Source of the DNA: a virus
Direction: 5' to 3' (one strand)
DNA length: 37,972 nucleotides
Virus record (IMG/VR): IMGVR_UViG_3300045988_102451
Span: 1 to 37,972 of that record
A program made the position numbers and the translations under genes. The notes below the pieces were generated by a model, which worked only from the letters and a program-made list of their open reading frames with translations, did no database searches and was not told where the DNA came from. Numbering within the stretch: the stretch's first letter is position 1; the number at the start of each line of letters is the position of its first letter. Below, one piece after another: positions 1 to 37,972 of this stretch.

Positions 1-99
1 ACAAAAATGGCTTTTGCACCAATAAAAAGAAAATTAAAAGATGATAAAAAGAAATGGATTGAAATGTGTAAAACAAATAGTGAAAATGGTAAAAAAAGC
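1..99. repeat. 99-nt exact direct overlap with 37874..37972 (circular closure or terminal redundancy signature)
   Basis: Read directly: 'acaaaaatggcttttgcacc...ggtaaaaaaagc' occurs at both window ends. Confidence 0.95.
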
Positions 100-504
100 C
101 ATCAAAAAAACGAGTTAACGACCGTTAACGACCGTCAACGAATGGTAACGAAGTTAACCGATATAGATAGTGATAGTGATAGTGATAGTGAAAAAGATAA
201 AGATAGTGATAGTGTGTGTGTTATAAATAACACACTATTAGAACCACCACACGACACCAACACAATTTTTGATTTTGCTTTAACTCTTGATGAAAATTAT
301 AAAGAAAAAAGTTTAAAATCAAGTTGCAAAAAGTTTTTTAATTATTATAAAGAGAAAAATTGGGAAGGAATTAATAATTGGCAAGATAAATTAGAATTTT
401 GGTTGAATACAGATTTAGAAAAAGGGATTTTAAAATTAAAACAAGAAGATGTTATCGAATATAAAAATGGTTTTAAATATGTAAATGGAAAGAGGATGTT
501 GTAA
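1..504 (+). CDS. Replisome organizer / replication initiator-like protein, 3' part of a wrap-around gene (5' part at 37721..37972)
   Basis: Frame 1 is open from nt 1. It is in frame with the ATG at 37721 across the 99-nt overlap. It sits immediately upstream of, and overlaps (taATG), the DnaB-like helicase gene, and iterons lie inside it. Confidence 0.6.
   Translation, partial: TKMAFAPIKRKLKDDKKKWIEMCKTNSENGKKSHQKNELTTVNDRQRMVTKLTDIDSDSDSDSEKDKDSDSVCVINNTLLEPPHDTNTIFDFALTLDENYKEKSLKSSCKKFFNYYKEKNWEGINNWQDKLEFWLNTDLEKGILKLKQEDVIEYKNGFKYVNGKRML
114..160 (+). repeat. Iteron array at 10-bp phasing (candidate replication origin inside the organizer gene)
   Basis: GTTAACGACC (114-123), GTTAACGACC (124-133), GTCAACGAAT (134-143), GGTAACGAAG (144-153), TTAACCG (154-160). 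Locally GC-richer than the flanks. Confidence 0.6.
161..238 (+). repeat. GATAGT hexamer run, short (GT)n tract and 9-bp inverted repeat adjacent to the iterons
   Basis: GATAGT x4 tandem at 166-189 and x2 at 202-213. (GT)n at 212-221. Inverted repeat gtgtgttat (216-224) / ataacacac (227-235). Confidence 0.7.
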
Positions 505-1742
505 TGTTGACAATTTGTGAAAATAATAGGCAAGAAATAGAAAATGAATATTTGGCATTATTGCTTAACAAAAATGATTTATTTAATTTTATACAAATCA
601 AACCAGAATATTTGTATTTTGCCGAAAATAAAAGAATTTTAAAATATTGTATTGAATGTTTTGAAAAATGGAATTGTATTAATTTGAACAAAATAATTGA
701 AGCACATAAAGATTTTAATGTTGATTATTTTGGAGAATTACTTTGTAACACATTTTTTCATAACAACGCTTGGAAAGAACAATTTAGACTTGGCGAAGAA
801 AGCATTATAAAATTTTACAAAGAAGATGTTGTGAAGTGGTGTAATGATAAATTGCAACGTGGTGAAATTGATTATGATGAGTTTATGAAAAGAATGAACA
901 AAATTGATAATATAGTTTTGGTTGATAACACCCCAGAACTTACCGCAAAAGAAATTATGGAAAATATTAAAATCGAAAATGCACGAGTTAATTTTAATAA
1001 TTTTCCTAAAATGAATAATTATTTAAAAATGGTACAAGGCGACTTTTTAATAATTGGTGCAACTACTGGGGCTGGTAAATCTGGGCTTATGTTAAATTTG
1101 ATGAATGATTTGATGACTGGATTTCAATGTATCTACTTCAACATGGAAATGAGTAAAAGTACAATTTACAAAAGATTAGTTTCGATAAAGGCAGATATAA
1201 AAGTTAATGATGTTGACAAACCACAAACGGATTATCAAAAAAGATTAATCGACAATGCTTTGCAAGAAATTGAAAAAGCGAGATTAATTATTGAACATCA
1301 AGCAACCAATATTAAACAAATTAGAAGTACAGTTGCAAAATTGAAAGATAAGAAAAGACACACAATTTTATTTATCGACCATTTGGGGCTTTGTAAATGT
1401 GATGGAACAAAATCGTTTTATGAACAAGCAACAGAAGTCGCAAAACAATTAAGGCAAATGTGTCTTGAATATGATTGTACTATAATTAGTGCAAGCCAGT
1501 TAAATCGTACTGCTTATGGAAGTGATGAGGTTACTTTGAATATGCTAAAAGATAGTGGGGAACTAGAAAATAGTGCTAGTAAAGTAATTTTACTTTATCG
1601 AGATAAAAGTTCAAATAAAGATGATGATGAACCAACAATGAATATTGAAATTGCTAAAAATAGAGATGGTATTTGTGGAACAGTGCAAATGAAATATGAT
1701 AAAACAAAACAAATTTTTAAAGAAATTGAAAATAGATATTAA
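504..1742 (+). CDS. DnaB-like replicative DNA helicase
   Basis: Walker A 'GATTGAGKSG', Walker B-like 'ILFIDHLG', 'SQLNR' motif, N-terminal DnaB-like region, 412 aa. Confidence 0.9.
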   Translation: MLTICENNRQEIENEYLALLLNKNDLFNFIQIKPEYLYFAENKRILKYCIECFEKWNCINLNKIIEAHKDFNVDYFGELLCNTFFHNNAWKEQFRLGEESIIKFYKEDVVKWCNDKLQRGEIDYDEFMKRMNKIDNIVLVDNTPELTAKEIMENIKIENARVNFNNFPKMNNYLKMVQGDFLIIGATTGAGKSGLMLNLMNDLMTGFQCIYFNMEMSKSTIYKRLVSIKADIKVNDVDKPQTDYQKRLIDNALQEIEKARLIIEHQATNIKQIRSTVAKLKDKKRHTILFIDHLGLCKCDGTKSFYEQATEVAKQLRQMCLEYDCTIISASQLNRTAYGSDEVTLNMLKDSGELENSASKVILLYRDKSSNKDDDEPTMNIEIAKNRDGICGTVQMKYDKTKQIFKEIENRY

Positions 1743-1771
1743 AAATAATAAAATAGAAAGGATTTGATAAA

Positions 1772-1978
1772 ATGAATTGTAAAGAAAGATTAAAAGAGTA
1801 TATTGGTAAAGATGAAATATATCAAGATTACAAACAAGATAAATTAATGAATTGTAGTGATTTTGATAAGTTTTGTATTCAACATTGCAAAGATATTGAA
1901 GAATTATTAGAAGAAAATTTAGAATTAGAACAATCATTAGATGAAATTAACAATTTGAAGGAGAATAAGTATGAATAA
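1772..1978 (+). CDS. Hypothetical protein (68 aa)
   Basis: ORF with upstream 'aaagga' RBS, tightly packed in the operon. Confidence 0.6.
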   Translation: MNCKERLKEYIGKDEIYQDYKQDKLMNCSDFDKFCIQHCKDIEELLEENLELEQSLDEINNLKENKYE

Positions 1979-2264
1979 AGAATTAGAAAATACAATAAAA
2001 AGATTAGAAGAAGAAGTAAACAAACAAGCAAAAATAATACAATGGTATGAGAAAGAAAATAGGCATAATCAAGAAATTATTATAGATTTATCAAAAAGAA
2101 TAGACAAAACTACACAAGCAATAGATGAATTACTTTCTTATGATGATTTTAAAGATATTACAAATGCAATTTTTGGTAATGTTAAAGAAGAATTAAAATT
2201 TTATTTATCAAATTACAAAACTCTCGAAGAATTTAGAAAAGCCAATTTAAAGGAGAATGATTAA
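1971..2264 (+). CDS. Hypothetical coiled-coil protein (97 aa)
   Basis: ORF with 8-nt overlap with the upstream gene and a 'aaggag' RBS. Confidence 0.6.
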   Translation: MNKELENTIKRLEEEVNKQAKIIQWYEKENRHNQEIIIDLSKRIDKTTQAIDELLSYDDFKDITNAIFGNVKEELKFYLSNYKTLEEFRKANLKEND

Positions 2265-2267
2265 AAT

Positions 2268-2519
2268 ATGAAAAGTGCTAAAGAGATGTTTGAAGATTTA
2301 GGGTATAAACAAGTACAAAAAGATGAAAATTCTGTTAGATATGAAGGAAAGCCCACACTAATAGGAGAATATGAGTTTTATATTGAAATATGGAAAAGAG
2401 AAGAATTAAATGATTTTCTTGTAAGAAAAGCATCAGTTCAAAAGGAATTTGTTTCGAATATATGGGGTAAGGAACTACAAGCAATAAACCAACAGGTAAA
2501 TGAATTAGGTTGGAAATAG
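2268..2519 (+). CDS. Hypothetical protein (83 aa)
   Basis: ORF preceded by an 'aaggaga' RBS. Confidence 0.6.
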   Translation: MKSAKEMFEDLGYKQVQKDENSVRYEGKPTLIGEYEFYIEIWKREELNDFLVRKASVQKEFVSNIWGKELQAINQQVNELGWK

Positions 2520-2535
2520 AAAGGGTTGACAGATA

Positions 2536-3264
2536 ATGATTGATTTAAGACAAGGTGATTGCTTAGAACTGATGAAAGATATACCTGATAAATCAATAGA
2601 TATGATATTATGTGATTTGCCCTATGGAACTACTGCTTGTAAATGGGATATAGTTATACCTTTTGATAAATTGTGGGAACAATATAATAGAATTATTAAA
2701 GATAATGGTGCTATTGTATTGTTTGGGAGTGAAACATTTAGTAGCAAATTAAGATTAAGTAATATTGATAATTATAAATATGATTGGATTTGGGACAAAG
2801 TTAAACCAAATGGTCATTTAGTTGCAAAATATCGACCTATGCAGAGAGCCGAAAACATTTCTGTCTTTGGTAAAGGTAAATTAAATTATTATCCACTTAT
2901 GATTGATAGAGATAAACCAAAAAAATCAAAAGAATACTCAAGAACAGAAATTATGGGAGGAGTATCAAATAGCAAAGAAAAAACAATAAATAAAAAATAT
3001 CCACAAAATATTTTGATATACTCAAATGCAAGCCAAAAAAATAAATTGCACCCAACACAAAAACCAGTTGAATTACTTGAATATTTAATTAAAACATATA
3101 CAAATGAGGGTGATGTAGTATTAGATAATTGTATGGGCAGTGGAAGTACAGGAGTTGCTTGTGTAAATACAAATAGAAATTTTATAGGAATAGAACTAGA
3201 TGAAAATTATTTCAATATAGCAAAAGAAAGAATAAACAATGTAGTTAGAAAGGTGGAGGAATAA
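2536..3264 (+). CDS. Beta-class N6-adenine DNA methyltransferase (CcrM/HinfI-like), orphan
   Basis: Motif IV 'ILCDLPYG' (DPPY variant) precedes 'HPTQKPVELLEYLI' and motif I 'DNCMGSGSTG'. This is the N4/N6 MTase family order. Confidence 0.9.
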   Translation: MIDLRQGDCLELMKDIPDKSIDMILCDLPYGTTACKWDIVIPFDKLWEQYNRIIKDNGAIVLFGSETFSSKLRLSNIDNYKYDWIWDKVKPNGHLVAKYRPMQRAENISVFGKGKLNYYPLMIDRDKPKKSKEYSRTEIMGGVSNSKEKTINKKYPQNILIYSNASQKNKLHPTQKPVELLEYLIKTYTNEGDVVLDNCMGSGSTGVACVNTNRNFIGIELDENYFNIAKERINNVVRKVEE

Positions 3265-3283
3265 TGAAAATGAGGTTGATTAA

Positions 3284-3841
3284 ATGATTTTAATAGATAG
3301 TCGAGAAAAACCGAAAGCAATAACAAAAATAATCAAATGTTTTGAAGAAAACAATATTGATTATGACACTTCAAAACTTTATGTTGGGGATTATCAATCT
3401 TTAGATAACCCTAAAATTGTTATTGACCGAAAACAAAACCTTGCTGAAATTATGCAAAATGTTACACAAAAGCGATTTAGAGATGAACTTATCAGAGCCA
3501 AAAAAGCTGGAATACATTTAATAATACTTATAGAACATAGCAAAGACATTACTTGCATTGATGATATTACAAAATGGAAAAATCCAAGATTAGAACAATA
3601 CAAGCGAACTTTAAAATGGAAATTAAATCTTAATTATCATGCAGAATACAATGAGTGGGAACTTTATAGACAAGCAAAAGAAAAAGGATTACAAACATAT
3701 AGACCCCCACAAAGCCCAGAACAACTAAGAAAAGCATTACACACTATCGAAGAAAACAAAGAAGATTATGATGTGTCTTTTGAATTCTGTTCTAAATCTG
3801 AAACAGGACAAAAGATACTTGAACTTTTATCTCAAAAGTGA
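3284..3841 (+). CDS. ERCC4-type (XPF/Mus81-like) structure-specific nuclease
   Basis: 'LIDSRE' near the N-terminus, then 'VGDYQ...VIDRKQNLAEI', matching the ERCC4 signature GDY..(E/D)RK...(D/E)(L/I). Confidence 0.8.
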   Translation: MILIDSREKPKAITKIIKCFEENNIDYDTSKLYVGDYQSLDNPKIVIDRKQNLAEIMQNVTQKRFRDELIRAKKAGIHLIILIEHSKDITCIDDITKWKNPRLEQYKRTLKWKLNLNYHAEYNEWELYRQAKEKGLQTYRPPQSPEQLRKALHTIEENKEDYDVSFEFCSKSETGQKILELLSQK

Positions 3842-3863
3842 TATAATCTAACTAGGTGATAAT

Positions 3864-3995
3864 ATGAACAAAATTTTAAATTTTATTGGTTGTTTAGTGG
3901 CGTTGCTTCTTACAGGAAGTTTCGCCTTTTTTTCGTTTGTTTTAGTGCAATACAAAAAAAATATAAAGGAGAAATTTAAATGGAAAAAGAATTAA
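3864..3995 (+). CDS. Small membrane protein (43 aa, not in the ORF track)
   Basis: ATG at 3864 translates to MNKILNFIGCLVALLLTGSFAFFSFVLVQYKKNIKEKFKWKKN, with one clear TM helix. Its 3' end overlaps the next gene by 16 nt. Confidence 0.45.
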   Translation: MNKILNFIGCLVALLLTGSFAFFSFVLVQYKKNIKEKFKWKKN

Positions 3996-4903
3996 AGGGA
4001 AAATTAAAATATTTAATTAACAAAAAGAAAACATTACTTGAAATTTGTGAAACTTTAGAATTGAAAGATTATGAAGTTATAGGACTTGTCGAACTTATGA
4101 AGCAAGATGGCGAATTGCTAGATTATGTAAATGGGGAAATTGTGAAACTTAGAAAGCCAATAAAAAACAATGATGTTTATGAACTACCAAATAATATGGA
4201 GCATTTAAAACTTTTATTAATAAGCGACACTCATTTGTGTAGCGAGTATGACAGATTAGATATTTTGCGTTATTTATACGATAAAGCAGAAGATAAAGGA
4301 ATTAAACACATTTTACATAGTGGGGACTTTACCGATGGGAAATCACACAGACCAGAACATATTTACGAATTAAAAGAATTATCATACGAGGGGCAAGTAG
4401 AATATTGCGTCGAAAAATACCCTACTTTTAGTGGCAAAACTTATGTCATCGCAGGAAATCACGACGGCTGGTGGTACAAGTCTGCAGGAAGTGAAATTAT
4501 TAAATCAATAGCAAAACAAAGAGAAGATATAATCTATTTAGGTAGTGATGTTGCTGACATGAAAATTGGCAAACTAAAAATAAGATTATTCCACGGAAAC
4601 GGTGGCAATGCCTACGCAAAATCTTATAAACTACAAAAATACCTCGACACAATACCTGTCGAAGAAAAACCACACATTTTACAAACAGGACACATCCACC
4701 AAGCATTTTATTATAAGCAAGACAACACGCATTGCTTACAAACAGGATGCTTAGAAGATTTAACGCCTTATGCAAGAAGTCTTGGTTTTAGTGGCGACAA
4801 GTCTTGTTGGTGGCTTGACATCAATTTTGATGACAAAGGCAATATTTATTCTATAACTCCAGAACTTGAAACATTTGGCAAGAAATTAATTAGGAGAAGA
4901 TAA
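3980..4903 (+). CDS. Calcineurin-like metallophosphoesterase with an N-terminal HTH-like domain
   Basis: Motifs 'ISDTHL', 'GDFTDG', 'GNHD', 'GHIH' in canonical order. Confidence 0.85.
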   Translation: MEKELKGKLKYLINKKKTLLEICETLELKDYEVIGLVELMKQDGELLDYVNGEIVKLRKPIKNNDVYELPNNMEHLKLLLISDTHLCSEYDRLDILRYLYDKAEDKGIKHILHSGDFTDGKSHRPEHIYELKELSYEGQVEYCVEKYPTFSGKTYVIAGNHDGWWYKSAGSEIIKSIAKQREDIIYLGSDVADMKIGKLKIRLFHGNGGNAYAKSYKLQKYLDTIPVEEKPHILQTGHIHQAFYYKQDNTHCLQTGCLEDLTPYARSLGFSGDKSCWWLDINFDDKGNIYSITPELETFGKKLIRRR

Positions 4904-4905
4904 CC

Positions 4906-5103
4906 ATGCCGACTTTAAAAGAATATTTAGGGTTAATTTGCATTGAAAAAGATTTTGTGGTAAAATTATCTAATGAAAATTTGAGGAAATATAAAACCGA
5001 TTTTTATTCTCAACCCTTCAAAATTTGGCAGTTAGATTTACTTTGGGAGTATATTTGGGGTGATATTTCTTTGAAAGAAATTAAAAAGATTTTTAAACTA
5101 TAA
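4906..5103 (+). CDS. Hypothetical protein (65 aa)
   Basis: ORF packed between the phosphoesterase and TerS genes. Confidence 0.55.
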   Translation: MPTLKEYLGLICIEKDFVVKLSNENLRKYKTDFYSQPFKIWQLDLLWEYIWGDISLKEIKKIFKL

Positions 5104-5118
5104 AAGCGAGGTGGTGAT

Positions 5119-5577
5119 GTGGCTAAAATCAATGAGTGGCTTGAAAAAGATAAATTAATATTGCTAGAGGGTTGGGCTAGAGATGGTTTGACAGATGAAC
5201 AAATAGCCAAAAATATAGGAATAAGTAGAGCATCTTTGTATGAATGGAAGAAAAAAGAAGTTGACATATTTGACGCCTTAAAAAAAGGAAAAGAAGTTAT
5301 TGATTTTGAAGTAGAAAATGCTTTGTTAAAAAGAGCATTAGGGTATGAATATGAAGAAGAAACATATGAAAATGGTATTTTAACTAAAAAAGTAAAAAAA
5401 CAAGTTGCACCAGACACGACAGCACAAATATTTTGGCTTAAAAATAGAAAACCAAGCAATTGGAAAGACAGAGTTGAAACAGATGAAGATAAAGAAGCTG
5501 TAGCAAATGCAAGCCAAGTTATTGCTAAAATTAGGAAGGTAGCACAGGAATATACAGATGGAACAAATAGAAATTAG
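5119..5577 (+). CDS. terS: Terminase small subunit
   Basis: GTG start after a 'gaggtgg' RBS. N-terminal HTH 'LTDEQIAKNIGISRASLYEWKKK', 'IFWLKNRKPSNWKDR' motif, position immediately upstream of TerL. Confidence 0.75.
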   Translation: MAKINEWLEKDKLILLEGWARDGLTDEQIAKNIGISRASLYEWKKKEVDIFDALKKGKEVIDFEVENALLKRALGYEYEEETYENGILTKKVKKQVAPDTTAQIFWLKNRKPSNWKDRVETDEDKEAVANASQVIAKIRKVAQEYTDGTNRN

Positions 5578-6856
5578 TGAAAAACAAGCAATTTACATAA
5601 ATGAAGCAACTCATCGTTGGAATGGTAAAGTTGGAGCAACACAATGTGGAAAGACTTATGTTGATACTTTATATGTAATTCCTAATCGTATTGAAGAAAG
5701 AAAAGGGAAAAAAGGGCTTAACTTTATTGTCGGTGTTTCAAAAGAAACGATAACAAGAAATATTATAGAACCTTTACAAGAACTTTTCGGAAACAAAGTT
5801 GTTACTGATATTGCTAGTAATAATACTTGTCGAATATTTGGCGAAAAGGTTTATTGCATAGGTGCTGACAACGTAGGAAGAGTTAGAAAATTCAGAGGTG
5901 CGAGAATTAAATATTTATACATCGATGAAGTGTATGACATTAACGAAGAAGTATTTGAGCTTTTAAAATCTCGTTTGTCTTTTGAATATAGTGTTTGTGA
6001 TTACGCAGGAAATCCTCAACACGAAGAACATTGGTTTGAAATATTTTTAAAAAGTGATGCAGATATTTACTTGCAAAGATACACTTTGTTTGACAACCCA
6101 TTTTTGCCAAAAGTATATGTTGATAATTTGTGTAAAGAATATGAAGGCACGATATATTATGACCGATATATATTAGGTAGAGCTTGCAATGCACAAGGAT
6201 TATGCTATAAAAAGTTTGCAAATAATCCTGAACGATATGGAATGGACTATCAAGGCGAATACAAATTTGTAAATGGCAAACAAAAATGGGTTGATAATTT
6301 ACCACTTGGTGAAACTATTATAGGCATTGACTATGGTGGAACTAAATCAGGGCAGGCGTTTGTTTGTACTAGAATTGCTTATGATTATACCAAAGTAGTA
6401 ACAATGGCAAGTATAAGAATAACTGATGAATTAGATAGTAAGCAATTATTGGAAAGGCAAGTGGAGTTTATAGAATATTGTAGAAATAAATTCCACTGCA
6501 ACATTGACTATGTTTATCCTGACAATGAAGAAAGTGTACATATACGAAGCTTAGACAATGCTGTTCGTGAGCGAGGTTGGAATACAATTGTTAGAGGTAG
6601 CCGAAAATACCCTGTAAATGACCGAATAGAAGCTCAGAACAAGATGTTAGCATTTGACATATGGAAATATCTTAACGGTGAATGCGATAGTCTTGTTAAA
6701 GCTATGAAAACTGCTATGTGGGATGATAACAAGTTAGAAGATACTAGACTTGATGATTTTACTACTGATATAGATGATTTGGATGCTTACGAGTATTCAT
6801 ACGAAAGAGATATGAAAAGAATAATGGATGCAATTAATTATGAGGAGGTTATGTGA
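5558..6856 (+). CDS. terL: Terminase large subunit (PBSX/Terminase_3-like)
   Basis: Walker A-like 'GATQCGKTY', Walker B-like 'YLYIDEV', 432 aa, overlaps TerS and abuts the portal gene. Confidence 0.85.
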   Translation: MEQIEISEKQAIYINEATHRWNGKVGATQCGKTYVDTLYVIPNRIEERKGKKGLNFIVGVSKETITRNIIEPLQELFGNKVVTDIASNNTCRIFGEKVYCIGADNVGRVRKFRGARIKYLYIDEVYDINEEVFELLKSRLSFEYSVCDYAGNPQHEEHWFEIFLKSDADIYLQRYTLFDNPFLPKVYVDNLCKEYEGTIYYDRYILGRACNAQGLCYKKFANNPERYGMDYQGEYKFVNGKQKWVDNLPLGETIIGIDYGGTKSGQAFVCTRIAYDYTKVVTMASIRITDELDSKQLLERQVEFIEYCRNKFHCNIDYVYPDNEESVHIRSLDNAVRERGWNTIVRGSRKYPVNDRIEAQNKMLAFDIWKYLNGECDSLVKAMKTAMWDDNKLEDTRLDDFTTDIDDLDAYEYSYERDMKRIMDAINYEEVM

Positions 6857-8283
6857 TGTTAAAAACTTTATTCAATTGGATTTTAAAAACATTGTTTGGT
6901 GTTAAAACTGAAACAAATAACACCGAAATGACAATGAACGACAAATTTGCTCAAGAATACCGAGCAATTGATGAAATTAATTTTACGAGTATATTTGCTA
7001 ACAAACTAGCAAACTTTGCTGTAAGTGATAGTACAGTTAATATAGTGGGCAACAACAAAAGAACAGAAATGCTTACTGATACATTAAACCTAGCAATGGC
7101 TAGAGGCAAAAAAATAGTAGGTATGCAACTCGGCTATGGTGGGGTTTGCATTGTTCCGTATATTGATAATGGAAAGCTATTATATACACTTGTAGAACAA
7201 GACAGACTTACAATAGACCGAATAAGCGGTGAAAAGATAACTGGGGCTACATTGTTAGCAGAGCAAAAGACAATTACAAGTGGCTCTATAAGTGATACAT
7301 ATTTTAGATGGGTAAACTATACAATAGAAAACGATGTAATTATAATGAGGCAAAAATATACAGACCAGCAAGGAAGTGAAATTGATGTTAATTTAATTCC
7401 TGAATGGGCTAGTATTAATCCAGAAGAAAGAATAATGAATGTTGATAGAGTTCTATTTGGTTATATTAAATCACCAATAAACAACAGAATTGGCAATGAC
7501 AAATACGGTGTTCCTATTACATTTGGTTGTGACCGTACTATTACTGAGATAAAAGAATGTTTAAAACAAATAGCCCGTGAATTTGTATTAAAAGAAGCAT
7601 TTGTAGGCATTGATGAGAGAATGTTTGGTAAAGATAGCCAAGGACGTTCTAAATTGCCTAGAAATGGCTTATTTAAGACATTTAAAAGTGATAGTGATAC
7701 CGATTTCTTTCATGACTATAGTCCAGCAATCCGTGAAAGTTCTTATTATGCTAGGTTGCAAGAACTTTATACAAGACTTGAAAAAGAAATTGGTGTTAGT
7801 AAAGGATTCTTAACTGACATGGATAGCTCAAACGCAACAGCTACTGAAATTCGCCGAGCAATGTACGACACATTTACTTTAGTTAATGATATTCGTAAGA
7901 ATTTTGAAAAAGGAATGGAAGACTTTATCTATGCTTGTAATGTATTAGCAAATAGGTATAATTTAAGCCCGCTTGGTGATTATGAACTTGCATTTAACTG
8001 GGATTATTCATTATTGACTGATACACAAGAGGAATTCAATCATTACATTCAAGGCGTTAGCCAAGGGGTAATAAGTAAAGCCGAGCTACGCAACTGGATT
8101 ATACCTAACGAAACACTAGAAGAAAGCAAAAGGGCTATTGAGGAGATAGAAGAAGAAACACCTAGTGTTGATAAGTTGCTTAATGATGAAGAAGATGATG
8201 CTGATAATGACAAAGATAAGCAAAAAGATAAAGAAGATAACAAAGATGATAAGAAAAACAAAGAAAATGAAGAGAAAGAGTAA
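6856..8283 (+). CDS. Portal protein (SPP1 gp6-like) with an acidic/lysine-rich C-terminal tail
   Basis: About 475 aa directly after TerL. ATG at 6856 lies 7 nt after GGAGG (the track start at 6853 is GTG). Low-complexity tail 'DDADNDKDKQKDKEDNKDDKKNKENEEKE'. Confidence 0.85.
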   Translation: MLKTLFNWILKTLFGVKTETNNTEMTMNDKFAQEYRAIDEINFTSIFANKLANFAVSDSTVNIVGNNKRTEMLTDTLNLAMARGKKIVGMQLGYGGVCIVPYIDNGKLLYTLVEQDRLTIDRISGEKITGATLLAEQKTITSGSISDTYFRWVNYTIENDVIIMRQKYTDQQGSEIDVNLIPEWASINPEERIMNVDRVLFGYIKSPINNRIGNDKYGVPITFGCDRTITEIKECLKQIAREFVLKEAFVGIDERMFGKDSQGRSKLPRNGLFKTFKSDSDTDFFHDYSPAIRESSYYARLQELYTRLEKEIGVSKGFLTDMDSSNATATEIRRAMYDTFTLVNDIRKNFEKGMEDFIYACNVLANRYNLSPLGDYELAFNWDYSLLTDTQEEFNHYIQGVSQGVISKAELRNWIIPNETLEESKRAIEEIEEETPSVDKLLNDEEDDADNDKDKQKDKEDNKDDKKNKENEEKE

Positions 8284-8298
8284 AATCTTTCTTTTTTT
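8273..8298 (+). terminator. Intrinsic terminator after the portal gene
   Basis: 7-bp stem agaaaga (8273-8279) / tctttct (8286-8292), followed by a T-run to 8298. Confidence 0.6.
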
Positions 8299-8299
8299 A

Positions 8300-8328
8300 T
8301 TGACATTTTTAATATATAAGTATATAAT
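8300..8328 (+). promoter_or_regulatory. Consensus sigma-A-type promoter
   Basis: TTGACA (8300-8305), 17-nt spacer, TATAAT (8323-8328). Confidence 0.7.
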
Positions 8329-8352
8329 TATATATGTAAGGAGATGAAAGAA

Positions 8353-9003
8353 ATGAAATTATTTAGATTTATGAGTAAAAAAGAATTTGAAAAACTTATA
8401 AATGGGGAAAAATTAATTAATAAAAAAAAGCATAAAGGAAGAACTGGAAGTATAGGTTTTTGTTTTATGCAATATAATAAAGATTGTGATATTAATTATT
8501 CTTATGAATATTTATTAGGCATAGTAGATGATGATATTATAGTGGTATTTGAAACTGATAAGAAAAATGTAAATGAAAGTTGGGGAGTGTATGCTGACCC
8601 GTATGGTAGTTTCTTTGATACAATAACTGAAACAGAATATTGCACTAAAGAATATGATAAAAAAACATTTAAAATAATAAAATACGGAGTTAACTTAAAA
8701 GAATGTTCGTTAGATATTAAATGGTGCAATAATAGTGAAGAGGCATTGAATTTAATAAACAAAAAAATAAAGTTAAAAAAAGAAAAACAAAAAGAAATAG
8801 AAAAGAGATGCAATTGTGTAGAAGAAATTAAAGTAGAAAAAGCACAAGAATTAAACGAATTTATAGAAAGTATGAGAACTTGCGATAAAGATTTACAATT
8901 TAAAATAAATGATAAATATTATAAAGTAAATGGCAATTTAGTGGAAATTGAAGGTGATATGGATAGTATTAGATTAAATTTTGATGTTTATTTAAGGAGG
9001 TAA
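8353..9003 (+). CDS. Hypothetical protein, first gene of the accessory island
   Basis: ORF 8344..9003. The ATG at 8353 has better spacing from the 'aaggag' RBS. No family recognised. Confidence 0.6.
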   Translation: MKLFRFMSKKEFEKLINGEKLINKKKHKGRTGSIGFCFMQYNKDCDINYSYEYLLGIVDDDIIVVFETDKKNVNESWGVYADPYGSFFDTITETEYCTKEYDKKTFKIIKYGVNLKECSLDIKWCNNSEEALNLINKKIKLKKEKQKEIEKRCNCVEEIKVEKAQELNEFIESMRTCDKDLQFKINDKYYKVNGNLVEIEGDMDSIRLNFDVYLRR

Positions 9004-9007
9004 TAAA

Positions 9008-9151
9008 ATGAAAAAAATTAAATCAATAAGTATTGATGATGATGTATGGTATTTATTTCAAAAATATGCACTAGATAATAAAACAAATGTATCATCATTA
9101 ATAGAAGAATACATGAGAAATGTTTTAAAAGAAATGAAAAAGGAGAAATAA
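9008..9151 (+). CDS. Ribbon-helix-helix (CopG/Arc-like) protein, 47 aa (not in the ORF track)
   Basis: MKKIKSISIDDDVWYLFQKYALDNKTNVSSLIEEYMRNVLKEMKKEK shows a beta-strand, helix, helix pattern. The RBS 'aaggagg' is upstream. Confidence 0.6.
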   Translation: MKKIKSISIDDDVWYLFQKYALDNKTNVSSLIEEYMRNVLKEMKKEK

Positions 9152-9155
9152 GAAT

Positions 9156-9419
9156 ATGAATAATGAAAAGATATTATATTATTTAGGAATATTAGAAAAT
9201 GGAGCATTAAATTATTATCAAACAGTAAAAACAATAAGAATAGTAAGTCAAAGTATTCAAAATTATATAGAACAATTGGAACAACAATGTAAAAAGCAAA
9301 AAGAAGTTATTGATAAAGCAATAAATTGGACTATTAAATATCAAACAGAATGGTGTCAAGAAGATGAAGTTATAAGAGATTTAAAACAATTATTAGATAT
9401 ATTAAAGGTGTCAGAATGA
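9156..9419 (+). CDS. Hypothetical protein (87 aa)
   Basis: ORF with an 'aaaggaga' RBS. Confidence 0.55.
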   Translation: MNNEKILYYLGILENGALNYYQTVKTIRIVSQSIQNYIEQLEQQCKKQKEVIDKAINWTIKYQTEWCQEDEVIRDLKQLLDILKVSE

Positions 9420-9889
9420 ATATAGAAGCAATAAATAAATGGCTAGATAAAGAATATGGCTGTTCTTATACTAGATTGGAAGAATTACATGATTTTTATT
9501 TTGAAAAGTATTGTGATTTAAAGAAAGAAAACGAACAATTAAAAGAAACTTACAAAGAAGTATTTAATAATTATCAAAAGTTAAAAAAAGAGAATGAAGA
9601 AGTTACATCGTTGAATCTTCATCAAGTAGATAAAATACAACAACTAAAAGAAGAATTAGAAGAATATAAAAATCCAATTAAATATTTTAAATATGCTAAT
9701 AAAAATGTAACAGAAGAAAACAAACAACTAAAAGATAATTGGAATAAGTTAAAAGAATATATGATAAAACAACAAACAAGAATAGTGATTGAAAATACTG
9801 ATGAAGATGAATTTGTTTATACTGATTTATTAAATAAAATGCAAGAATTAGAAGGAAGTGATAGTGATGGACAGAGAAATAGTTGTTAA
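9416..9889 (+). CDS. Hypothetical coiled-coil protein (157 aa)
   Basis: ORF with a 4-nt overlap with the upstream gene. Confidence 0.55.
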   Translation: MNIEAINKWLDKEYGCSYTRLEELHDFYFEKYCDLKKENEQLKETYKEVFNNYQKLKKENEEVTSLNLHQVDKIQQLKEELEEYKNPIKYFKYANKNVTEENKQLKDNWNKLKEYMIKQQTRIVIENTDEDEFVYTDLLNKMQELEGSDSDGQRNSC

Positions 9890-10304
9890 AAAAGTAAATC
9901 TACAACAAGACGAAGTAGATAGGCTTAATAATACAATTGAAATGCGTGATAGCACTATTAAATATCAACAAGACCAATATTTAAAACTTTTAAGGAGATT
10001 AGACAATAAAGAAGCTTTTGGGCTTAATTGTTTATTATTTACGTATGATGAACTTATTAAAATATTAAAGAGTAATTATCATCCTTTAAAAGATTATCTT
10101 GAAAGATGGTTTGGTACATATGAAGATTTTAAAGAAAATGAAGGTTTATTTTTTGCAGAAGATGCCATTGAAGTCGAAGAAAATGATTACTGGTTAGTTA
10201 ATATTAAAACAGATTATGCTTGTAGCTTTAAAGATATTGAATTATTAAATAGAAAAGTTTATGAGTTAGAGAAAGTAGAGAGTGATAGTAATGTTAAAGA
10301 TTAA
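9867..10304 (+). CDS. Hypothetical protein
   Basis: ATG at 9867 inside track ORF 9858..10304, with 'gaaggaag' upstream. Confidence 0.5.
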   Translation: MDREIVVKKVNLQQDEVDRLNNTIEMRDSTIKYQQDQYLKLLRRLDNKEAFGLNCLLFTYDELIKILKSNYHPLKDYLERWFGTYEDFKENEGLFFAEDAIEVEENDYWLVNIKTDYACSFKDIELLNRKVYELEKVESDSNVKD

Positions 10305-10485
10305 AGATAAAGTAATAAATAATGGATTAAAGGGACAAATAATTGATATTAAAGAAGCTGACAATATACCTGGGAATCCTAAATTATATTTAATAAAGTA
10401 CCCTTTATTTACATTTAAAAATCCATTTAAAAGAAAATTATGGACATTTGGTTTTGATTTAGAGAAAGTAGAGAGTGATGAGTAA
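10291..10485 (+). CDS. Hypothetical protein (64 aa)
   Basis: ATG at 10291 inside track ORF 10282..10485. Confidence 0.5.
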   Translation: MLKIKDKVINNGLKGQIIDIKEADNIPGNPKLYLIKYPLFTFKNPFKRKLWTFGFDLEKVESDE

Positions 10486-10857
10486 ATGAATTTAAAAACT
10501 ATAAAGGGTGAAACAGGAACATATGTTGAAATACCAAGAAATAGAATTACATTTAAATCAAAAGAAGCAGAAATTATATTTGATTTAACTTTAGAAAATG
10601 ATGAATTGAGATTAAAAAATCAAGAATTAAAGAAACAACTTGAAAATTACAAAAAATTAGGTTTTAAATATTTACAGGACAAGAATAACGATTTAGAAAC
10701 TCAACAAAAAGAGTTTATAAAGTATTTAGAAGATGAAATAAATAAATGGAATTATAACTATGATAGTTATAACTATGAATATGAAGTTGAAGAACCAACA
10801 GCAGAAGAATTAGCAAACAAAATTTTACAAAAATACAAAAGTATAATAGGAGAATAG
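10486..10857 (+). CDS. Hypothetical protein (123 aa)
   Basis: ORF starting immediately after the upstream stop codon. Confidence 0.55.
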   Translation: MNLKTIKGETGTYVEIPRNRITFKSKEAEIIFDLTLENDELRLKNQELKKQLENYKKLGFKYLQDKNNDLETQQKEFIKYLEDEINKWNYNYDSYNYEYEVEEPTAEELANKILQKYKSIIGE

Positions 10858-10859
10858 AT

Positions 10860-10958
10860 ATGATTGATTTTTTGAAATGGATAGGAACAATAATCTTAGG
10901 ATGTATTGTTTTTGTAATATTTATTATGCGAGGTAAGAATTATGCAGAAGAAAAATGA
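10860..10958 (+). CDS. Small membrane protein (32 aa, not in the ORF track)
   Basis: MIDFLKWIGTIILGCIVFVIFIMRGKNYAEEK. GGAG lies 7 nt upstream of the ATG. Overlaps the start of the MTase gene. Confidence 0.4.
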   Translation: MIDFLKWIGTIILGCIVFVIFIMRGKNYAEEK

Positions 10959-11841
10959 GATAGATAATATTTTTGAGGAAAAGACCTATAAAATTAATAA
11001 TATTTTTTGTGAAGATTGCGTAGAGGGCATGAAAAAAATTAAATCAAATAGTGTAGATTTAGTTGTTACATCACCGCCATATGATGGTATTCGCAATTAT
11101 AATGGATTTTCCCTTGACCTTCATGAAACAGGGAAAGAGATATATCGTATTCTAAAAGAAGGTGGAATCTGCGCTGTTGTTATCCAGGACCAAACAAAGG
11201 ATTTCGGTAAATCGCTAACATCGTTTAGAATTATAGTTGATTGGTGTGATAATATAGGTTTTAAATTATTTGAAAATATTATTTATCATAAAAATGGTAC
11301 AGAAGGAGCATGGTGGAAATATAGATTTAGAGTTGACCATGAATATATTCCTCTATTTTTGAAGGGTAAAAAGCCATCATATTTTAATAAAGAACCATTA
11401 AAAATTCCTTCAAAGCATGGTGGCAAAACCATGACAGGAAGCGGGAATAGAAGGACTGACGGAAAAACAACTGCAACTGTTACTAGACAAATAAATGCAA
11501 TGAAATGTAGAGGAACTGTTTGGGATTATATGATGGCAGGAGATAAAAATCCATTAAAAAGAAAACACCCTGCCGTATTCCCAGACCAAATTCCGTTAGA
11601 CTTAATAACATGTTTTTGCCCTAAAAATGGAATAGTTTTAGACCCATTTATGGGTTGTGGTTCAACGGCGGTTGCCTCAGTCAGATTAAATAGAAATTTT
11701 ATTGGATTTGATATATCTCAAGAGTATTGTGATTTAGCATATGAGAGATTAAAAAAAGATACATTATTTTATAATGTAAATAATAAGGAGATGATAAATA
11801 ATGAAATTAGAAGTTGGAATGTATGTAAGGATGGAAAATGA
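10942..11841 (+). CDS. Beta-class DNA methyltransferase, SPPY type (probably N4-cytosine), orphan
   Basis: Motif IV 'VVTSPPYDG', 'HPAVFPDQIP', motif I 'DPFMGCGSTA'. Visibly GC-richer than the surrounding island. Confidence 0.9.
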   Translation: MQKKNEIDNIFEEKTYKINNIFCEDCVEGMKKIKSNSVDLVVTSPPYDGIRNYNGFSLDLHETGKEIYRILKEGGICAVVIQDQTKDFGKSLTSFRIIVDWCDNIGFKLFENIIYHKNGTEGAWWKYRFRVDHEYIPLFLKGKKPSYFNKEPLKIPSKHGGKTMTGSGNRRTDGKTTATVTRQINAMKCRGTVWDYMMAGDKNPLKRKHPAVFPDQIPLDLITCFCPKNGIVLDPFMGCGSTAVASVRLNRNFIGFDISQEYCDLAYERLKKDTLFYNVNNKEMINNEIRSWNVCKDGK

Positions 11842-12160
11842 TGCTGAAAATATAGTTATTATAAATAGAATTGCAAATGTATTTGAAACCACTATATTAA
11901 CTGAAAATGATGGCAGTATCTATCAAGGAGAATATACAAAAGAAAATGTGATTAAAGCCGATTATAAAATAATTAAAATTTTGGAAGAGGGGGACTATGT
12001 AAATGGATATCCAATATATGAAATAGTTGAGTATGAAGATGATACAAGAGCAATAGTTATTGATGATGATAATAAATCAATTATATGGGAAAGCGAAGAT
12101 ATAAAATCAGTCATCACACATGAGCAAATGAAACAAATGGCTTATAAGGTAGGTGAGTAA
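11801..12160 (+). CDS. Hypothetical protein (119 aa)
   Basis: ORF with an 'aaggag' RBS. Overlaps the MTase 3' end by 41 nt. Confidence 0.55.
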   Translation: MKLEVGMYVRMENDAENIVIINRIANVFETTILTENDGSIYQGEYTKENVIKADYKIIKILEEGDYVNGYPIYEIVEYEDDTRAIVIDDDNKSIIWESEDIKSVITHEQMKQMAYKVGE

Positions 12161-12162
12161 AG

Positions 12163-12366
12163 ATGAAAAAGATAACAATTAGAGAGTTGTATCAAAGAGT
12201 GTTAGATGATAAAGACATTATAAAAAAAATAAGATATAGAAATGATATTTATGAATATAACAAAGAAGAACATTTTTATAGATGTTATGATGATTATGGT
12301 TCTTATTGGTTACCTTTTAATTTAGATGATAAATTAGAAATTTTAGGAGGAAATAAAGATGAATAA
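12163..12366 (+). CDS. Hypothetical protein (67 aa)
   Basis: ORF preceded by a 'ggtgag' RBS. Confidence 0.55.
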   Translation: MKKITIRELYQRVLDDKDIIKKIRYRNDIYEYNKEEHFYRCYDDYGSYWLPFNLDDKLEILGGNKDE

Positions 12367-12634
12367 AAAAATAACCGCTGTATGTAAAATTTGTGGTCAA
12401 GCAATTTTTAATGATGAAAAACATAGTTGTAAATCTAATGATTTAAAAAAAGAATTAATTAGATATCAAAATATACAAGAAAGACAATTTAATACATTAG
12501 TTGAAGCACAAGCCTTTATAAAAAATAATACTTGGAACATTAATGACAAAGAACAAATTAAAGAATTACTTCTTATTATTTGGAATAGTATAACAAATCA
12601 AAAATTTGAAATTAAAATAGATTTAGGAGAGTGA
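12359..12634 (+). CDS. Hypothetical protein (91 aa) with an N-terminal CxxC...HxC motif
   Basis: 'CKICGQAIFNDEKHSC' near the N-terminus, with a 'ggagga' RBS. Confidence 0.55.
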   Translation: MNKKITAVCKICGQAIFNDEKHSCKSNDLKKELIRYQNIQERQFNTLVEAQAFIKNNTWNINDKEQIKELLLIIWNSITNQKFEIKIDLGE

Positions 12635-12638
12635 TTAA

Positions 12639-12860
12639 ATGAAATGGTATTTAATACAAAGCAAACCAGATGACTATAATAGTAGAAATATTGCGATAAT
12701 TGCTTCAAAAAAACCAATACACAAGTATGTATATAGTGCAAAAGAAATTGATAAACATGAATTTTATATATTTAGCAAATATTTTGATGAGATAATAGAA
12801 AATGAAATTGTAAAAGAATATCATATAACATTAGCAGAATATTTACAAAATTGTTTTTAA
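12639..12860 (+). CDS. Hypothetical protein (73 aa)
   Basis: ORF with a 'ggagag' RBS. Confidence 0.55.
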   Translation: MKWYLIQSKPDDYNSRNIAIIASKKPIHKYVYSAKEIDKHEFYIFSKYFDEIIENEIVKEYHITLAEYLQNCF

Positions 12861-12879
12861 AGATTAAGGAGTTGATTAA

Positions 12880-14544
12880 ATGATTAATGAAGAACTACAA
12901 GAAAAGTTGTTAAGTGTGTTTGACAAAAGATTTCAAGATTACAACACAAAAGTATTAGAAGAATTAGGAAATGTTATCAAGCAATTTAAAGACTTAACAC
13001 CAAGCCAAGCATACAAGTTAGGTCAGCAGCTAAAATACAATACAACTATCAAGGATTTATTAGATGAGTTATCTAAAATAAGTGGCTTGTCTGTTAAAGA
13101 CTTAAAAGCAATACTAGAAAAGGTTGCAAAAGAGAACATTGGCTTTGCTGATGTGTATTATAAAAGTCGTGGACTTGATACACCTATTTATAGTGAGAAT
13201 AAAGCACTTCAGAGACTTGTTTCTAGTGTTTATAGTATAAGTGGTGCAGAATTCAAAAACATTGCTAAAAGCACAGGTTTTAGACTTTTAGGAGATAATG
13301 GGAAACCTTTATTACTAGACATTGATGAAACATACAAATATGTAATAGATAAATGTGTTGTTGCTATTAGTCAAGGGAAGGAAACATATCAGCAAAGTAT
13401 GAGAAATACTTTAAAGCAATTATCTTCAAGTGGAGTTCGTAAAATAGAATATGAGAGTGGATATTCAAGAAGATTAGACACTTCTATAAGGATGAATATA
13501 CTTGATAGTATGAGGCAAGTATCAAATGAAAGCCAACAACTATTTGGCAAAGAATTTGATAGTGATGGTGTAGAAATATCAGTGCATTTAAATCCAGCAC
13601 CAGACCACGAATTGGTACAAGGGAGACAATTTAGTAATGAAGAATTTGAGAACTTCCAAAATGATAGAAAAGCAATTGATTATACTGGTATGGTATTTGA
13701 ACCTGAATTTGAGGGATATGATAGACGTTCTATAAGTGAATATAATTGCTATCATTACATATTTAGCATAGTTTTAGGTGTATCTAAACCACAATATAGT
13801 GATAAGCAATTAAAAGAAATAATTGATAATGCTAACAAAAAAATAGAATTTGATGGCAAAGAATATACTCAATATGAACTAACACAACTTCAACGAAGAA
13901 TTGAAAGTGCTATTCGCGAAGCAAAAGATACACAAATATTAGCAAAAGCAAGTGGTGATGAAGAACAAGTATTAAAAAGCCAATTAAGAATTACACAATT
14001 AAATACTAAGTATAAACAGTTATCTCAAATTAGTGGATTACCTACTAAAAAACAAAGATTATCTGTTGGTGGATATAAAAAGATTAGTACAAAAAGTGTT
14101 GAAGAAAAAGTTAAAAAGGTGTATAATACAGGTGATTTATATAGAGATACAACTCTTTATATAAAAGCAAAAAAATGGCAAGAAAAGATAAAAGATGGTG
14201 AAATTAATCTTAACATAAGAGAAGGCAAACAAGTTCGTCATTTTATAAACAATAAAGAATATATAAAAAACAAAAGTTATTTTAATGAAAAATATTCTAA
14301 TATAGATAAAATTAAAGAATTAGTTGATAGATATGCTGGAACAGGTTGGATACCTGATACCAAAGAAAATAGATTAAATAAAAGTAAAGAAAGAATAACG
14401 ACAAATGAAAAAATAGGTATATATATAGGAATAGATGATAAAGGAAAAATTATCTTGAAACAAGAAACAAATTCATTTATAATACACTACTCAAAAAAAG
14501 GAGTACATATTGTACCATCACCAAATAAGGAGGATAAAAAGTGA
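12880..14544 (+). CDS. Head morphogenesis / minor capsid protein (SPP1 gp7 / Mu F-like) with a C-terminal extension
   Basis: 554 aa. 'HLNPAPDHELVQGRQFS' resembles the gp7/Mu-F core motif. The extra ~147-aa C-terminal domain ends 'FIIHYSKKGVHIVPSP'. Confidence 0.8.
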   Translation: MINEELQEKLLSVFDKRFQDYNTKVLEELGNVIKQFKDLTPSQAYKLGQQLKYNTTIKDLLDELSKISGLSVKDLKAILEKVAKENIGFADVYYKSRGLDTPIYSENKALQRLVSSVYSISGAEFKNIAKSTGFRLLGDNGKPLLLDIDETYKYVIDKCVVAISQGKETYQQSMRNTLKQLSSSGVRKIEYESGYSRRLDTSIRMNILDSMRQVSNESQQLFGKEFDSDGVEISVHLNPAPDHELVQGRQFSNEEFENFQNDRKAIDYTGMVFEPEFEGYDRRSISEYNCYHYIFSIVLGVSKPQYSDKQLKEIIDNANKKIEFDGKEYTQYELTQLQRRIESAIREAKDTQILAKASGDEEQVLKSQLRITQLNTKYKQLSQISGLPTKKQRLSVGGYKKISTKSVEEKVKKVYNTGDLYRDTTLYIKAKKWQEKIKDGEINLNIREGKQVRHFINNKEYIKNKSYFNEKYSNIDKIKELVDRYAGTGWIPDTKENRLNKSKERITTNEKIGIYIGIDDKGKIILKQETNSFIIHYSKKGVHIVPSPNKEDKK

Positions 14545-14699
14545 AAACAGAGTTATTTCAAAAAAATGTTAAAGTAATATTAAAAGACGGAAAAGTATTT
14601 ACGGGATTATTTTACGAAATATTTTGGGAAGAAAAAGAAATTATGATAGGAAATACCATTTTAGAAATGAAAGATATTGAAAAAATGGAAGAATATTAG
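14541..14699 (+). CDS. Hypothetical protein (52 aa, not in the ORF track)
   Basis: GTG at 14541 overlaps the upstream stop (gTGA), with 'aaggagg' 7 nt upstream. VKTELFQKNVKVILKDGKVFTGLFYEIFWEEKEIMIGNTILEMKDIEKMEEY. Confidence 0.5.
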   Translation: MKTELFQKNVKVILKDGKVFTGLFYEIFWEEKEIMIGNTILEMKDIEKMEEY

Positions 14700-14702
14700 T
14701 AA

Positions 14703-14731
14703 TTACAAAAAATAAATTAATGTGATATAAT
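14703..14731 (+). promoter_or_regulatory. Extended -10 promoter upstream of the HNH gene
   Basis: TTACAA (14703-14708), 17-nt spacer, TGaTATAAT (14723-14731). Confidence 0.55.
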
Positions 14732-14737
14732 TAAATT

Positions 14738-14789
14738 GTGAAGAGGTGCCGTAATCACCTCCTTCACTAATACTTTATTACGGGAGGTG
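14738..14789 (+). promoter_or_regulatory. Leader RNA with mutually exclusive helices, one of which sequesters the HNH Shine-Dalgarno
   Basis: Hairpin 14738-14748 / 14756-14767 (11 bp, one bulge). Its loop ccgtaat (14749-14755) is complementary to attacgg (14777-14783). cacctcc (14756-14762) is complementary to the SD ggaggtg (14783-14789). Confidence 0.5.
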
Positions 14790-14794
14790 TTAAA

Positions 14795-15301
14795 ATGGAA
14801 AATGAAGTATGGAAAATAATGAAAGAACATTCTAATTATGAAGTATCAAATTTAGGAAAAATAAAAAATAAAACGACAGGTAGAATAAGAAAAACATCAA
14901 TCAATAATAAAGGATATGAGCAATTTATTGTTTATATTGATAAAAAACCAAAAACTTTTTATGTTCATAGAGTGGTTGCTAACAATTTTTTAGAAAATTT
15001 AAATAATTTACCAGAAGTTAATCATAAAGACAAAAATAAATTAAACAATCGTGTTGATAATTTAGAATGGTGTGATGGTTGTTATAATTTGCATTACGGA
15101 ACTAGAATAGAAAGAATAATAAATAAGAAAAAACCACTTTACATAAAAATAATTCAAAAAGATAAAAATAAAAATATTATAAAAATATGGGAAAATATAG
15201 ATGAGATTGTATGCAATAATAATTATCATAGAAGCAATATTTACAAATGCTGTCAAGGAAAATTAAAAACTGCATACGGTTATATATGGAATTACCTTTA
15301 A
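14795..15301 (+). CDS. HNH homing endonuclease (NUMOD4 + HNH_3 type), free-standing
   Basis: 'WKIMKEHSNYEVSNLGKIKN', 'GY..F', 'YVHRVVANNFL', 'VNHKDKNKLNNRVDNLEW', C-terminal 'AYGYIWNY'. Confidence 0.85.
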   Translation: MENEVWKIMKEHSNYEVSNLGKIKNKTTGRIRKTSINNKGYEQFIVYIDKKPKTFYVHRVVANNFLENLNNLPEVNHKDKNKLNNRVDNLEWCDGCYNLHYGTRIERIINKKKPLYIKIIQKDKNKNIIKIWENIDEIVCNNNYHRSNIYKCCQGKLKTAYGYIWNYL

Positions 15302-15308
15302 CAGGTAG

Positions 15309-15445
15309 TGTCTAGTGATATATAAAAGTCTAGGGGCAAAAGGTAATAAAGTAAGTTAGTAGTGTGGTATCTATACTTACAATTCTCTTGGAGGACACCA
15401 CAAAGTGTTATAGGCATATAACATAAACCTTTATATCATTAGACA
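15309..15445 (+). ncRNA. Structured non-coding element closed by a 14-bp long-range helix (function unknown)
   Basis: tgtctagtgatata (15309-15322) pairs with tatatcattagaca (15432-15445) with one G-U pair. Inner helix tgtggt (15363-15368) / accaca (15397-15402). No ORF in the region. Confidence 0.4.
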
Positions 15446-15491
15446 GTATCTATTAAAGATACAATTGTAATCATAGTAAGATTTTTCTTGC

Positions 15492-15517
15492 AAGCAACCT
15501 TAAATGGTTGTTTTTTT
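15492..15517 (+). terminator. Weak intrinsic terminator
   Basis: caacc (15495-15499) / ggttg (15506-15510), followed by T7. Confidence 0.45.
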
Positions 15518-15523
15518 GTGGTT

Positions 15524-15552
15524 TTGACACATTTTGTGTTTTATGATATACT
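15524..15552 (+). promoter_or_regulatory. Near-consensus promoter upstream of the scaffold/capsid genes
   Basis: TTGACA (15524-15529), 17-nt spacer, TGaTATACT (15544-15552). Confidence 0.65.
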
Positions 15553-15682
15553 TTTTTTGGGTAAAAGTATAAAATACAAATACCTGAAATATGGCTACAA
15601 CCATTGATTGCTTAAGATGGTTTAAATATTAAATTCTTGGTGGAGTAGACCACTTGAAAAAATCGAGGGAGGAGATATTTAT

Positions 15683-16258
15683 ATGAAAGATTTTTTAGAG
15701 AATTTAGAAATTGGTGAAAATAAGGTTAAATTATCACAAGAAGAAATTAAATCTATTTTAGCCGAACACGGAAAAAGTGTTAAAACAGAAACTGAAAAAG
15801 TTGAAAATAATATGAAAAAAGAAAATGGAGATTTGAAAGCGACTATTAATGATTTAAAAGAACAAGTTAATAAAGCACCAAAATCTGATGAAATAGAAAG
15901 TCTTAAATCGAAAATTGCAGAATATGAAACAAACGAAACTAAAAGAATTGAAGCTGAAAAGCAAAAAGCTTTAGATGATAGTTTAACTACTAACATATTA
16001 AATGCAATTGGAGATAAAAAATTTGTTAATGATTATACAAAAAATGCTATAATCAACGATATTAAGAGTTCTTTAAAAGACAGCAACAATGCTGGAAAAT
16101 CTGCAAAAGATTTATTTGAGGAACTAACAAAAGACAAGGAAGGAATATTTGACAATCCTAACAAAGGAGTTTCAACTCCACCAACAGGAGATGTTAATAC
16201 TGGACTTGCAAAAGAAAATCACGATAGGGAACTATTGGGATTAGAACCAAAAAAATAA
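15683..16258 (+). CDS. Capsid scaffolding protein (GP20-like)
   Basis: 191 aa, charged and helical, immediately upstream of the major capsid gene. N-terminus 'DFLENLEIGENKVKLSQEEIKSILAEHGKSV' is typical of GP20-type scaffolds. Confidence 0.8.
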   Translation: MKDFLENLEIGENKVKLSQEEIKSILAEHGKSVKTETEKVENNMKKENGDLKATINDLKEQVNKAPKSDEIESLKSKIAEYETNETKRIEAEKQKALDDSLTTNILNAIGDKKFVNDYTKNAIINDIKSSLKDSNNAGKSAKDLFEELTKDKEGIFDNPNKGVSTPPTGDVNTGLAKENHDRELLGLEPKK

Positions 16259-16282
16259 AAAAAAAGAGAGGAATGATTTAAA

Positions 16283-17164
16283 ATGGCTAACACAATCGCA
16301 TTAGCAAAAAAATACACTCGTCTTGTTGATGAAAAATATCAAAAAGAGAGTTTAACAAATGATTTAACTAGCCCAGCTTCACTTGCTAAAGAAGGAGCAA
16401 ATGCAAAAGAAATCCTTTACAGACAAGTAGGAGTTAGTGGATTAGGAGATTATTCAAGAAATAGTGGTTATACAAACAATAGTGTAACTGTTGAATGGAA
16501 AACTGCTACATTTAATTATGATAGAGGTACTAAAATCACTTTAGATACTATGGATAATGAAGAAACAATGGGAGATACTTATTTAATCGCTCAAAATTCA
16601 TTACAAACTTATCAAGTAGCACCAGAAGGAGATGCTTTCACATTTGCTACAATCGCTAGCAAAGCTGGTATTTCTGTTTCAAACGCAGAAGGTGAAACAT
16701 TCGCTGATGGTGAAGCATTCTTAACTGCATTATTAAAAGGTGTTACAAAAATGGATGAAGACCAAGTTCCAGCAGAAAATAGAATTTTATATGCTACACC
16801 AACATTATTAAATAGTGTTATGGCACTTGATACTACTAAATCAAGAGAAGTATTGGGAAAATTTGCTAAAACTGTTGCAGTTCCACAAACTCGTTTCTAT
16901 ACTAAAATTGACTTATTAGATGGAAAATCAACTGGTGAAGAAATAGGTGGATTTAAGAAAGATACTACTGGTAAAGATATCAACTTTATGATTATCCACA
17001 AACCAGCTATTATCAAATTTGATAAACACGTTGTATCAGACGCAATTCCACCAGAATTAAATGCAGACGCTGACGCTTATATTTCTAAATATAGAAAATA
17101 TGGTTTAGTTGATGTATTTAACAACAAAACAGCTGGTATCTATATTTCATACAAAGCAGCATAA
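16283..17164 (+). CDS. Major capsid protein
   Basis: 293 aa after the scaffold gene, strong 'agagagga' RBS, codon usage of a highly expressed gene, A118/SPP1-like module order. Confidence 0.85.
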   Translation: MANTIALAKKYTRLVDEKYQKESLTNDLTSPASLAKEGANAKEILYRQVGVSGLGDYSRNSGYTNNSVTVEWKTATFNYDRGTKITLDTMDNEETMGDTYLIAQNSLQTYQVAPEGDAFTFATIASKAGISVSNAEGETFADGEAFLTALLKGVTKMDEDQVPAENRILYATPTLLNSVMALDTTKSREVLGKFAKTVAVPQTRFYTKIDLLDGKSTGEEIGGFKKDTTGKDINFMIIHKPAIIKFDKHVVSDAIPPELNADADAYISKYRKYGLVDVFNNKTAGIYISYKAA

Positions 17165-17176
17165 GGAGGTGTTAAT

Positions 17177-17296
17177 ATGAGAGTAGTAGGAATGGAACAC
17201 AAACCTACAAAAAAGGTTGAAACACCTAAAAAGGAAGAAATAAAAGAAGTTAAAAAGGTTGAAGAACCTAAAAAAACTTTTAGAAAAGAAGATTAA
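17177..17296 (+). CDS. Small lysine/glutamate-rich protein (39 aa, not in the ORF track)
   Basis: ATG 7 nt after 'aaggagg'. MRVVGMEHKPTKKVETPKKEEIKEVKKVEEPKKTFRKED. Confidence 0.4.
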   Translation: MRVVGMEHKPTKKVETPKKEEIKEVKKVEEPKKTFRKED

Positions 17297-17314
17297 TGAA
17301 AAGGAGGCATTTTA

Positions 17315-17710
17315 ATGGAGTTTGAAGGACAATATCTAACTTATCAAGAGTATAAAGCTCTAGGTGGAACTCTTGATGAAATGCCTTTTAATTTATTAGA
17401 ATTTAATGCTAGAATGAAAATTGATGAAAGAACATTTGGAAGATTAGTTGATAAAGGGCAAGAATATAAAGAAGTAAAATTGTGTGTTTATAATATGATT
17501 ACAACTTTAAATAGTTATAGTTCATATGATACACAAAATAAAGCTATTTCAAGTGAAAGCACTGATGGATATAGTATTTCATACGGAACACCACAAAAGT
17601 CTACTACTGATGCTAAAAATAGTGAATTAGAAGATGTTGTTGATACATATTTATCTAATTTGATTGTTGATGATGTTCCTGTGTTGTATAGAGGTGCAGA
17701 TGTTAGTTAA
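17315..17710 (+). CDS. Head-tail connector / adaptor protein
   Basis: 131 aa. Called from its position after the capsid gene. Confidence 0.6.
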   Translation: MEFEGQYLTYQEYKALGGTLDEMPFNLLEFNARMKIDERTFGRLVDKGQEYKEVKLCVYNMITTLNSYSSYDTQNKAISSESTDGYSISYGTPQKSTTDAKNSELEDVVDTYLSNLIVDDVPVLYRGADVS

Positions 17711-18047
17711 TTCAAGTTTAACTGTGTATCACAAGGTTGTTAAAAACCGTGAAGATACATGGGAGAAACATTTCTATAAAAATATATGGTGGTTTGGTGG
17801 CAAGGGTGCAAGTTTAAATAAAGGTTATGCCGAAGCGAACGATGTTCAAATTAGAATACCTTATGACTTGAACTCTAATCTAGACTACAATAATTTTGCG
17901 ATAGAAGATATTTTAGTCCAAGGCGAATATGAAGACATTGTTAGTGAGAATGATTTAAAAGATTTAAACATTCCATATTACAATATTACTTCCTTAAATA
18001 ATAATGTATTTGGCAATAACAAACATATTCATATAGGCGGTAAGTAA
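17700..18047 (+). CDS. Head closure / neck protein
   Basis: ATG at 17700 after a 'gaggtg' RBS, inside track ORF 17664..18047. Called from position. Confidence 0.55.
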   Translation: MLVNSSLTVYHKVVKNREDTWEKHFYKNIWWFGGKGASLNKGYAEANDVQIRIPYDLNSNLDYNNFAIEDILVQGEYEDIVSENDLKDLNIPYYNITSLNNNVFGNNKHIHIGGK

Positions 18048-18400
18048 TGCCAGTAAAAATGCAACCTACAAGTGTTATAAAAGCAAATTTAGGTATTGAA
18101 CCGAATGGCAAAGTGCATAAATTCTTTACACACACTTGCAGAATACATAATGACAAGTATGTTCCTTTTGATATAGGAACATTAGCAGACACCGTTACAG
18201 AAGAAACTAATTGCTATATTTATGAACAACCTTATGCACATTATGTTTATGAGGGAATTAGTAAAAATGGCAAACCTTTGAATTACCATACAGACAAACA
18301 CCCATTGGCTGGAAGGCATTGGGATAAACGAATGGTAAGTGCTGAAATACAAGACATTGTCAAAGAAGTACAAGACTTTATTGATAGAGGAGGTAAATAA
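18047..18400 (+). CDS. HK97 gp10-like neck/tail-joining protein
   Basis: 'DIGTLADTV' and 'YAHYVYEG' resemble the gp10-family motifs DTG.L and YA.YVE.G. Confidence 0.65.
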   Translation: MPVKMQPTSVIKANLGIEPNGKVHKFFTHTCRIHNDKYVPFDIGTLADTVTEETNCYIYEQPYAHYVYEGISKNGKPLNYHTDKHPLAGRHWDKRMVSAEIQDIVKEVQDFIDRGGK

Positions 18401-18840
18401 TGATTATTGATGTTGAAAATACAAGAATTGCTAAACTTGGCAAGTATTTAGAAACTATACTTGAAGAATTAAATAGCAAGTATAAAAAAATAAATGCCGA
18501 CTTTCTAGGAATAGATGTTAATAATTATTCGCTTGACAAAATACCTACTGCTAGTGTTATAGACCCTTATGTTGCAGGTGGAAGATTATGCAGAGATGTA
18601 TTTTCATTCAGAAGTAGAAATCCATATTCTAGCGACCGATTAAGTAATCTTAAAAACATAGGTTTTTTTGAAAGTTTTCAAAAAATAATATTTTCTAATA
18701 ATGATGAGGGCATTTTGCCTAAAATTGATGGAATAATAAGTATTGAATGTTTAAATCAAGGCACTTTCAATTATGCTGATGAAAGTATGAAAACTGCCGT
18801 GTTTGACATTCAAATACAAATTGAATACGAGGAGGATTAA
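18400..18840 (+). CDS. Tail completion / neck protein
   Basis: 146 aa, taATG coupling. Called from position. Confidence 0.55.
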   Translation: MIIDVENTRIAKLGKYLETILEELNSKYKKINADFLGIDVNNYSLDKIPTASVIDPYVAGGRLCRDVFSFRSRNPYSSDRLSNLKNIGFFESFQKIIFSNNDEGILPKIDGIISIECLNQGTFNYADESMKTAVFDIQIQIEYEED

Positions 18841-18841
18841 A

Positions 18842-19045
18842 ATGAAACCAATAAGAGTTATCAAAAATGGAAAATATCAAAATATATATATTTATGAAAA
18901 TGATATTATTGAACCAACAAAAGAAAATTTTGAAATGATAAAAATTTTAAATGAAAAAGGTTTTATTGAACCTCTAACTTTAAAAGAAATTAATGAAATT
19001 GAAAAATTTATTAATAAATCAAAATTTAAAAAAGAGGAGGAATAA
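18842..19045 (+). CDS. Hypothetical protein (67 aa)
   Basis: ATG at 18842 after a 'gaggagg' RBS, inside track ORF 18803..19045. Confidence 0.5.
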   Translation: MKPIRVIKNGKYQNIYIYENDIIEPTKENFEMIKILNEKGFIEPLTLKEINEIEKFINKSKFKKEEE

Positions 19046-19048
19046 TAA

Positions 19049-19552
19049 ATGCCAACATTAGTAAAAAGAAAAGAGATAATGTTATATCTTGATACTAAAC
19101 CTAATGATAGTGTAAGTTCACCTACTTGGGGTTTATATGGTAAGAAATCAACAACTGCGACTTATACTTATAATCCAAGTTCAACAAGTGAAACTTATAT
19201 AACTGATGATAATGCAACTGTTACATTAGATAGCTATAATGTTACAATTGATGGTAATATGAAATGTTATTTTGGTGATGCAATCTATGATTTTATAAAT
19301 GGATTAAGATATAATTTAGCAATTGGTAGTGATGCAATTACTAAAGCATTATTAATTGATAAATATGACAAATCAAGTGATAATTCATTTAAAGCACAAA
19401 CTTTCGATTGCACTATATCTATTGAAAGTTATGGAGGAGATGGGGGTGTTACACCAAATATAACATTTACAATCGGGTTAAATGGCGACCCAACACAAGG
19501 AAGCGTTACATTTACAGGAGAAACACCAACATTTACACCAACTGTTAGCTAA
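19049..19552 (+). CDS. Major tail protein
   Basis: 167 aa, Thr/Ser-rich and beta-type composition, followed by a terminator and then the chaperone and tape measure genes. Confidence 0.75.
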   Translation: MPTLVKRKEIMLYLDTKPNDSVSSPTWGLYGKKSTTATYTYNPSSTSETYITDDNATVTLDSYNVTIDGNMKCYFGDAIYDFINGLRYNLAIGSDAITKALLIDKYDKSSDNSFKAQTFDCTISIESYGGDGGVTPNITFTIGLNGDPTQGSVTFTGETPTFTPTVS

Positions 19553-19565
19553 TAATAAAACCTTT

Positions 19566-19597
19566 AAGAGTGGGAGGCAAATTCTCACTCTTTTATT
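19566..19597 (+). terminator. Intrinsic terminator after the major tail gene
   Basis: About 10-bp stem 19566-19575 / 19583-19592, followed by 'ttttatt'. Confidence 0.65.
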
Positions 19598-19717
19598 GAT
19601 ATGACATTGTGTCGTACTACCCCTACTCTAGTTAAAAAAGCAATAGGGAAGTAGTCAATTATTTTATATTAATAGTAATAATATAATAATCATAACAAAA
19701 AATAAGGAGTGATAATA

Positions 19718-20158
19718 ATGGAAAAATTAAATCTTGAAAGAAACAAAGATGATTTTTATATACTTGAAGTAAATGACAAGGGAGATACAATTGAATTTGA
19801 TTTGACTGACATAGGATTACCTGAAAGAATATTAAAAGCAAGCGAATTAATAGCAAAATTAGATAAAGAATATAACGAGGAAATTATTAAATTGTCAAAG
19901 AAAGAAAATGATATTGAAAGAACAAAAGAAATTATAAAACTCGAAAAAACTAAATGCTTAGAAATGCGAGAAGCATTTGATGGCTTTTTAGGTGAAAACG
20001 CTTGTCAAAAAATATTTGGGGATAAAAATTATTATGGGATGTTTGTTCAATTGTTCGATGCATTAGAGCCACATTTCAACAAAATGAAAATAAAAACGCA
20101 AAAAGCAAAACATAAATTAGCAAGTAAATATATTTCAAAAGATGAGGAAATAATGTAA
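19718..20158 (+). CDS. Tail assembly chaperone
   Basis: ATG at 19718 after an 'aaggag' RBS. Acidic 146-aa protein between the major tail and tape measure genes. Confidence 0.6.
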   Translation: MEKLNLERNKDDFYILEVNDKGDTIEFDLTDIGLPERILKASELIAKLDKEYNEEIIKLSKKENDIERTKEIIKLEKTKCLEMREAFDGFLGENACQKIFGDKNYYGMFVQLFDALEPHFNKMKIKTQKAKHKLASKYISKDEEIM

Positions 20159-20159
20159 A

Positions 20160-20714
20160 ATGTATCCAACAAAAATGGAAGCAAATGGGCACATATATAA
20201 GATTAACACTGATTATAGGATTGCATTGGCATGTTTTAAAGCAATTTATGACTCCGAAATAAATGATGTTGAAAGATTTTATGCTGTTGAAACTTTATTA
20301 TTGGGCGAAAATGTTTTGGAAGAAGATGAAAAAATATTACAAAATAAAATTGAAAAATATTTAAGATGCGGTAAAAATGATAACATAAACGAAGAGGAAA
20401 AAAATTTTGATTATATACAAGATGAAGAGATAACTAGAACAAGTATAAGACAATGTTATCATCTTAATTTAAATGAAATCCCTTATATGCATTGGTATGA
20501 ATATAACGAATTAATAAGTGGCTTAACAAATGAAAGTTTATTAAATAATATTCGTGATTTGAGGAATTATGATTTAAGCGAAGTTACTGATGAAAAGCAA
20601 AAACAAAAAATAATTAAAGCACAAGAAAGAGTGGCATTAAAAGAAATACATATAAAAACAAAGGAAGAAAAAGAGATAGATGAATTTTGGGAAAATATAG
20701 TGGGAGGTGATTAA
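20160..20714 (+). CDS. Gp15-like tail assembly protein
   Basis: 'YKINTDYRIALACFKAIYDSEINDVERFYAVETLLLG' resembles the phage Gp15 family. Sits immediately upstream of the tape measure gene. Confidence 0.6.
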   Translation: MYPTKMEANGHIYKINTDYRIALACFKAIYDSEINDVERFYAVETLLLGENVLEEDEKILQNKIEKYLRCGKNDNINEEEKNFDYIQDEEITRTSIRQCYHLNLNEIPYMHWYEYNELISGLTNESLLNNIRDLRNYDLSEVTDEKQKQKIIKAQERVALKEIHIKTKEEKEIDEFWENIVGGD

Positions 20715-20715
20715 T

Positions 20716-22521
20716 ATGAATAATTATGATGGCAAAATAGTTATAGGAACTGAAATTAATACAAAACAATTTGATGCTCAAATAAAAGTTCTTAAAAACA
20801 AACTGAATGATATTGAATCATCATTACAAATGGCAAGTAAAGATAAAACATTATTTTCTACTCGTGAAATTGAAGAAATGGAGGCAGAAGCAGAAAACCT
20901 AAGAAATAAAATAGGGTCTTTACAAGGGGATTTTAAAAAGACAAATAAAGAAACTTCTAAAGGGTTTGATAAAGGCATAAAATCATTAAAAAGATTTGCA
21001 TTGTCGTTGTTTAGTGTTGGCTCGATTTTCGCTGGTGTTTCAAAAGCAAGTTCTGCTTGGCTGTCACAAGATACAGAATTGGCACAAAAATTACAAAATG
21101 TATGGATAGGATTAGGGGCTTTAGTTTCTCCAATAATTGAAAATATAAGCAATTTAATGCTAAAAGCTTTAGGTTATTTAAACGAGTTTGTAAAAGCATT
21201 GAGTGGTGGTAGAATAGACTTTATAGCAAAAGCAAATGCTAAAGCTCTAGAAAAACAAACGAAAGCACAAGCAAAATTAAACAAAGAAACACAACAATAT
21301 GATTTTGATGTTATTAGAAGACAACAAAATATAAGTTCAACTAGTGCAGGCGAAGGAATAGATACAAGTGGTTTGATTAATATACCTGAATTAAATGAAA
21401 ATATTGTTAAAAGGTTACAAGATATGGCTAAATGGTTAAAAGAAAATTGGTATTGGATAAAAGAAGTTGGAAAAGCAATATTATTGGTATTTGGAATAAA
21501 AGCAATCGAAAATATATTAAAAAATATAGGATTATTAATAGGAAGTAAATCATCGCTTACTGGAATTGCTGGTTTAACTGAACTTTTAAAAGTTTTAGCA
21601 ACTATTGGTGTTATAACAATAGGAGTAGATATATTATATAGCGGGATAACTGGAAGAGATTTAGTACAAGATTTAAAAAATATTTTGAAAGGTTTTGAAG
21701 AATTAAAAGGAGCACATAAACAAAATACAAAAACGTCAAAGGGACTTACAGAACAATCTAAGAATTTAAGTTCCACGATAGATAAGCTAGGAGAAAATGG
21801 AGAATTAACAGGTGAAAAATTACAACACACTATAAAAGCATTAGAAGTAACCAAAAATAATTCGTTAGATTTATTTGAAACTATGGAAAGAAGTAAAACT
21901 TTCTTTGGAAATTTTAATGGTGATAACAAAGAAGTGAAAAAAGGACAAGAAGAAGTAGCAGAACAGTTGAAAATAACTACAAATGATTATAAAAAATTAT
22001 ATGAACAAGGTTTATTAAACGATACTCAATCAAAAGATTACGAAGAAACCCTTGGTTTGCAAATAATAATAATGGATAAACTAGGAAAAGAAACTCAAAA
22101 TTTAAAAACTGATTATGAGAAATTAACTGGTAAAACTTGGACAATAAAAATTGAAAGAGAAATTACTGATAAATATAGTGGATTAAATTATAAAGCTAGT
22201 AACAAAGGAGCTTTTATAGAGGGACTAGAAAATTTATTTAAACCATTGGGTAATCTTTTTATTCCATTATTTCGTAACCAGAGAAAAATGGCACAAGGTG
22301 GGATTGTAACTCAACCAACAAGAGCACTAATTGGTGAAGCGGGATATCCAGAAGCAGTAGTTCCACTTACAGATAATTATTTAAAAACTTTAGCAAATTT
22401 AATCGGACAATATAATAGTGGTAGTGGTCAAAATGTAACAAATGTTTATTTAAATGGTCGATTAATTCAAAGAGAAATAAGTAAAACGCAAGATAAAATA
22501 AATTTTGCAACAAATAAGTAG
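20716..22521 (+). CDS. Tape measure protein
   Basis: 601 aa, coiled-coil plus hydrophobic segments. C-terminal 'GGIVTQPTRALIGEAGYPEAVVPL' motif is typical of tape measure proteins. Confidence 0.85.
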   Translation: MNNYDGKIVIGTEINTKQFDAQIKVLKNKLNDIESSLQMASKDKTLFSTREIEEMEAEAENLRNKIGSLQGDFKKTNKETSKGFDKGIKSLKRFALSLFSVGSIFAGVSKASSAWLSQDTELAQKLQNVWIGLGALVSPIIENISNLMLKALGYLNEFVKALSGGRIDFIAKANAKALEKQTKAQAKLNKETQQYDFDVIRRQQNISSTSAGEGIDTSGLINIPELNENIVKRLQDMAKWLKENWYWIKEVGKAILLVFGIKAIENILKNIGLLIGSKSSLTGIAGLTELLKVLATIGVITIGVDILYSGITGRDLVQDLKNILKGFEELKGAHKQNTKTSKGLTEQSKNLSSTIDKLGENGELTGEKLQHTIKALEVTKNNSLDLFETMERSKTFFGNFNGDNKEVKKGQEEVAEQLKITTNDYKKLYEQGLLNDTQSKDYEETLGLQIIIMDKLGKETQNLKTDYEKLTGKTWTIKIEREITDKYSGLNYKASNKGAFIEGLENLFKPLGNLFIPLFRNQRKMAQGGIVTQPTRALIGEAGYPEAVVPLTDNYLKTLANLIGQYNSGSGQNVTNVYLNGRLIQREISKTQDKINFATNK

Positions 22522-22529
22522 GAGGTAAC

Positions 22530-22904
22530 ATGTTTATAGACAAAGATAGTTTAATCATAAATGGGCTAAATATGGGGAAGTATATAACCGAAGCAACTTA
22601 TGGTTTTTATGATACTTGGTCAAGTGATGCGGGTTATAATACTTTGAGTGGCGATTTTACAGGTACATTCAAAGGAACATATCCAAAAATAAGTGTCAAA
22701 TTTGCCAAAAGTCTTACTATTGACCAAATCAAAGAACTTACTGCAAAAATATTTAGAACTACTACTCAAACAATAACTTATGATGACCCAGATGGAACTA
22801 GGAAAACAATTAAAACTCATAAAGGAGATTTAGTAATGGTTTTTACAGGAATTAAAAAGAAAGGAGCATTTTCTTATGAATTTGTTTCTAATAAGAAAAT
22901 ATAG
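22530..22904 (+). CDS. Distal tail protein-like (short form)
   Basis: Position between the tape measure and Tal genes. Only 124 aa. Confidence 0.5.
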   Translation: MFIDKDSLIINGLNMGKYITEATYGFYDTWSSDAGYNTLSGDFTGTFKGTYPKISVKFAKSLTIDQIKELTAKIFRTTTQTITYDDPDGTRKTIKTHKGDLVMVFTGIKKKGAFSYEFVSNKKI

Positions 22905-22913
22905 TTTAATAAA

Positions 22914-25337
22914 ATGAAAAATTTTAGTAAAAATTTTAGAGAAAATTTAAGAGAAGTAAGAGAAATAAATGCCATAATATCTTATTATGAAAATGATAAA
23001 TATTTAATATTGGCAACTGAAAGCGAAGAAAATCTTACAACTGAAAATAGTGATTTTATAGTAACACAAAATTTAAAAAATAATTTCTCAGGTGAAAGCA
23101 TAATAAGAATTAATCCTAGTTTTAATGTTGATTTGTTCAAAAGTGTATGTAAAAGTTTAGAAGCCGAAATTAAAAATAAAATTCCAATTAATACCAAAAT
23201 TAATGTTAGAGTTGGTGTAAAAGTTAATGGGAAATATGAGTACCTTGATTATGGCAATTATTTTGTAAGAAAATGTTCTTATCAAGCCGATAGTCAAACT
23301 TATTTAATAATTGCATATGACAAAATGTATCAAAGTATGATTTCTTATGATGAAAACAACGCAAATATTACTTATCCTATTTCAATTAAGAATTTGTTAA
23401 TTAAAATTTGTAATTATTTAAAATGGGATTATGATTTTGGAGAATTTGTTAATCAAAATAAAATAATAAATAAAGATTTATTTAAAGGGCAAGGTTTAAC
23501 ATATAGGGATATATTAGACAATATTTCACAAGTTATTGTTGGGAATTTAATGTTCGATGACAAAGACAATTTAATAGTTAAATATATAAATAATCCTAGT
23601 GAAAATGATATCGAAGTAAATGAACATGATTTAAGAAATATAAATGTCGAAATAACAGAAAAATATGGAATTGTAAATGCTTTATTAATAACTACAAATG
23701 GAAATGTTGTGTTAAATAATAAATTAGATAATACTTCTATACAAAAAAATGGTAAAACCGAATTAAAAATAAATGATAATTATATATTGATAAATAATAG
23801 TGATGATTTTATCAACGATATGTTTGATAAAGTTAATGGGCTCGAGTATTATATATATGATGTTGATACGATTGGGGTTTTAGTTCTTGACCCACTCGAT
23901 AGATTTAATATAAAAATAAATGATACTACCTATTCCACTTTAATGCTTAATGATGATACGCAAATCGATACTGGAATAGTTGAAAAGTGTTATGCTGATA
24001 AACCAGAATTAAATGTAAGTGAATACAAACCCACAAATGCTAATGAAAATAAATTGAATAATGCTGTTATTAGTCTTGATAAAGCAAATGCTGAAATTGT
24101 AATGAAAGTCACAGGCGATGGCAAATTGGCACAAGTCAGACTTGATGGCAACGCAAGTGATGGAAGTGTTGTAGAAATTCAAGCGGACAATATCAACATG
24201 AAAGGTGTTGTAAATGCAATAAATGATGGAACAACCACAATAAATGGTAGCAAAATAACAACTGGTACAATTACTGCAAACCAAATTCAAAGTGGAACTA
24301 TTACTGCTGACAAAGTTTCGAGTGATATAATTACTACAACTAATTTTAATGCTCAAAATATTAATGCTAATAAAATAACAAGTGGAACTTTATCTACTAA
24401 TAGATTAGAAAGCAAGGTTATTACAACTGATAATTTCTCGGCTCAAAATATTAATGCTAATAAAATAACAAGTGGAGCAATAACTACTGCTGGAATAGAT
24501 GTTGCTAATTCAACAGGTTTTTTAAGAATGTTATATGCTAATTGGGCTAATCATCCATATGTGAGTGCTTTAAATGTTGCAGGACAACTTAATTATCCTG
24601 ATAAAAACGGAATAAATTCTAGTATAAGTTTTAGAAGCAAAGAATTTAAAGAAAATACAGGTTCTCAAGTTGGATTTATAACTTTTGGTAAATTAGGGGA
24701 CGGAATTATTGGGGCTTCAGGCAATTTAAGACTTATTAGCAATGACCAAATTTATATTGGGCAATTAACTATAAAAGGCACAACTTTATATGGAGATTAT
24801 ACAGGAAGTCCTAGTGAAACAGATGTTACTGGAAAACCATATATAACACAATTTAATAATACATATATTAATCCAAGATTGCGTGCGTATATTGGTGGTG
24901 AGTCGACAGACTCAAACTTAATATTAACTAAGGGAGGTTCACCATCATCAAAAAATTTAAAAACGAATATTAAATTGATAACAGAATACGAAAATATTTA
25001 TAATGATTTTAAAAAAATAAATTTTTACACATACGATTATAAATATAAAGGAATAAATGATAAAAATAATGATTTTGGTTTTATAATTGATGAAATAGAA
25101 GAAAATGAAACATTGTCCAAATATTATAAAAACTATTCAAAAGAAGGTTATATAGATAAGGACAAAAATATGTTCCCTAAAAGAGAAGGCATGATATATA
25201 AAAATATGGAATATATAAATTACAAAGTGTGGGATAGAGACGCTTATCTTAAAATGAATATGGTATTGATAAAATCACTTCAAAATAAAATCGAAGAATT
25301 AGAAAAAAGAATAAAAGAAATGGAGGAAAGTAAATGA
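22914..25337 (+). CDS. Tail-associated protein / tail fibre with a C-terminal S74-type intramolecular chaperone domain
   Basis: 807 aa. 30-aa repeats 'NF.AQNINANKITSG'. C-terminal 'SSKNLKTNIKLI...INFYTYDYK...FGFIIDEIE' resembles the endosialidase chaperone (peptidase S74). Confidence 0.8.
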   Translation: MKNFSKNFRENLREVREINAIISYYENDKYLILATESEENLTTENSDFIVTQNLKNNFSGESIIRINPSFNVDLFKSVCKSLEAEIKNKIPINTKINVRVGVKVNGKYEYLDYGNYFVRKCSYQADSQTYLIIAYDKMYQSMISYDENNANITYPISIKNLLIKICNYLKWDYDFGEFVNQNKIINKDLFKGQGLTYRDILDNISQVIVGNLMFDDKDNLIVKYINNPSENDIEVNEHDLRNINVEITEKYGIVNALLITTNGNVVLNNKLDNTSIQKNGKTELKINDNYILINNSDDFINDMFDKVNGLEYYIYDVDTIGVLVLDPLDRFNIKINDTTYSTLMLNDDTQIDTGIVEKCYADKPELNVSEYKPTNANENKLNNAVISLDKANAEIVMKVTGDGKLAQVRLDGNASDGSVVEIQADNINMKGVVNAINDGTTTINGSKITTGTITANQIQSGTITADKVSSDIITTTNFNAQNINANKITSGTLSTNRLESKVITTDNFSAQNINANKITSGAITTAGIDVANSTGFLRMLYANWANHPYVSALNVAGQLNYPDKNGINSSISFRSKEFKENTGSQVGFITFGKLGDGIIGASGNLRLISNDQIYIGQLTIKGTTLYGDYTGSPSETDVTGKPYITQFNNTYINPRLRAYIGGESTDSNLILTKGGSPSSKNLKTNIKLITEYENIYNDFKKINFYTYDYKYKGINDKNNDFGFIIDEIEENETLSKYYKNYSKEGYIDKDKNMFPKREGMIYKNMEYINYKVWDRDAYLKMNMVLIKSLQNKIEELEKRIKEMEESK
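24351..24476 (+). repeat. Two perfect 36-nt direct repeats spaced exactly 90 nt apart inside the fibre gene
   Basis: gctcaaaatattaatgctaataaaataacaagtgga occurs at 24351-24386 and 24441-24476. Confidence 0.95.
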
Positions 25338-25678
25338 TAAAAGTGTCAATAAGTTTATTAAGTGTAATGATAGCGAATGTATTATTAGGAGTAACATTAG
25401 CAAAATTAAAACAAAAATTTAAAAAAGAAAAACTGTTAAATGGTTTGGTCAAGTATTTGGGAATATTTTTAGGAATATCACTTGTGTATCTAGCAGGTTA
25501 TTTAAATCCAAATATTATAGTCGCAAATATAAATAATGTGGAAGTTAATTTAATGACTGGCATAGAAGTTTTATTTATATCAGGTATAGTTTATTATGGT
25601 ATACAAGATTTAATTAAATTGAAGAACTTGTTAGGATTATCAAATGATATTACTCCCACCGATGAAGGAAGAGGGTAG
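25334..25678 (+). CDS. Holin (holin_4_1 / TcdE-like pattern)
   Basis: 114 aa, three TM segments, 'LLGVTLAKLKQKFKKEKLLNGLVKYLGIFLGISLVY', immediately upstream of the lysin gene. Confidence 0.7.
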   Translation: MIKVSISLLSVMIANVLLGVTLAKLKQKFKKEKLLNGLVKYLGIFLGISLVYLAGYLNPNIIVANINNVEVNLMTGIEVLFISGIVYYGIQDLIKLKNLLGLSNDITPTDEGRG

Positions 25679-25679
25679 T

Positions 25680-26507
25680 ATGAATAAGTATAATGCAGAA
25701 AGATTATTTCATACCCTTGATGATATATTCATATCTAGTCCTTACTCAAATAGGATAAGCCCAATAACAGGTGATAGGGAATTTCATGAAGGTGTAGATT
25801 ATTCAGCAAACGGAAAATCAATACCGATATATGCGTTGGACGATGGAGAAGTATTATATGAGGGATACGACAATTCAACAGGTGCAATAATATGTTATAT
25901 AAGATTTCCTAAATTAGATAATCATGTGGGGCTTTATTATCATTTAGCAAATACTGTAATTAATAAAGGCGATAAAGTAACAAAGGATACTAAAATAGGA
26001 ATGATGGGAAGTACAGGATATTCAACAGGAAATCATTTACATTTTGATTGGTTCAAATATAGTGATTATAATAAAGGTTTTTATGATAGAGAATATGAAG
26101 ATTTTAACGAGTATATATTCCCTGAAAACAGAATAAAAGTAACTGCTCCAGTAGAAAGAAATGAAAATATCAATCAGATAAGAGTAATAGTCGATAATTT
26201 ACGAGTTAGAACATCTAGTAGTATAAATAGTAGTGTAATCGGTTTCGTTCAAAATAAGGGCATTTATAACGATTTAGAGGTATGCAAAGAAAATAACTAT
26301 ACTTGGCATAGAATTGCTGACAATCAGTGGATAGCAGATAATGAAGAATGGTTAGAAATATTGCCAATCACAGATTATAAAAAATTATACGAAAAAAGTT
26401 TAAAAGAAATAGAACAATTGAAAAACATTAATAATAATTTATCAAGCAATATGTTAAAATTAAAAGATAAATTAAAACAAATACATGAGTTATCAAAAGG
26501 AGAGTGA
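25680..26507 (+). CDS. M23 peptidase with a C-terminal SH3-like wall-binding domain (endolysin or virion-associated lysin)
   Basis: 'HEGVDY' (HxxxD) and 'GSTGYSTGNHLHFD' (HxH). C-terminal 'LRVRTSSSINSSVIGFV...YTWHRI' is SH3-like. ATG at 25680 follows 'gaagaggg'. Confidence 0.85.
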   Translation: MNKYNAERLFHTLDDIFISSPYSNRISPITGDREFHEGVDYSANGKSIPIYALDDGEVLYEGYDNSTGAIICYIRFPKLDNHVGLYYHLANTVINKGDKVTKDTKIGMMGSTGYSTGNHLHFDWFKYSDYNKGFYDREYEDFNEYIFPENRIKVTAPVERNENINQIRVIVDNLRVRTSSSINSSVIGFVQNKGIYNDLEVCKENNYTWHRIADNQWIADNEEWLEILPITDYKKLYEKSLKEIEQLKNINNNLSSNMLKLKDKLKQIHELSKGE

Positions 26508-26511
26508 TTGT

Positions 26512-27135
26512 ATGGCAAATATTAAAATAAGTGAATTAGATGAATTACAAAAAGCAACTGACCAAGATTTGCTTGTTATTGTTGATGTTGCTAATAATGA
26601 AACAAAAAAGATACAAGCGGGAAATCTTGGAACTGGTGGAGCAGAAATTCCAATTGGTTCAACCCCACCAGAAAATCCAGAAGAAGGCGATTTTTGGATA
26701 GATACAAGTGCAAATGGTGAAACATATGGCGATACATTGCCGATAGGTGCTATGGTTGAATACAATGGTACAACAGTTCCACAAGGCTATGAGAAAGTTA
26801 GTGATAATAATATATTAGATAGTTCTGATATTGTAAATAATTTAACTAGTGATGACGCAACTAAAATATTAAGTGCAGCAATGGGAAAAGAATTAAGAAA
26901 TTTGATTAATCTTGATAGATTAGTCAATGTTGACTTATCCACAATTAAATATCATTGCTTATGTGGTGTAGATAATAATTGTACAGGTTGGATTGGAGGT
27001 TATGGCGTGTTAATATGTATTCCATTATCTCGAAGTTCAAACTATGCAATTCAAATTGGTTTTAATGATGTAACTGTAAAATGGAGAAGTAGTCTAAACA
27101 ATGGTACTTATAGTGATTGGAAAACATTTAGTTAA
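26512..27135 (+). CDS. Tail fibre / receptor-binding-like protein
   Basis: The N-terminus 'MANIKISELDELQKATDQDLLVIVD...TKKIQAGNL' is a common fibre anchor motif. ATG at 26512 follows 'aaaggagag'. Confidence 0.6.
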   Translation: MANIKISELDELQKATDQDLLVIVDVANNETKKIQAGNLGTGGAEIPIGSTPPENPEEGDFWIDTSANGETYGDTLPIGAMVEYNGTTVPQGYEKVSDNNILDSSDIVNNLTSDDATKILSAAMGKELRNLINLDRLVNVDLSTIKYHCLCGVDNNCTGWIGGYGVLICIPLSRSSNYAIQIGFNDVTVKWRSSLNNGTYSDWKTFS

Positions 27136-27149
27136 AGGAGGTATAAAAT

Positions 27150-27599
27150 ATGATAATAAGAAAAACGCAACAACCTAGTGATTTCCCTACTAATAATATA
27201 AGTAATGCTAAAACAACTGGAACTACTAATACTTATTCATGTGATTATATAAATGGAATTGTTGAAAGTGGTTCAAATGATAACGGAAATTGGATTAAAT
27301 ATAGTGACGGTACTATGATAACATATCAAAATGTGAATATTACTTTATCTGTTACTGAAGCGTGGGGTGGAATATTTGTAGGAAACTATACAACGCCAAT
27401 TAATTTTTCTCAAACTTTTAAAGAGCCACCAGAAGTGTTAATTGATTTAAAGTTTACTCAAGGTGCTGGTTGGCGAGTTGACTGGGATTTTCCTGTTATA
27501 ACTAATTCCAGTATTAAAAATATTGGGGTTGGAAGAGGGACTGCTTCTGATACGTCAAAATTTAAAGCCACAATTTTTGCAATAGGAAAATGGAAATAA
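27150..27599 (+). CDS. Fibre/RBP-like protein, paralogue group
   Basis: Carries the motif 'NTYSCDYINGIV' shared with 27612..28109. Strong 'aaggagg' RBS. Confidence 0.55.
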   Translation: MIIRKTQQPSDFPTNNISNAKTTGTTNTYSCDYINGIVESGSNDNGNWIKYSDGTMITYQNVNITLSVTEAWGGIFVGNYTTPINFSQTFKEPPEVLIDLKFTQGAGWRVDWDFPVITNSSIKNIGVGRGTASDTSKFKATIFAIGKWK

Positions 27600-27611
27600 A
27601 GGAGGAACAAC

Positions 27612-28109
27612 ATGGCAACGTTTAAATATTATGATGGAACAAAATACAATAGAATAACTGGTGGCTTAGTACCTAAAACTACAAATACTACAAGCGATAC
27701 GGAAACTTATAGTTGTAATTATGTAAATGCACAAGTTGATGATTTAAATACTACAATTATAGGAGTAGATAGTATTGTGGCTAAAAAACCTGATGCTATC
27801 AATACTTACACAACAAGCACAACTGACGCTTATACGTGCGAGTATATAAATGCTAATACAATTCCAGTGATAAACTTCAGTGGTGATTTTAACAATTATA
27901 AAGAAACCGCTATAGGTCAATGTCAAATGTCTGCTAATAAGCCACTAACAGATGCAAATTATTTTTATGGAACAATAATAGTGATAAAGTTTGGAAGCGC
28001 TTATTGTAGTCAACTTACAACTGATATTAACACCGGAAAAATGTATAATAGAGTATTAATAAATGGCAGTTGGACAGCATGGAAAGAGATTCAGCAAAAC
28101 GATATATAA
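27612..28109 (+). CDS. Fibre/RBP-like protein, paralogue group
   Basis: Two copies of the motif: 'ETYSCNYVNAQV' and 'DAYTCEYINANT'. RBS 'aaggagga'. Confidence 0.55.
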   Translation: MATFKYYDGTKYNRITGGLVPKTTNTTSDTETYSCNYVNAQVDDLNTTIIGVDSIVAKKPDAINTYTTSTTDAYTCEYINANTIPVINFSGDFNNYKETAIGQCQMSANKPLTDANYFYGTIIVIKFGSAYCSQLTTDINTGKMYNRVLINGSWTAWKEIQQNDI

Positions 28110-28154
28110 AAAACGGAGGAATAAAATGAAAATAAAAAAGAATTTTATACCTAT

Positions 28155-28183
28155 TTTACAAAAAATTTAAAATGTAATATAAT
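28155..28183 (+). promoter_or_regulatory. Promoter-like element
   Basis: TTTACA (28155-28160), 17-nt spacer, TATAAT (28178-28183). Confidence 0.5.
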
Positions 28184-28210
28184 TAAAGAAAAGAGGAAAG
28201 GAATGATATT

Positions 28211-28489
28211 ATGGAGTTAACAATAGCTTTAGCATTGTCGATACTTGGTTCTGTAATATCAGTATGCAGTTTTGTACTGAATAGAAAAGATAAAAGTAAT
28301 AAAGATATAAAAGAAGAACAAAAGCAATTTGACAAGAACAATTTAATAGAATATAGACTTACTAAAATAGAACAGAATATCGAAAAGATATTAAACAAGT
28401 TGGATGTGTATGAAAAAGAAATTGATGATAGAATAAAAATTGCAATTGATAGTCATATTGCTATTTATCACAATAAAAAGGGAGAATAA
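28211..28489 (+). CDS. Small membrane protein: N-terminal TM plus coiled coil (BhlA/XhlA-like architecture, possible holin accessory)
   Basis: 'LTIALALSILGSVISVCSFVL' TM segment followed by a charged helical region. Confidence 0.5.
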   Translation: MELTIALALSILGSVISVCSFVLNRKDKSNKDIKEEQKQFDKNNLIEYRLTKIEQNIEKILNKLDVYEKEIDDRIKIAIDSHIAIYHNKKGE

Positions 28490-28490
28490 A

Positions 28491-28778
28491 ATGGGAATAC
28501 GTGAGGAAGTGTTAGAAATGAAGAAAGAAGTAGAAGAAATACAAGAGCATTCATTCGCAATGGAACTTTTAAAAGACCAAAAGAAACAGAACAAAAGACA
28601 ATTTATCATAATATTAGTGATATTAGGAATGTTTACTTGCTTATTAGGTTATACTATATATTTGCTTAACGATTTTGGTGTAAGCACCGAAACAGACACT
28701 ATTGATATAGATAATGTAGAAGCAATTGACAATTCACATATTAAAATTGGTGATGATGTATGGGAAAAATCAAATTAA
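28491..28778 (+). CDS. Small membrane protein with a central TM segment
   Basis: ATG at 28491 after an 'agggaga' RBS. TM segment 'FIIILVILGMFTCLLGYTIYLL'. Confidence 0.5.
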   Translation: MGIREEVLEMKKEVEEIQEHSFAMELLKDQKKQNKRQFIIILVILGMFTCLLGYTIYLLNDFGVSTETDTIDIDNVEAIDNSHIKIGDDVWEKSN

Positions 28779-28879
28779 CTAGAACTCGTACAACAAAATA
28801 TCGTAAATCTAAGACTACTAAAGATAGCAAAGGTCGAAGAAGATGTAAGACTTGTGGTAAATTTATGGGAAATAAGTAA
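28760..28879 (+). CDS. Very basic 39-aa peptide (not in the ORF track)
   Basis: MGKIKLTRTRTTKYRKSKTTKDSKGRRRCKTCGKFMGNK. Its stop overlaps the next start (taATG). Weak RBS. Confidence 0.35.
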   Translation: MGKIKLTRTRTTKYRKSKTTKDSKGRRRCKTCGKFMGNK

Positions 28880-29079
28880 TGCTTAAGTTAGATTTAACTA
28901 GAAAAGAATATGATGAATTGAGTAACAAATTAATATTAAATGAATTCCAAAAGCGAATATTTAAATACAGAATAAAAGAATATAGTATTACAAAAATGGC
29001 TATGCTAGAAAATTGTAGTGAAAGCACAATTAATAGAGAGATTAAAAAGATTAAGAATAAAATAAAGAAGATAATTTGA
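28879..29079 (+). CDS. Small sigma-70 region-4-like HTH regulator
   Basis: 'LTRKEYDELS...FKYRIKEYSITKMAMLENCSESTINREIKKIKNKI' fits a region-4/LuxR-type HTH pattern. Confidence 0.55.
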   Translation: MLKLDLTRKEYDELSNKLILNEFQKRIFKYRIKEYSITKMAMLENCSESTINREIKKIKNKIKKII

Positions 29080-29094
29080 TTTATCTTCTTTTTT
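29065..29094 (+). terminator. Intrinsic terminator
   Basis: 10-bp stem aagaagataa (29065-29074) / ttatcttctt (29081-29090), followed by TTTT. Confidence 0.7.
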
Positions 29095-29122
29095 GACATT
29101 AATTAGACATAAACTGGATAAT
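29093..29122 (+). promoter_or_regulatory. Promoter of the ORFan cassette
   Basis: TTGACA (29093-29098), 18-nt spacer, GATAAT (29117-29122). Confidence 0.55.
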
Positions 29123-29267
29123 TTCCAATTCTTTTTTTATTATATACTTTTATTGTAAACGAGAGTTAATCTTGATTTGCGAGAAAGGAGAGATACAATT
29201 AAAAATATTCTTAAAACGAATATGGTTTGTTGTTTTCTCCTTTTTATGTTAGAAAGGAATAATTAAA

Positions 29268-29456
29268 ATGAAAGAAAAAATTGAACAAAAATTAGAAGAA
29301 AGAATTGAAATGATATTAAATAAAAACGTTGAAGATATTACAAATGAAGAATTTGATGAATTAAAAAATAAATTAAATATAATTGATTTTGAAGAAAATC
29401 AAGAAGAAACACAAAAAGATATGATTGAATTAATGACCAAATTATTTAAAAAATAG
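29268..29456 (+). CDS. Small highly acidic protein (62 aa)
   Basis: ORF with an 'aaagga' RBS and an E/D-rich helical sequence. Confidence 0.55.
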   Translation: MKEKIEQKLEERIEMILNKNVEDITNEEFDELKNKLNIIDFEENQEETQKDMIELMTKLFKK

Positions 29457-29469
29457 GAGGTGAATGAAT

Positions 29470-29919
29470 ATGTATAATCAATATAACCCTTATTTAAACC
29501 GTTTTTATGGGCAACAACAAGCGAATATGCCTCAACCAATGGATTTGCCTATGCAACAACAAAACACGCCACAAATGGCTTTAAATAGGCAAAATATACT
29601 ATATGGAAAGCAAGTTGATAGTTTAGAAGTAGTAAAAGCAATAGATATTCCTTTAGACGGAAGCATAAGTTACTTCCCACTTGCTAATGGTAGTGCCATT
29701 GTTACTAAACAACTACAACAAGATGGAACAAGTAAAATAACTATTTATGAACCTAAAACGCAAAAAGAAGATATGAAATTTGCAACTATTGAAGATATAG
29801 ATAAAAGACTTGAAAAAATAGATTTTAGTGAAATTGATGATTTAAAAGACGATTTAGAAGATTTAAAAAAAGAGTTAAAAGATATTAAAAACAAATTAAA
29901 AACTAAAAAGGAGGATTAA
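29470..29919 (+). CDS. Protein with a Q/N/P/M-rich N-terminus, a beta-rich core and an acidic coiled-coil tail
   Basis: The ATG at 29470 lies 9 nt after GGAGG; the track start at 29464 is too close. 'MYNQYNPYLNRFYGQQQANMPQPMDLPMQQQNTPQ'. Confidence 0.6.
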   Translation: MYNQYNPYLNRFYGQQQANMPQPMDLPMQQQNTPQMALNRQNILYGKQVDSLEVVKAIDIPLDGSISYFPLANGSAIVTKQLQQDGTSKITIYEPKTQKEDMKFATIEDIDKRLEKIDFSEIDDLKDDLEDLKKELKDIKNKLKTKKED

Positions 29920-29922
29920 TTT

Positions 29923-30147
29923 ATGAACCCTTTAAATATGATAAAAGGAATGATGGGAATTAGTAATCCTAAAGATATGGCAATGAAAATGCTATCACAA
30001 AATAACAATCCCATATTTAAAAATTTAATTGATATGGCAAACAAAGGCGACACAAAAGGTGTTGAAAATTTTGCTAGAAATTATATGAAAAGTCAAGGAA
30101 AAAATTTCGACCAAGAATTTAATAATTTCAAAAGTATGTTTAAATAA
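29923..30147 (+). CDS. Hypothetical Met/Asn/Lys-rich protein (74 aa)
   Basis: ORF with an 'aaggagga' RBS. Confidence 0.55.
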   Translation: MNPLNMIKGMMGISNPKDMAMKMLSQNNNPIFKNLIDMANKGDTKGVENFARNYMKSQGKNFDQEFNNFKSMFK

Positions 30148-30214
30148 AATATTTGGTTTTTAATATAATTTTGCAATCCCCAAGTATTTTAAATATAAAG
30201 AAAGGAGAAAAAAT

Positions 30215-30979
30215 ATGCGTGGAGAAAGTGGATTAACTGCTTCTGATGTTGCTCTATTATCTGGAAGAAACGGAAATAATGATGGTTTTGGAGATAATGG
30301 TAGCTGGTGGGTTATTATCTTTTTAATCTTTGCCTTTATGGGTTGGGGTAGAAACGGTAATGGCTTCGGTGGTGGTAATGGTTCAGGTGCTACTGATAAT
30401 TACGTACTTGCTTCTGACTTTGCTACAATTCAAAGGCAATTAAGCGATGGTTTCAATGATTTAACAGCACAATCAAGATATATTCAAAATGGAATATGTG
30501 ATGGTTTCTATGCTATGAACACAAGTCTATTAAATGGATTTGCTGGTGTTAATAATTCAATTATGACAAATGGTTATGAAACTAGAAATGCTATTAATAA
30601 CTTATCAAGTGATTTAGCAAGTTGTTGTTGTAATTTAAGAAGCGATATTCAAGGAGTTAACTACAATCTAGCAACTAATACTTGTGCTTTACAAAACACA
30701 ATGAATATGAATACTAGAGATATAGTTGACACTGTCAATGCAAATTATCGTGCATTACATGATGAAATAGTCGCTAATAGAATTGAAGATAAGAATGCTC
30801 AAATTACTGCACAACAAAATGAAATTAACGCATTAAGATTGTCTGCTAGTCAGTCAGCACAAAATGCTTATTTATTAAGCGAATTAAAACCTTGCCCATC
30901 ACCTAGTTACATAGTACCAAACCCTAATTGTTGCTATAATTATCAAGTAACAAGTGGATGCGGATGTGGAAATTTTTAG
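30215..30979 (+). CDS. Gly/Asn-rich single-pass membrane protein with a Cys-rich C-terminal tail
   Basis: TM 'WWVIIFLIFAFMGW' flanked by GNG-type tracts. 10 Cys, 5 of them in the last ~31 aa ('KPCPSPSYIVPNPNCCYNYQVTSGCGCGNF'). RBS 'aaaggaga'. Confidence 0.7.
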   Translation: MRGESGLTASDVALLSGRNGNNDGFGDNGSWWVIIFLIFAFMGWGRNGNGFGGGNGSGATDNYVLASDFATIQRQLSDGFNDLTAQSRYIQNGICDGFYAMNTSLLNGFAGVNNSIMTNGYETRNAINNLSSDLASCCCNLRSDIQGVNYNLATNTCALQNTMNMNTRDIVDTVNANYRALHDEIVANRIEDKNAQITAQQNEINALRLSASQSAQNAYLLSELKPCPSPSYIVPNPNCCYNYQVTSGCGCGNF

Positions 30980-31024
30980 TAAGACCTGATTACAGGAACT
31001 TGATTACAAGTGCTTACTATTTTT

Positions 31025-31052
31025 AGAGATAGGAAAGCCCTATCTCTTTTTT
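31025..31052 (+). terminator. Strong intrinsic terminator in the middle of the cassette
   Basis: 9-bp stem agagatagg (31025-31033) / cctatctct (31039-31047), followed by T6. Confidence 0.8.
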
Positions 31053-31080
31053 AAATAATTTATAAGAAAGGAATGATATT

Positions 31081-31539
31081 ATGATACAAAGTTATCAAGA
31101 AACGCCAGTTTTACTTGCTTCAAATTCTAGCCCTTTAACATTTTCTACGGATTGCATAAGAACAAGATGTGCTAATTGCTATGGTTTTCTTCAACATTCA
31201 CAAGGTTCACCACTTTATAAAATTTTAAATGGTGGAAATTATGACGTTACTTTTAACGCAAATGTAACAAGTGCTACTGCTGGACAAGTTGCTTTAGGTT
31301 TATATATGGATGGAGTTCTATTGCCTGGTACAACTGTTATTGCTGACATAGCAACCGCTGGCGATTATGTAAATGTTGCATTTACTAAAACAGTGCCAAT
31401 TTGTTGCAGAGGTGAAGCCACTTTAACAGTACAATCAGTACCTAGTGTTTTAACTGGTACAACTGTAACCGGAACACCAACTGCTACACAAATACCTTTA
31501 TATCAAAATGCTAACTTTAGAATTAGCAAAAGGTCATAA
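31081..31539 (+). CDS. Beta-rich Thr/Val/Gly/Ala-rich protein with 5 Cys (jelly-roll / C1q-TNF-like guess)
   Basis: 'GGNYDVTFNANVTSATAGQVALGLYMDGVLLPGTTV' and 'CCRGEATLTVQSV'. RBS 'aaagga'. Confidence 0.6.
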   Translation: MIQSYQETPVLLASNSSPLTFSTDCIRTRCANCYGFLQHSQGSPLYKILNGGNYDVTFNANVTSATAGQVALGLYMDGVLLPGTTVIADIATAGDYVNVAFTKTVPICCRGEATLTVQSVPSVLTGTTVTGTPTATQIPLYQNANFRISKRS

Positions 31540-31742
31540 TGAATACTGAAAACAATAATGAGTATTTATTCAATTTAATAAATATATTATCTTTTATTAT
31601 TGGTGTTGAAAACTTAAACTTGAATGACAAACAAATTGAAAAATTAGAAAGCCATTTAAGTAAACAAGACAAGCAATATGAGGAGATAATACGATTATTA
31701 AAGGAAGGAGGTATTTTAGATGGAAGAAGAGAACAAAAGTGA
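31539..31742 (+). CDS. Hypothetical protein (67 aa)
   Basis: taATG coupling to the upstream gene. Confidence 0.5.
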   Translation: MNTENNNEYLFNLINILSFIIGVENLNLNDKQIEKLESHLSKQDKQYEEIIRLLKEGGILDGRREQK

Positions 31743-32256
31743 AGAAACTAAAGAAAATGTTTTAATAAAAACAAAATCTGAAGTTGAAAGAATAATAAAA
31801 CAAATAACTGAAAATGGTTTACAAACTGCAAATGTAGAACTTTTATACAAATTAATAGATATTCATAAAGATATTGAAAATGAAAAATATTGGAAAGAAA
31901 AGGAGGAAAATATGATGTATAGAGGAAGAGATTATTTTATGGACGATAGTTATAATGACGGTCGTTCAAGAGATAGCCGTGGAAGATATATGGATGGTTC
32001 TTATGGAAGAAGAGGTGTCCCTGGAACTGGAAGAGGTCGCTACCGTGGATATGATATGATTGAAGAAATGGGCGAACACTACGGAGATTATTCGGAGGGT
32101 AGAGATAACTACGGAAACGATAGAGAAACCGAAAAATCTTTTGATAAAATGCTACAAAGTCTTGAAGATTTTACTTATTTAATAATGCAAGAAGCCGATA
32201 GCCAAGATAAAATTGAAAAGGTTAGAAAAACTGCACGTAAGATAAGTGAATTTTAA
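31720..32256 (+). CDS. Protein with a central Arg/Gly/Tyr/Asp-rich low-complexity segment
   Basis: 'YRGRDYFMDDSYNDGRSRDSRGRYMDGSYGRRGVPGTGRGRYRGYD'. Strong 'aaggaaggagg' RBS. Confidence 0.6.
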   Translation: MEEENKSEETKENVLIKTKSEVERIIKQITENGLQTANVELLYKLIDIHKDIENEKYWKEKEENMMYRGRDYFMDDSYNDGRSRDSRGRYMDGSYGRRGVPGTGRGRYRGYDMIEEMGEHYGDYSEGRDNYGNDRETEKSFDKMLQSLEDFTYLIMQEADSQDKIEKVRKTARKISEF

Positions 32257-32612
32257 TGTATAAATTTTATAATAACAATGCTTTAGGTTTATTTGAGAAC
32301 GATTGTGCAATAAGGTCAATAAGTCTTGCAACAGGTAATAGTTGGGATGATACATACCAATATTTAAGCAACAAAGCAAGGTTAAAAGGAACTATGCTAG
32401 ATGATAGAGATTTTATACTTGATTTTTTAGATGAACGATATGAAAGAGTACCCACATATAATTTATCGGTCGGAGAAGTATCGGCAAAATACAACGACAA
32501 TGTTATTCTTATAACAATGACTGGGCATATTGTTTGTTCTAAATATGGCGTTGTTTATGATAGTTTCGATTGCCGTAAAAGACAAGCCGAGTATTGTTGG
32601 ATTGTTAAATAA
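32256..32612 (+). CDS. Putative papain-fold Cys-His(-Asp) peptidase (118 aa)
   Basis: 'NDCAIRSIS' (Cys17) and 'TGHIVCSKYGVVYDSFD' (His91, Asp102), with spacing typical of small cysteine peptidases. taATG coupling to the upstream gene. Confidence 0.55.
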   Translation: MYKFYNNNALGLFENDCAIRSISLATGNSWDDTYQYLSNKARLKGTMLDDRDFILDFLDERYERVPTYNLSVGEVSAKYNDNVILITMTGHIVCSKYGVVYDSFDCRKRQAEYCWIVK

Positions 32613-32633
32613 GAAGATTAATTTCTTCTTTAT

Positions 32634-32709
32634 CAGGGTGTACTCAAGTGGTTTAAGAAAACGGACTGCAACTCCGTTATCGTGGGTTCAAATCCCACCA
32701 CCCTGTCCA
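32634..32709 (+). tRNA. tRNA-Cys (anticodon GCA), CCA encoded
   Basis: Acceptor cagggtg/caccctg. Anticodon arm acgga-ctGCAac-tccgt. T arm gtggg-ttcaaat-cccac. Discriminator U followed by CCA. The D stem is weak and the first pair is C1-G72. Confidence 0.75.
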
Positions 32710-32718
32710 AAATTATAA

Positions 32719-32747
32719 TTGACAGCATTAATTTAATATGTTAAAAT
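32719..32747 (+). promoter_or_regulatory. Consensus promoter directly after the tRNA
   Basis: TTGACA (32719-32724), 17-nt spacer, TGtTAAAAT (32739-32747). Confidence 0.65.
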
Positions 32748-32753
32748 AAATAT

Positions 32754-32832
32754 GTAATTTTAATTTGTAATCATAGAGAGTTTTTTTACCCCTTTCTTTT
32801 AACATATAGATATATATTATATATCTTTTTTT
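32754..32832 (+). ncRNA. Candidate ~80-nt small RNA (promoter to terminator, no ORF)
   Basis: Starts about 7 nt after the -10 box. Ends at the terminator agatatat (32808-32815) / atatatct (32819-32826) plus a T-run. The only ATG is followed immediately by TAA. Confidence 0.45.
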
Positions 32833-32874
32833 GTTTTTGTTTTGTAAATAAAATAATTAAAATGTAAAAAAATA

Positions 32875-32903
32875 TTGACAAATGTTTTAAAAAATGATAT
32901 TAT
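32875..32903 (+). promoter_or_regulatory. Consensus promoter of the early small-gene block
   Basis: TTGACA (32875-32880), 17-nt spacer, TGaTATTAT (32895-32903). Confidence 0.65.
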
Positions 32904-32936
32904 TAAAACGTAAAATAAAGAAAGGAGGACAAAAAA

Positions 32937-33161
32937 ATGAAATTAAAAAAAATAAAATTTGAAAACATATTTTTTATATTAATGTTAATATATGGAATTG
33001 TCGCAATTCAACATCATATTTGCAATCAATTAATTTTATTAGATATAATCGTATATTTTTTACAAGCATTATTGGTAAGATATTCAATTAAATATGTAAG
33101 ACTTAACCCTAAAGAGTTTGTAAAAGAAATAAAAGATTTGTTTAATGAAAATGGCAATTAA
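32937..33161 (+). CDS. Small membrane protein (74 aa, two TM segments)
   Basis: 'IFFILMLIYGIVAI' and 'LILLDIIVYFLQALLV'. RBS 'aaaggagga'. Confidence 0.5.
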   Translation: MKLKKIKFENIFFILMLIYGIVAIQHHICNQLILLDIIVYFLQALLVRYSIKYVRLNPKEFVKEIKDLFNENGN

Positions 33162-33178
33162 AAGGAGAATAAATATTT

Positions 33179-33610
33179 ATGATTAATCAATGCACTTTTG
33201 AAGAATTTATTGAAAGCAATACAAAAAATAAAAATATTTGCAGAAAATATAAAGAGTATCCAATTGAAATACAAAAAATAATAAAAGATATTTATATAAT
33301 ATGCAGAAGAGCAATGTTGAGCGATGTTTATATAATTTATATATTAGACACAACATTAATTAATTTTAATGAAATTAAAGAAAAATATATTTTTATGAAA
33401 AGAAAAATTGTAAATTATGATGAAATAATAAAAATTAAAAAAAATATTATTAAGAATTTAAAAAAAGAAATATTAGAATGTGAAAAACAAAGAGAAACGT
33501 TAAAATATGAAAAAAAATATTCAAAATATACGATAAAAGGTATTGCAGATTATTTAGGTGTATCAAGACAAACTATTTACAATTTAAAAAAGAGAGGTGA
33601 ATTAAAATGA
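33179..33610 (+). CDS. DNA-binding protein with a C-terminal HTH
   Basis: 'YTIKGIADYLGVSRQTIYNLKKRGELK'. Confidence 0.6.
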   Translation: MINQCTFEEFIESNTKNKNICRKYKEYPIEIQKIIKDIYIICRRAMLSDVYIIYILDTTLINFNEIKEKYIFMKRKIVNYDEIIKIKKNIIKNLKKEILECEKQRETLKYEKKYSKYTIKGIADYLGVSRQTIYNLKKRGELK

Positions 33611-33837
33611 GTATGTGGGAATATATAAGAAGAAAAAAAAGAAAAACAATAATGCAAGTGGCAAATGACACCGATATATCAAGAACAACAATATATCTTT
33701 TTGAAAAAGGAAAATGCCAAAATATAAAATTAATGTCATATTATTTAAGATTAAATGGAAGAGATATTGATAATAAAATTGCTAATATATTAGATGAAAA
33801 TTATGAAATGTTTTATAAAGAATTAAGAGGTGAATAA
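33607..33837 (+). CDS. XRE-like HTH protein (76 aa)
   Basis: 'TIMQVANDTDISRTTIYLFEKGK'. Confidence 0.6.
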   Translation: MSMWEYIRRKKRKTIMQVANDTDISRTTIYLFEKGKCQNIKLMSYYLRLNGRDIDNKIANILDENYEMFYKELRGE

Positions 33838-33838
33838 A

Positions 33839-33988
33839 ATGATTAATATGCAAGAATTAAAATCGCTTATTAAAGGAGCAACACGCAAAGATTTAGAAAG
33901 TTTAATACATGCAGGAATAAATGAAATAATACCGATGACAGATAAACAATTATTGAAAATAATTAAATTAAAAAATAATGCCGAATAA
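33839..33988 (+). CDS. Hypothetical protein (49 aa, not in the ORF track)
   Basis: ATG after an 'aagaggtga' RBS. MINMQELKSLIKGATRKDLESLIHAGINEIIPMTDKQLLKIIKLKNNAE. Confidence 0.45.
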   Translation: MINMQELKSLIKGATRKDLESLIHAGINEIIPMTDKQLLKIIKLKNNAE

Positions 33989-33997
33989 AGGAAATGC

Positions 33998-34138
33998 ATG
34001 AAAAAAGAATATTTAATACAAGAAATAACAAAATTATTAATAAAACAAGATTTTTATGATAAAAAACACAATATAGATACTTATGTGAAAAAGACTGCTT
34101 TATATAGAGATTTAATTAAATTTATAAAATTATTATAG
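33998..34138 (+). CDS. Hypothetical protein (46 aa, not in the ORF track)
   Basis: MKKEYLIQEITKLLIKQDFYDKKHNIDTYVKKTALYRDLIKFIKLL, with 'aagga' upstream. Confidence 0.4.
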   Translation: MKKEYLIQEITKLLIKQDFYDKKHNIDTYVKKTALYRDLIKFIKLL

Positions 34139-34147
34139 GAGGATTTT

Positions 34148-34318
34148 ATGGACAAAAATACATTTGAAAATATAATAAAAACGTCATATAATTTTGAAGA
34201 TAAAAAAACATGTGATATTTGTGGCGAGTTAATAAACGATTTTAACGATAACAATATATACGAAAATATGTATTGTGAAAATTGTTTTAACGAAGCACAA
34301 GAAAGTAGACTAGGATAG
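34148..34318 (+). CDS. Small zinc-ribbon-like protein (56 aa, not in the ORF track)
   Basis: 'CDICG' and 'CENC' pairs. The GGAGG RBS is at 34138-34142. Confidence 0.5.
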   Translation: MDKNTFENIIKTSYNFEDKKTCDICGELINDFNDNNIYENMYCENCFNEAQESRLG

Positions 34319-34330
34319 GATAGGAGGTGA

Positions 34331-34444
34331 ATGAAGATGGGCTGTTTTATGTTTTTAATATTTATAATTTTGCTTTTTATATTTCCACCACTTGCACTTT
34401 TATTTTTAATATTTTGCATTTTTTCAGCAATATTTAAAAAATAA
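34331..34444 (+). CDS. Very hydrophobic 37-aa peptide (not in the ORF track)
   Basis: MKMGCFMFLIFIILLFIFPPLALLFLIFCIFSAIFKK, with a 'taggaggtga' RBS. Confidence 0.4.
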   Translation: MKMGCFMFLIFIILLFIFPPLALLFLIFCIFSAIFKK

Positions 34445-34465
34445 TAAAATTGTATAAAAAAAGTA

Positions 34466-34494
34466 TTGGAAAAATATATAAAGTGTGTTATAAT
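34466..34494 (+). promoter_or_regulatory. Extended -10 promoter upstream of the recombination genes
   Basis: TTGGAA (34466-34471), 17-nt spacer, TGtTATAAT (34486-34494). Confidence 0.6.
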
Positions 34495-34516
34495 TTTAAG
34501 TGTAAGGAGGTAGAAA

Positions 34517-34642
34517 ATGAAAGACACAATTATTTTTAAAGTTAGTTATGAACTCAAAGAGCAATTGCAAAAAGAGGCAAAAGAAAGAGATATGTCGCTA
34601 AGTTCTTATATTAAGTCCATTATTGCCGAAAGGAATAAGTAA
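34517..34642 (+). CDS. Ribbon-helix-helix (Arc/CopG-like) protein, 41 aa (not in the ORF track)
   Basis: MKDTIIFKVSYELKEQLQKEAKERDMSLSSYIKSIIAERNK, with an 'aaggagg' RBS. Confidence 0.6.
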   Translation: MKDTIIFKVSYELKEQLQKEAKERDMSLSSYIKSIIAERNK

Positions 34643-34643
34643 G

Positions 34644-36059
34644 ATGACACTTGATGAAGTTAAGCAAAAATTAAAGGTATTTGATAAATATACTTTTGAA
34701 GAAGATACTCATACTTATTATTGCAATGGTAAAAAGGTAGGAATAAGTACAACTGGATTAATACATCAATATACAAATGAATTTGATAAAGATGGAATGT
34801 CAAAATTGGTTGCTAATAAACGAGGCATAAGCCAACAAGAAGTTTTAGAAGAATGGAGAATAGAAAACTTGCATAGCACTATAAAAGGCAATCATATACA
34901 CTTATACGCACAAAGTTTATGGTTAAAAGAACCTTATGATATTTATGATTTTAGTGATGTACCTGATGAAATTGATAAAACAAGGTTAAAACAAGAATTA
35001 TCAAATATGAAAATTCAAGCAGAGCAATTTTATAATGACTATTCAAAAGATTATGAATTAATAGGGTGTGAGATTTATTTAGGATGTGAAGATTTTGATG
35101 AATGTGGTGCTACTGATATATTATTGTGGCATAAAACTAAAAAGTTTGTTAAACCATTAGATTTTAAATCTAATAAGAAAATAGAATTTGAGGGTTATAG
35201 ACACCAAAAATTATTACTACCACTAGATAAATATGAAGATTGCAATTATATAACTTATTCACTGCAATTAAGTGATTATTCTTACAAAATATTCTATGAA
35301 ACAGGAATAAAGTGTAGAGAACCTGAAATTGTATATTTCGATTGTACTAAAACAAACTACGAAATAATTAAACCATTAGATTTAACTGATGAAATAATTA
35401 AAATTTTAAAATTAAGGAGGACTAATAAAATGGCTAAAATGATTTTGGTTATGGGTGAACCAGCAAGTGGTAAAACAGTATCACTTAGAAATATACCCAA
35501 AGAAGAATTATATTATATAGACTGCGATAAGAAAGGCATGAATTTTAAAGGGTGGAAAAATGAATTTAATGAAGAAAAAAAGAATTATTGCAGAACAAAC
35601 GATGGAGAAGTAGTAAAAAAATTATTACAAGGAATATCTACAAATAGGCAAGATATTCATTATATAGCAATAGATACTATTAATTCAATAATGATAGCAG
35701 ATGAAATGACTAGAATGAAAGGAAAAAACTACAACGAGTGGCAAGATTTGGCAAAATGTATATTTGAACTTATTGATATAGTACCAGATTTAAGAGATGA
35801 CATAACAGTTATATTTAATGGTCATATTCAAACTGATGATGATGGTTTTGTAAGATTACTTACAAATGGTCGCAAACTTAACAAAATAGGTTTAGAGAAA
35901 TATTTTGATACTGTATTAATTACAAAAATAATTGATGGAAAATATATGTTTGAAACACATTCAGAAAAATCAACTGCAAGAGTTCCTATGGGATTTGAAT
36001 GTGAACAATATATTGATAATGATTTATATGAAGTTATAAAAGAATTGAAAGAATTTTAA
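34644..36059 (+). CDS. Fusion ORF: PD-(D/E)XK exonuclease-like N-terminal half plus Sak4-like P-loop ATPase C-terminal half
   Basis: 'GATDILLW...PLDFKSNKK' (D...D/ExK), then 'MILVMGEPASGKT' Walker A and 'YIAIDTINS' Walker B-like. There is an internal 'aaggagg' followed by ATG at 35430. Confidence 0.8.
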   Translation: MTLDEVKQKLKVFDKYTFEEDTHTYYCNGKKVGISTTGLIHQYTNEFDKDGMSKLVANKRGISQQEVLEEWRIENLHSTIKGNHIHLYAQSLWLKEPYDIYDFSDVPDEIDKTRLKQELSNMKIQAEQFYNDYSKDYELIGCEIYLGCEDFDECGATDILLWHKTKKFVKPLDFKSNKKIEFEGYRHQKLLLPLDKYEDCNYITYSLQLSDYSYKIFYETGIKCREPEIVYFDCTKTNYEIIKPLDLTDEIIKILKLRRTNKMAKMILVMGEPASGKTVSLRNIPKEELYYIDCDKKGMNFKGWKNEFNEEKKNYCRTNDGEVVKKLLQGISTNRQDIHYIAIDTINSIMIADEMTRMKGKNYNEWQDLAKCIFELIDIVPDLRDDITVIFNGHIQTDDDGFVRLLTNGRKLNKIGLEKYFDTVLITKIIDGKYMFETHSEKSTARVPMGFECEQYIDNDLYEVIKELKEF

Positions 36060-36073
36060 AAATATGATATAAT
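36045..36073 (+). promoter_or_regulatory. Extended -10 promoter upstream of the GIY-YIG gene
   Basis: TTGAAA (36045-36050), 17-nt spacer, TGaTATAAT (36065-36073). Confidence 0.6.
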
Positions 36074-36078
36074 TATAT

Positions 36079-36127
36079 TGTCGAGTAAGTAAAGAGGATT
36101 TATATAAGCATTGGTGCTTACTCGACA
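36079..36127 (+). promoter_or_regulatory. 11-bp leader hairpin, plus a second hairpin occluding the SD of the GIY-YIG gene
   Basis: tgtcgagtaag (36079-36089) / cttactcgaca (36117-36127). Separately, cctttttgc (36151-36159) pairs with gcaaaagg (36171-36178), which overlaps the SD 'aaggaggtg'. Confidence 0.5.
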
Positions 36128-36189
36128 TAAATACCAGTGCTTGTATAAGTCCTTTTTGCTTAAATAAATGGCAAAAGGAGGTGTAAGTA

Positions 36190-36867
36190 TTGGGAAAAGG
36201 TTATACCCTTTATGTCCACGTTTGCCCCAATGATAAAAATTATGTTGGAATAACTAAAAATGCTCCAGAAAGAAGATGGGGAAATGGCAAAAATTATAAA
36301 GGTTGCATTTTGTTTAATAGAGCAATAAAAAAATATGGTTGGGATAATATAAAGCATATTATAGTATTAACCAATTTAACTAAAGAGGAAGCAGAAAATA
36401 AAGAACAAAGTTTAGTATCTTTTTTGAAAAGCAATAATCCCAATCATGGTTATAATATTGCAAACGGAGGATATATAAACAGTGTTAGCGATTTAACTAA
36501 AGAAAAACTGAGAAATGCTTCTACTGGTAAAACTCATAAAGTAAGTAATGAAATAAAAGAAATATTGAGAAAGAAAAATTTGGGAGAAAATAATCCCATG
36601 TTTGGAAAAGTTCCATGGAACAAAGGTAAAAAAATGGATAAAAGTTCATGCCAAAAAATGAGTGTTGCAAAAAAAGGGAAAAAATCTCCTAAAAGAAAAA
36701 AAGTGTTATGTGTAGAAGAAAATAAAATATATAATTCAATAGTAGAAGCAGAAACGCTAACAGGAATAAAAAATATAAGTAGATGTTGCTTAGGCAATAC
36801 TAAAAAAGCTGGTGGTTATCACTGGCAATATTATAAAGAAGAAAAGAAAGTTGAGGAAGAAAAATAA
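36190..36867 (+). CDS. GIY-YIG homing endonuclease (I-TevI-like, NUMOD3 repeats), TTG start
   Basis: 'GYTLYVHVCPNDKNYVGIT', 'RRWGNG', 'YNIANGG'; repeats 'NPMFGK' and 'PWNKGKK'; C-terminal 'AGGYHWQY'. Confidence 0.85.
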   Translation: MGKGYTLYVHVCPNDKNYVGITKNAPERRWGNGKNYKGCILFNRAIKKYGWDNIKHIIVLTNLTKEEAENKEQSLVSFLKSNNPNHGYNIANGGYINSVSDLTKEKLRNASTGKTHKVSNEIKEILRKKNLGENNPMFGKVPWNKGKKMDKSSCQKMSVAKKGKKSPKRKKVLCVEENKIYNSIVEAETLTGIKNISRCCLGNTKKAGGYHWQYYKEEKKVEEEK

Positions 36868-37463
36868 TGGAAATAATTAAAGATTTTGATAAAGTTGAGG
36901 CAAAAGGTATGGACGATTTTAGAGGTCTACCTATTGGAGCATATGAATGTGTTATTAAAGACGCAAGACTAAATCACAATGAAGAAACAGGCAAAAATAC
37001 TTTAAAAATATCAATAGATATTGCTAGTGGAGAATACAAAGATTACTTTTTAAAAGCATACGAAACCGATACAAGAATTGATAGAAAATGGAATAACAAT
37101 GCAATTCGTTATCTTGCTTATGAAGGAGATAATGTAAGTTATTTTAAAGGATTTATAACAACGATAGAAAATAGCAATGTTGGTTATACTTGGGATTGGG
37201 AAGAAACAAAATTAAAAGGTAAAAAAGTTTGTGGTGTATTCCAATATGAAGAATATGAAAAGCAAGACGGCACAAGAGGAATTAAAGTTAGATTGAGCAA
37301 ATTTAGAAGTCTTGACAAGTTAAAAAATATTGAAGTATCTGATAGTATTAAAATGCTCGATGGTTCTTATGTAAGTTACGATGATTACATGGAACGCAAA
37401 GAAGATAAATTTGCCGATTTTAAAGATTGTGTAGAAATTAATGAAAGTAATTTGCCATTTTAA
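36867..37463 (+). CDS. DUF669-like protein (ssDNA-binding partner of Sak4-type recombinases)
   Basis: 198 aa. N-terminus 'FDKVEAKG...LPIGAYECVIKDARL' and its context next to a Sak4-like ATPase. Confidence 0.65.
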   Translation: MEIIKDFDKVEAKGMDDFRGLPIGAYECVIKDARLNHNEETGKNTLKISIDIASGEYKDYFLKAYETDTRIDRKWNNNAIRYLAYEGDNVSYFKGFITTIENSNVGYTWDWEETKLKGKKVCGVFQYEEYEKQDGTRGIKVRLSKFRSLDKLKNIEVSDSIKMLDGSYVSYDDYMERKEDKFADFKDCVEINESNLPF

Positions 37464-37486
37464 AGAACTTTTAAAGTTCTTTTTTT
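37462..37486 (+). terminator. Intrinsic terminator
   Basis: 9-bp stem aaagaactt (37462-37470) / aagttcttt (37474-37482), followed by a T-run. Confidence 0.75.
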
Positions 37487-37499
37487 GTGTTTTTGGGTA

Positions 37500-37528
37500 T
37501 TGACATAGTATAAAATGGGTGCTATAAT
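37500..37528 (+). promoter_or_regulatory. Consensus promoter of the replication operon
   Basis: TTGACA (37500-37505), 17-nt spacer, TGcTATAAT (37520-37528). Confidence 0.75.
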
Positions 37529-37562
37529 TTAATTACATTAAAGATAGATAGGAGGTGTAAGA

Positions 37563-37718
37563 ATGGAACAACCAATTATAAGACTGCAAAAAAATGCAGA
37601 AAAAACAACAAATAAAATGAGAATACCACAACAAATAATTGACAAATGGGGTAATAAATTTTATATGGAAATTTACAAAGATAAAATTGTATTAATACCA
37701 ATCGAGAAAGGAGAATAA
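37563..37718 (+). CDS. AbrB/SpoVT-like DNA-binding protein (51 aa, not in the ORF track)
   Basis: 'KMRIPQQIIDKWGNKFYMEIYKDKIVLIPIEKGE' fits the swapped-hairpin AbrB/MazE pattern. RBS 'taggaggtg'. Confidence 0.6.
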   Translation: MEQPIIRLQKNAEKTTNKMRIPQQIIDKWGNKFYMEIYKDKIVLIPIEKGE

Positions 37719-37720
37719 AA

Positions 37721-37972
37721 ATGGCATATAAACGAAAAGAAAAAAAATCTTTACTACTATATTACGATTATAAAGACCAATTTGAAATGCTTACTGATGA
37801 ACAACTTAGAAATTTAATATATGCCATGATAGAATTTGACAAAAATGATACTGAAATTGAACTTGATAAAATGACAAAAATGGCTTTTGCACCAATAAAA
37901 AGAAAATTAAAAGATGATAAAAAGAAATGGATTGAAATGTGTAAAACAAATAGTGAAAATGGTAAAAAAAGC
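37721..37972 (+). CDS. Replisome organizer, 5' part (continues at nt 100 of the window through the terminal overlap)
   Basis: ATG at 37721 after an 'aaaggaga' RBS. 'YYDYKDQFEMLTDEQLRNLIYAMIEFD' is typical of phage replisome-organizer N-terminal domains. Open to the window end and in frame with 7..504. Confidence 0.65.
   Translation, partial: MAYKRKEKKSLLLYYDYKDQFEMLTDEQLRNLIYAMIEFDKNDTEIELDKMTKMAFAPIKRKLKDDKKKWIEMCKTNSENGKKS
37874..37972. repeat. Second copy of the 99-nt terminal overlap
   Basis: Identical to 1..99. Confidence 0.95.

Follow-up and report, generated by a model that had tools for sequence, protein, structure and literature searches.

The viral DNA analysed here, a window of 37,972 nucleotides (IMG/VR record IMGVR_UViG_3300045988_102451), carries behind its lysis genes a mobile, dispensable module, g2 to g7, that is under purifying selection. 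Thousands of gut phages that infect unrelated bacteria share this module of five or six genes, which is exchanged horizontally and appears not to have been described before. Its core is g2-g3-g4-g5-g7; g8 is a loosely linked partner, and g1, g6 and a tRNA are lineage-specific additions. We propose, as a tentative reading, that it encodes a peptidase-matured, cysteine-linked assembly of an anchor and a C1q-type head, which would be built late in infection.

Results

Eight co-oriented, tightly packed ORFs (g1 to g8) and a tRNA-Cys make up the cassette, and all coordinates given here are on the plus strand. An earlier note on this DNA had listed the eight ORFs and the tRNA, which ORF coordinates, ARAGORN and Rfam show to be real, and had described the protein compositions accurately. 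It had claimed no standard function for any product, and indeed searches of PHROGs, Pfam, NCBIfam and PADLOC matched none of the proteins to a family with an annotated function. However, the products are not the ORFans it took them for: five of the eight (g2, g4, g5, g7 and g8) belong to PHROG families, none with an assigned function, and g4, g5 and g8 have thousands of relatives. Nor do the genes form a single unit of nine, since g1 is confined to near-identical phages and g6 to close relatives, and g8 is exchanged separately.

The order g2-(g3)-g4-g5-g7 is conserved in 174 related loci from IMG/VR, GenBank phages and GTDB genomes (g2, g4, g5, g7 and g8 co-occur in up to 174), and this conserved order holds across lineages with less than 30% protein identity and differing genomic positions. 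Compared with their counterparts in loci L007 to L012, g2 to g7 are 90-97% identical (dN/dS 0.06-0.15, dS 0.2-0.4), whereas the flanking genes are only 36-68% identical, with dS above 1. In addition, phage phiCP13O lacks the module, while its flanks are 96-98% identical to those of the carrier vB_CpeS-17DYC. Near identity amid divergent flanks, together with this absence, thus identifies g2 to g7 as mobile, dispensable and under purifying selection. The suggestion that the block is accessory cargo is borne out to this extent, as it ends the late/lysis region and a phage closely related to a carrier lacks it.

The usual site of the module is the end of a late/lysis operon, after holin and endolysin, or the end of a prophage, where no further phage DNA separates it from the bacterial genes; 87% of upstream neighbours share its orientation. 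In about 55 IMG/VR loci, Dulem virus 35 and bajarodcaudo virus 2 it lies between the genes for a MuF-like protein and the scaffold/MCP, tail/DGR genes adjoin it in one crAss-like phage and one archaeal virus, and in C. perfringens phages it follows an antirepressor among early-looking genes. In crAss cr52_1 a neighbouring gene was annotated as LysB/FtsL-like by the depositors. The window phage and its relatives have no integrase and carry all genes on one strand. Among the hosts of the full module are Prevotella, with a prophage in a scaffold of 557 kb, Phascolarctobacterium and Collinsella, both represented by MAGs, and Butyrivibrio, with a phage. On its own, g4 also turns up in Bacteroides phages, crAss-like phages and viruses of Methanomassiliicoccales, so that monoderm, diderm and possibly archaeal lineages are covered. 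Bacteroidota versions keep the same cast of g4-like, beta-rich CC-containing, beta-plus-coil and RGY/DE-rich proteins.

The hallmark protein is g4 (30215..30979; phrog_16490, E = 7e-49), with more than 7757 database relatives. Its homologues form 1707 clusters at 50% identity, range from 80 to 333 aa and include no fusion. From the N-terminus, g4 has a leader-like motif (aa 7-18), a G/N-rich linker and, at aa 31-45, a hydrophobic segment flanked by Trp; the N-rich region beyond it holds an invariant CCC (aa 137-139) and leads to a PxP motif and a tail rich in CxC. CCC is present in 159 of 160 homologues and the C-terminal CxC in 134, and the hydrophobic segment is kept in nearly all. This segment lacks flanking K/R residues, whereas positive-inside flanks are usual for bacterial bitopic proteins. 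The N-terminus resembles LSxxELxxIxGG, with motif classes among the homologues, and the putative cleavage site has N/R instead of G at position -1. No significant heptad or hendecad periodicity was found in g4, and the label 'stalk' is therefore unsupported.

In the g4-g5 spacer, inside the module and directly behind g4, lies an intrinsic terminator-like hairpin with a T-run (31025..31047; 9 bp, 4 GC pairs; -13.2 kcal/mol, z = -4.4). It is the sole terminator called by the consensus scan and had been missed in the earlier note. Of 40 independent clusters of spacer sequences, 18 have a hairpin with a T-run there, whereas shuffled sequences would give 1.1. Such a recurrent terminator would agree with production of g4 in excess, a pattern known from major structural genes.

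According to its AF2 model (pLDDT 72), g5 (31081..31539), a beta-rich PHROG family member with more than 5700 database relatives, is a C1q/TNF-type jelly roll resembling the BclA C-terminal domain and BxpB. Foldseek matched it in the PDB with probability 1.0 (E about 1e-5) to BclA, F-BclA, BxpB, ExsFA, TNF ligands and C1q; its top 50 PDB hits contain such proteins and no phage virion protein. The Pfam BclA_C profile scores below threshold on g5 itself (21.3 bits against 38) and matches 42 of 55 homologues (best E = 3.9e-7). In BFVD the fold appears both in stand-alone phage homologues and at the tips of collagen/YadA-like phage fibres.

The earlier note had called g8 (32256..32612; phrog_3754, E = 5e-14; more than 7998 relatives) peptidase-like, which agrees with our results. 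N6, N8, C17, H91, D102 and W115 are invariant in two comparisons, and D16 is invariant in one and nearly so in the other. The AF2 model (pLDDT 89.5) places the Cys at a helix N-terminus and the His and Asp on adjacent strands, suggesting a minimal, C39-like Cys-His-Asp peptidase of clan CA on a papain-like scaffold. The Foldseek list is weak (TM at most 0.45), enriched in ComA-C39, Josephin, USP, PLpro and UfSP, with the ComA C39 domain the best match; an assignment to C39 proper fails at the sequence level and reaches only TM 0.45, with E above 0.5, at the fold level. Its link to the module is loose and its exchange separate from that of g2 to g7: g8 is found on either side of the block, upstream of g2 in most lineages, is absent in about 30% of loci with complete flanks, and is 44% identical to its counterpart in L007 but 98% to that in L097. 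The g4 leader stays identical while g8 diverges to 44%.

Among the remaining proteins, g2 (29464..29919; phrog_21718, E = 7e-10) joins a variable Q/N/P/Y-rich head to a conserved domain of about 50 aa and a charged C-terminal helix. It is present in 147 of the 174 loci, upstream of g4 every time, and is 90% identical to the L007 protein (dN/dS about 0.12); against Pfam and PDB it gave only coiled-coil noise. Between g2 and g4 lies g3 (29923..30147), a 74-aa Met/Asn/Gln-rich helical protein whose HMM matches 47 loci. In 79 further loci this slot holds a 73-aa family, C0, matching g3 in size, composition and position, though no homology between the two was detectable. Downstream of g5, g7 (31720..32256; phrog_28802, E = 4.5e-10) has an Arg/Gly/Tyr/Asp-rich low-complexity core between helical ends and conserved residues K44, L45, K50, Y78, G88, R89, Y95, R105, G106 and Y108; it occurs in 105 of the 174 loci and is 94% identical to its L007 counterpart. 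The 67-aa g6 (31539..31742), a hydrophobic N-half with a charged helix, has an HMM matching only 8-10 loci, all close relatives. The acidic 62-aa g1 (29268..29456) is lineage-specific and lies outside the conserved module; it has no homologue in 94 related loci, and identical copies are confined to 7 contigs, all from near-identical phages. Signal peptides and TM segments are absent from g2, g3, g5, g7 and g8, the only hydrophobic segment among these and g4 being that of g4.

Upstream of the cassette, a strong terminator had been claimed at 29065-29094. A hairpin is indeed present, A/U-rich with 11 bp (29064..29091; RNAfold -10.8 kcal/mol, z = -3.37), but its U tail is short and the consensus scan does not call it; it is a possible weak terminator. 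The promoter reported to start at 29093 was found as a sigma-70-like match, TTGACA-18-GATAAT (29093..29122), at 11 of 12 positions. Similar matches number 12 on the plus strand of the window, eight of them between 28.1 and 37.5 kb, and promoter-like matches occur at about chance level in this 27.8% GC DNA (64 found, 53 expected). Two neighbouring genes were also recognized. C10 (28491..28778), a small single-TM protein of a 95-112-aa family, was found with an HMM built from module neighbours in other lineages (E = 8e-24); it is a frequent neighbour and not a strict member, with homologues also in the module-free phiCP13O, and is probably lysis-associated. C7 (28879..29079; HMM E = 1.5e-26) is a 66-aa sigma-70 region-4-like HTH protein, with weak Pfam HTH_38 and Sigma70_r4_2 matches and weak PHROG sigma-factor hits. 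Elsewhere it often lies next to or inside the module, and it is only 39% identical to its L007 counterpart, whereas g2 to g7 are at least 90% identical.

Discussion

We infer the interactions, cleavage, oligomeric states, timing, localisation and biological role of the module as follows. Its products would form a self-contained multi-protein assembly late in infection, with g4 as the abundant central component, held in place by its short hydrophobic anchor and cross-linked by the cysteines of CCC and the C-terminal CxC. A C1q/TNF-type trimer of g5 would serve as globular head or binding partner, g8 may mature a component as a C39-like cysteine peptidase, the likeliest target being the double-glycine-like leader of g4, and g2, g3 and g7 could be low-complexity assembly or chaperone factors. 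Given the absence of signal peptides, assembly would be cytoplasmic or occur on the inner side of the membrane, with exposure or release at lysis. Since monoderm, diderm and possibly archaeal hosts are all represented, the structure, adhesive or protective, would act independently of envelope type. Split over two polypeptides, g4 and g5 together would correspond both to the BclA/BxpB 'nap' and to the C1q-tipped fibres of other phages.

This assembly is favoured by the late, structural-type context (lysis end, MuF-scaffold/MCP, tail/DGR neighbours), by the g5-type fold at the distal tip of collagen/YadA-like fibres in viral proteins, and by the cast retained in Bacteroidota. Synteny, mobility, dispensability, the g8 triad, the leader-like motif and cysteines of g4 and its terminator also count for it. 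On the other hand, no homologue of the module was found in virion proteomes or structures, docking to a capsid is hard to reconcile with movement between phages of very different virion proteins, and both the conserved hydrophobic segment of g4 and the small TM proteins nearby suggest a place in the membrane rather than in the virion. The weak C39 match, N/R at -1 and the loss and divergence of g8 count against maturation of g4 by g8, and the early-looking context in C. perfringens phages against late assembly.

A membrane-acting module for lysis, egress or exclusion is a doubtful but serious alternative. On this view g4 would act on the membrane as a single-pass effector, and its N-terminal TMD, large C-terminal domain and conserved cysteines would liken it to the T4 class-III holin T or an i-spanin. 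Leader removal by g8 and the soluble g2, g3, g5 and g7 would control its insertion or activity, resulting in tuned lysis timing, membrane disruption or superinfection exclusion. The hydrophobic segment kept in nearly all g4 homologues, the usual place directly after holin and endolysin, the accompanying small TM proteins (families C3 and C10) and the LysB/FtsL-like annotation in crAss cr52_1 all argue for this, and lysis cassettes, being mosaic and working independently of virion proteins, would fit the horizontal exchange. Nevertheless, neither Pfam nor PHROGs revealed homology to holins, spanins or lysis families, carrier phages already encode a canonical holin, many loci place the module between MuF and scaffold/MCP, and the g4 TM segment lacks positive-inside flanks; moreover, we know of no precedent in lysis control for C1q/TNF-fold, prion-like or RGY-rich proteins. 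We consider it unlikely that the block is cargo for lysogenic conversion or inter-phage competition, a moron expressed from the prophage or early in infection and conferring on host or phage a defence, anti-defence or fitness trait, for example through a protease-activated membrane effector after the manner of gasdermin/protease defence pairs. The pairing of protease and membrane protein would suit such systems, as would the promoter-like and terminator-like signals of the block, its variable presence among close relatives and horizontal exchange, and its place last before bacterial DNA, where the conversion genes of Firmicutes prophages classically lie. Yet PADLOC gave no match, the module occurs in phage context every time, co-oriented with late genes and in many copies inside head-gene operons, the window phage and relatives lack an integrase and have all genes on one strand, and six structural-type, low-complexity genes differ from known defence or conversion cassettes.

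The earlier note, partly confirmed in its observations and partly supported in its interpretation, had proposed that in low-GC Firmicutes the module remodels the spore coat, the exosporium or the cell surface, which is highly improbable. The likeness to exosporium proteins is real for the g5 jelly roll (BclA-CTD, BxpB, ExsFA), the Cys-rich, RGY-rich and Q-rich compositions seem reminiscent of coat proteins, and many Clostridia are among the carriers. However, phage fibre tips also commonly carry the C1q/TNF fold, collagen repeats are absent and no Pfam coat family matches. To our knowledge, Prevotella, Phascolarctobacterium, Collinsella, Butyrivibrio, Bacteroides and Methanomassiliicoccales do not sporulate, and a spore-specific role is largely refuted by a host range of the full module or g4-like genes that includes such lineages. 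A role in exclusion or cell-surface remodelling is possible. Equally improbable is a chance neighbourhood of unrelated small phage ORFs, for which the lineage-specific g1 and g6, the independent swapping of g8 and g5 and the occurrence of C7 and C10 without the block could speak; it is already contradicted by an order kept below 30% protein identity at varied genomic positions and by movement of the block as a unit with dN/dS of about 0.1.

The single tRNA of the phage, tRNA-Cys(GCA) (32634..32709; ARAGORN; Rfam, 57.7 bits), follows g8 and is conserved there only in the lineage of the window itself. Cysteine makes up 3.3-3.9% of g4, g5 and g8, compared with 1.37% in the remaining genome.

A conserved and mobile module

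Our analysis shows that the cassette at 29268-32612 on the plus strand contains a conserved, mobile and dispensable module that is under purifying selection and is found for the most part within the late region or as its last block. Its members include a C1q/TNF-fold protein (g5), a Cys-His-Asp peptidase-like protein (g8) and a hydrophobically anchored protein with cysteine motifs (g4). The eight ORFs (g1-g8), their tight packing and the tRNA-Cys(GCA) that follows g8 at 32634-32709 are as the earlier note had described. The word ORFan that it used for these genes is wrong, for g2, g4, g5, g7 and g8 belong to PHROGs families, and all PHROG matches of the module proteins are to families without an assigned function. 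Relatives in a large protein collection number more than 7757 for g4, more than 5774 for g5 and more than 7998 for g8, all of which are lower bounds. An exhaustive search of 50%-identity representatives found g4 in 1707 clusters at E <= 1e-3, and the best 150 of these 1707 are 80-333 aa long, with no fusions seen. Among the relatives of g4, g5 and g8 there are no names or Pfam domains, save a weak BclA_C match on g5 homologues.

Synteny was followed in 174 related loci from GenBank phages, IMG/VR and GTDB genomes, whose ORFs were searched with iterative HMMs. These found g2 in 147 loci, g4 in 159, g5 in 118, g7 in 105 and g8 in 108, and throughout the set the order g2-(small gene)-g4-g5-g7 is fixed. 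The earlier note had treated nine genes as one unit, which does not hold, but a core of them co-occurs in conserved order across related loci; that there is no module at all is, in our estimate, very improbable. Between g2 and g4 sits either g3 or a member of another family, 73 aa long and Met/Gln-rich. In most lineages the loosely linked g8 precedes g2, in the lineage of the window it comes after g7, and about a third of modules lack it. Homologues of g1 were found only in near-identical phages, g6 is restricted to close relatives, and the tRNA-Cys was rejected as a part of the module because its conservation does not extend beyond the lineage of the window. It is the phage's only tRNA and adjoins its most Cys-rich genes, a placement that is compatible with high expression of g4 and peculiar to this lineage.

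Neither NCBIfam nor PADLOC gave a match for the module proteins; the best PADLOC v2 hits to defence systems (E 0.0012-0.02) are not significant and fall on short low-complexity stretches. Pfam gave nothing above threshold for any module protein or for diverse g2 homologues, and PDB sequence searches, with the single proteins and with profiles of g2, g4, g5 and g8, gave nothing significant. None of g1-g8 has a lysis-category PHROG match or a holin Pfam match that would place it among holins or spanins, and no lipobox occurs in the sequence of any module protein. The earlier note had set the block apart from standard phage functions, and PHROGs, Pfam, NCBIfam and PADLOC likewise give none of its proteins an annotated function.

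Exchange of the block is apparent when the window is compared with the related loci L007-L012. Here g2-g7 are 90-97% identical (dN/dS 0.06-0.15, dS 0.2-0.4), while in the flanks two TM ORFs are 62-68%, the HTH gene 39% and g8 44% identical, and the early genes are 36-42% identical with dS above 1. The g8 of the window is 98% identical to that of L097, a locus whose g5 is only 65% identical to the window's. The near-identical block amid divergent flanks has therefore moved between phages as one piece, with single genes swapped at times, and it is under purifying selection. The flanks of the Clostridium perfringens phages vB_CpeS-17DYC and phiCP13O are 96-98% identical to each other, and of this pair only 17DYC carries g2, g3, g4 and a Cys-rich protein at the g5 position; phiCP13O has 1.4 kb of other genes in place of the block. 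Being dispensable, variable among close relatives, exchanged and flanked by promoter- and terminator-like sites, the block qualifies by its sequence features as a moron or accessory cassette. An extended module that takes in the upstream TM proteins and the HTH gene was considered and rejected. The family links are real for 28491-28778 (TM) and 28879-29079 (HTH), and we treat both families as frequent neighbours because they are also present in phiCP13O without the block and are not co-transferred. The 92-aa ORF at 28211-28489 has no significant link to the TM family C3. Between the TM gene and the HTH gene, an extremely basic candidate ORF of 39 aa (MGKIKLTRTRTTKYRKSKTTKDSKGRRRCKTCGKFMGNK) bridges positions 28760-28879 on the plus strand.

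Signals around and within the cassette

The promoter-like site at 29093 noticed earlier matches the consensus at 11 of 12 positions. The upstream hairpin that had been called a strong terminator is also present; its strength does not hold up, as it is modest and A/U-rich (-10.8 kcal/mol). The clearest terminator of the region lies inside the cassette, at 31025-31047 in the spacer between g4 and g5. This spacer is unusually long for the operon (median 101 nt), and a hairpin of <= -8 kcal/mol abutting a T-run was found after g4 in 18 of 40 independent spacer-sequence clusters, compared with 1.1 expected from shuffles. Such recurrence suggests that g2-g4 may be made in excess over g5-g7. Hairpins or terminators after major structural genes are known in other phages. 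The window holds 12 plus-strand sigma-70 matches of at least 11/12, 8 of them in 28.1-37.5 kb; the only two perfect matches (12/12, TTGACA-17-TATAAT) are at 8300 and 37500, both on the plus strand.

Genomic position and hosts

The lineage of the window, Butyrivibrio phage Ceridwen, bajarodcaudo virus 5 and Dulem virus 33 all carry the module after their lysis genes, and at two prophage ends no other phage block separates it from the bacterial genes. It lies between a MuF-like protein and the scaffold/MCP genes in about 55 related IMG/VR loci, Dulem virus 35 and bajarodcaudo virus 2, and after an antirepressor in C. perfringens phages. Of its upstream neighbours with 70 aa or more, 87% point in the same direction as the module. 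In a crAss-like phage and a Methanomassiliicoccales virus, a g4-like gene stands just downstream of a DGR tail-protein/RT pair. These pairs of an Mtd-like tail protein and a reverse transcriptase lie at 16-2547 in L013, the crAss-like phage, and at 815-3949 in L179, the Methanomassiliicoccales virus, with the g4-like gene a few genes downstream. In L013 (crAss-like, cr52_1 gp23), the g4-like gene at 4545-5468 and its neighbours have in-frame stops under code 11; stop-codon recoding is known in some Crassvirales, and these stops are consistent with it.

Hosts of the carriers are Clostridia (Lachnospiraceae, Oscillospiraceae, Ruminococcus), Bacilli-like MAGs, Phascolarctobacterium, Collinsella and Paludibacteraceae. 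A 557-kb Prevotella scaffold carries g2, g4, g5 and g8, and g4-like genes extend to many Crassvirales, one Bacteroides uniformis phage and two archaeal viruses. In the Bacteroidota versions, the g4-like gene is followed by genes for a beta-rich, T/V-rich CC protein, a beta-domain protein with a C-terminal coil (like g2) and an RGY/DE-rich protein (like g7). The proteins encoded downstream of this gene in the Bacteroides phage were rejected as homologues of g5 or g8, since hhalign found no homology, and an analogy of size, order and composition remains. The earlier note had proposed a role in remodelling the cell or spore surface or in exclusion, and the spore part of that proposal fails here: the module is not restricted to phages of spore formers, as Prevotella, Phascolarctobacterium, Collinsella and the Butyrivibrio phage attest. 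The host range therefore rules out a spore-specific role and argues against dependence on any one envelope type.

The module proteins

From its N- to its C-terminus, g4 consists of an amphipathic motif, a G/N-rich linker, a hydrophobic core of 13-15 residues that is flanked by Trp and has no K/R on either side, a G/W/N-rich stretch and an N-rich region. Within the latter, a CCC motif is kept in 159 of 160 homologues, and it is followed by LxLxASQ and PxPxY motifs and then by a CxC-rich tail (134/160). A coiled coil in g4 was dropped from consideration, as there is no significant 3.5- or 3.67-residue periodicity. Among its partners, g2 joins a prion-like Q/N/P/Y head to a small conserved domain and a charged helix, g3 is rich in Met, Asn and Gln, and g7 has an RGY/D-rich core between helical ends. 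By hydropathy there is no TM segment or signal peptide in g2, g3, g5, g7 or g8.

The AF2 monomer model of g5 (pLDDT 72) was matched by Foldseek to PDB structures with probability 1.0 (E 1.4e-5 to 1e-4, TMq 0.45-0.57), namely 3twi, 1wck, 9h38, 8d02, 7r5i, 1rj7 and C1q, which cover BclA-CTD, F-BclA, BxpB, ExsFA and TNF ligands. As modelled, g5 is a ten-strand jelly roll that can be superposed on BclA-CTD, C1q or TNF. Against the Pfam family BclA_C (PF18573), the g5 of the window reaches 21.3 bits, below the gathering score of 38, and 42 of 55 g5 homologues match it at E <= 0.01 (best 3.9e-7); a g5 profile search against PDB sequences gave nothing. In BFVD the same fold occurs in stand-alone phage proteins of about 135 aa and at the tips of collagen- or YadA-like phage fibres. 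There are no GXY collagen repeats in the sequences of g5 or g4 and no Collagen Pfam match. An Fe-S/Zn motif in g5 (CX4CX2C) was rejected because its cysteines are not conserved, only a CC/GC...C pair being semi-conserved. In L124, L175 (7689-8048) and other loci, g4 is followed by a Cys-rich beta protein of about 120-134 aa (family C12) with a CxxC N-terminus, a CC motif and no Pfam match; it is carried by C. perfringens phages and some Oscillospiraceae contigs and is a possible analogue of g5.

For g8 (AF2 pLDDT 89.5), N6, N8, C17, H91, D102 and W115 are invariant among 11 diverse and 54 database homologues, and D16 is fully conserved in the 11 diverse sequences and almost so in the database set. 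In the model, C17 starts the helix 17-26, H91 starts the strand 91-96 and D102 ends the strand 99-102, so that the order and placement of Cys, His and Asp are predicted to be papain-like. Foldseek gave nothing significant; its best matches are the ComA peptidase domain structures 3k8u and 5xe9 (TMq 0.43-0.45, E = 1.6-1.8), and the list of weak matches is enriched for the clan-CA folds Josephin, USP, PLpro and UfSP. A CHAP or NlpC/P60 endolysin was rejected, there being no such Pfam or Foldseek matches.

Likeness to C39 peptidases has points on both sides. As in the C39 domains of ComA and LagD, g8 has Cys, His and Asp in that order with a 'DC' at the nucleophile, and it has an alpha+beta fold of about 120 aa whose weak structural neighbours include the ComA domain; the latter relies on C17, H96 and D112 and contains a 'DCG' motif, which makes the comparison a lead and no test. 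However, no Pfam, NCBIfam or PDB-sequence match to C39 was found, Foldseek E-values stay above 0.5, and the oxyanion-hole Gln expected about 6 residues before the Cys is not there, N6 and N8 being invariant instead. The g4 N-terminus agrees in part with a double-glycine leader: it fits L(-12) S/T(-11) D(-8) V/I(-7) L/A(-4) G(-2), but has N/R rather than G at -1. The commonest class of leader-like motif, [LY][ST]xxD[VI]AxxxG[NRG], fits the consensus LSxxELxxIxGG, which ends in GG, GA or GS, at -12, -11, -8, -7, -4 and -2 and not at -1, and the other classes (VPxxMxV, GYALG) fit poorly. A g8 gene accompanies 34 of 44 class-a leaders compared with 10 of 22 others, counts that ignore phylogeny. 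Unlike the small peptides of double-glycine systems, the putative substrate g4 is an anchored protein of 25 kDa, and there is no ABC transporter in or near any module.

Possible roles of the module

The reading that we favour, and only tentatively, is that the module proteins form one assembly in which g8 would process g4 and g5 would cap or bind it, and that this assembly would act at or after lysis. Several points count against it: the module is indifferent to the virion genes around it, g4 and its neighbours have a membrane character, the C39 assignment of g8 is weak, and g8 is missing from about a third of modules. The closest cellular parallel is the BclA/BxpB (ExsFA) nap of the Bacillus cereus-group exosporium, with which the module shares the C1q/TNF jelly roll, matched by g5 at TMq 0.48-0.57, and Cys-rich partners. 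Since its components, like BclA and BxpB, have no signal peptides, they would assemble in the cytoplasm and be exposed by lysis. BclA is N-terminally processed before attachment, and the module has a putative dedicated peptidase, g8, of its own. The differences are considerable: head and putative anchor are separate polypeptides without GXY repeats, the identity of g5 to these proteins is only 11-22%, the hydrophobic anchor and CCC/CxC motifs of g4 are absent from BclA, and non-sporulating hosts, Bacteroidota among them, make up part or most of the host range. The spore hypothesis itself we consider highly improbable. A viral parallel is offered by the collagen- or YadA-like fibres with this fold at their C-terminal tip in BFVD, and in several lineages the module lies in or beside virion-gene blocks; yet g5 is a separate protein of about 150 aa, no domain for docking on a baseplate or capsid could be recognised, and the module is exchanged among phages with dissimilar virion genes. 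A more elaborate version, which we think rather unlikely, is a self-contained and hitherto unrecognised coat or fibre kit that is made in the infected cell and shared across the gut virome, from phages of Firmicutes, Bacteroidota and Actinobacteria to crAss-like and methanogen viruses. Such a kit would be cross-linkable through its cysteines and matured by a protease; its head would be of the C1q/TNF type, and its partners prion-like and RGG/Tyr-rich. After lysis it might coat or tether virions or form a matrix, serving persistence or adhesion in the animal gut, and it would either have converged in function with the exosporium nap or have an evolutionary link to it.

The main rival to the assembly reading, itself possible if doubtful, makes g4 the centre of a device that acts on the membrane in lysis, egress or exclusion. 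Like T4 holin T with RI/RIII and the Rz/Rz1 spanins, g4 combines a short N-terminus and one TMD with a large C-terminal domain that has conserved cysteines and a Pro/Cys-rich end, and the module is likewise an accessory beside lysis genes. However, g4 has no sequence or profile similarity to these proteins, the same protein occurs in phages of monoderm and of diderm hosts, and the module adds C1q-like, peptidase and low-complexity genes and is often inside head operons. Conversion or defence cargo is an unlikely explanation. The module does share with morons and lysogenic-conversion cassettes at the lysin-attR junction of Firmicutes prophages its location, presence/absence polymorphism, own promoter- and terminator-like signals and horizontal exchange. 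In contrast to these, it is a conserved unit of 5-6 genes spread across phyla, occurs also in apparently virulent phages and structural operons, and contains no recognised toxin, exclusion or defence domain. What probability remains belongs to something else.

We rate the module as lying outside the known kinds of system, a rating that owes as much to how little is understood of its function as to any strangeness that was shown; familiar folds are present in two of its parts. Neither the module nor its hallmark g4 is named in Pfam, PHROGs, NCBIfam, PADLOC or PDB, and full-text searches on phage BclA/C1q, Ceridwen, C. perfringens virion proteomics, the crAss spike protein and methanogen viruses brought up no description of it. 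Depositors' labels on the crAss and Bacteroides homologues ('spike protein/glycoprotein', 'outer capsid protein/viral fiber') are automatic similarity labels and not tests. If the module is one functional system, it would count among the more widely distributed multi-gene units in the gut virome that lack annotation, with g4 alone forming about 1700 clusters at 50% identity and the whole crossing host phyla and moving between unrelated phages. Its role, once known, would annotate thousands of 'hypothetical' genes together and could bring to light a new membrane-acting mechanism or a new kind of accessory structure in phages; should it prove to be an accessory of lysis or exclusion, it would still be a new family, of more ordinary significance. 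Biochemical entry points are the C1q/TNF-like g5, a possible glycan or receptor binder judging from its model, and the putative minimal C39-like peptidase g8, possibly with a built-in substrate in g4.

Other features of the phage genome

At 37,972 bp and 27.8% GC, with essentially all genes on the plus strand, the window looks like a complete or near-complete tailed-phage genome. Megablast found no close GenBank phage relative, and blastn gave only four short matches to GenBank phages; near-identical relatives are found among many metagenomic contigs of 37-40 kb. The closest MAG labels are 'Mollicutes', 'Bacilli' and 'Firmicutes', and the host is therefore probably a low-GC gut member of the Bacillota. 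No integrase was found among the window's large ORFs. Its genes include a DnaB-type helicase (504-1742), a large terminase (5558-6856), an SPP1-type portal (6853-8283), recognised tail genes, and two N6/N4 DNA methyltransferases (2536-3264 and 10942-11841, +), the second of which lies within a 4.5-kb insert of small genes between the portal end at 8283 and the MuF start at 12880. The MuF-like minor capsid protein (12880-14544, +; Phage_min_cap2 E = 5e-58) has a C-terminal Ntox50 toxin domain (E = 2e-17), which makes it a candidate virion-delivered toxin. A GIY-YIG domain protein in the replication region (36190-36867, +) is likely a homing endonuclease.

The region of the lysis genes has a mosaic make-up. 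In close relatives the tail genes are followed by a 65-aa holin-like gene and a GH25-LysM endolysin (L007, 7125-8298), whereas the window has no GH25 and carries instead, at 25644-28109, an M23 peptidase (25644-26507) followed by three fibre-like ORFs. A 692-aa tail gene of the relatives, which looks like the tape measure, is continuous in L009-L011. In L007 and L012 an HNH/NUMOD4 homing-endonuclease gene (858-1349, 1482-1973) stands at its place, and the tail gene is represented by products of 165 and 520 aa.

Follow-up and report, generated by a model that had tools for sequence, protein, structure and literature searches.

What does the gene at positions 30215 to 30979 of this phage genome encode, and where would its product act? 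The window (the whole stretch of DNA analyzed, positions 1 to 37,972 of the virus record IMGVR_UViG_3300045988_102451) contains there an ORF on the + strand, hereafter T, which starts with ATG at 30215, ends with TAG at 30979, and codes for 254 aa. The sequence AAGGAGA lies 8 nt 5′ of the start codon, and no ORF of at least 40 aa is found in any other frame across the same interval. T has ten cysteines (residues 95, 137–139, 157, 227, 239, 240, 249, and 251), i.e., 3.9% of its residues, the highest content among the ORFs of the window with at least 90 aa. The average of the window is 1.46% Cys, at 27.8% GC. The initial annotation had singled out this Cys content as unusual, and rightly so, the clusters being also conserved within the family (see below).

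From the N- to the C-terminus, T contains a segment GRNGNNDGFGDNG (residues 17–29), a hydrophobic anchor flanked by Trp and set within Gly-rich linkers, WWVIIFLIFAFMGW (residues 31–44; 30305..30346, + strand), a long helical region (residues 70–224; 30422..30886, + strand), and a Pro/Cys-rich tail predicted to be unstructured, KPCPSPSYIVPNPNCCYNYQVTSGCGCGNF (residues 225–254; 30887..30976, + strand). The helical region includes the recurrent DGF/NGF/NGY elements (residues 78, 96, 107, and 119), the CCC motif (residues 137–139; 30623..30631, + strand) within SCCCNL (residues 136–141), and the stretch EIVANRIEDKNAQITAQQNEINALRL (residues 184–209). The tail follows the pattern P-C-P-x-P-x-Y-x-V-P-N-P-N-C-C ... 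G-C-G-C-G-N-F. The 254-aa ORF, its ten cysteines, and all the motifs quoted in the initial annotation are found where it had placed them, and the layout that it described, with a single N-terminal hydrophobic anchor, a long helical region, and a Cys-rich tail, is borne out.

T is a real gene and not a chance ORF, because it matches PHROG 16490 from end to end (E = 6.9e-49, 168 bits, T residues 5–252 against profile positions 5–276 of 286). This full-length match makes T a member of a family that is widespread and uncharacterized; the family is unannotated and hence silent on function. There are at least 7,757 relatives of T, in 1,707 clusters at 50% identity. Phages with such relatives infect Clostridia, Bacilli, and Lachnospiraceae; Clostridium perfringens, Butyrivibrio, and Bacteroides are among the hosts, and crAss-like phages among the carriers. 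All readable sources of the family are animal gut or rumen. Homologs are not confined to prophages of spore formers, as the initial annotation had thought they might be, since the phages of Butyrivibrio and Bacteroides and the crAss-like phages carry T as well.

Conservation was analyzed in 120 representatives with 35%–75% identity (121 family sequences with the query). The CCC motif is retained in 92%–95% of the representatives, C249 and C251 in approximately 90%, C95 in 74%, and C157 in 66%. Among the 121 sequences, CCC occurs once in 97, twice in 13, and three times in one. The prolines P230 and P237 of the tail are retained in 87%–96%. Around the anchor, WW is retained in 79%–87%, GW in 71%–84%, and G24, F25, and G26 in 70%–89%, so that a GFGG-WW-hydrophobic-GWG-NG-G-GG block is conserved, as is P-x-P-A-Y-x-V-x-N-P. 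This conservation indicates that the cysteines are clearly functional. The C-terminal tails are mosaic across the family.

The initial annotation recognized no characterized family in T, and systematic searches agree. Pfam gives no match and NCBIfam nothing meaningful (best E = 0.16). With the T model as query, Foldseek finds nothing in PDB or BFVD at E thresholds of 0.001 and 1, and a PDB profile search retrieves only sub-threshold coiled-coil proteins, such as ATP synthase subunit b and influenza HA2. No similarity to known tail, fiber, or decoration families is found in PHROGs, Pfam, PDB, or BFVD, and a megablast of the 27–34-kb region against phage records has no match. A literature search with the PHROG identifier, phage names, tRNA-Cys, BclA, and crAss labels found nothing on the family or on its genomic neighborhood. 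PADLOC gives no significant match; a hit to the Zorya protein ZorA (E = 0.013, 12 bits) covers the tail region only. ZorA has a multi-pass membrane domain of the MotA/ExbB type and a long tail, whereas T has a single hydrophobic segment and lacks the multi-pass domain, and this candidate was rejected.

The AlphaFold model of T has a short hydrophobic helix (residues 32–41) followed by a single unbroken helix (residues 70–224), with a mean pLDDT per ten residues of at least 84 over residues 121–230. The family-averaged hydropathy of this helix has a period of 3.65, a hendecad (11-residue) repeat, up to about residue 186 and a heptad-like one beyond. Hence, the heptad-like stretch of the initial annotation holds for the last part of the helix, but this is only its final quarter, most of it being hendecad. 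An unbroken helix with an 11-residue periodicity suggests that T works as an oligomeric rod, which would be approximately 23 nm long (an estimate from 155 residues at 0.15 nm each). By our own reading of the 3-4-4 spacing, C138 would occupy a core position.

The anchor has a mean Kyte-Doolittle hydropathy of 2.0 over 15 residues among the 121 family members. Its N-flank has on average 0.69 Lys/Arg and 3.12 Asp/Glu in the same sequences, and its C-flank 1.3 Lys/Arg and 2.2 Asp/Glu. Because both flanks are nearly free of Lys/Arg and the N-flank is acidic, the charges weakly favor an N-out/C-in orientation. Direct reading of the sequences shows no hydrophobic signal at the N-terminus of the proteins encoded by the conserved neighbors of T described below (D, its alternative D2, A, B, F, and G). 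As these partners lack signal peptides, the Cys clusters of T may be metal sites in the cytoplasm. With such flanks and such partners, the extracytoplasmic placement of T proposed in the initial annotation is not established.

A conserved cassette of seven to eight elements, in the order R, A, B, T, terminator, D, (E), F, G, tRNA-Cys, has T as its signature gene. Gut metagenomes provide about 160 phage loci with this cassette. In a set of 83 loci with T (80 IMG/VR loci and three phage records), A is present in 80, D in 72, F in 75, and G in 74, and the same gene orders recur in 80 genome-contig loci and two further phage records. We rate the cassette as novel and its function as unproven. The cassette, the terminator 3′ of T, and the linked tRNA-Cys had all been missed by the initial annotation.

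The cassette opens with R (28879..29079, + strand), a stand-alone HTH protein of 66 aa of the GerE/LuxR/sigma-70-region-4 type and its putative regulator. A profile of 26 members matches GerE (1fse, E = 1.7e-8), regulators of the LuxR type, and region 4 of SigF, FliA, SigW, and RpoE. In 124 of 165 loci, the + strand carries a homolog of R 5′ of the T gene, typically at a distance of 0.5–1.5 kb. Directly 3′ of R there is a promoter-like site, TTGACA-18-GATAAT (29093..29122, + strand), which agrees with 11 of 12 consensus positions and is identified by this consensus match only. A (29464..29919, + strand) has 151 aa; its N-terminus is rich in Gln, Asn, Pro, and Tyr, and it also contains a small β-domain and a charged coiled coil. 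It is rich in Lys and Glu, has no Cys, and matches phrog_21718 (E = 7e-10). An iterative HMM detects it beside T in every one of the 80 IMG/VR loci and in the majority of the genome loci. B (29923..30147, + strand) is a helical protein of 74 aa rich in Met, Asn, Gln, and Pro. It is found by HMM in the ABT-type cassettes, and a divergent B occupies the gap between A and T in the four GATDF-type loci inspected, for one of which this holds only with readthrough of in-frame TAG stops; B thus appears to be general to the cassettes.

Directly 3′ of T lies a hairpin followed by a T-run that resembles an intrinsic terminator (31025..31057, + strand), the only such site between 27.5 and 34.7 kb. A terminator-like hairpin is present in the gap between T and D in 63 of 89 nonredundant loci, and in 0–1 at the other junctions of the cassette. 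D (31081..31539, + strand) is a Cys-containing β-protein of 152 aa with similarity to BclA_C (C1q/TNF-like). The similarity is weak for D of the window (PF18573, E = 2.5e-4, 21.3 bits, below the gathering cut-off of 38), and nine of 20 family members match BclA_C, with a best E of 2.3e-7. The family has one invariant Cys. The D slot is filled in different cassettes by BclA_C-like proteins or by unrelated Cys-rich β-proteins; hhalign gives no support for a relation between D1 and D2 (probabilities up to 12%), and D2 begins with cysteines in an invariant C-x3-C-x2-C pattern, spaced as they typically are in metal or cluster sites. No similarity is found between D and the tail fibers of the same phage. 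The tail of T was not found to co-vary with the type of D, so a contact between T and D lacks the support of co-variation.

E (31539..31742, + strand), an ORF of 67 aa, is found only in the closest relatives (two loci), and its place in the cassette is doubtful. F (31720..32256, + strand; phrog_28802, E = 4.5e-10) has 178 aa, with helical ends and a middle region rich in Arg, Gly, and Tyr. Pfam searches with the families of A, B, F, and D2 give only scattered chance matches. G (32256..32612, + strand; phrog_3754, E = 5e-14) is predicted to be a papain-like Cys-His-Asp enzyme of 118 aa. Its invariant residues are N6, N8, D16, C17, H91, D102, and W115, and in its AlphaFold model, built with database homologs (pLDDT 87), C17 is close to where a helix begins and H91 is at the first turn into a strand; the papain-like fold calls for a Cys at the beginning of a helix and for His and Asp on the strands that follow. 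Foldseek finds nothing significant for G (best E = 0.11), several of the top weak matches being thiol enzymes (USP5, Tae4, a tegument-like DUB, TssM, and PLpro) among unrelated folds. Among 18 members of the family there is no Pfam match with E up to 1, hence no C39 domain, and PDB gives no sequence match. The Geobacillus phage GBK2 has a homolog of G and carries no T, which weakens the case for a G dedicated to T. The cassette ends 22 nt 3′ of G with a tRNA-Cys (GCA) gene (32634..32709, + strand; ARAGORN and Rfam, 57.7 bits), the only tRNA gene in the window. Of the 48 nonredundant cassettes ending with G, 25 have a tRNA-Cys linked to it, as against none of the 43 cassettes with other orders.

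The siting of the cassette is variable: it lies beside lysis, head, tail, or recombination genes. In ten diverse loci, the upstream neighbors are lysis/peptidase genes in three, head genes in two, tail or unknown genes in two, and exonuclease genes in three; the idea that the cassette always follows lysis genes, true of only three of the ten, was rejected. It is directly 3′ of holin/endolysin genes in the window, in the temperate relative L030, and in phage Ceridwen, and approximately 3 kb 3′ of a holin gene in CPD1 and PMQ04. The T locus of the crAss-like phages cr52_1, cr115_1, and cr116_1 is 3′ of holin or LysB-like genes. The cassette also lies 3′ of tail-fiber genes in the window and 3′ of portal and minor-head genes in L036, and T stands among genes annotated as structural in cr52_1 and cr115_1. 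In L030, it occupies the interval between the lysis genes and the integrase; some phages with the cassette, including that of the window, have no visible integrase. Many of the host bins are Clostridia. From these placements, the cassette would be accessory and mobile. The neighbors of T in crAss-like phages, Bacteroides phages, and CPD1 have no hhalign support for homology with the families of A, B, D, F, G, or R (at most 12%), and a by-eye impression that gp22, gp24, and gp25 of crAss correspond to F, D, and A was withdrawn after this comparison.

We tentatively favor, as a possible rather than probable account, that T is an abundant rod rooted in the membrane, facing the cytoplasm, stapled by thiols or metals, and carrying D. 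As the major product of the cassette, T would be made in large amounts: high expression biased toward T is suggested by the terminator 3′ of T, by the tRNA-Cys after G, and by the GGT/GCT codons favored by T and D as by the major capsid gene, this last being weak evidence. Its N-terminal anchor would insert in the cytoplasmic membrane of the infected or lysogenic cell, leaving an acidic N-tail of approximately 28 aa outside and the rod inside. The helices would associate into a parallel multi-stranded rod of the length given above, whose chains would be joined by the CCC ring and by the C-terminal Cys knot, through thiolate-metal sites or, if exposed to oxygen, disulfides. The tip would bear D, the variable, signal-less, Cys-rich β-protein. 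Location of T and D in the same compartment is suggested by their composition, since both, unlike A, B, F, and R, are extremely poor in Lys and Glu and rich in Cys: K+E is 3.1% in T and 3.3% in D, the two lowest values among the 51 ORFs of the phage. Averaged by family, K+E is 3.9% in T and 6.2% or 5.3% in the two D types, against 14%–20% in A, B, F, and R. The flank charges, the lack of signals in the partners, and the C-x3-C-x2-C of D2 argue for the C-in topology and for cytoplasmic partners, among which A, B, and F would be assembly factors and G a thiol peptidase or amidase, perhaps with one of the components as its substrate; a cut after G-F-G-G of T is one possibility. More speculatively, the resulting dense layer of stalks and heads on the inner face of the membrane might act at the envelope, most plausibly against the DNA or ejection proteins of superinfecting phages, or as a tether for phage components, and the diversification of D might track a variable target.

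Several observations argue against a membrane rod. The hydrophobic core of T, of approximately 14 residues, is short for a membrane-spanning helix, and the topology is read from a weak charge bias only. A composition in which Lys and Glu are scarce and Asn, Ser, Thr, and Gly abundant is typical of virion fibers and unusual in cytoplasmic domains. The exchange of D and the putative chaperones would suit a receptor-binding fiber equally well. Finally, no homology to A, B, D, or F is detected among the genes that adjoin T in crAss-like and Bacteroides phages.

The chief rival is an accessory fiber or needle carried by the virion, unlikely but by no means far-fetched, in which T would be the shaft, D a distal knob, and A, B, and F assembly chaperones. 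The Met-rich B would shield the hydrophobic N-terminus of T, which would either dock the fiber or enter the target membrane during infection. T and D have the most fiber-like composition of the genome, beyond that of the tail fibers themselves (K+E 8%–9%), and one would expect a host-range determinant to show what the D slot shows, unrelated Cys-rich β-proteins replacing each other. The resemblance of D to BclA_C, the lack of secretion signals in the partners, the layout with a major subunit, a terminator, and then minor subunits, the capsid-like codon preference, and the proximity of the cassette to the tail-fiber, portal/minor-head (L036), and structural (cr52_1 and cr115_1) genes fit a fiber as well. 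Yet a strongly hydrophobic N-terminus is normally captured by the membrane-insertion machinery at the ribosome exit, and it would need a docking site common to siphoviruses and crAss-like podoviruses. A fiber is also difficult to reconcile with a cassette that has its own regulator and lies in places among recombination genes, and with the lack of similarity to the known tail, fiber, and decoration families.

The opposite orientation of the membrane rod, N-in/C-out, would make T a surface stalk, exported by way of a signal anchor and spanning the wall or the periplasm, with the Cys tail displayed or cross-linked outside, acting in exclusion at adsorption or injection or altering the cell surface. 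This was the reading of the initial annotation, and we consider it rather improbable. The estimated length of the rod is close to the width of the periplasm or of a Gram-positive wall, and Cys rings beside multi-stranded coiled coils are typical of extracellular proteins, such as COMP, fibrinogen, and collectins. The paucity of Lys in T, with that of Glu, would suit such a location, and the site between the lysis genes and the integrase in the temperate relatives (L030) is a classic one for lysogenic conversion. The acidic N-flank, nearly free of Lys/Arg, is contrary to the positive-inside rule, however, all the co-conserved partners lack export signals, and the anaerobic gut hosts offer little oxidant for disulfides.

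It is quite improbable that the cassette is a portable, self-regulated module, supplied with its own tRNA-Cys, for a new kind of membrane-active stalk and head based on thiols or metals, in which G would prime T by a cut after G-F-G-G that uncovers a fusion-like peptide, and D would be an exchangeable recognition head. The Cys rings of T would then switch, by redox state or metal, on passage between the anoxic gut and oxic surroundings.

A role as lysis accessory is very doubtful. T would be a spanin-like or membrane-disrupting protein that completes rupture after the action of holin and endolysin. The cassette is near holin/endolysin genes in the window, L030, Ceridwen, CPD1, PMQ04, and crAss-like phages, small ORFs with a membrane-type segment occur more often on its upstream side (54 of 80) than on its downstream side (31 of 73), and the combination of a membrane segment, a coiled coil, and conserved cysteines recalls the i-spanin Rz. 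Against this, the cassette is not beside lysis genes in seven of the ten diverse loci, many of the hosts have a single membrane, no lipoprotein ORF is embedded in or adjacent to T, the composition of T is unlike that of spanins, and the phages already have complete sets of holin and endolysin.

Even less probable is a conversion of the spore surface, in which the GerE-like R would activate the cassette in the mother cell, and T and D would enter the coat or exosporium in the manner of BclA. GerE, a regulator of spore-coat genes, is the best named match of the R profile, D resembles BclA_C, the products are rich in Cys and poor in Lys like coat and exosporium proteins, and many host bins are Clostridia; but HTH domains of the GerE type are generic, T occurs in phages of Bacteroides and of the non-sporulating Butyrivibrio and in crAss-like phages, and the cassette is found in phages with no visible integrase, including that of the window. 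Least probable of all is a leader-cleaved toxin or fusogen, in which G would cut T after G-F-G-G and free a fusion-like peptide, so that T and D attack or fuse membranes. In its favor are the likeness of the N-terminus of T to a double-glycine leader, the conservation of G24, F25, and G26, the Cys-His-Asp residues of G, the deubiquitinases, which cut after Gly-Gly, among the weak fold matches of G, and the sub-threshold alignment of the Gly-rich hydrophobic region and helix with HA2. Against it, the similarities are all nonsignificant, Pfam has no match for G, C39 or other, G occurs without T in GBK2, and T lacks both a second membrane anchor and a second heptad-repeat helix.

The family of T is among the larger uncharacterized families of phage proteins, and whether the cassette builds an inner-membrane platform, a surface stalk, or a fiber, it would provide a function important to many gut phages and invisible to annotation. 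Few accessory modules of phages have a dedicated regulator, an internal terminator favoring one product, and a matching tRNA. The physical linkage of a tRNA-Cys to genes for Cys-rich proteins is a rare and directly testable case of a gene-specific phage tRNA, and three pairs of cultured hosts and carriers of T are available: C. perfringens with CPD1/PMQ04, Butyrivibrio with Ceridwen, and Bacteroides uniformis with C3_41T2LP, their T proteins being CPD1_039, QHJ73768.1, and WLZ21182.1. The fusion-like reading, if true, would reveal a phage-encoded analog of class I fusion/spike machines shared by gut phages across host phyla.

How does T compare with known systems? Among virion proteins, the gp26 needle of P22 and Sf6 and the H protein of phiX174 are helical coiled-coil rods of approximately 230–330 aa; the Sf6 needle has a TNF-like distal knob, and in the pilot protein H a hydrophobic, Gly-rich N-terminus precedes a long helix. 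No profile or fold similarity between T and gp26 or H is found, and T differs from them in lying outside the structural block and having its own regulator. Fibers of the BclA/C1q type share with T and D a stalk, a globular trimeric head, and Cys clusters, and R resembles GerE. The stalk of T is an α-helical coiled coil instead of a collagen and belongs to a separate, membrane-anchored polypeptide, and, unlike BclA and exosporium proteins, T occurs also in phages of non-sporulating hosts.

Like T, the i-spanins (Rz of lambda and LysB of P2) combine a membrane segment at the N-terminus with a long coiled coil and with functionally conserved cysteines. The T gene is sited beside lysis genes in several phages, but in only three of the ten diverse loci; in cr52_1 and cr115_1, a gene annotated as LysB-like is two genes upstream of the T homolog. 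T has no sequence similarity with them, is extremely poor in Lys and Glu, has a hendecad repeat, occurs in phages of single-membrane hosts (C. perfringens and Butyrivibrio), and belongs to a cassette that is not always near lysis genes. The positive N-flank expected of a type II N-in/C-out i-spanin fails, the flank of T being acidic instead of basic, and no o-spanin partner is embedded or adjacent, the next ORF, D, starting with MIQSYQETPV and lacking a lipobox. T was also rejected as a holin, since it exceeds approximately 150 aa and its C-terminal 200 residues, with only two Lys, are not highly charged; separate holin-like ORFs are at 28211 and 28440.

The N-terminus of T, L7-T-A-S-D-V-A-L-L-S-G-R (family consensus S-L-A-D-I-A-A-V-T-G-N), partially follows the consensus of double-glycine leaders, its last residue not being Gly. 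Such leaders have the form L-S-x-x-E-L-x-x-I-x-G-G and end with GG, GA, or GS. A type IV pilin was rejected, the leader of T being acidic and without Glu at +5 (G-F-G-D-N-G-S-W-W-V-I-I). Many HA2 chains are found below threshold in the profile search (E = 0.1–1, profile 38–166 against HA2 9–131), and in HA2, as in T, a hydrophobic, Gly-rich peptide precedes a long central helix, which is an analogy only. T differs from HA2 in lacking a C-terminal membrane anchor and a second heptad-repeat helix; with nonsignificant matches, one hydrophobic segment, and one helix, it was rejected as a class I fusion protein. The resemblance to HA2 is probably behind the labels "spike protein" and "glycoprotein" given to crAss homologs of T.

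The best PDB profile match of T is subunit b of the F-type ATP synthase (E = 0.033, not significant, T residues 122–210). Subunit b differs from T in having neither Cys clusters nor Gly-rich linkers, and T has no ATP synthase context. In both, an N-terminal membrane helix would precede a long single cytoplasmic helix, and the helix of subunit b also has a hendecad repeat.

The open reading frame at 30215-30979 (+) is a real gene, coding for the protein T of 254 residues, in which every motif quoted in the initial annotation was found in its place. It starts with ATG, 8 nt downstream of AAGGAGA, and stops with TAG. Its ten cysteines (residues 95, 137-139, 157, 227, 239, 240, 249, and 251) had been called unusual, and they amount to 3.9% of the protein, the highest content among ORFs of at least 90 residues in the window, where the averages are 1.46% Cys and 27.8% GC. 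The absence of a characterised family also holds: T has no Pfam or NCBIfam match and no meaningful one in PADLOC, and aligns end to end with PHROG 16490 (E 7e-49), a family without functional annotation. The family is very large, with at least 7,757 homologues in a search of 5.8 billion proteins and 1,707 clusters in an exhaustive search of 50%-identity representatives (126 of them at E ≤1e-30). Among deposited phages, relatives occur in four from C. perfringens, in the Butyrivibrio phage Ceridwen, in the Bacteroides phage C3_41T2LP, and in five crAss-like genomes, under labels such as "spike protein/glycoprotein" or "outer capsid protein/viral fiber"; the crAss and Bacteroides relatives show the full T architecture once translated. 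Many uncultured gut phages also have T relatives, and when collections of bacterial genomes were searched, almost all of the 80 best loci proved to be contigs of phage size, from gut or rumen MAGs spanning many taxa. Hence the family is not confined to prophages of spore formers, a restriction that the annotation had raised.

Across 120 representatives, T keeps a short N-terminal motif (S-L-A-D-I-A-A-V-T-G), a G-F-G-G, a hydrophobic stretch between WW and GW, and the Gly-rich linker that follows. The motifs R-D-I, S-Q-x-x-Q-N-x-Y-L, and P-x-P-A-Y-x-V-x-N-P are kept too, as are the cysteines (C95 in 74%, CCC in 92-95%, C157 in 66%, the terminal C-G-C in about 90%). An AlphaFold model from 82 sequences has helices at 9-15 and 32-41, a single unbroken helix at 70-224, and a disordered tail, with block-mean pLDDT of at least 84 over 121-230. 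The long helix would have about 155 residues and an estimated length of roughly 23 nm; a lone helix of this size is stable only as an oligomer. The family-averaged hydropathy period is 3.65 residues over 70-186, i.e., a hendecad, which fits the visible 11-residue NGFxGVNxAIx repeats, and about 3.4-3.5 over 186-224. By our reading of the 3-4-4 spacing, C138 falls on a core position of the helix, flanked by C137 and C139. The 11-residue unit containing CCC is duplicated inside some family proteins, and the gene itself can be in tandem (three copies in locus L163, two in L122 and L153), so that the rod varies in length and in its number of Cys rings. Among 121 members, 13 have two CCC motifs and one has three. 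A Foldseek search with the model gave no match, and a PDB profile search gave only sub-threshold ones, to ATP synthase b (E 0.033) and many HA2 chains (E 0.1-1). These are no evidence of homology, and they probably explain the "spike" labels.

T marks a conserved cassette as its signature gene. From the ORFs that neighbour it in the window, iterative HMMs were built and applied to 80 IMG/VR loci, with T at 38-100% identity, and to three phage records; the adjoining genes are A (29464; 80 loci), D (31081; 72), F (31720; 75), and G (32256; 74). They lie close together on one strand, arranged as A-B-T-D-F-G or G-A-T-D-F, and both arrangements are found again in 80 genome-derived loci and in Ceridwen. 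B is a protein of 75 residues rich in Met, Gln, Asn, and Pro. Its HMM missed it in the G-A-T-D-F type, where a divergent copy occupies the A-T gap in all four loci inspected, in one of them readable only through in-frame TAG stops. In-frame TAG stops occur in cassette genes of some carriers (L054 5660-5990, L076, and gp21-gp25 of the crAss phage cr52_1, L002), consistent with stop-codon reassignment in these phages; on this reading, the cassette crosses genetic-code variants. The small upstream ORF R (28879-29079) was found in 124 of 165 loci, and its profile matches GerE, LuxR-type HTH domains, and sigma-factor region 4. Between a promoter-like site after R and gene A, a helical and extremely charged ORF of 62 residues (29268-29456; 39% K+E) weakly matches the A-family HMM (E 0.0013). 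In 29 loci, D is replaced in its slot by D2, an unrelated family whose members have 7-10 Cys and begin with an invariant C-x3-C-x2-C, and for which Pfam gave no match.

A terminator-like hairpin, the only one within 27.5-34.7 kb, is directly 3′ of T (31025-31047). A hairpin with a T-run is present in the T-to-D gap (median 103 nt) in 63 of 89 nonredundant loci, and the remaining junctions, of 2-50 nt, have a hairpin in none or one. The window's only tRNA gene, tRNA-Cys(GCA) at 32634-32709 (+), is 22 nt 3′ of G. Across all loci, 32 of 70 tRNAs are tRNA-Cys, every one just 3′ of G, and among nonredundant loci they accompany 25 of 48 cassettes ending in G versus 0 of 43 of other orders. This linkage is old, because T similarity within the set drops to a ratio of 0.23. 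The G-A-T-D-F loci have instead tRNA-Met, Tyr, Asn, or Gln, a few hundred nucleotides 3′ of F. Cysteine is frequent in the families of T (4.3%), D (3.2%), D2 (6.0%), and G (3.6%), against which A, B, F, and R have 0.1-2.4%. Like the major capsid gene, T and D favour GGT and GCT codons, in small counts that are weak evidence of high expression. Terminator, tRNA-Cys, Cys content, and codon use are together signs of high, T-biased expression. The 300-nt gap after tRNA-Cys holds two strong promoter-like sites (32719-32747 and 32875-32903; both 11/12 matches with an extended -10 TG), which probably mark the start of early or regulatory genes.

T and D also have a common composition: their K+E contents (3.1% and 3.3%) are the two lowest of 51 ORFs, followed by the major tail and fibre proteins (8-9%), most others having about 14% to 30%, and family means agree with these values. 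Hence they probably share a compartment or structure. Direct reading of the sequences of A, B, D, D2, F, and G reveals no N-terminal hydrophobic signal. The flanks of the T anchor are nearly devoid of Lys and Arg, with means of 0.7 K/R and 3.1 D/E on the N-terminal side and 1.3 K/R and 2.2 D/E in the following 30 residues; these charges argue against a classical signal anchor and, weakly, for an N-out/C-in orientation. T may be produced abundantly as the major subunit of an oligomeric rod, whose chains would be tied together by the conserved thiol clusters and which the N-terminal anchor would root in a membrane. We tentatively prefer an arrangement in which T is oriented N-out/C-in in the cell producing it, so that both rod and Cys sites are cytoplasmic, the Cys sites bind metal, and the rod docks the signal-less D; speculatively, the cassette would act at the envelope, e.g., in exclusion or tethering. 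The main rival is a virion fibre whose shaft would be T and whose knob would be D. It accords with the composition, with the variability of the D slot, and with the putative chaperones, but we consider it doubtful because T has a hydrophobic N-terminal segment and the cassette has its own regulator and no constant place in the genome. An outward-facing stalk spanning the wall or periplasm is unlikely.

The window represents the nearly complete genome of a siphovirus-type phage, in which replication and methylase genes (first methyltransferase, 2536-3264) precede terminase, portal, head, tape-measure, and tail genes, then an M23 peptidase, tail fibres, holin-like ORFs at 28.2-28.8 kb, an unannotated block at 28.9-32.6 kb, and Sak4/exonuclease and SSB genes; no integrase was seen in it. 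Between the portal and the minor-head gene, an unusual place for such a block, 8344-12634 holds unannotated ORFs and a second DNA methyltransferase (10942-11841). Just 5′ of R, two small overlapping ORFs (28211-28489 and 28440-28778), each with one hydrophobic segment and a coiled-coil or charged tail, have weak matches, phrog_1863 among others, and are probably holin or lysis-membrane proteins. The sole recognised peptidoglycan hydrolase is the M23 peptidase/amidase-like ORF at 25644-26507, among tail genes. The cassette follows lysis genes in the window, locus L030, Ceridwen, and three crAss-like genomes; in the C. perfringens phages CPD1 and PMQ04, the holin gene is about 3 kb upstream of it. 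In 10 diverse loci, the upstream neighbours are endolysin/peptidase (3), head (2), tail/unknown (2), and exonuclease (3) genes, and in L036 they are the portal and minor-head genes. Hence the cassette is a mobile accessory unit and not a fixed part of lysis or structural modules. A role as a lysis accessory is improbable. In L030, the holin gene is followed by R, the cassette, and a serine recombinase. Relatives that carry a serine recombinase and a repressor immediately after the cassette (L030 8219-9556 (-)) are therefore temperate; since no integrase is visible in the window, the cassette occurs in both temperate and seemingly nontemperate phages. Homing-endonuclease-type ORFs are common: the window has an HNH ORF (14795-15301), which separates the minor-head from the scaffold/capsid genes, and a homing endonuclease (36190-36867) flanked by the Sak4 and SSB genes. 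In three other phages, such an ORF is inserted beside T (CPD1_038, L001 5095-5718; L104 7289-7804 (-); L014 6895-7716), the one in L104 matching the window's HNH endonuclease and the other two being HNH-like by eye, an arrangement that points to the conserved T region as a homing target.

D resembles the C1q/TNF-like C-terminal domain of BclA (9 of 20 members match, best E 2.3e-7), the window's own D scoring below the Pfam cut-off; that the cassette converts the spore surface is very improbable. G has the invariant residues N6, N8, D16, C17, H91, D102, and W115. Its model (pLDDT 87) places Cys17 near a helix start and His91 at a strand start, and the fold search gave no significant match, several of the best weak ones being papain-fold thiol enzymes; a fusogen or toxin primed by G is the least probable reading. 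A G homologue with 27% identity lies in the Geobacillus phage GBK2 (L166 4986-5375), between tail/unknown genes and RecE/RecT. This phage of an aerobic thermophile lacks a T homologue, and so the G family extends beyond the cassette.

Among known systems, the i-spanins, ATP synthase b, HA2, the phiX174 H protein, and the P22/Sf6 needle have a layout like that of T, but T departs from each of them in defining features. T and D taken together resemble BclA/C1q-type fibres, but the D match to the BclA domain is weak, and the pair appears to differ from these fibres in defining features too. No description of the T family or of the cassette was found in the literature. T belongs to PHROG 16490 only, and we provisionally regard the cassette as a system unlike the kinds known from phages.
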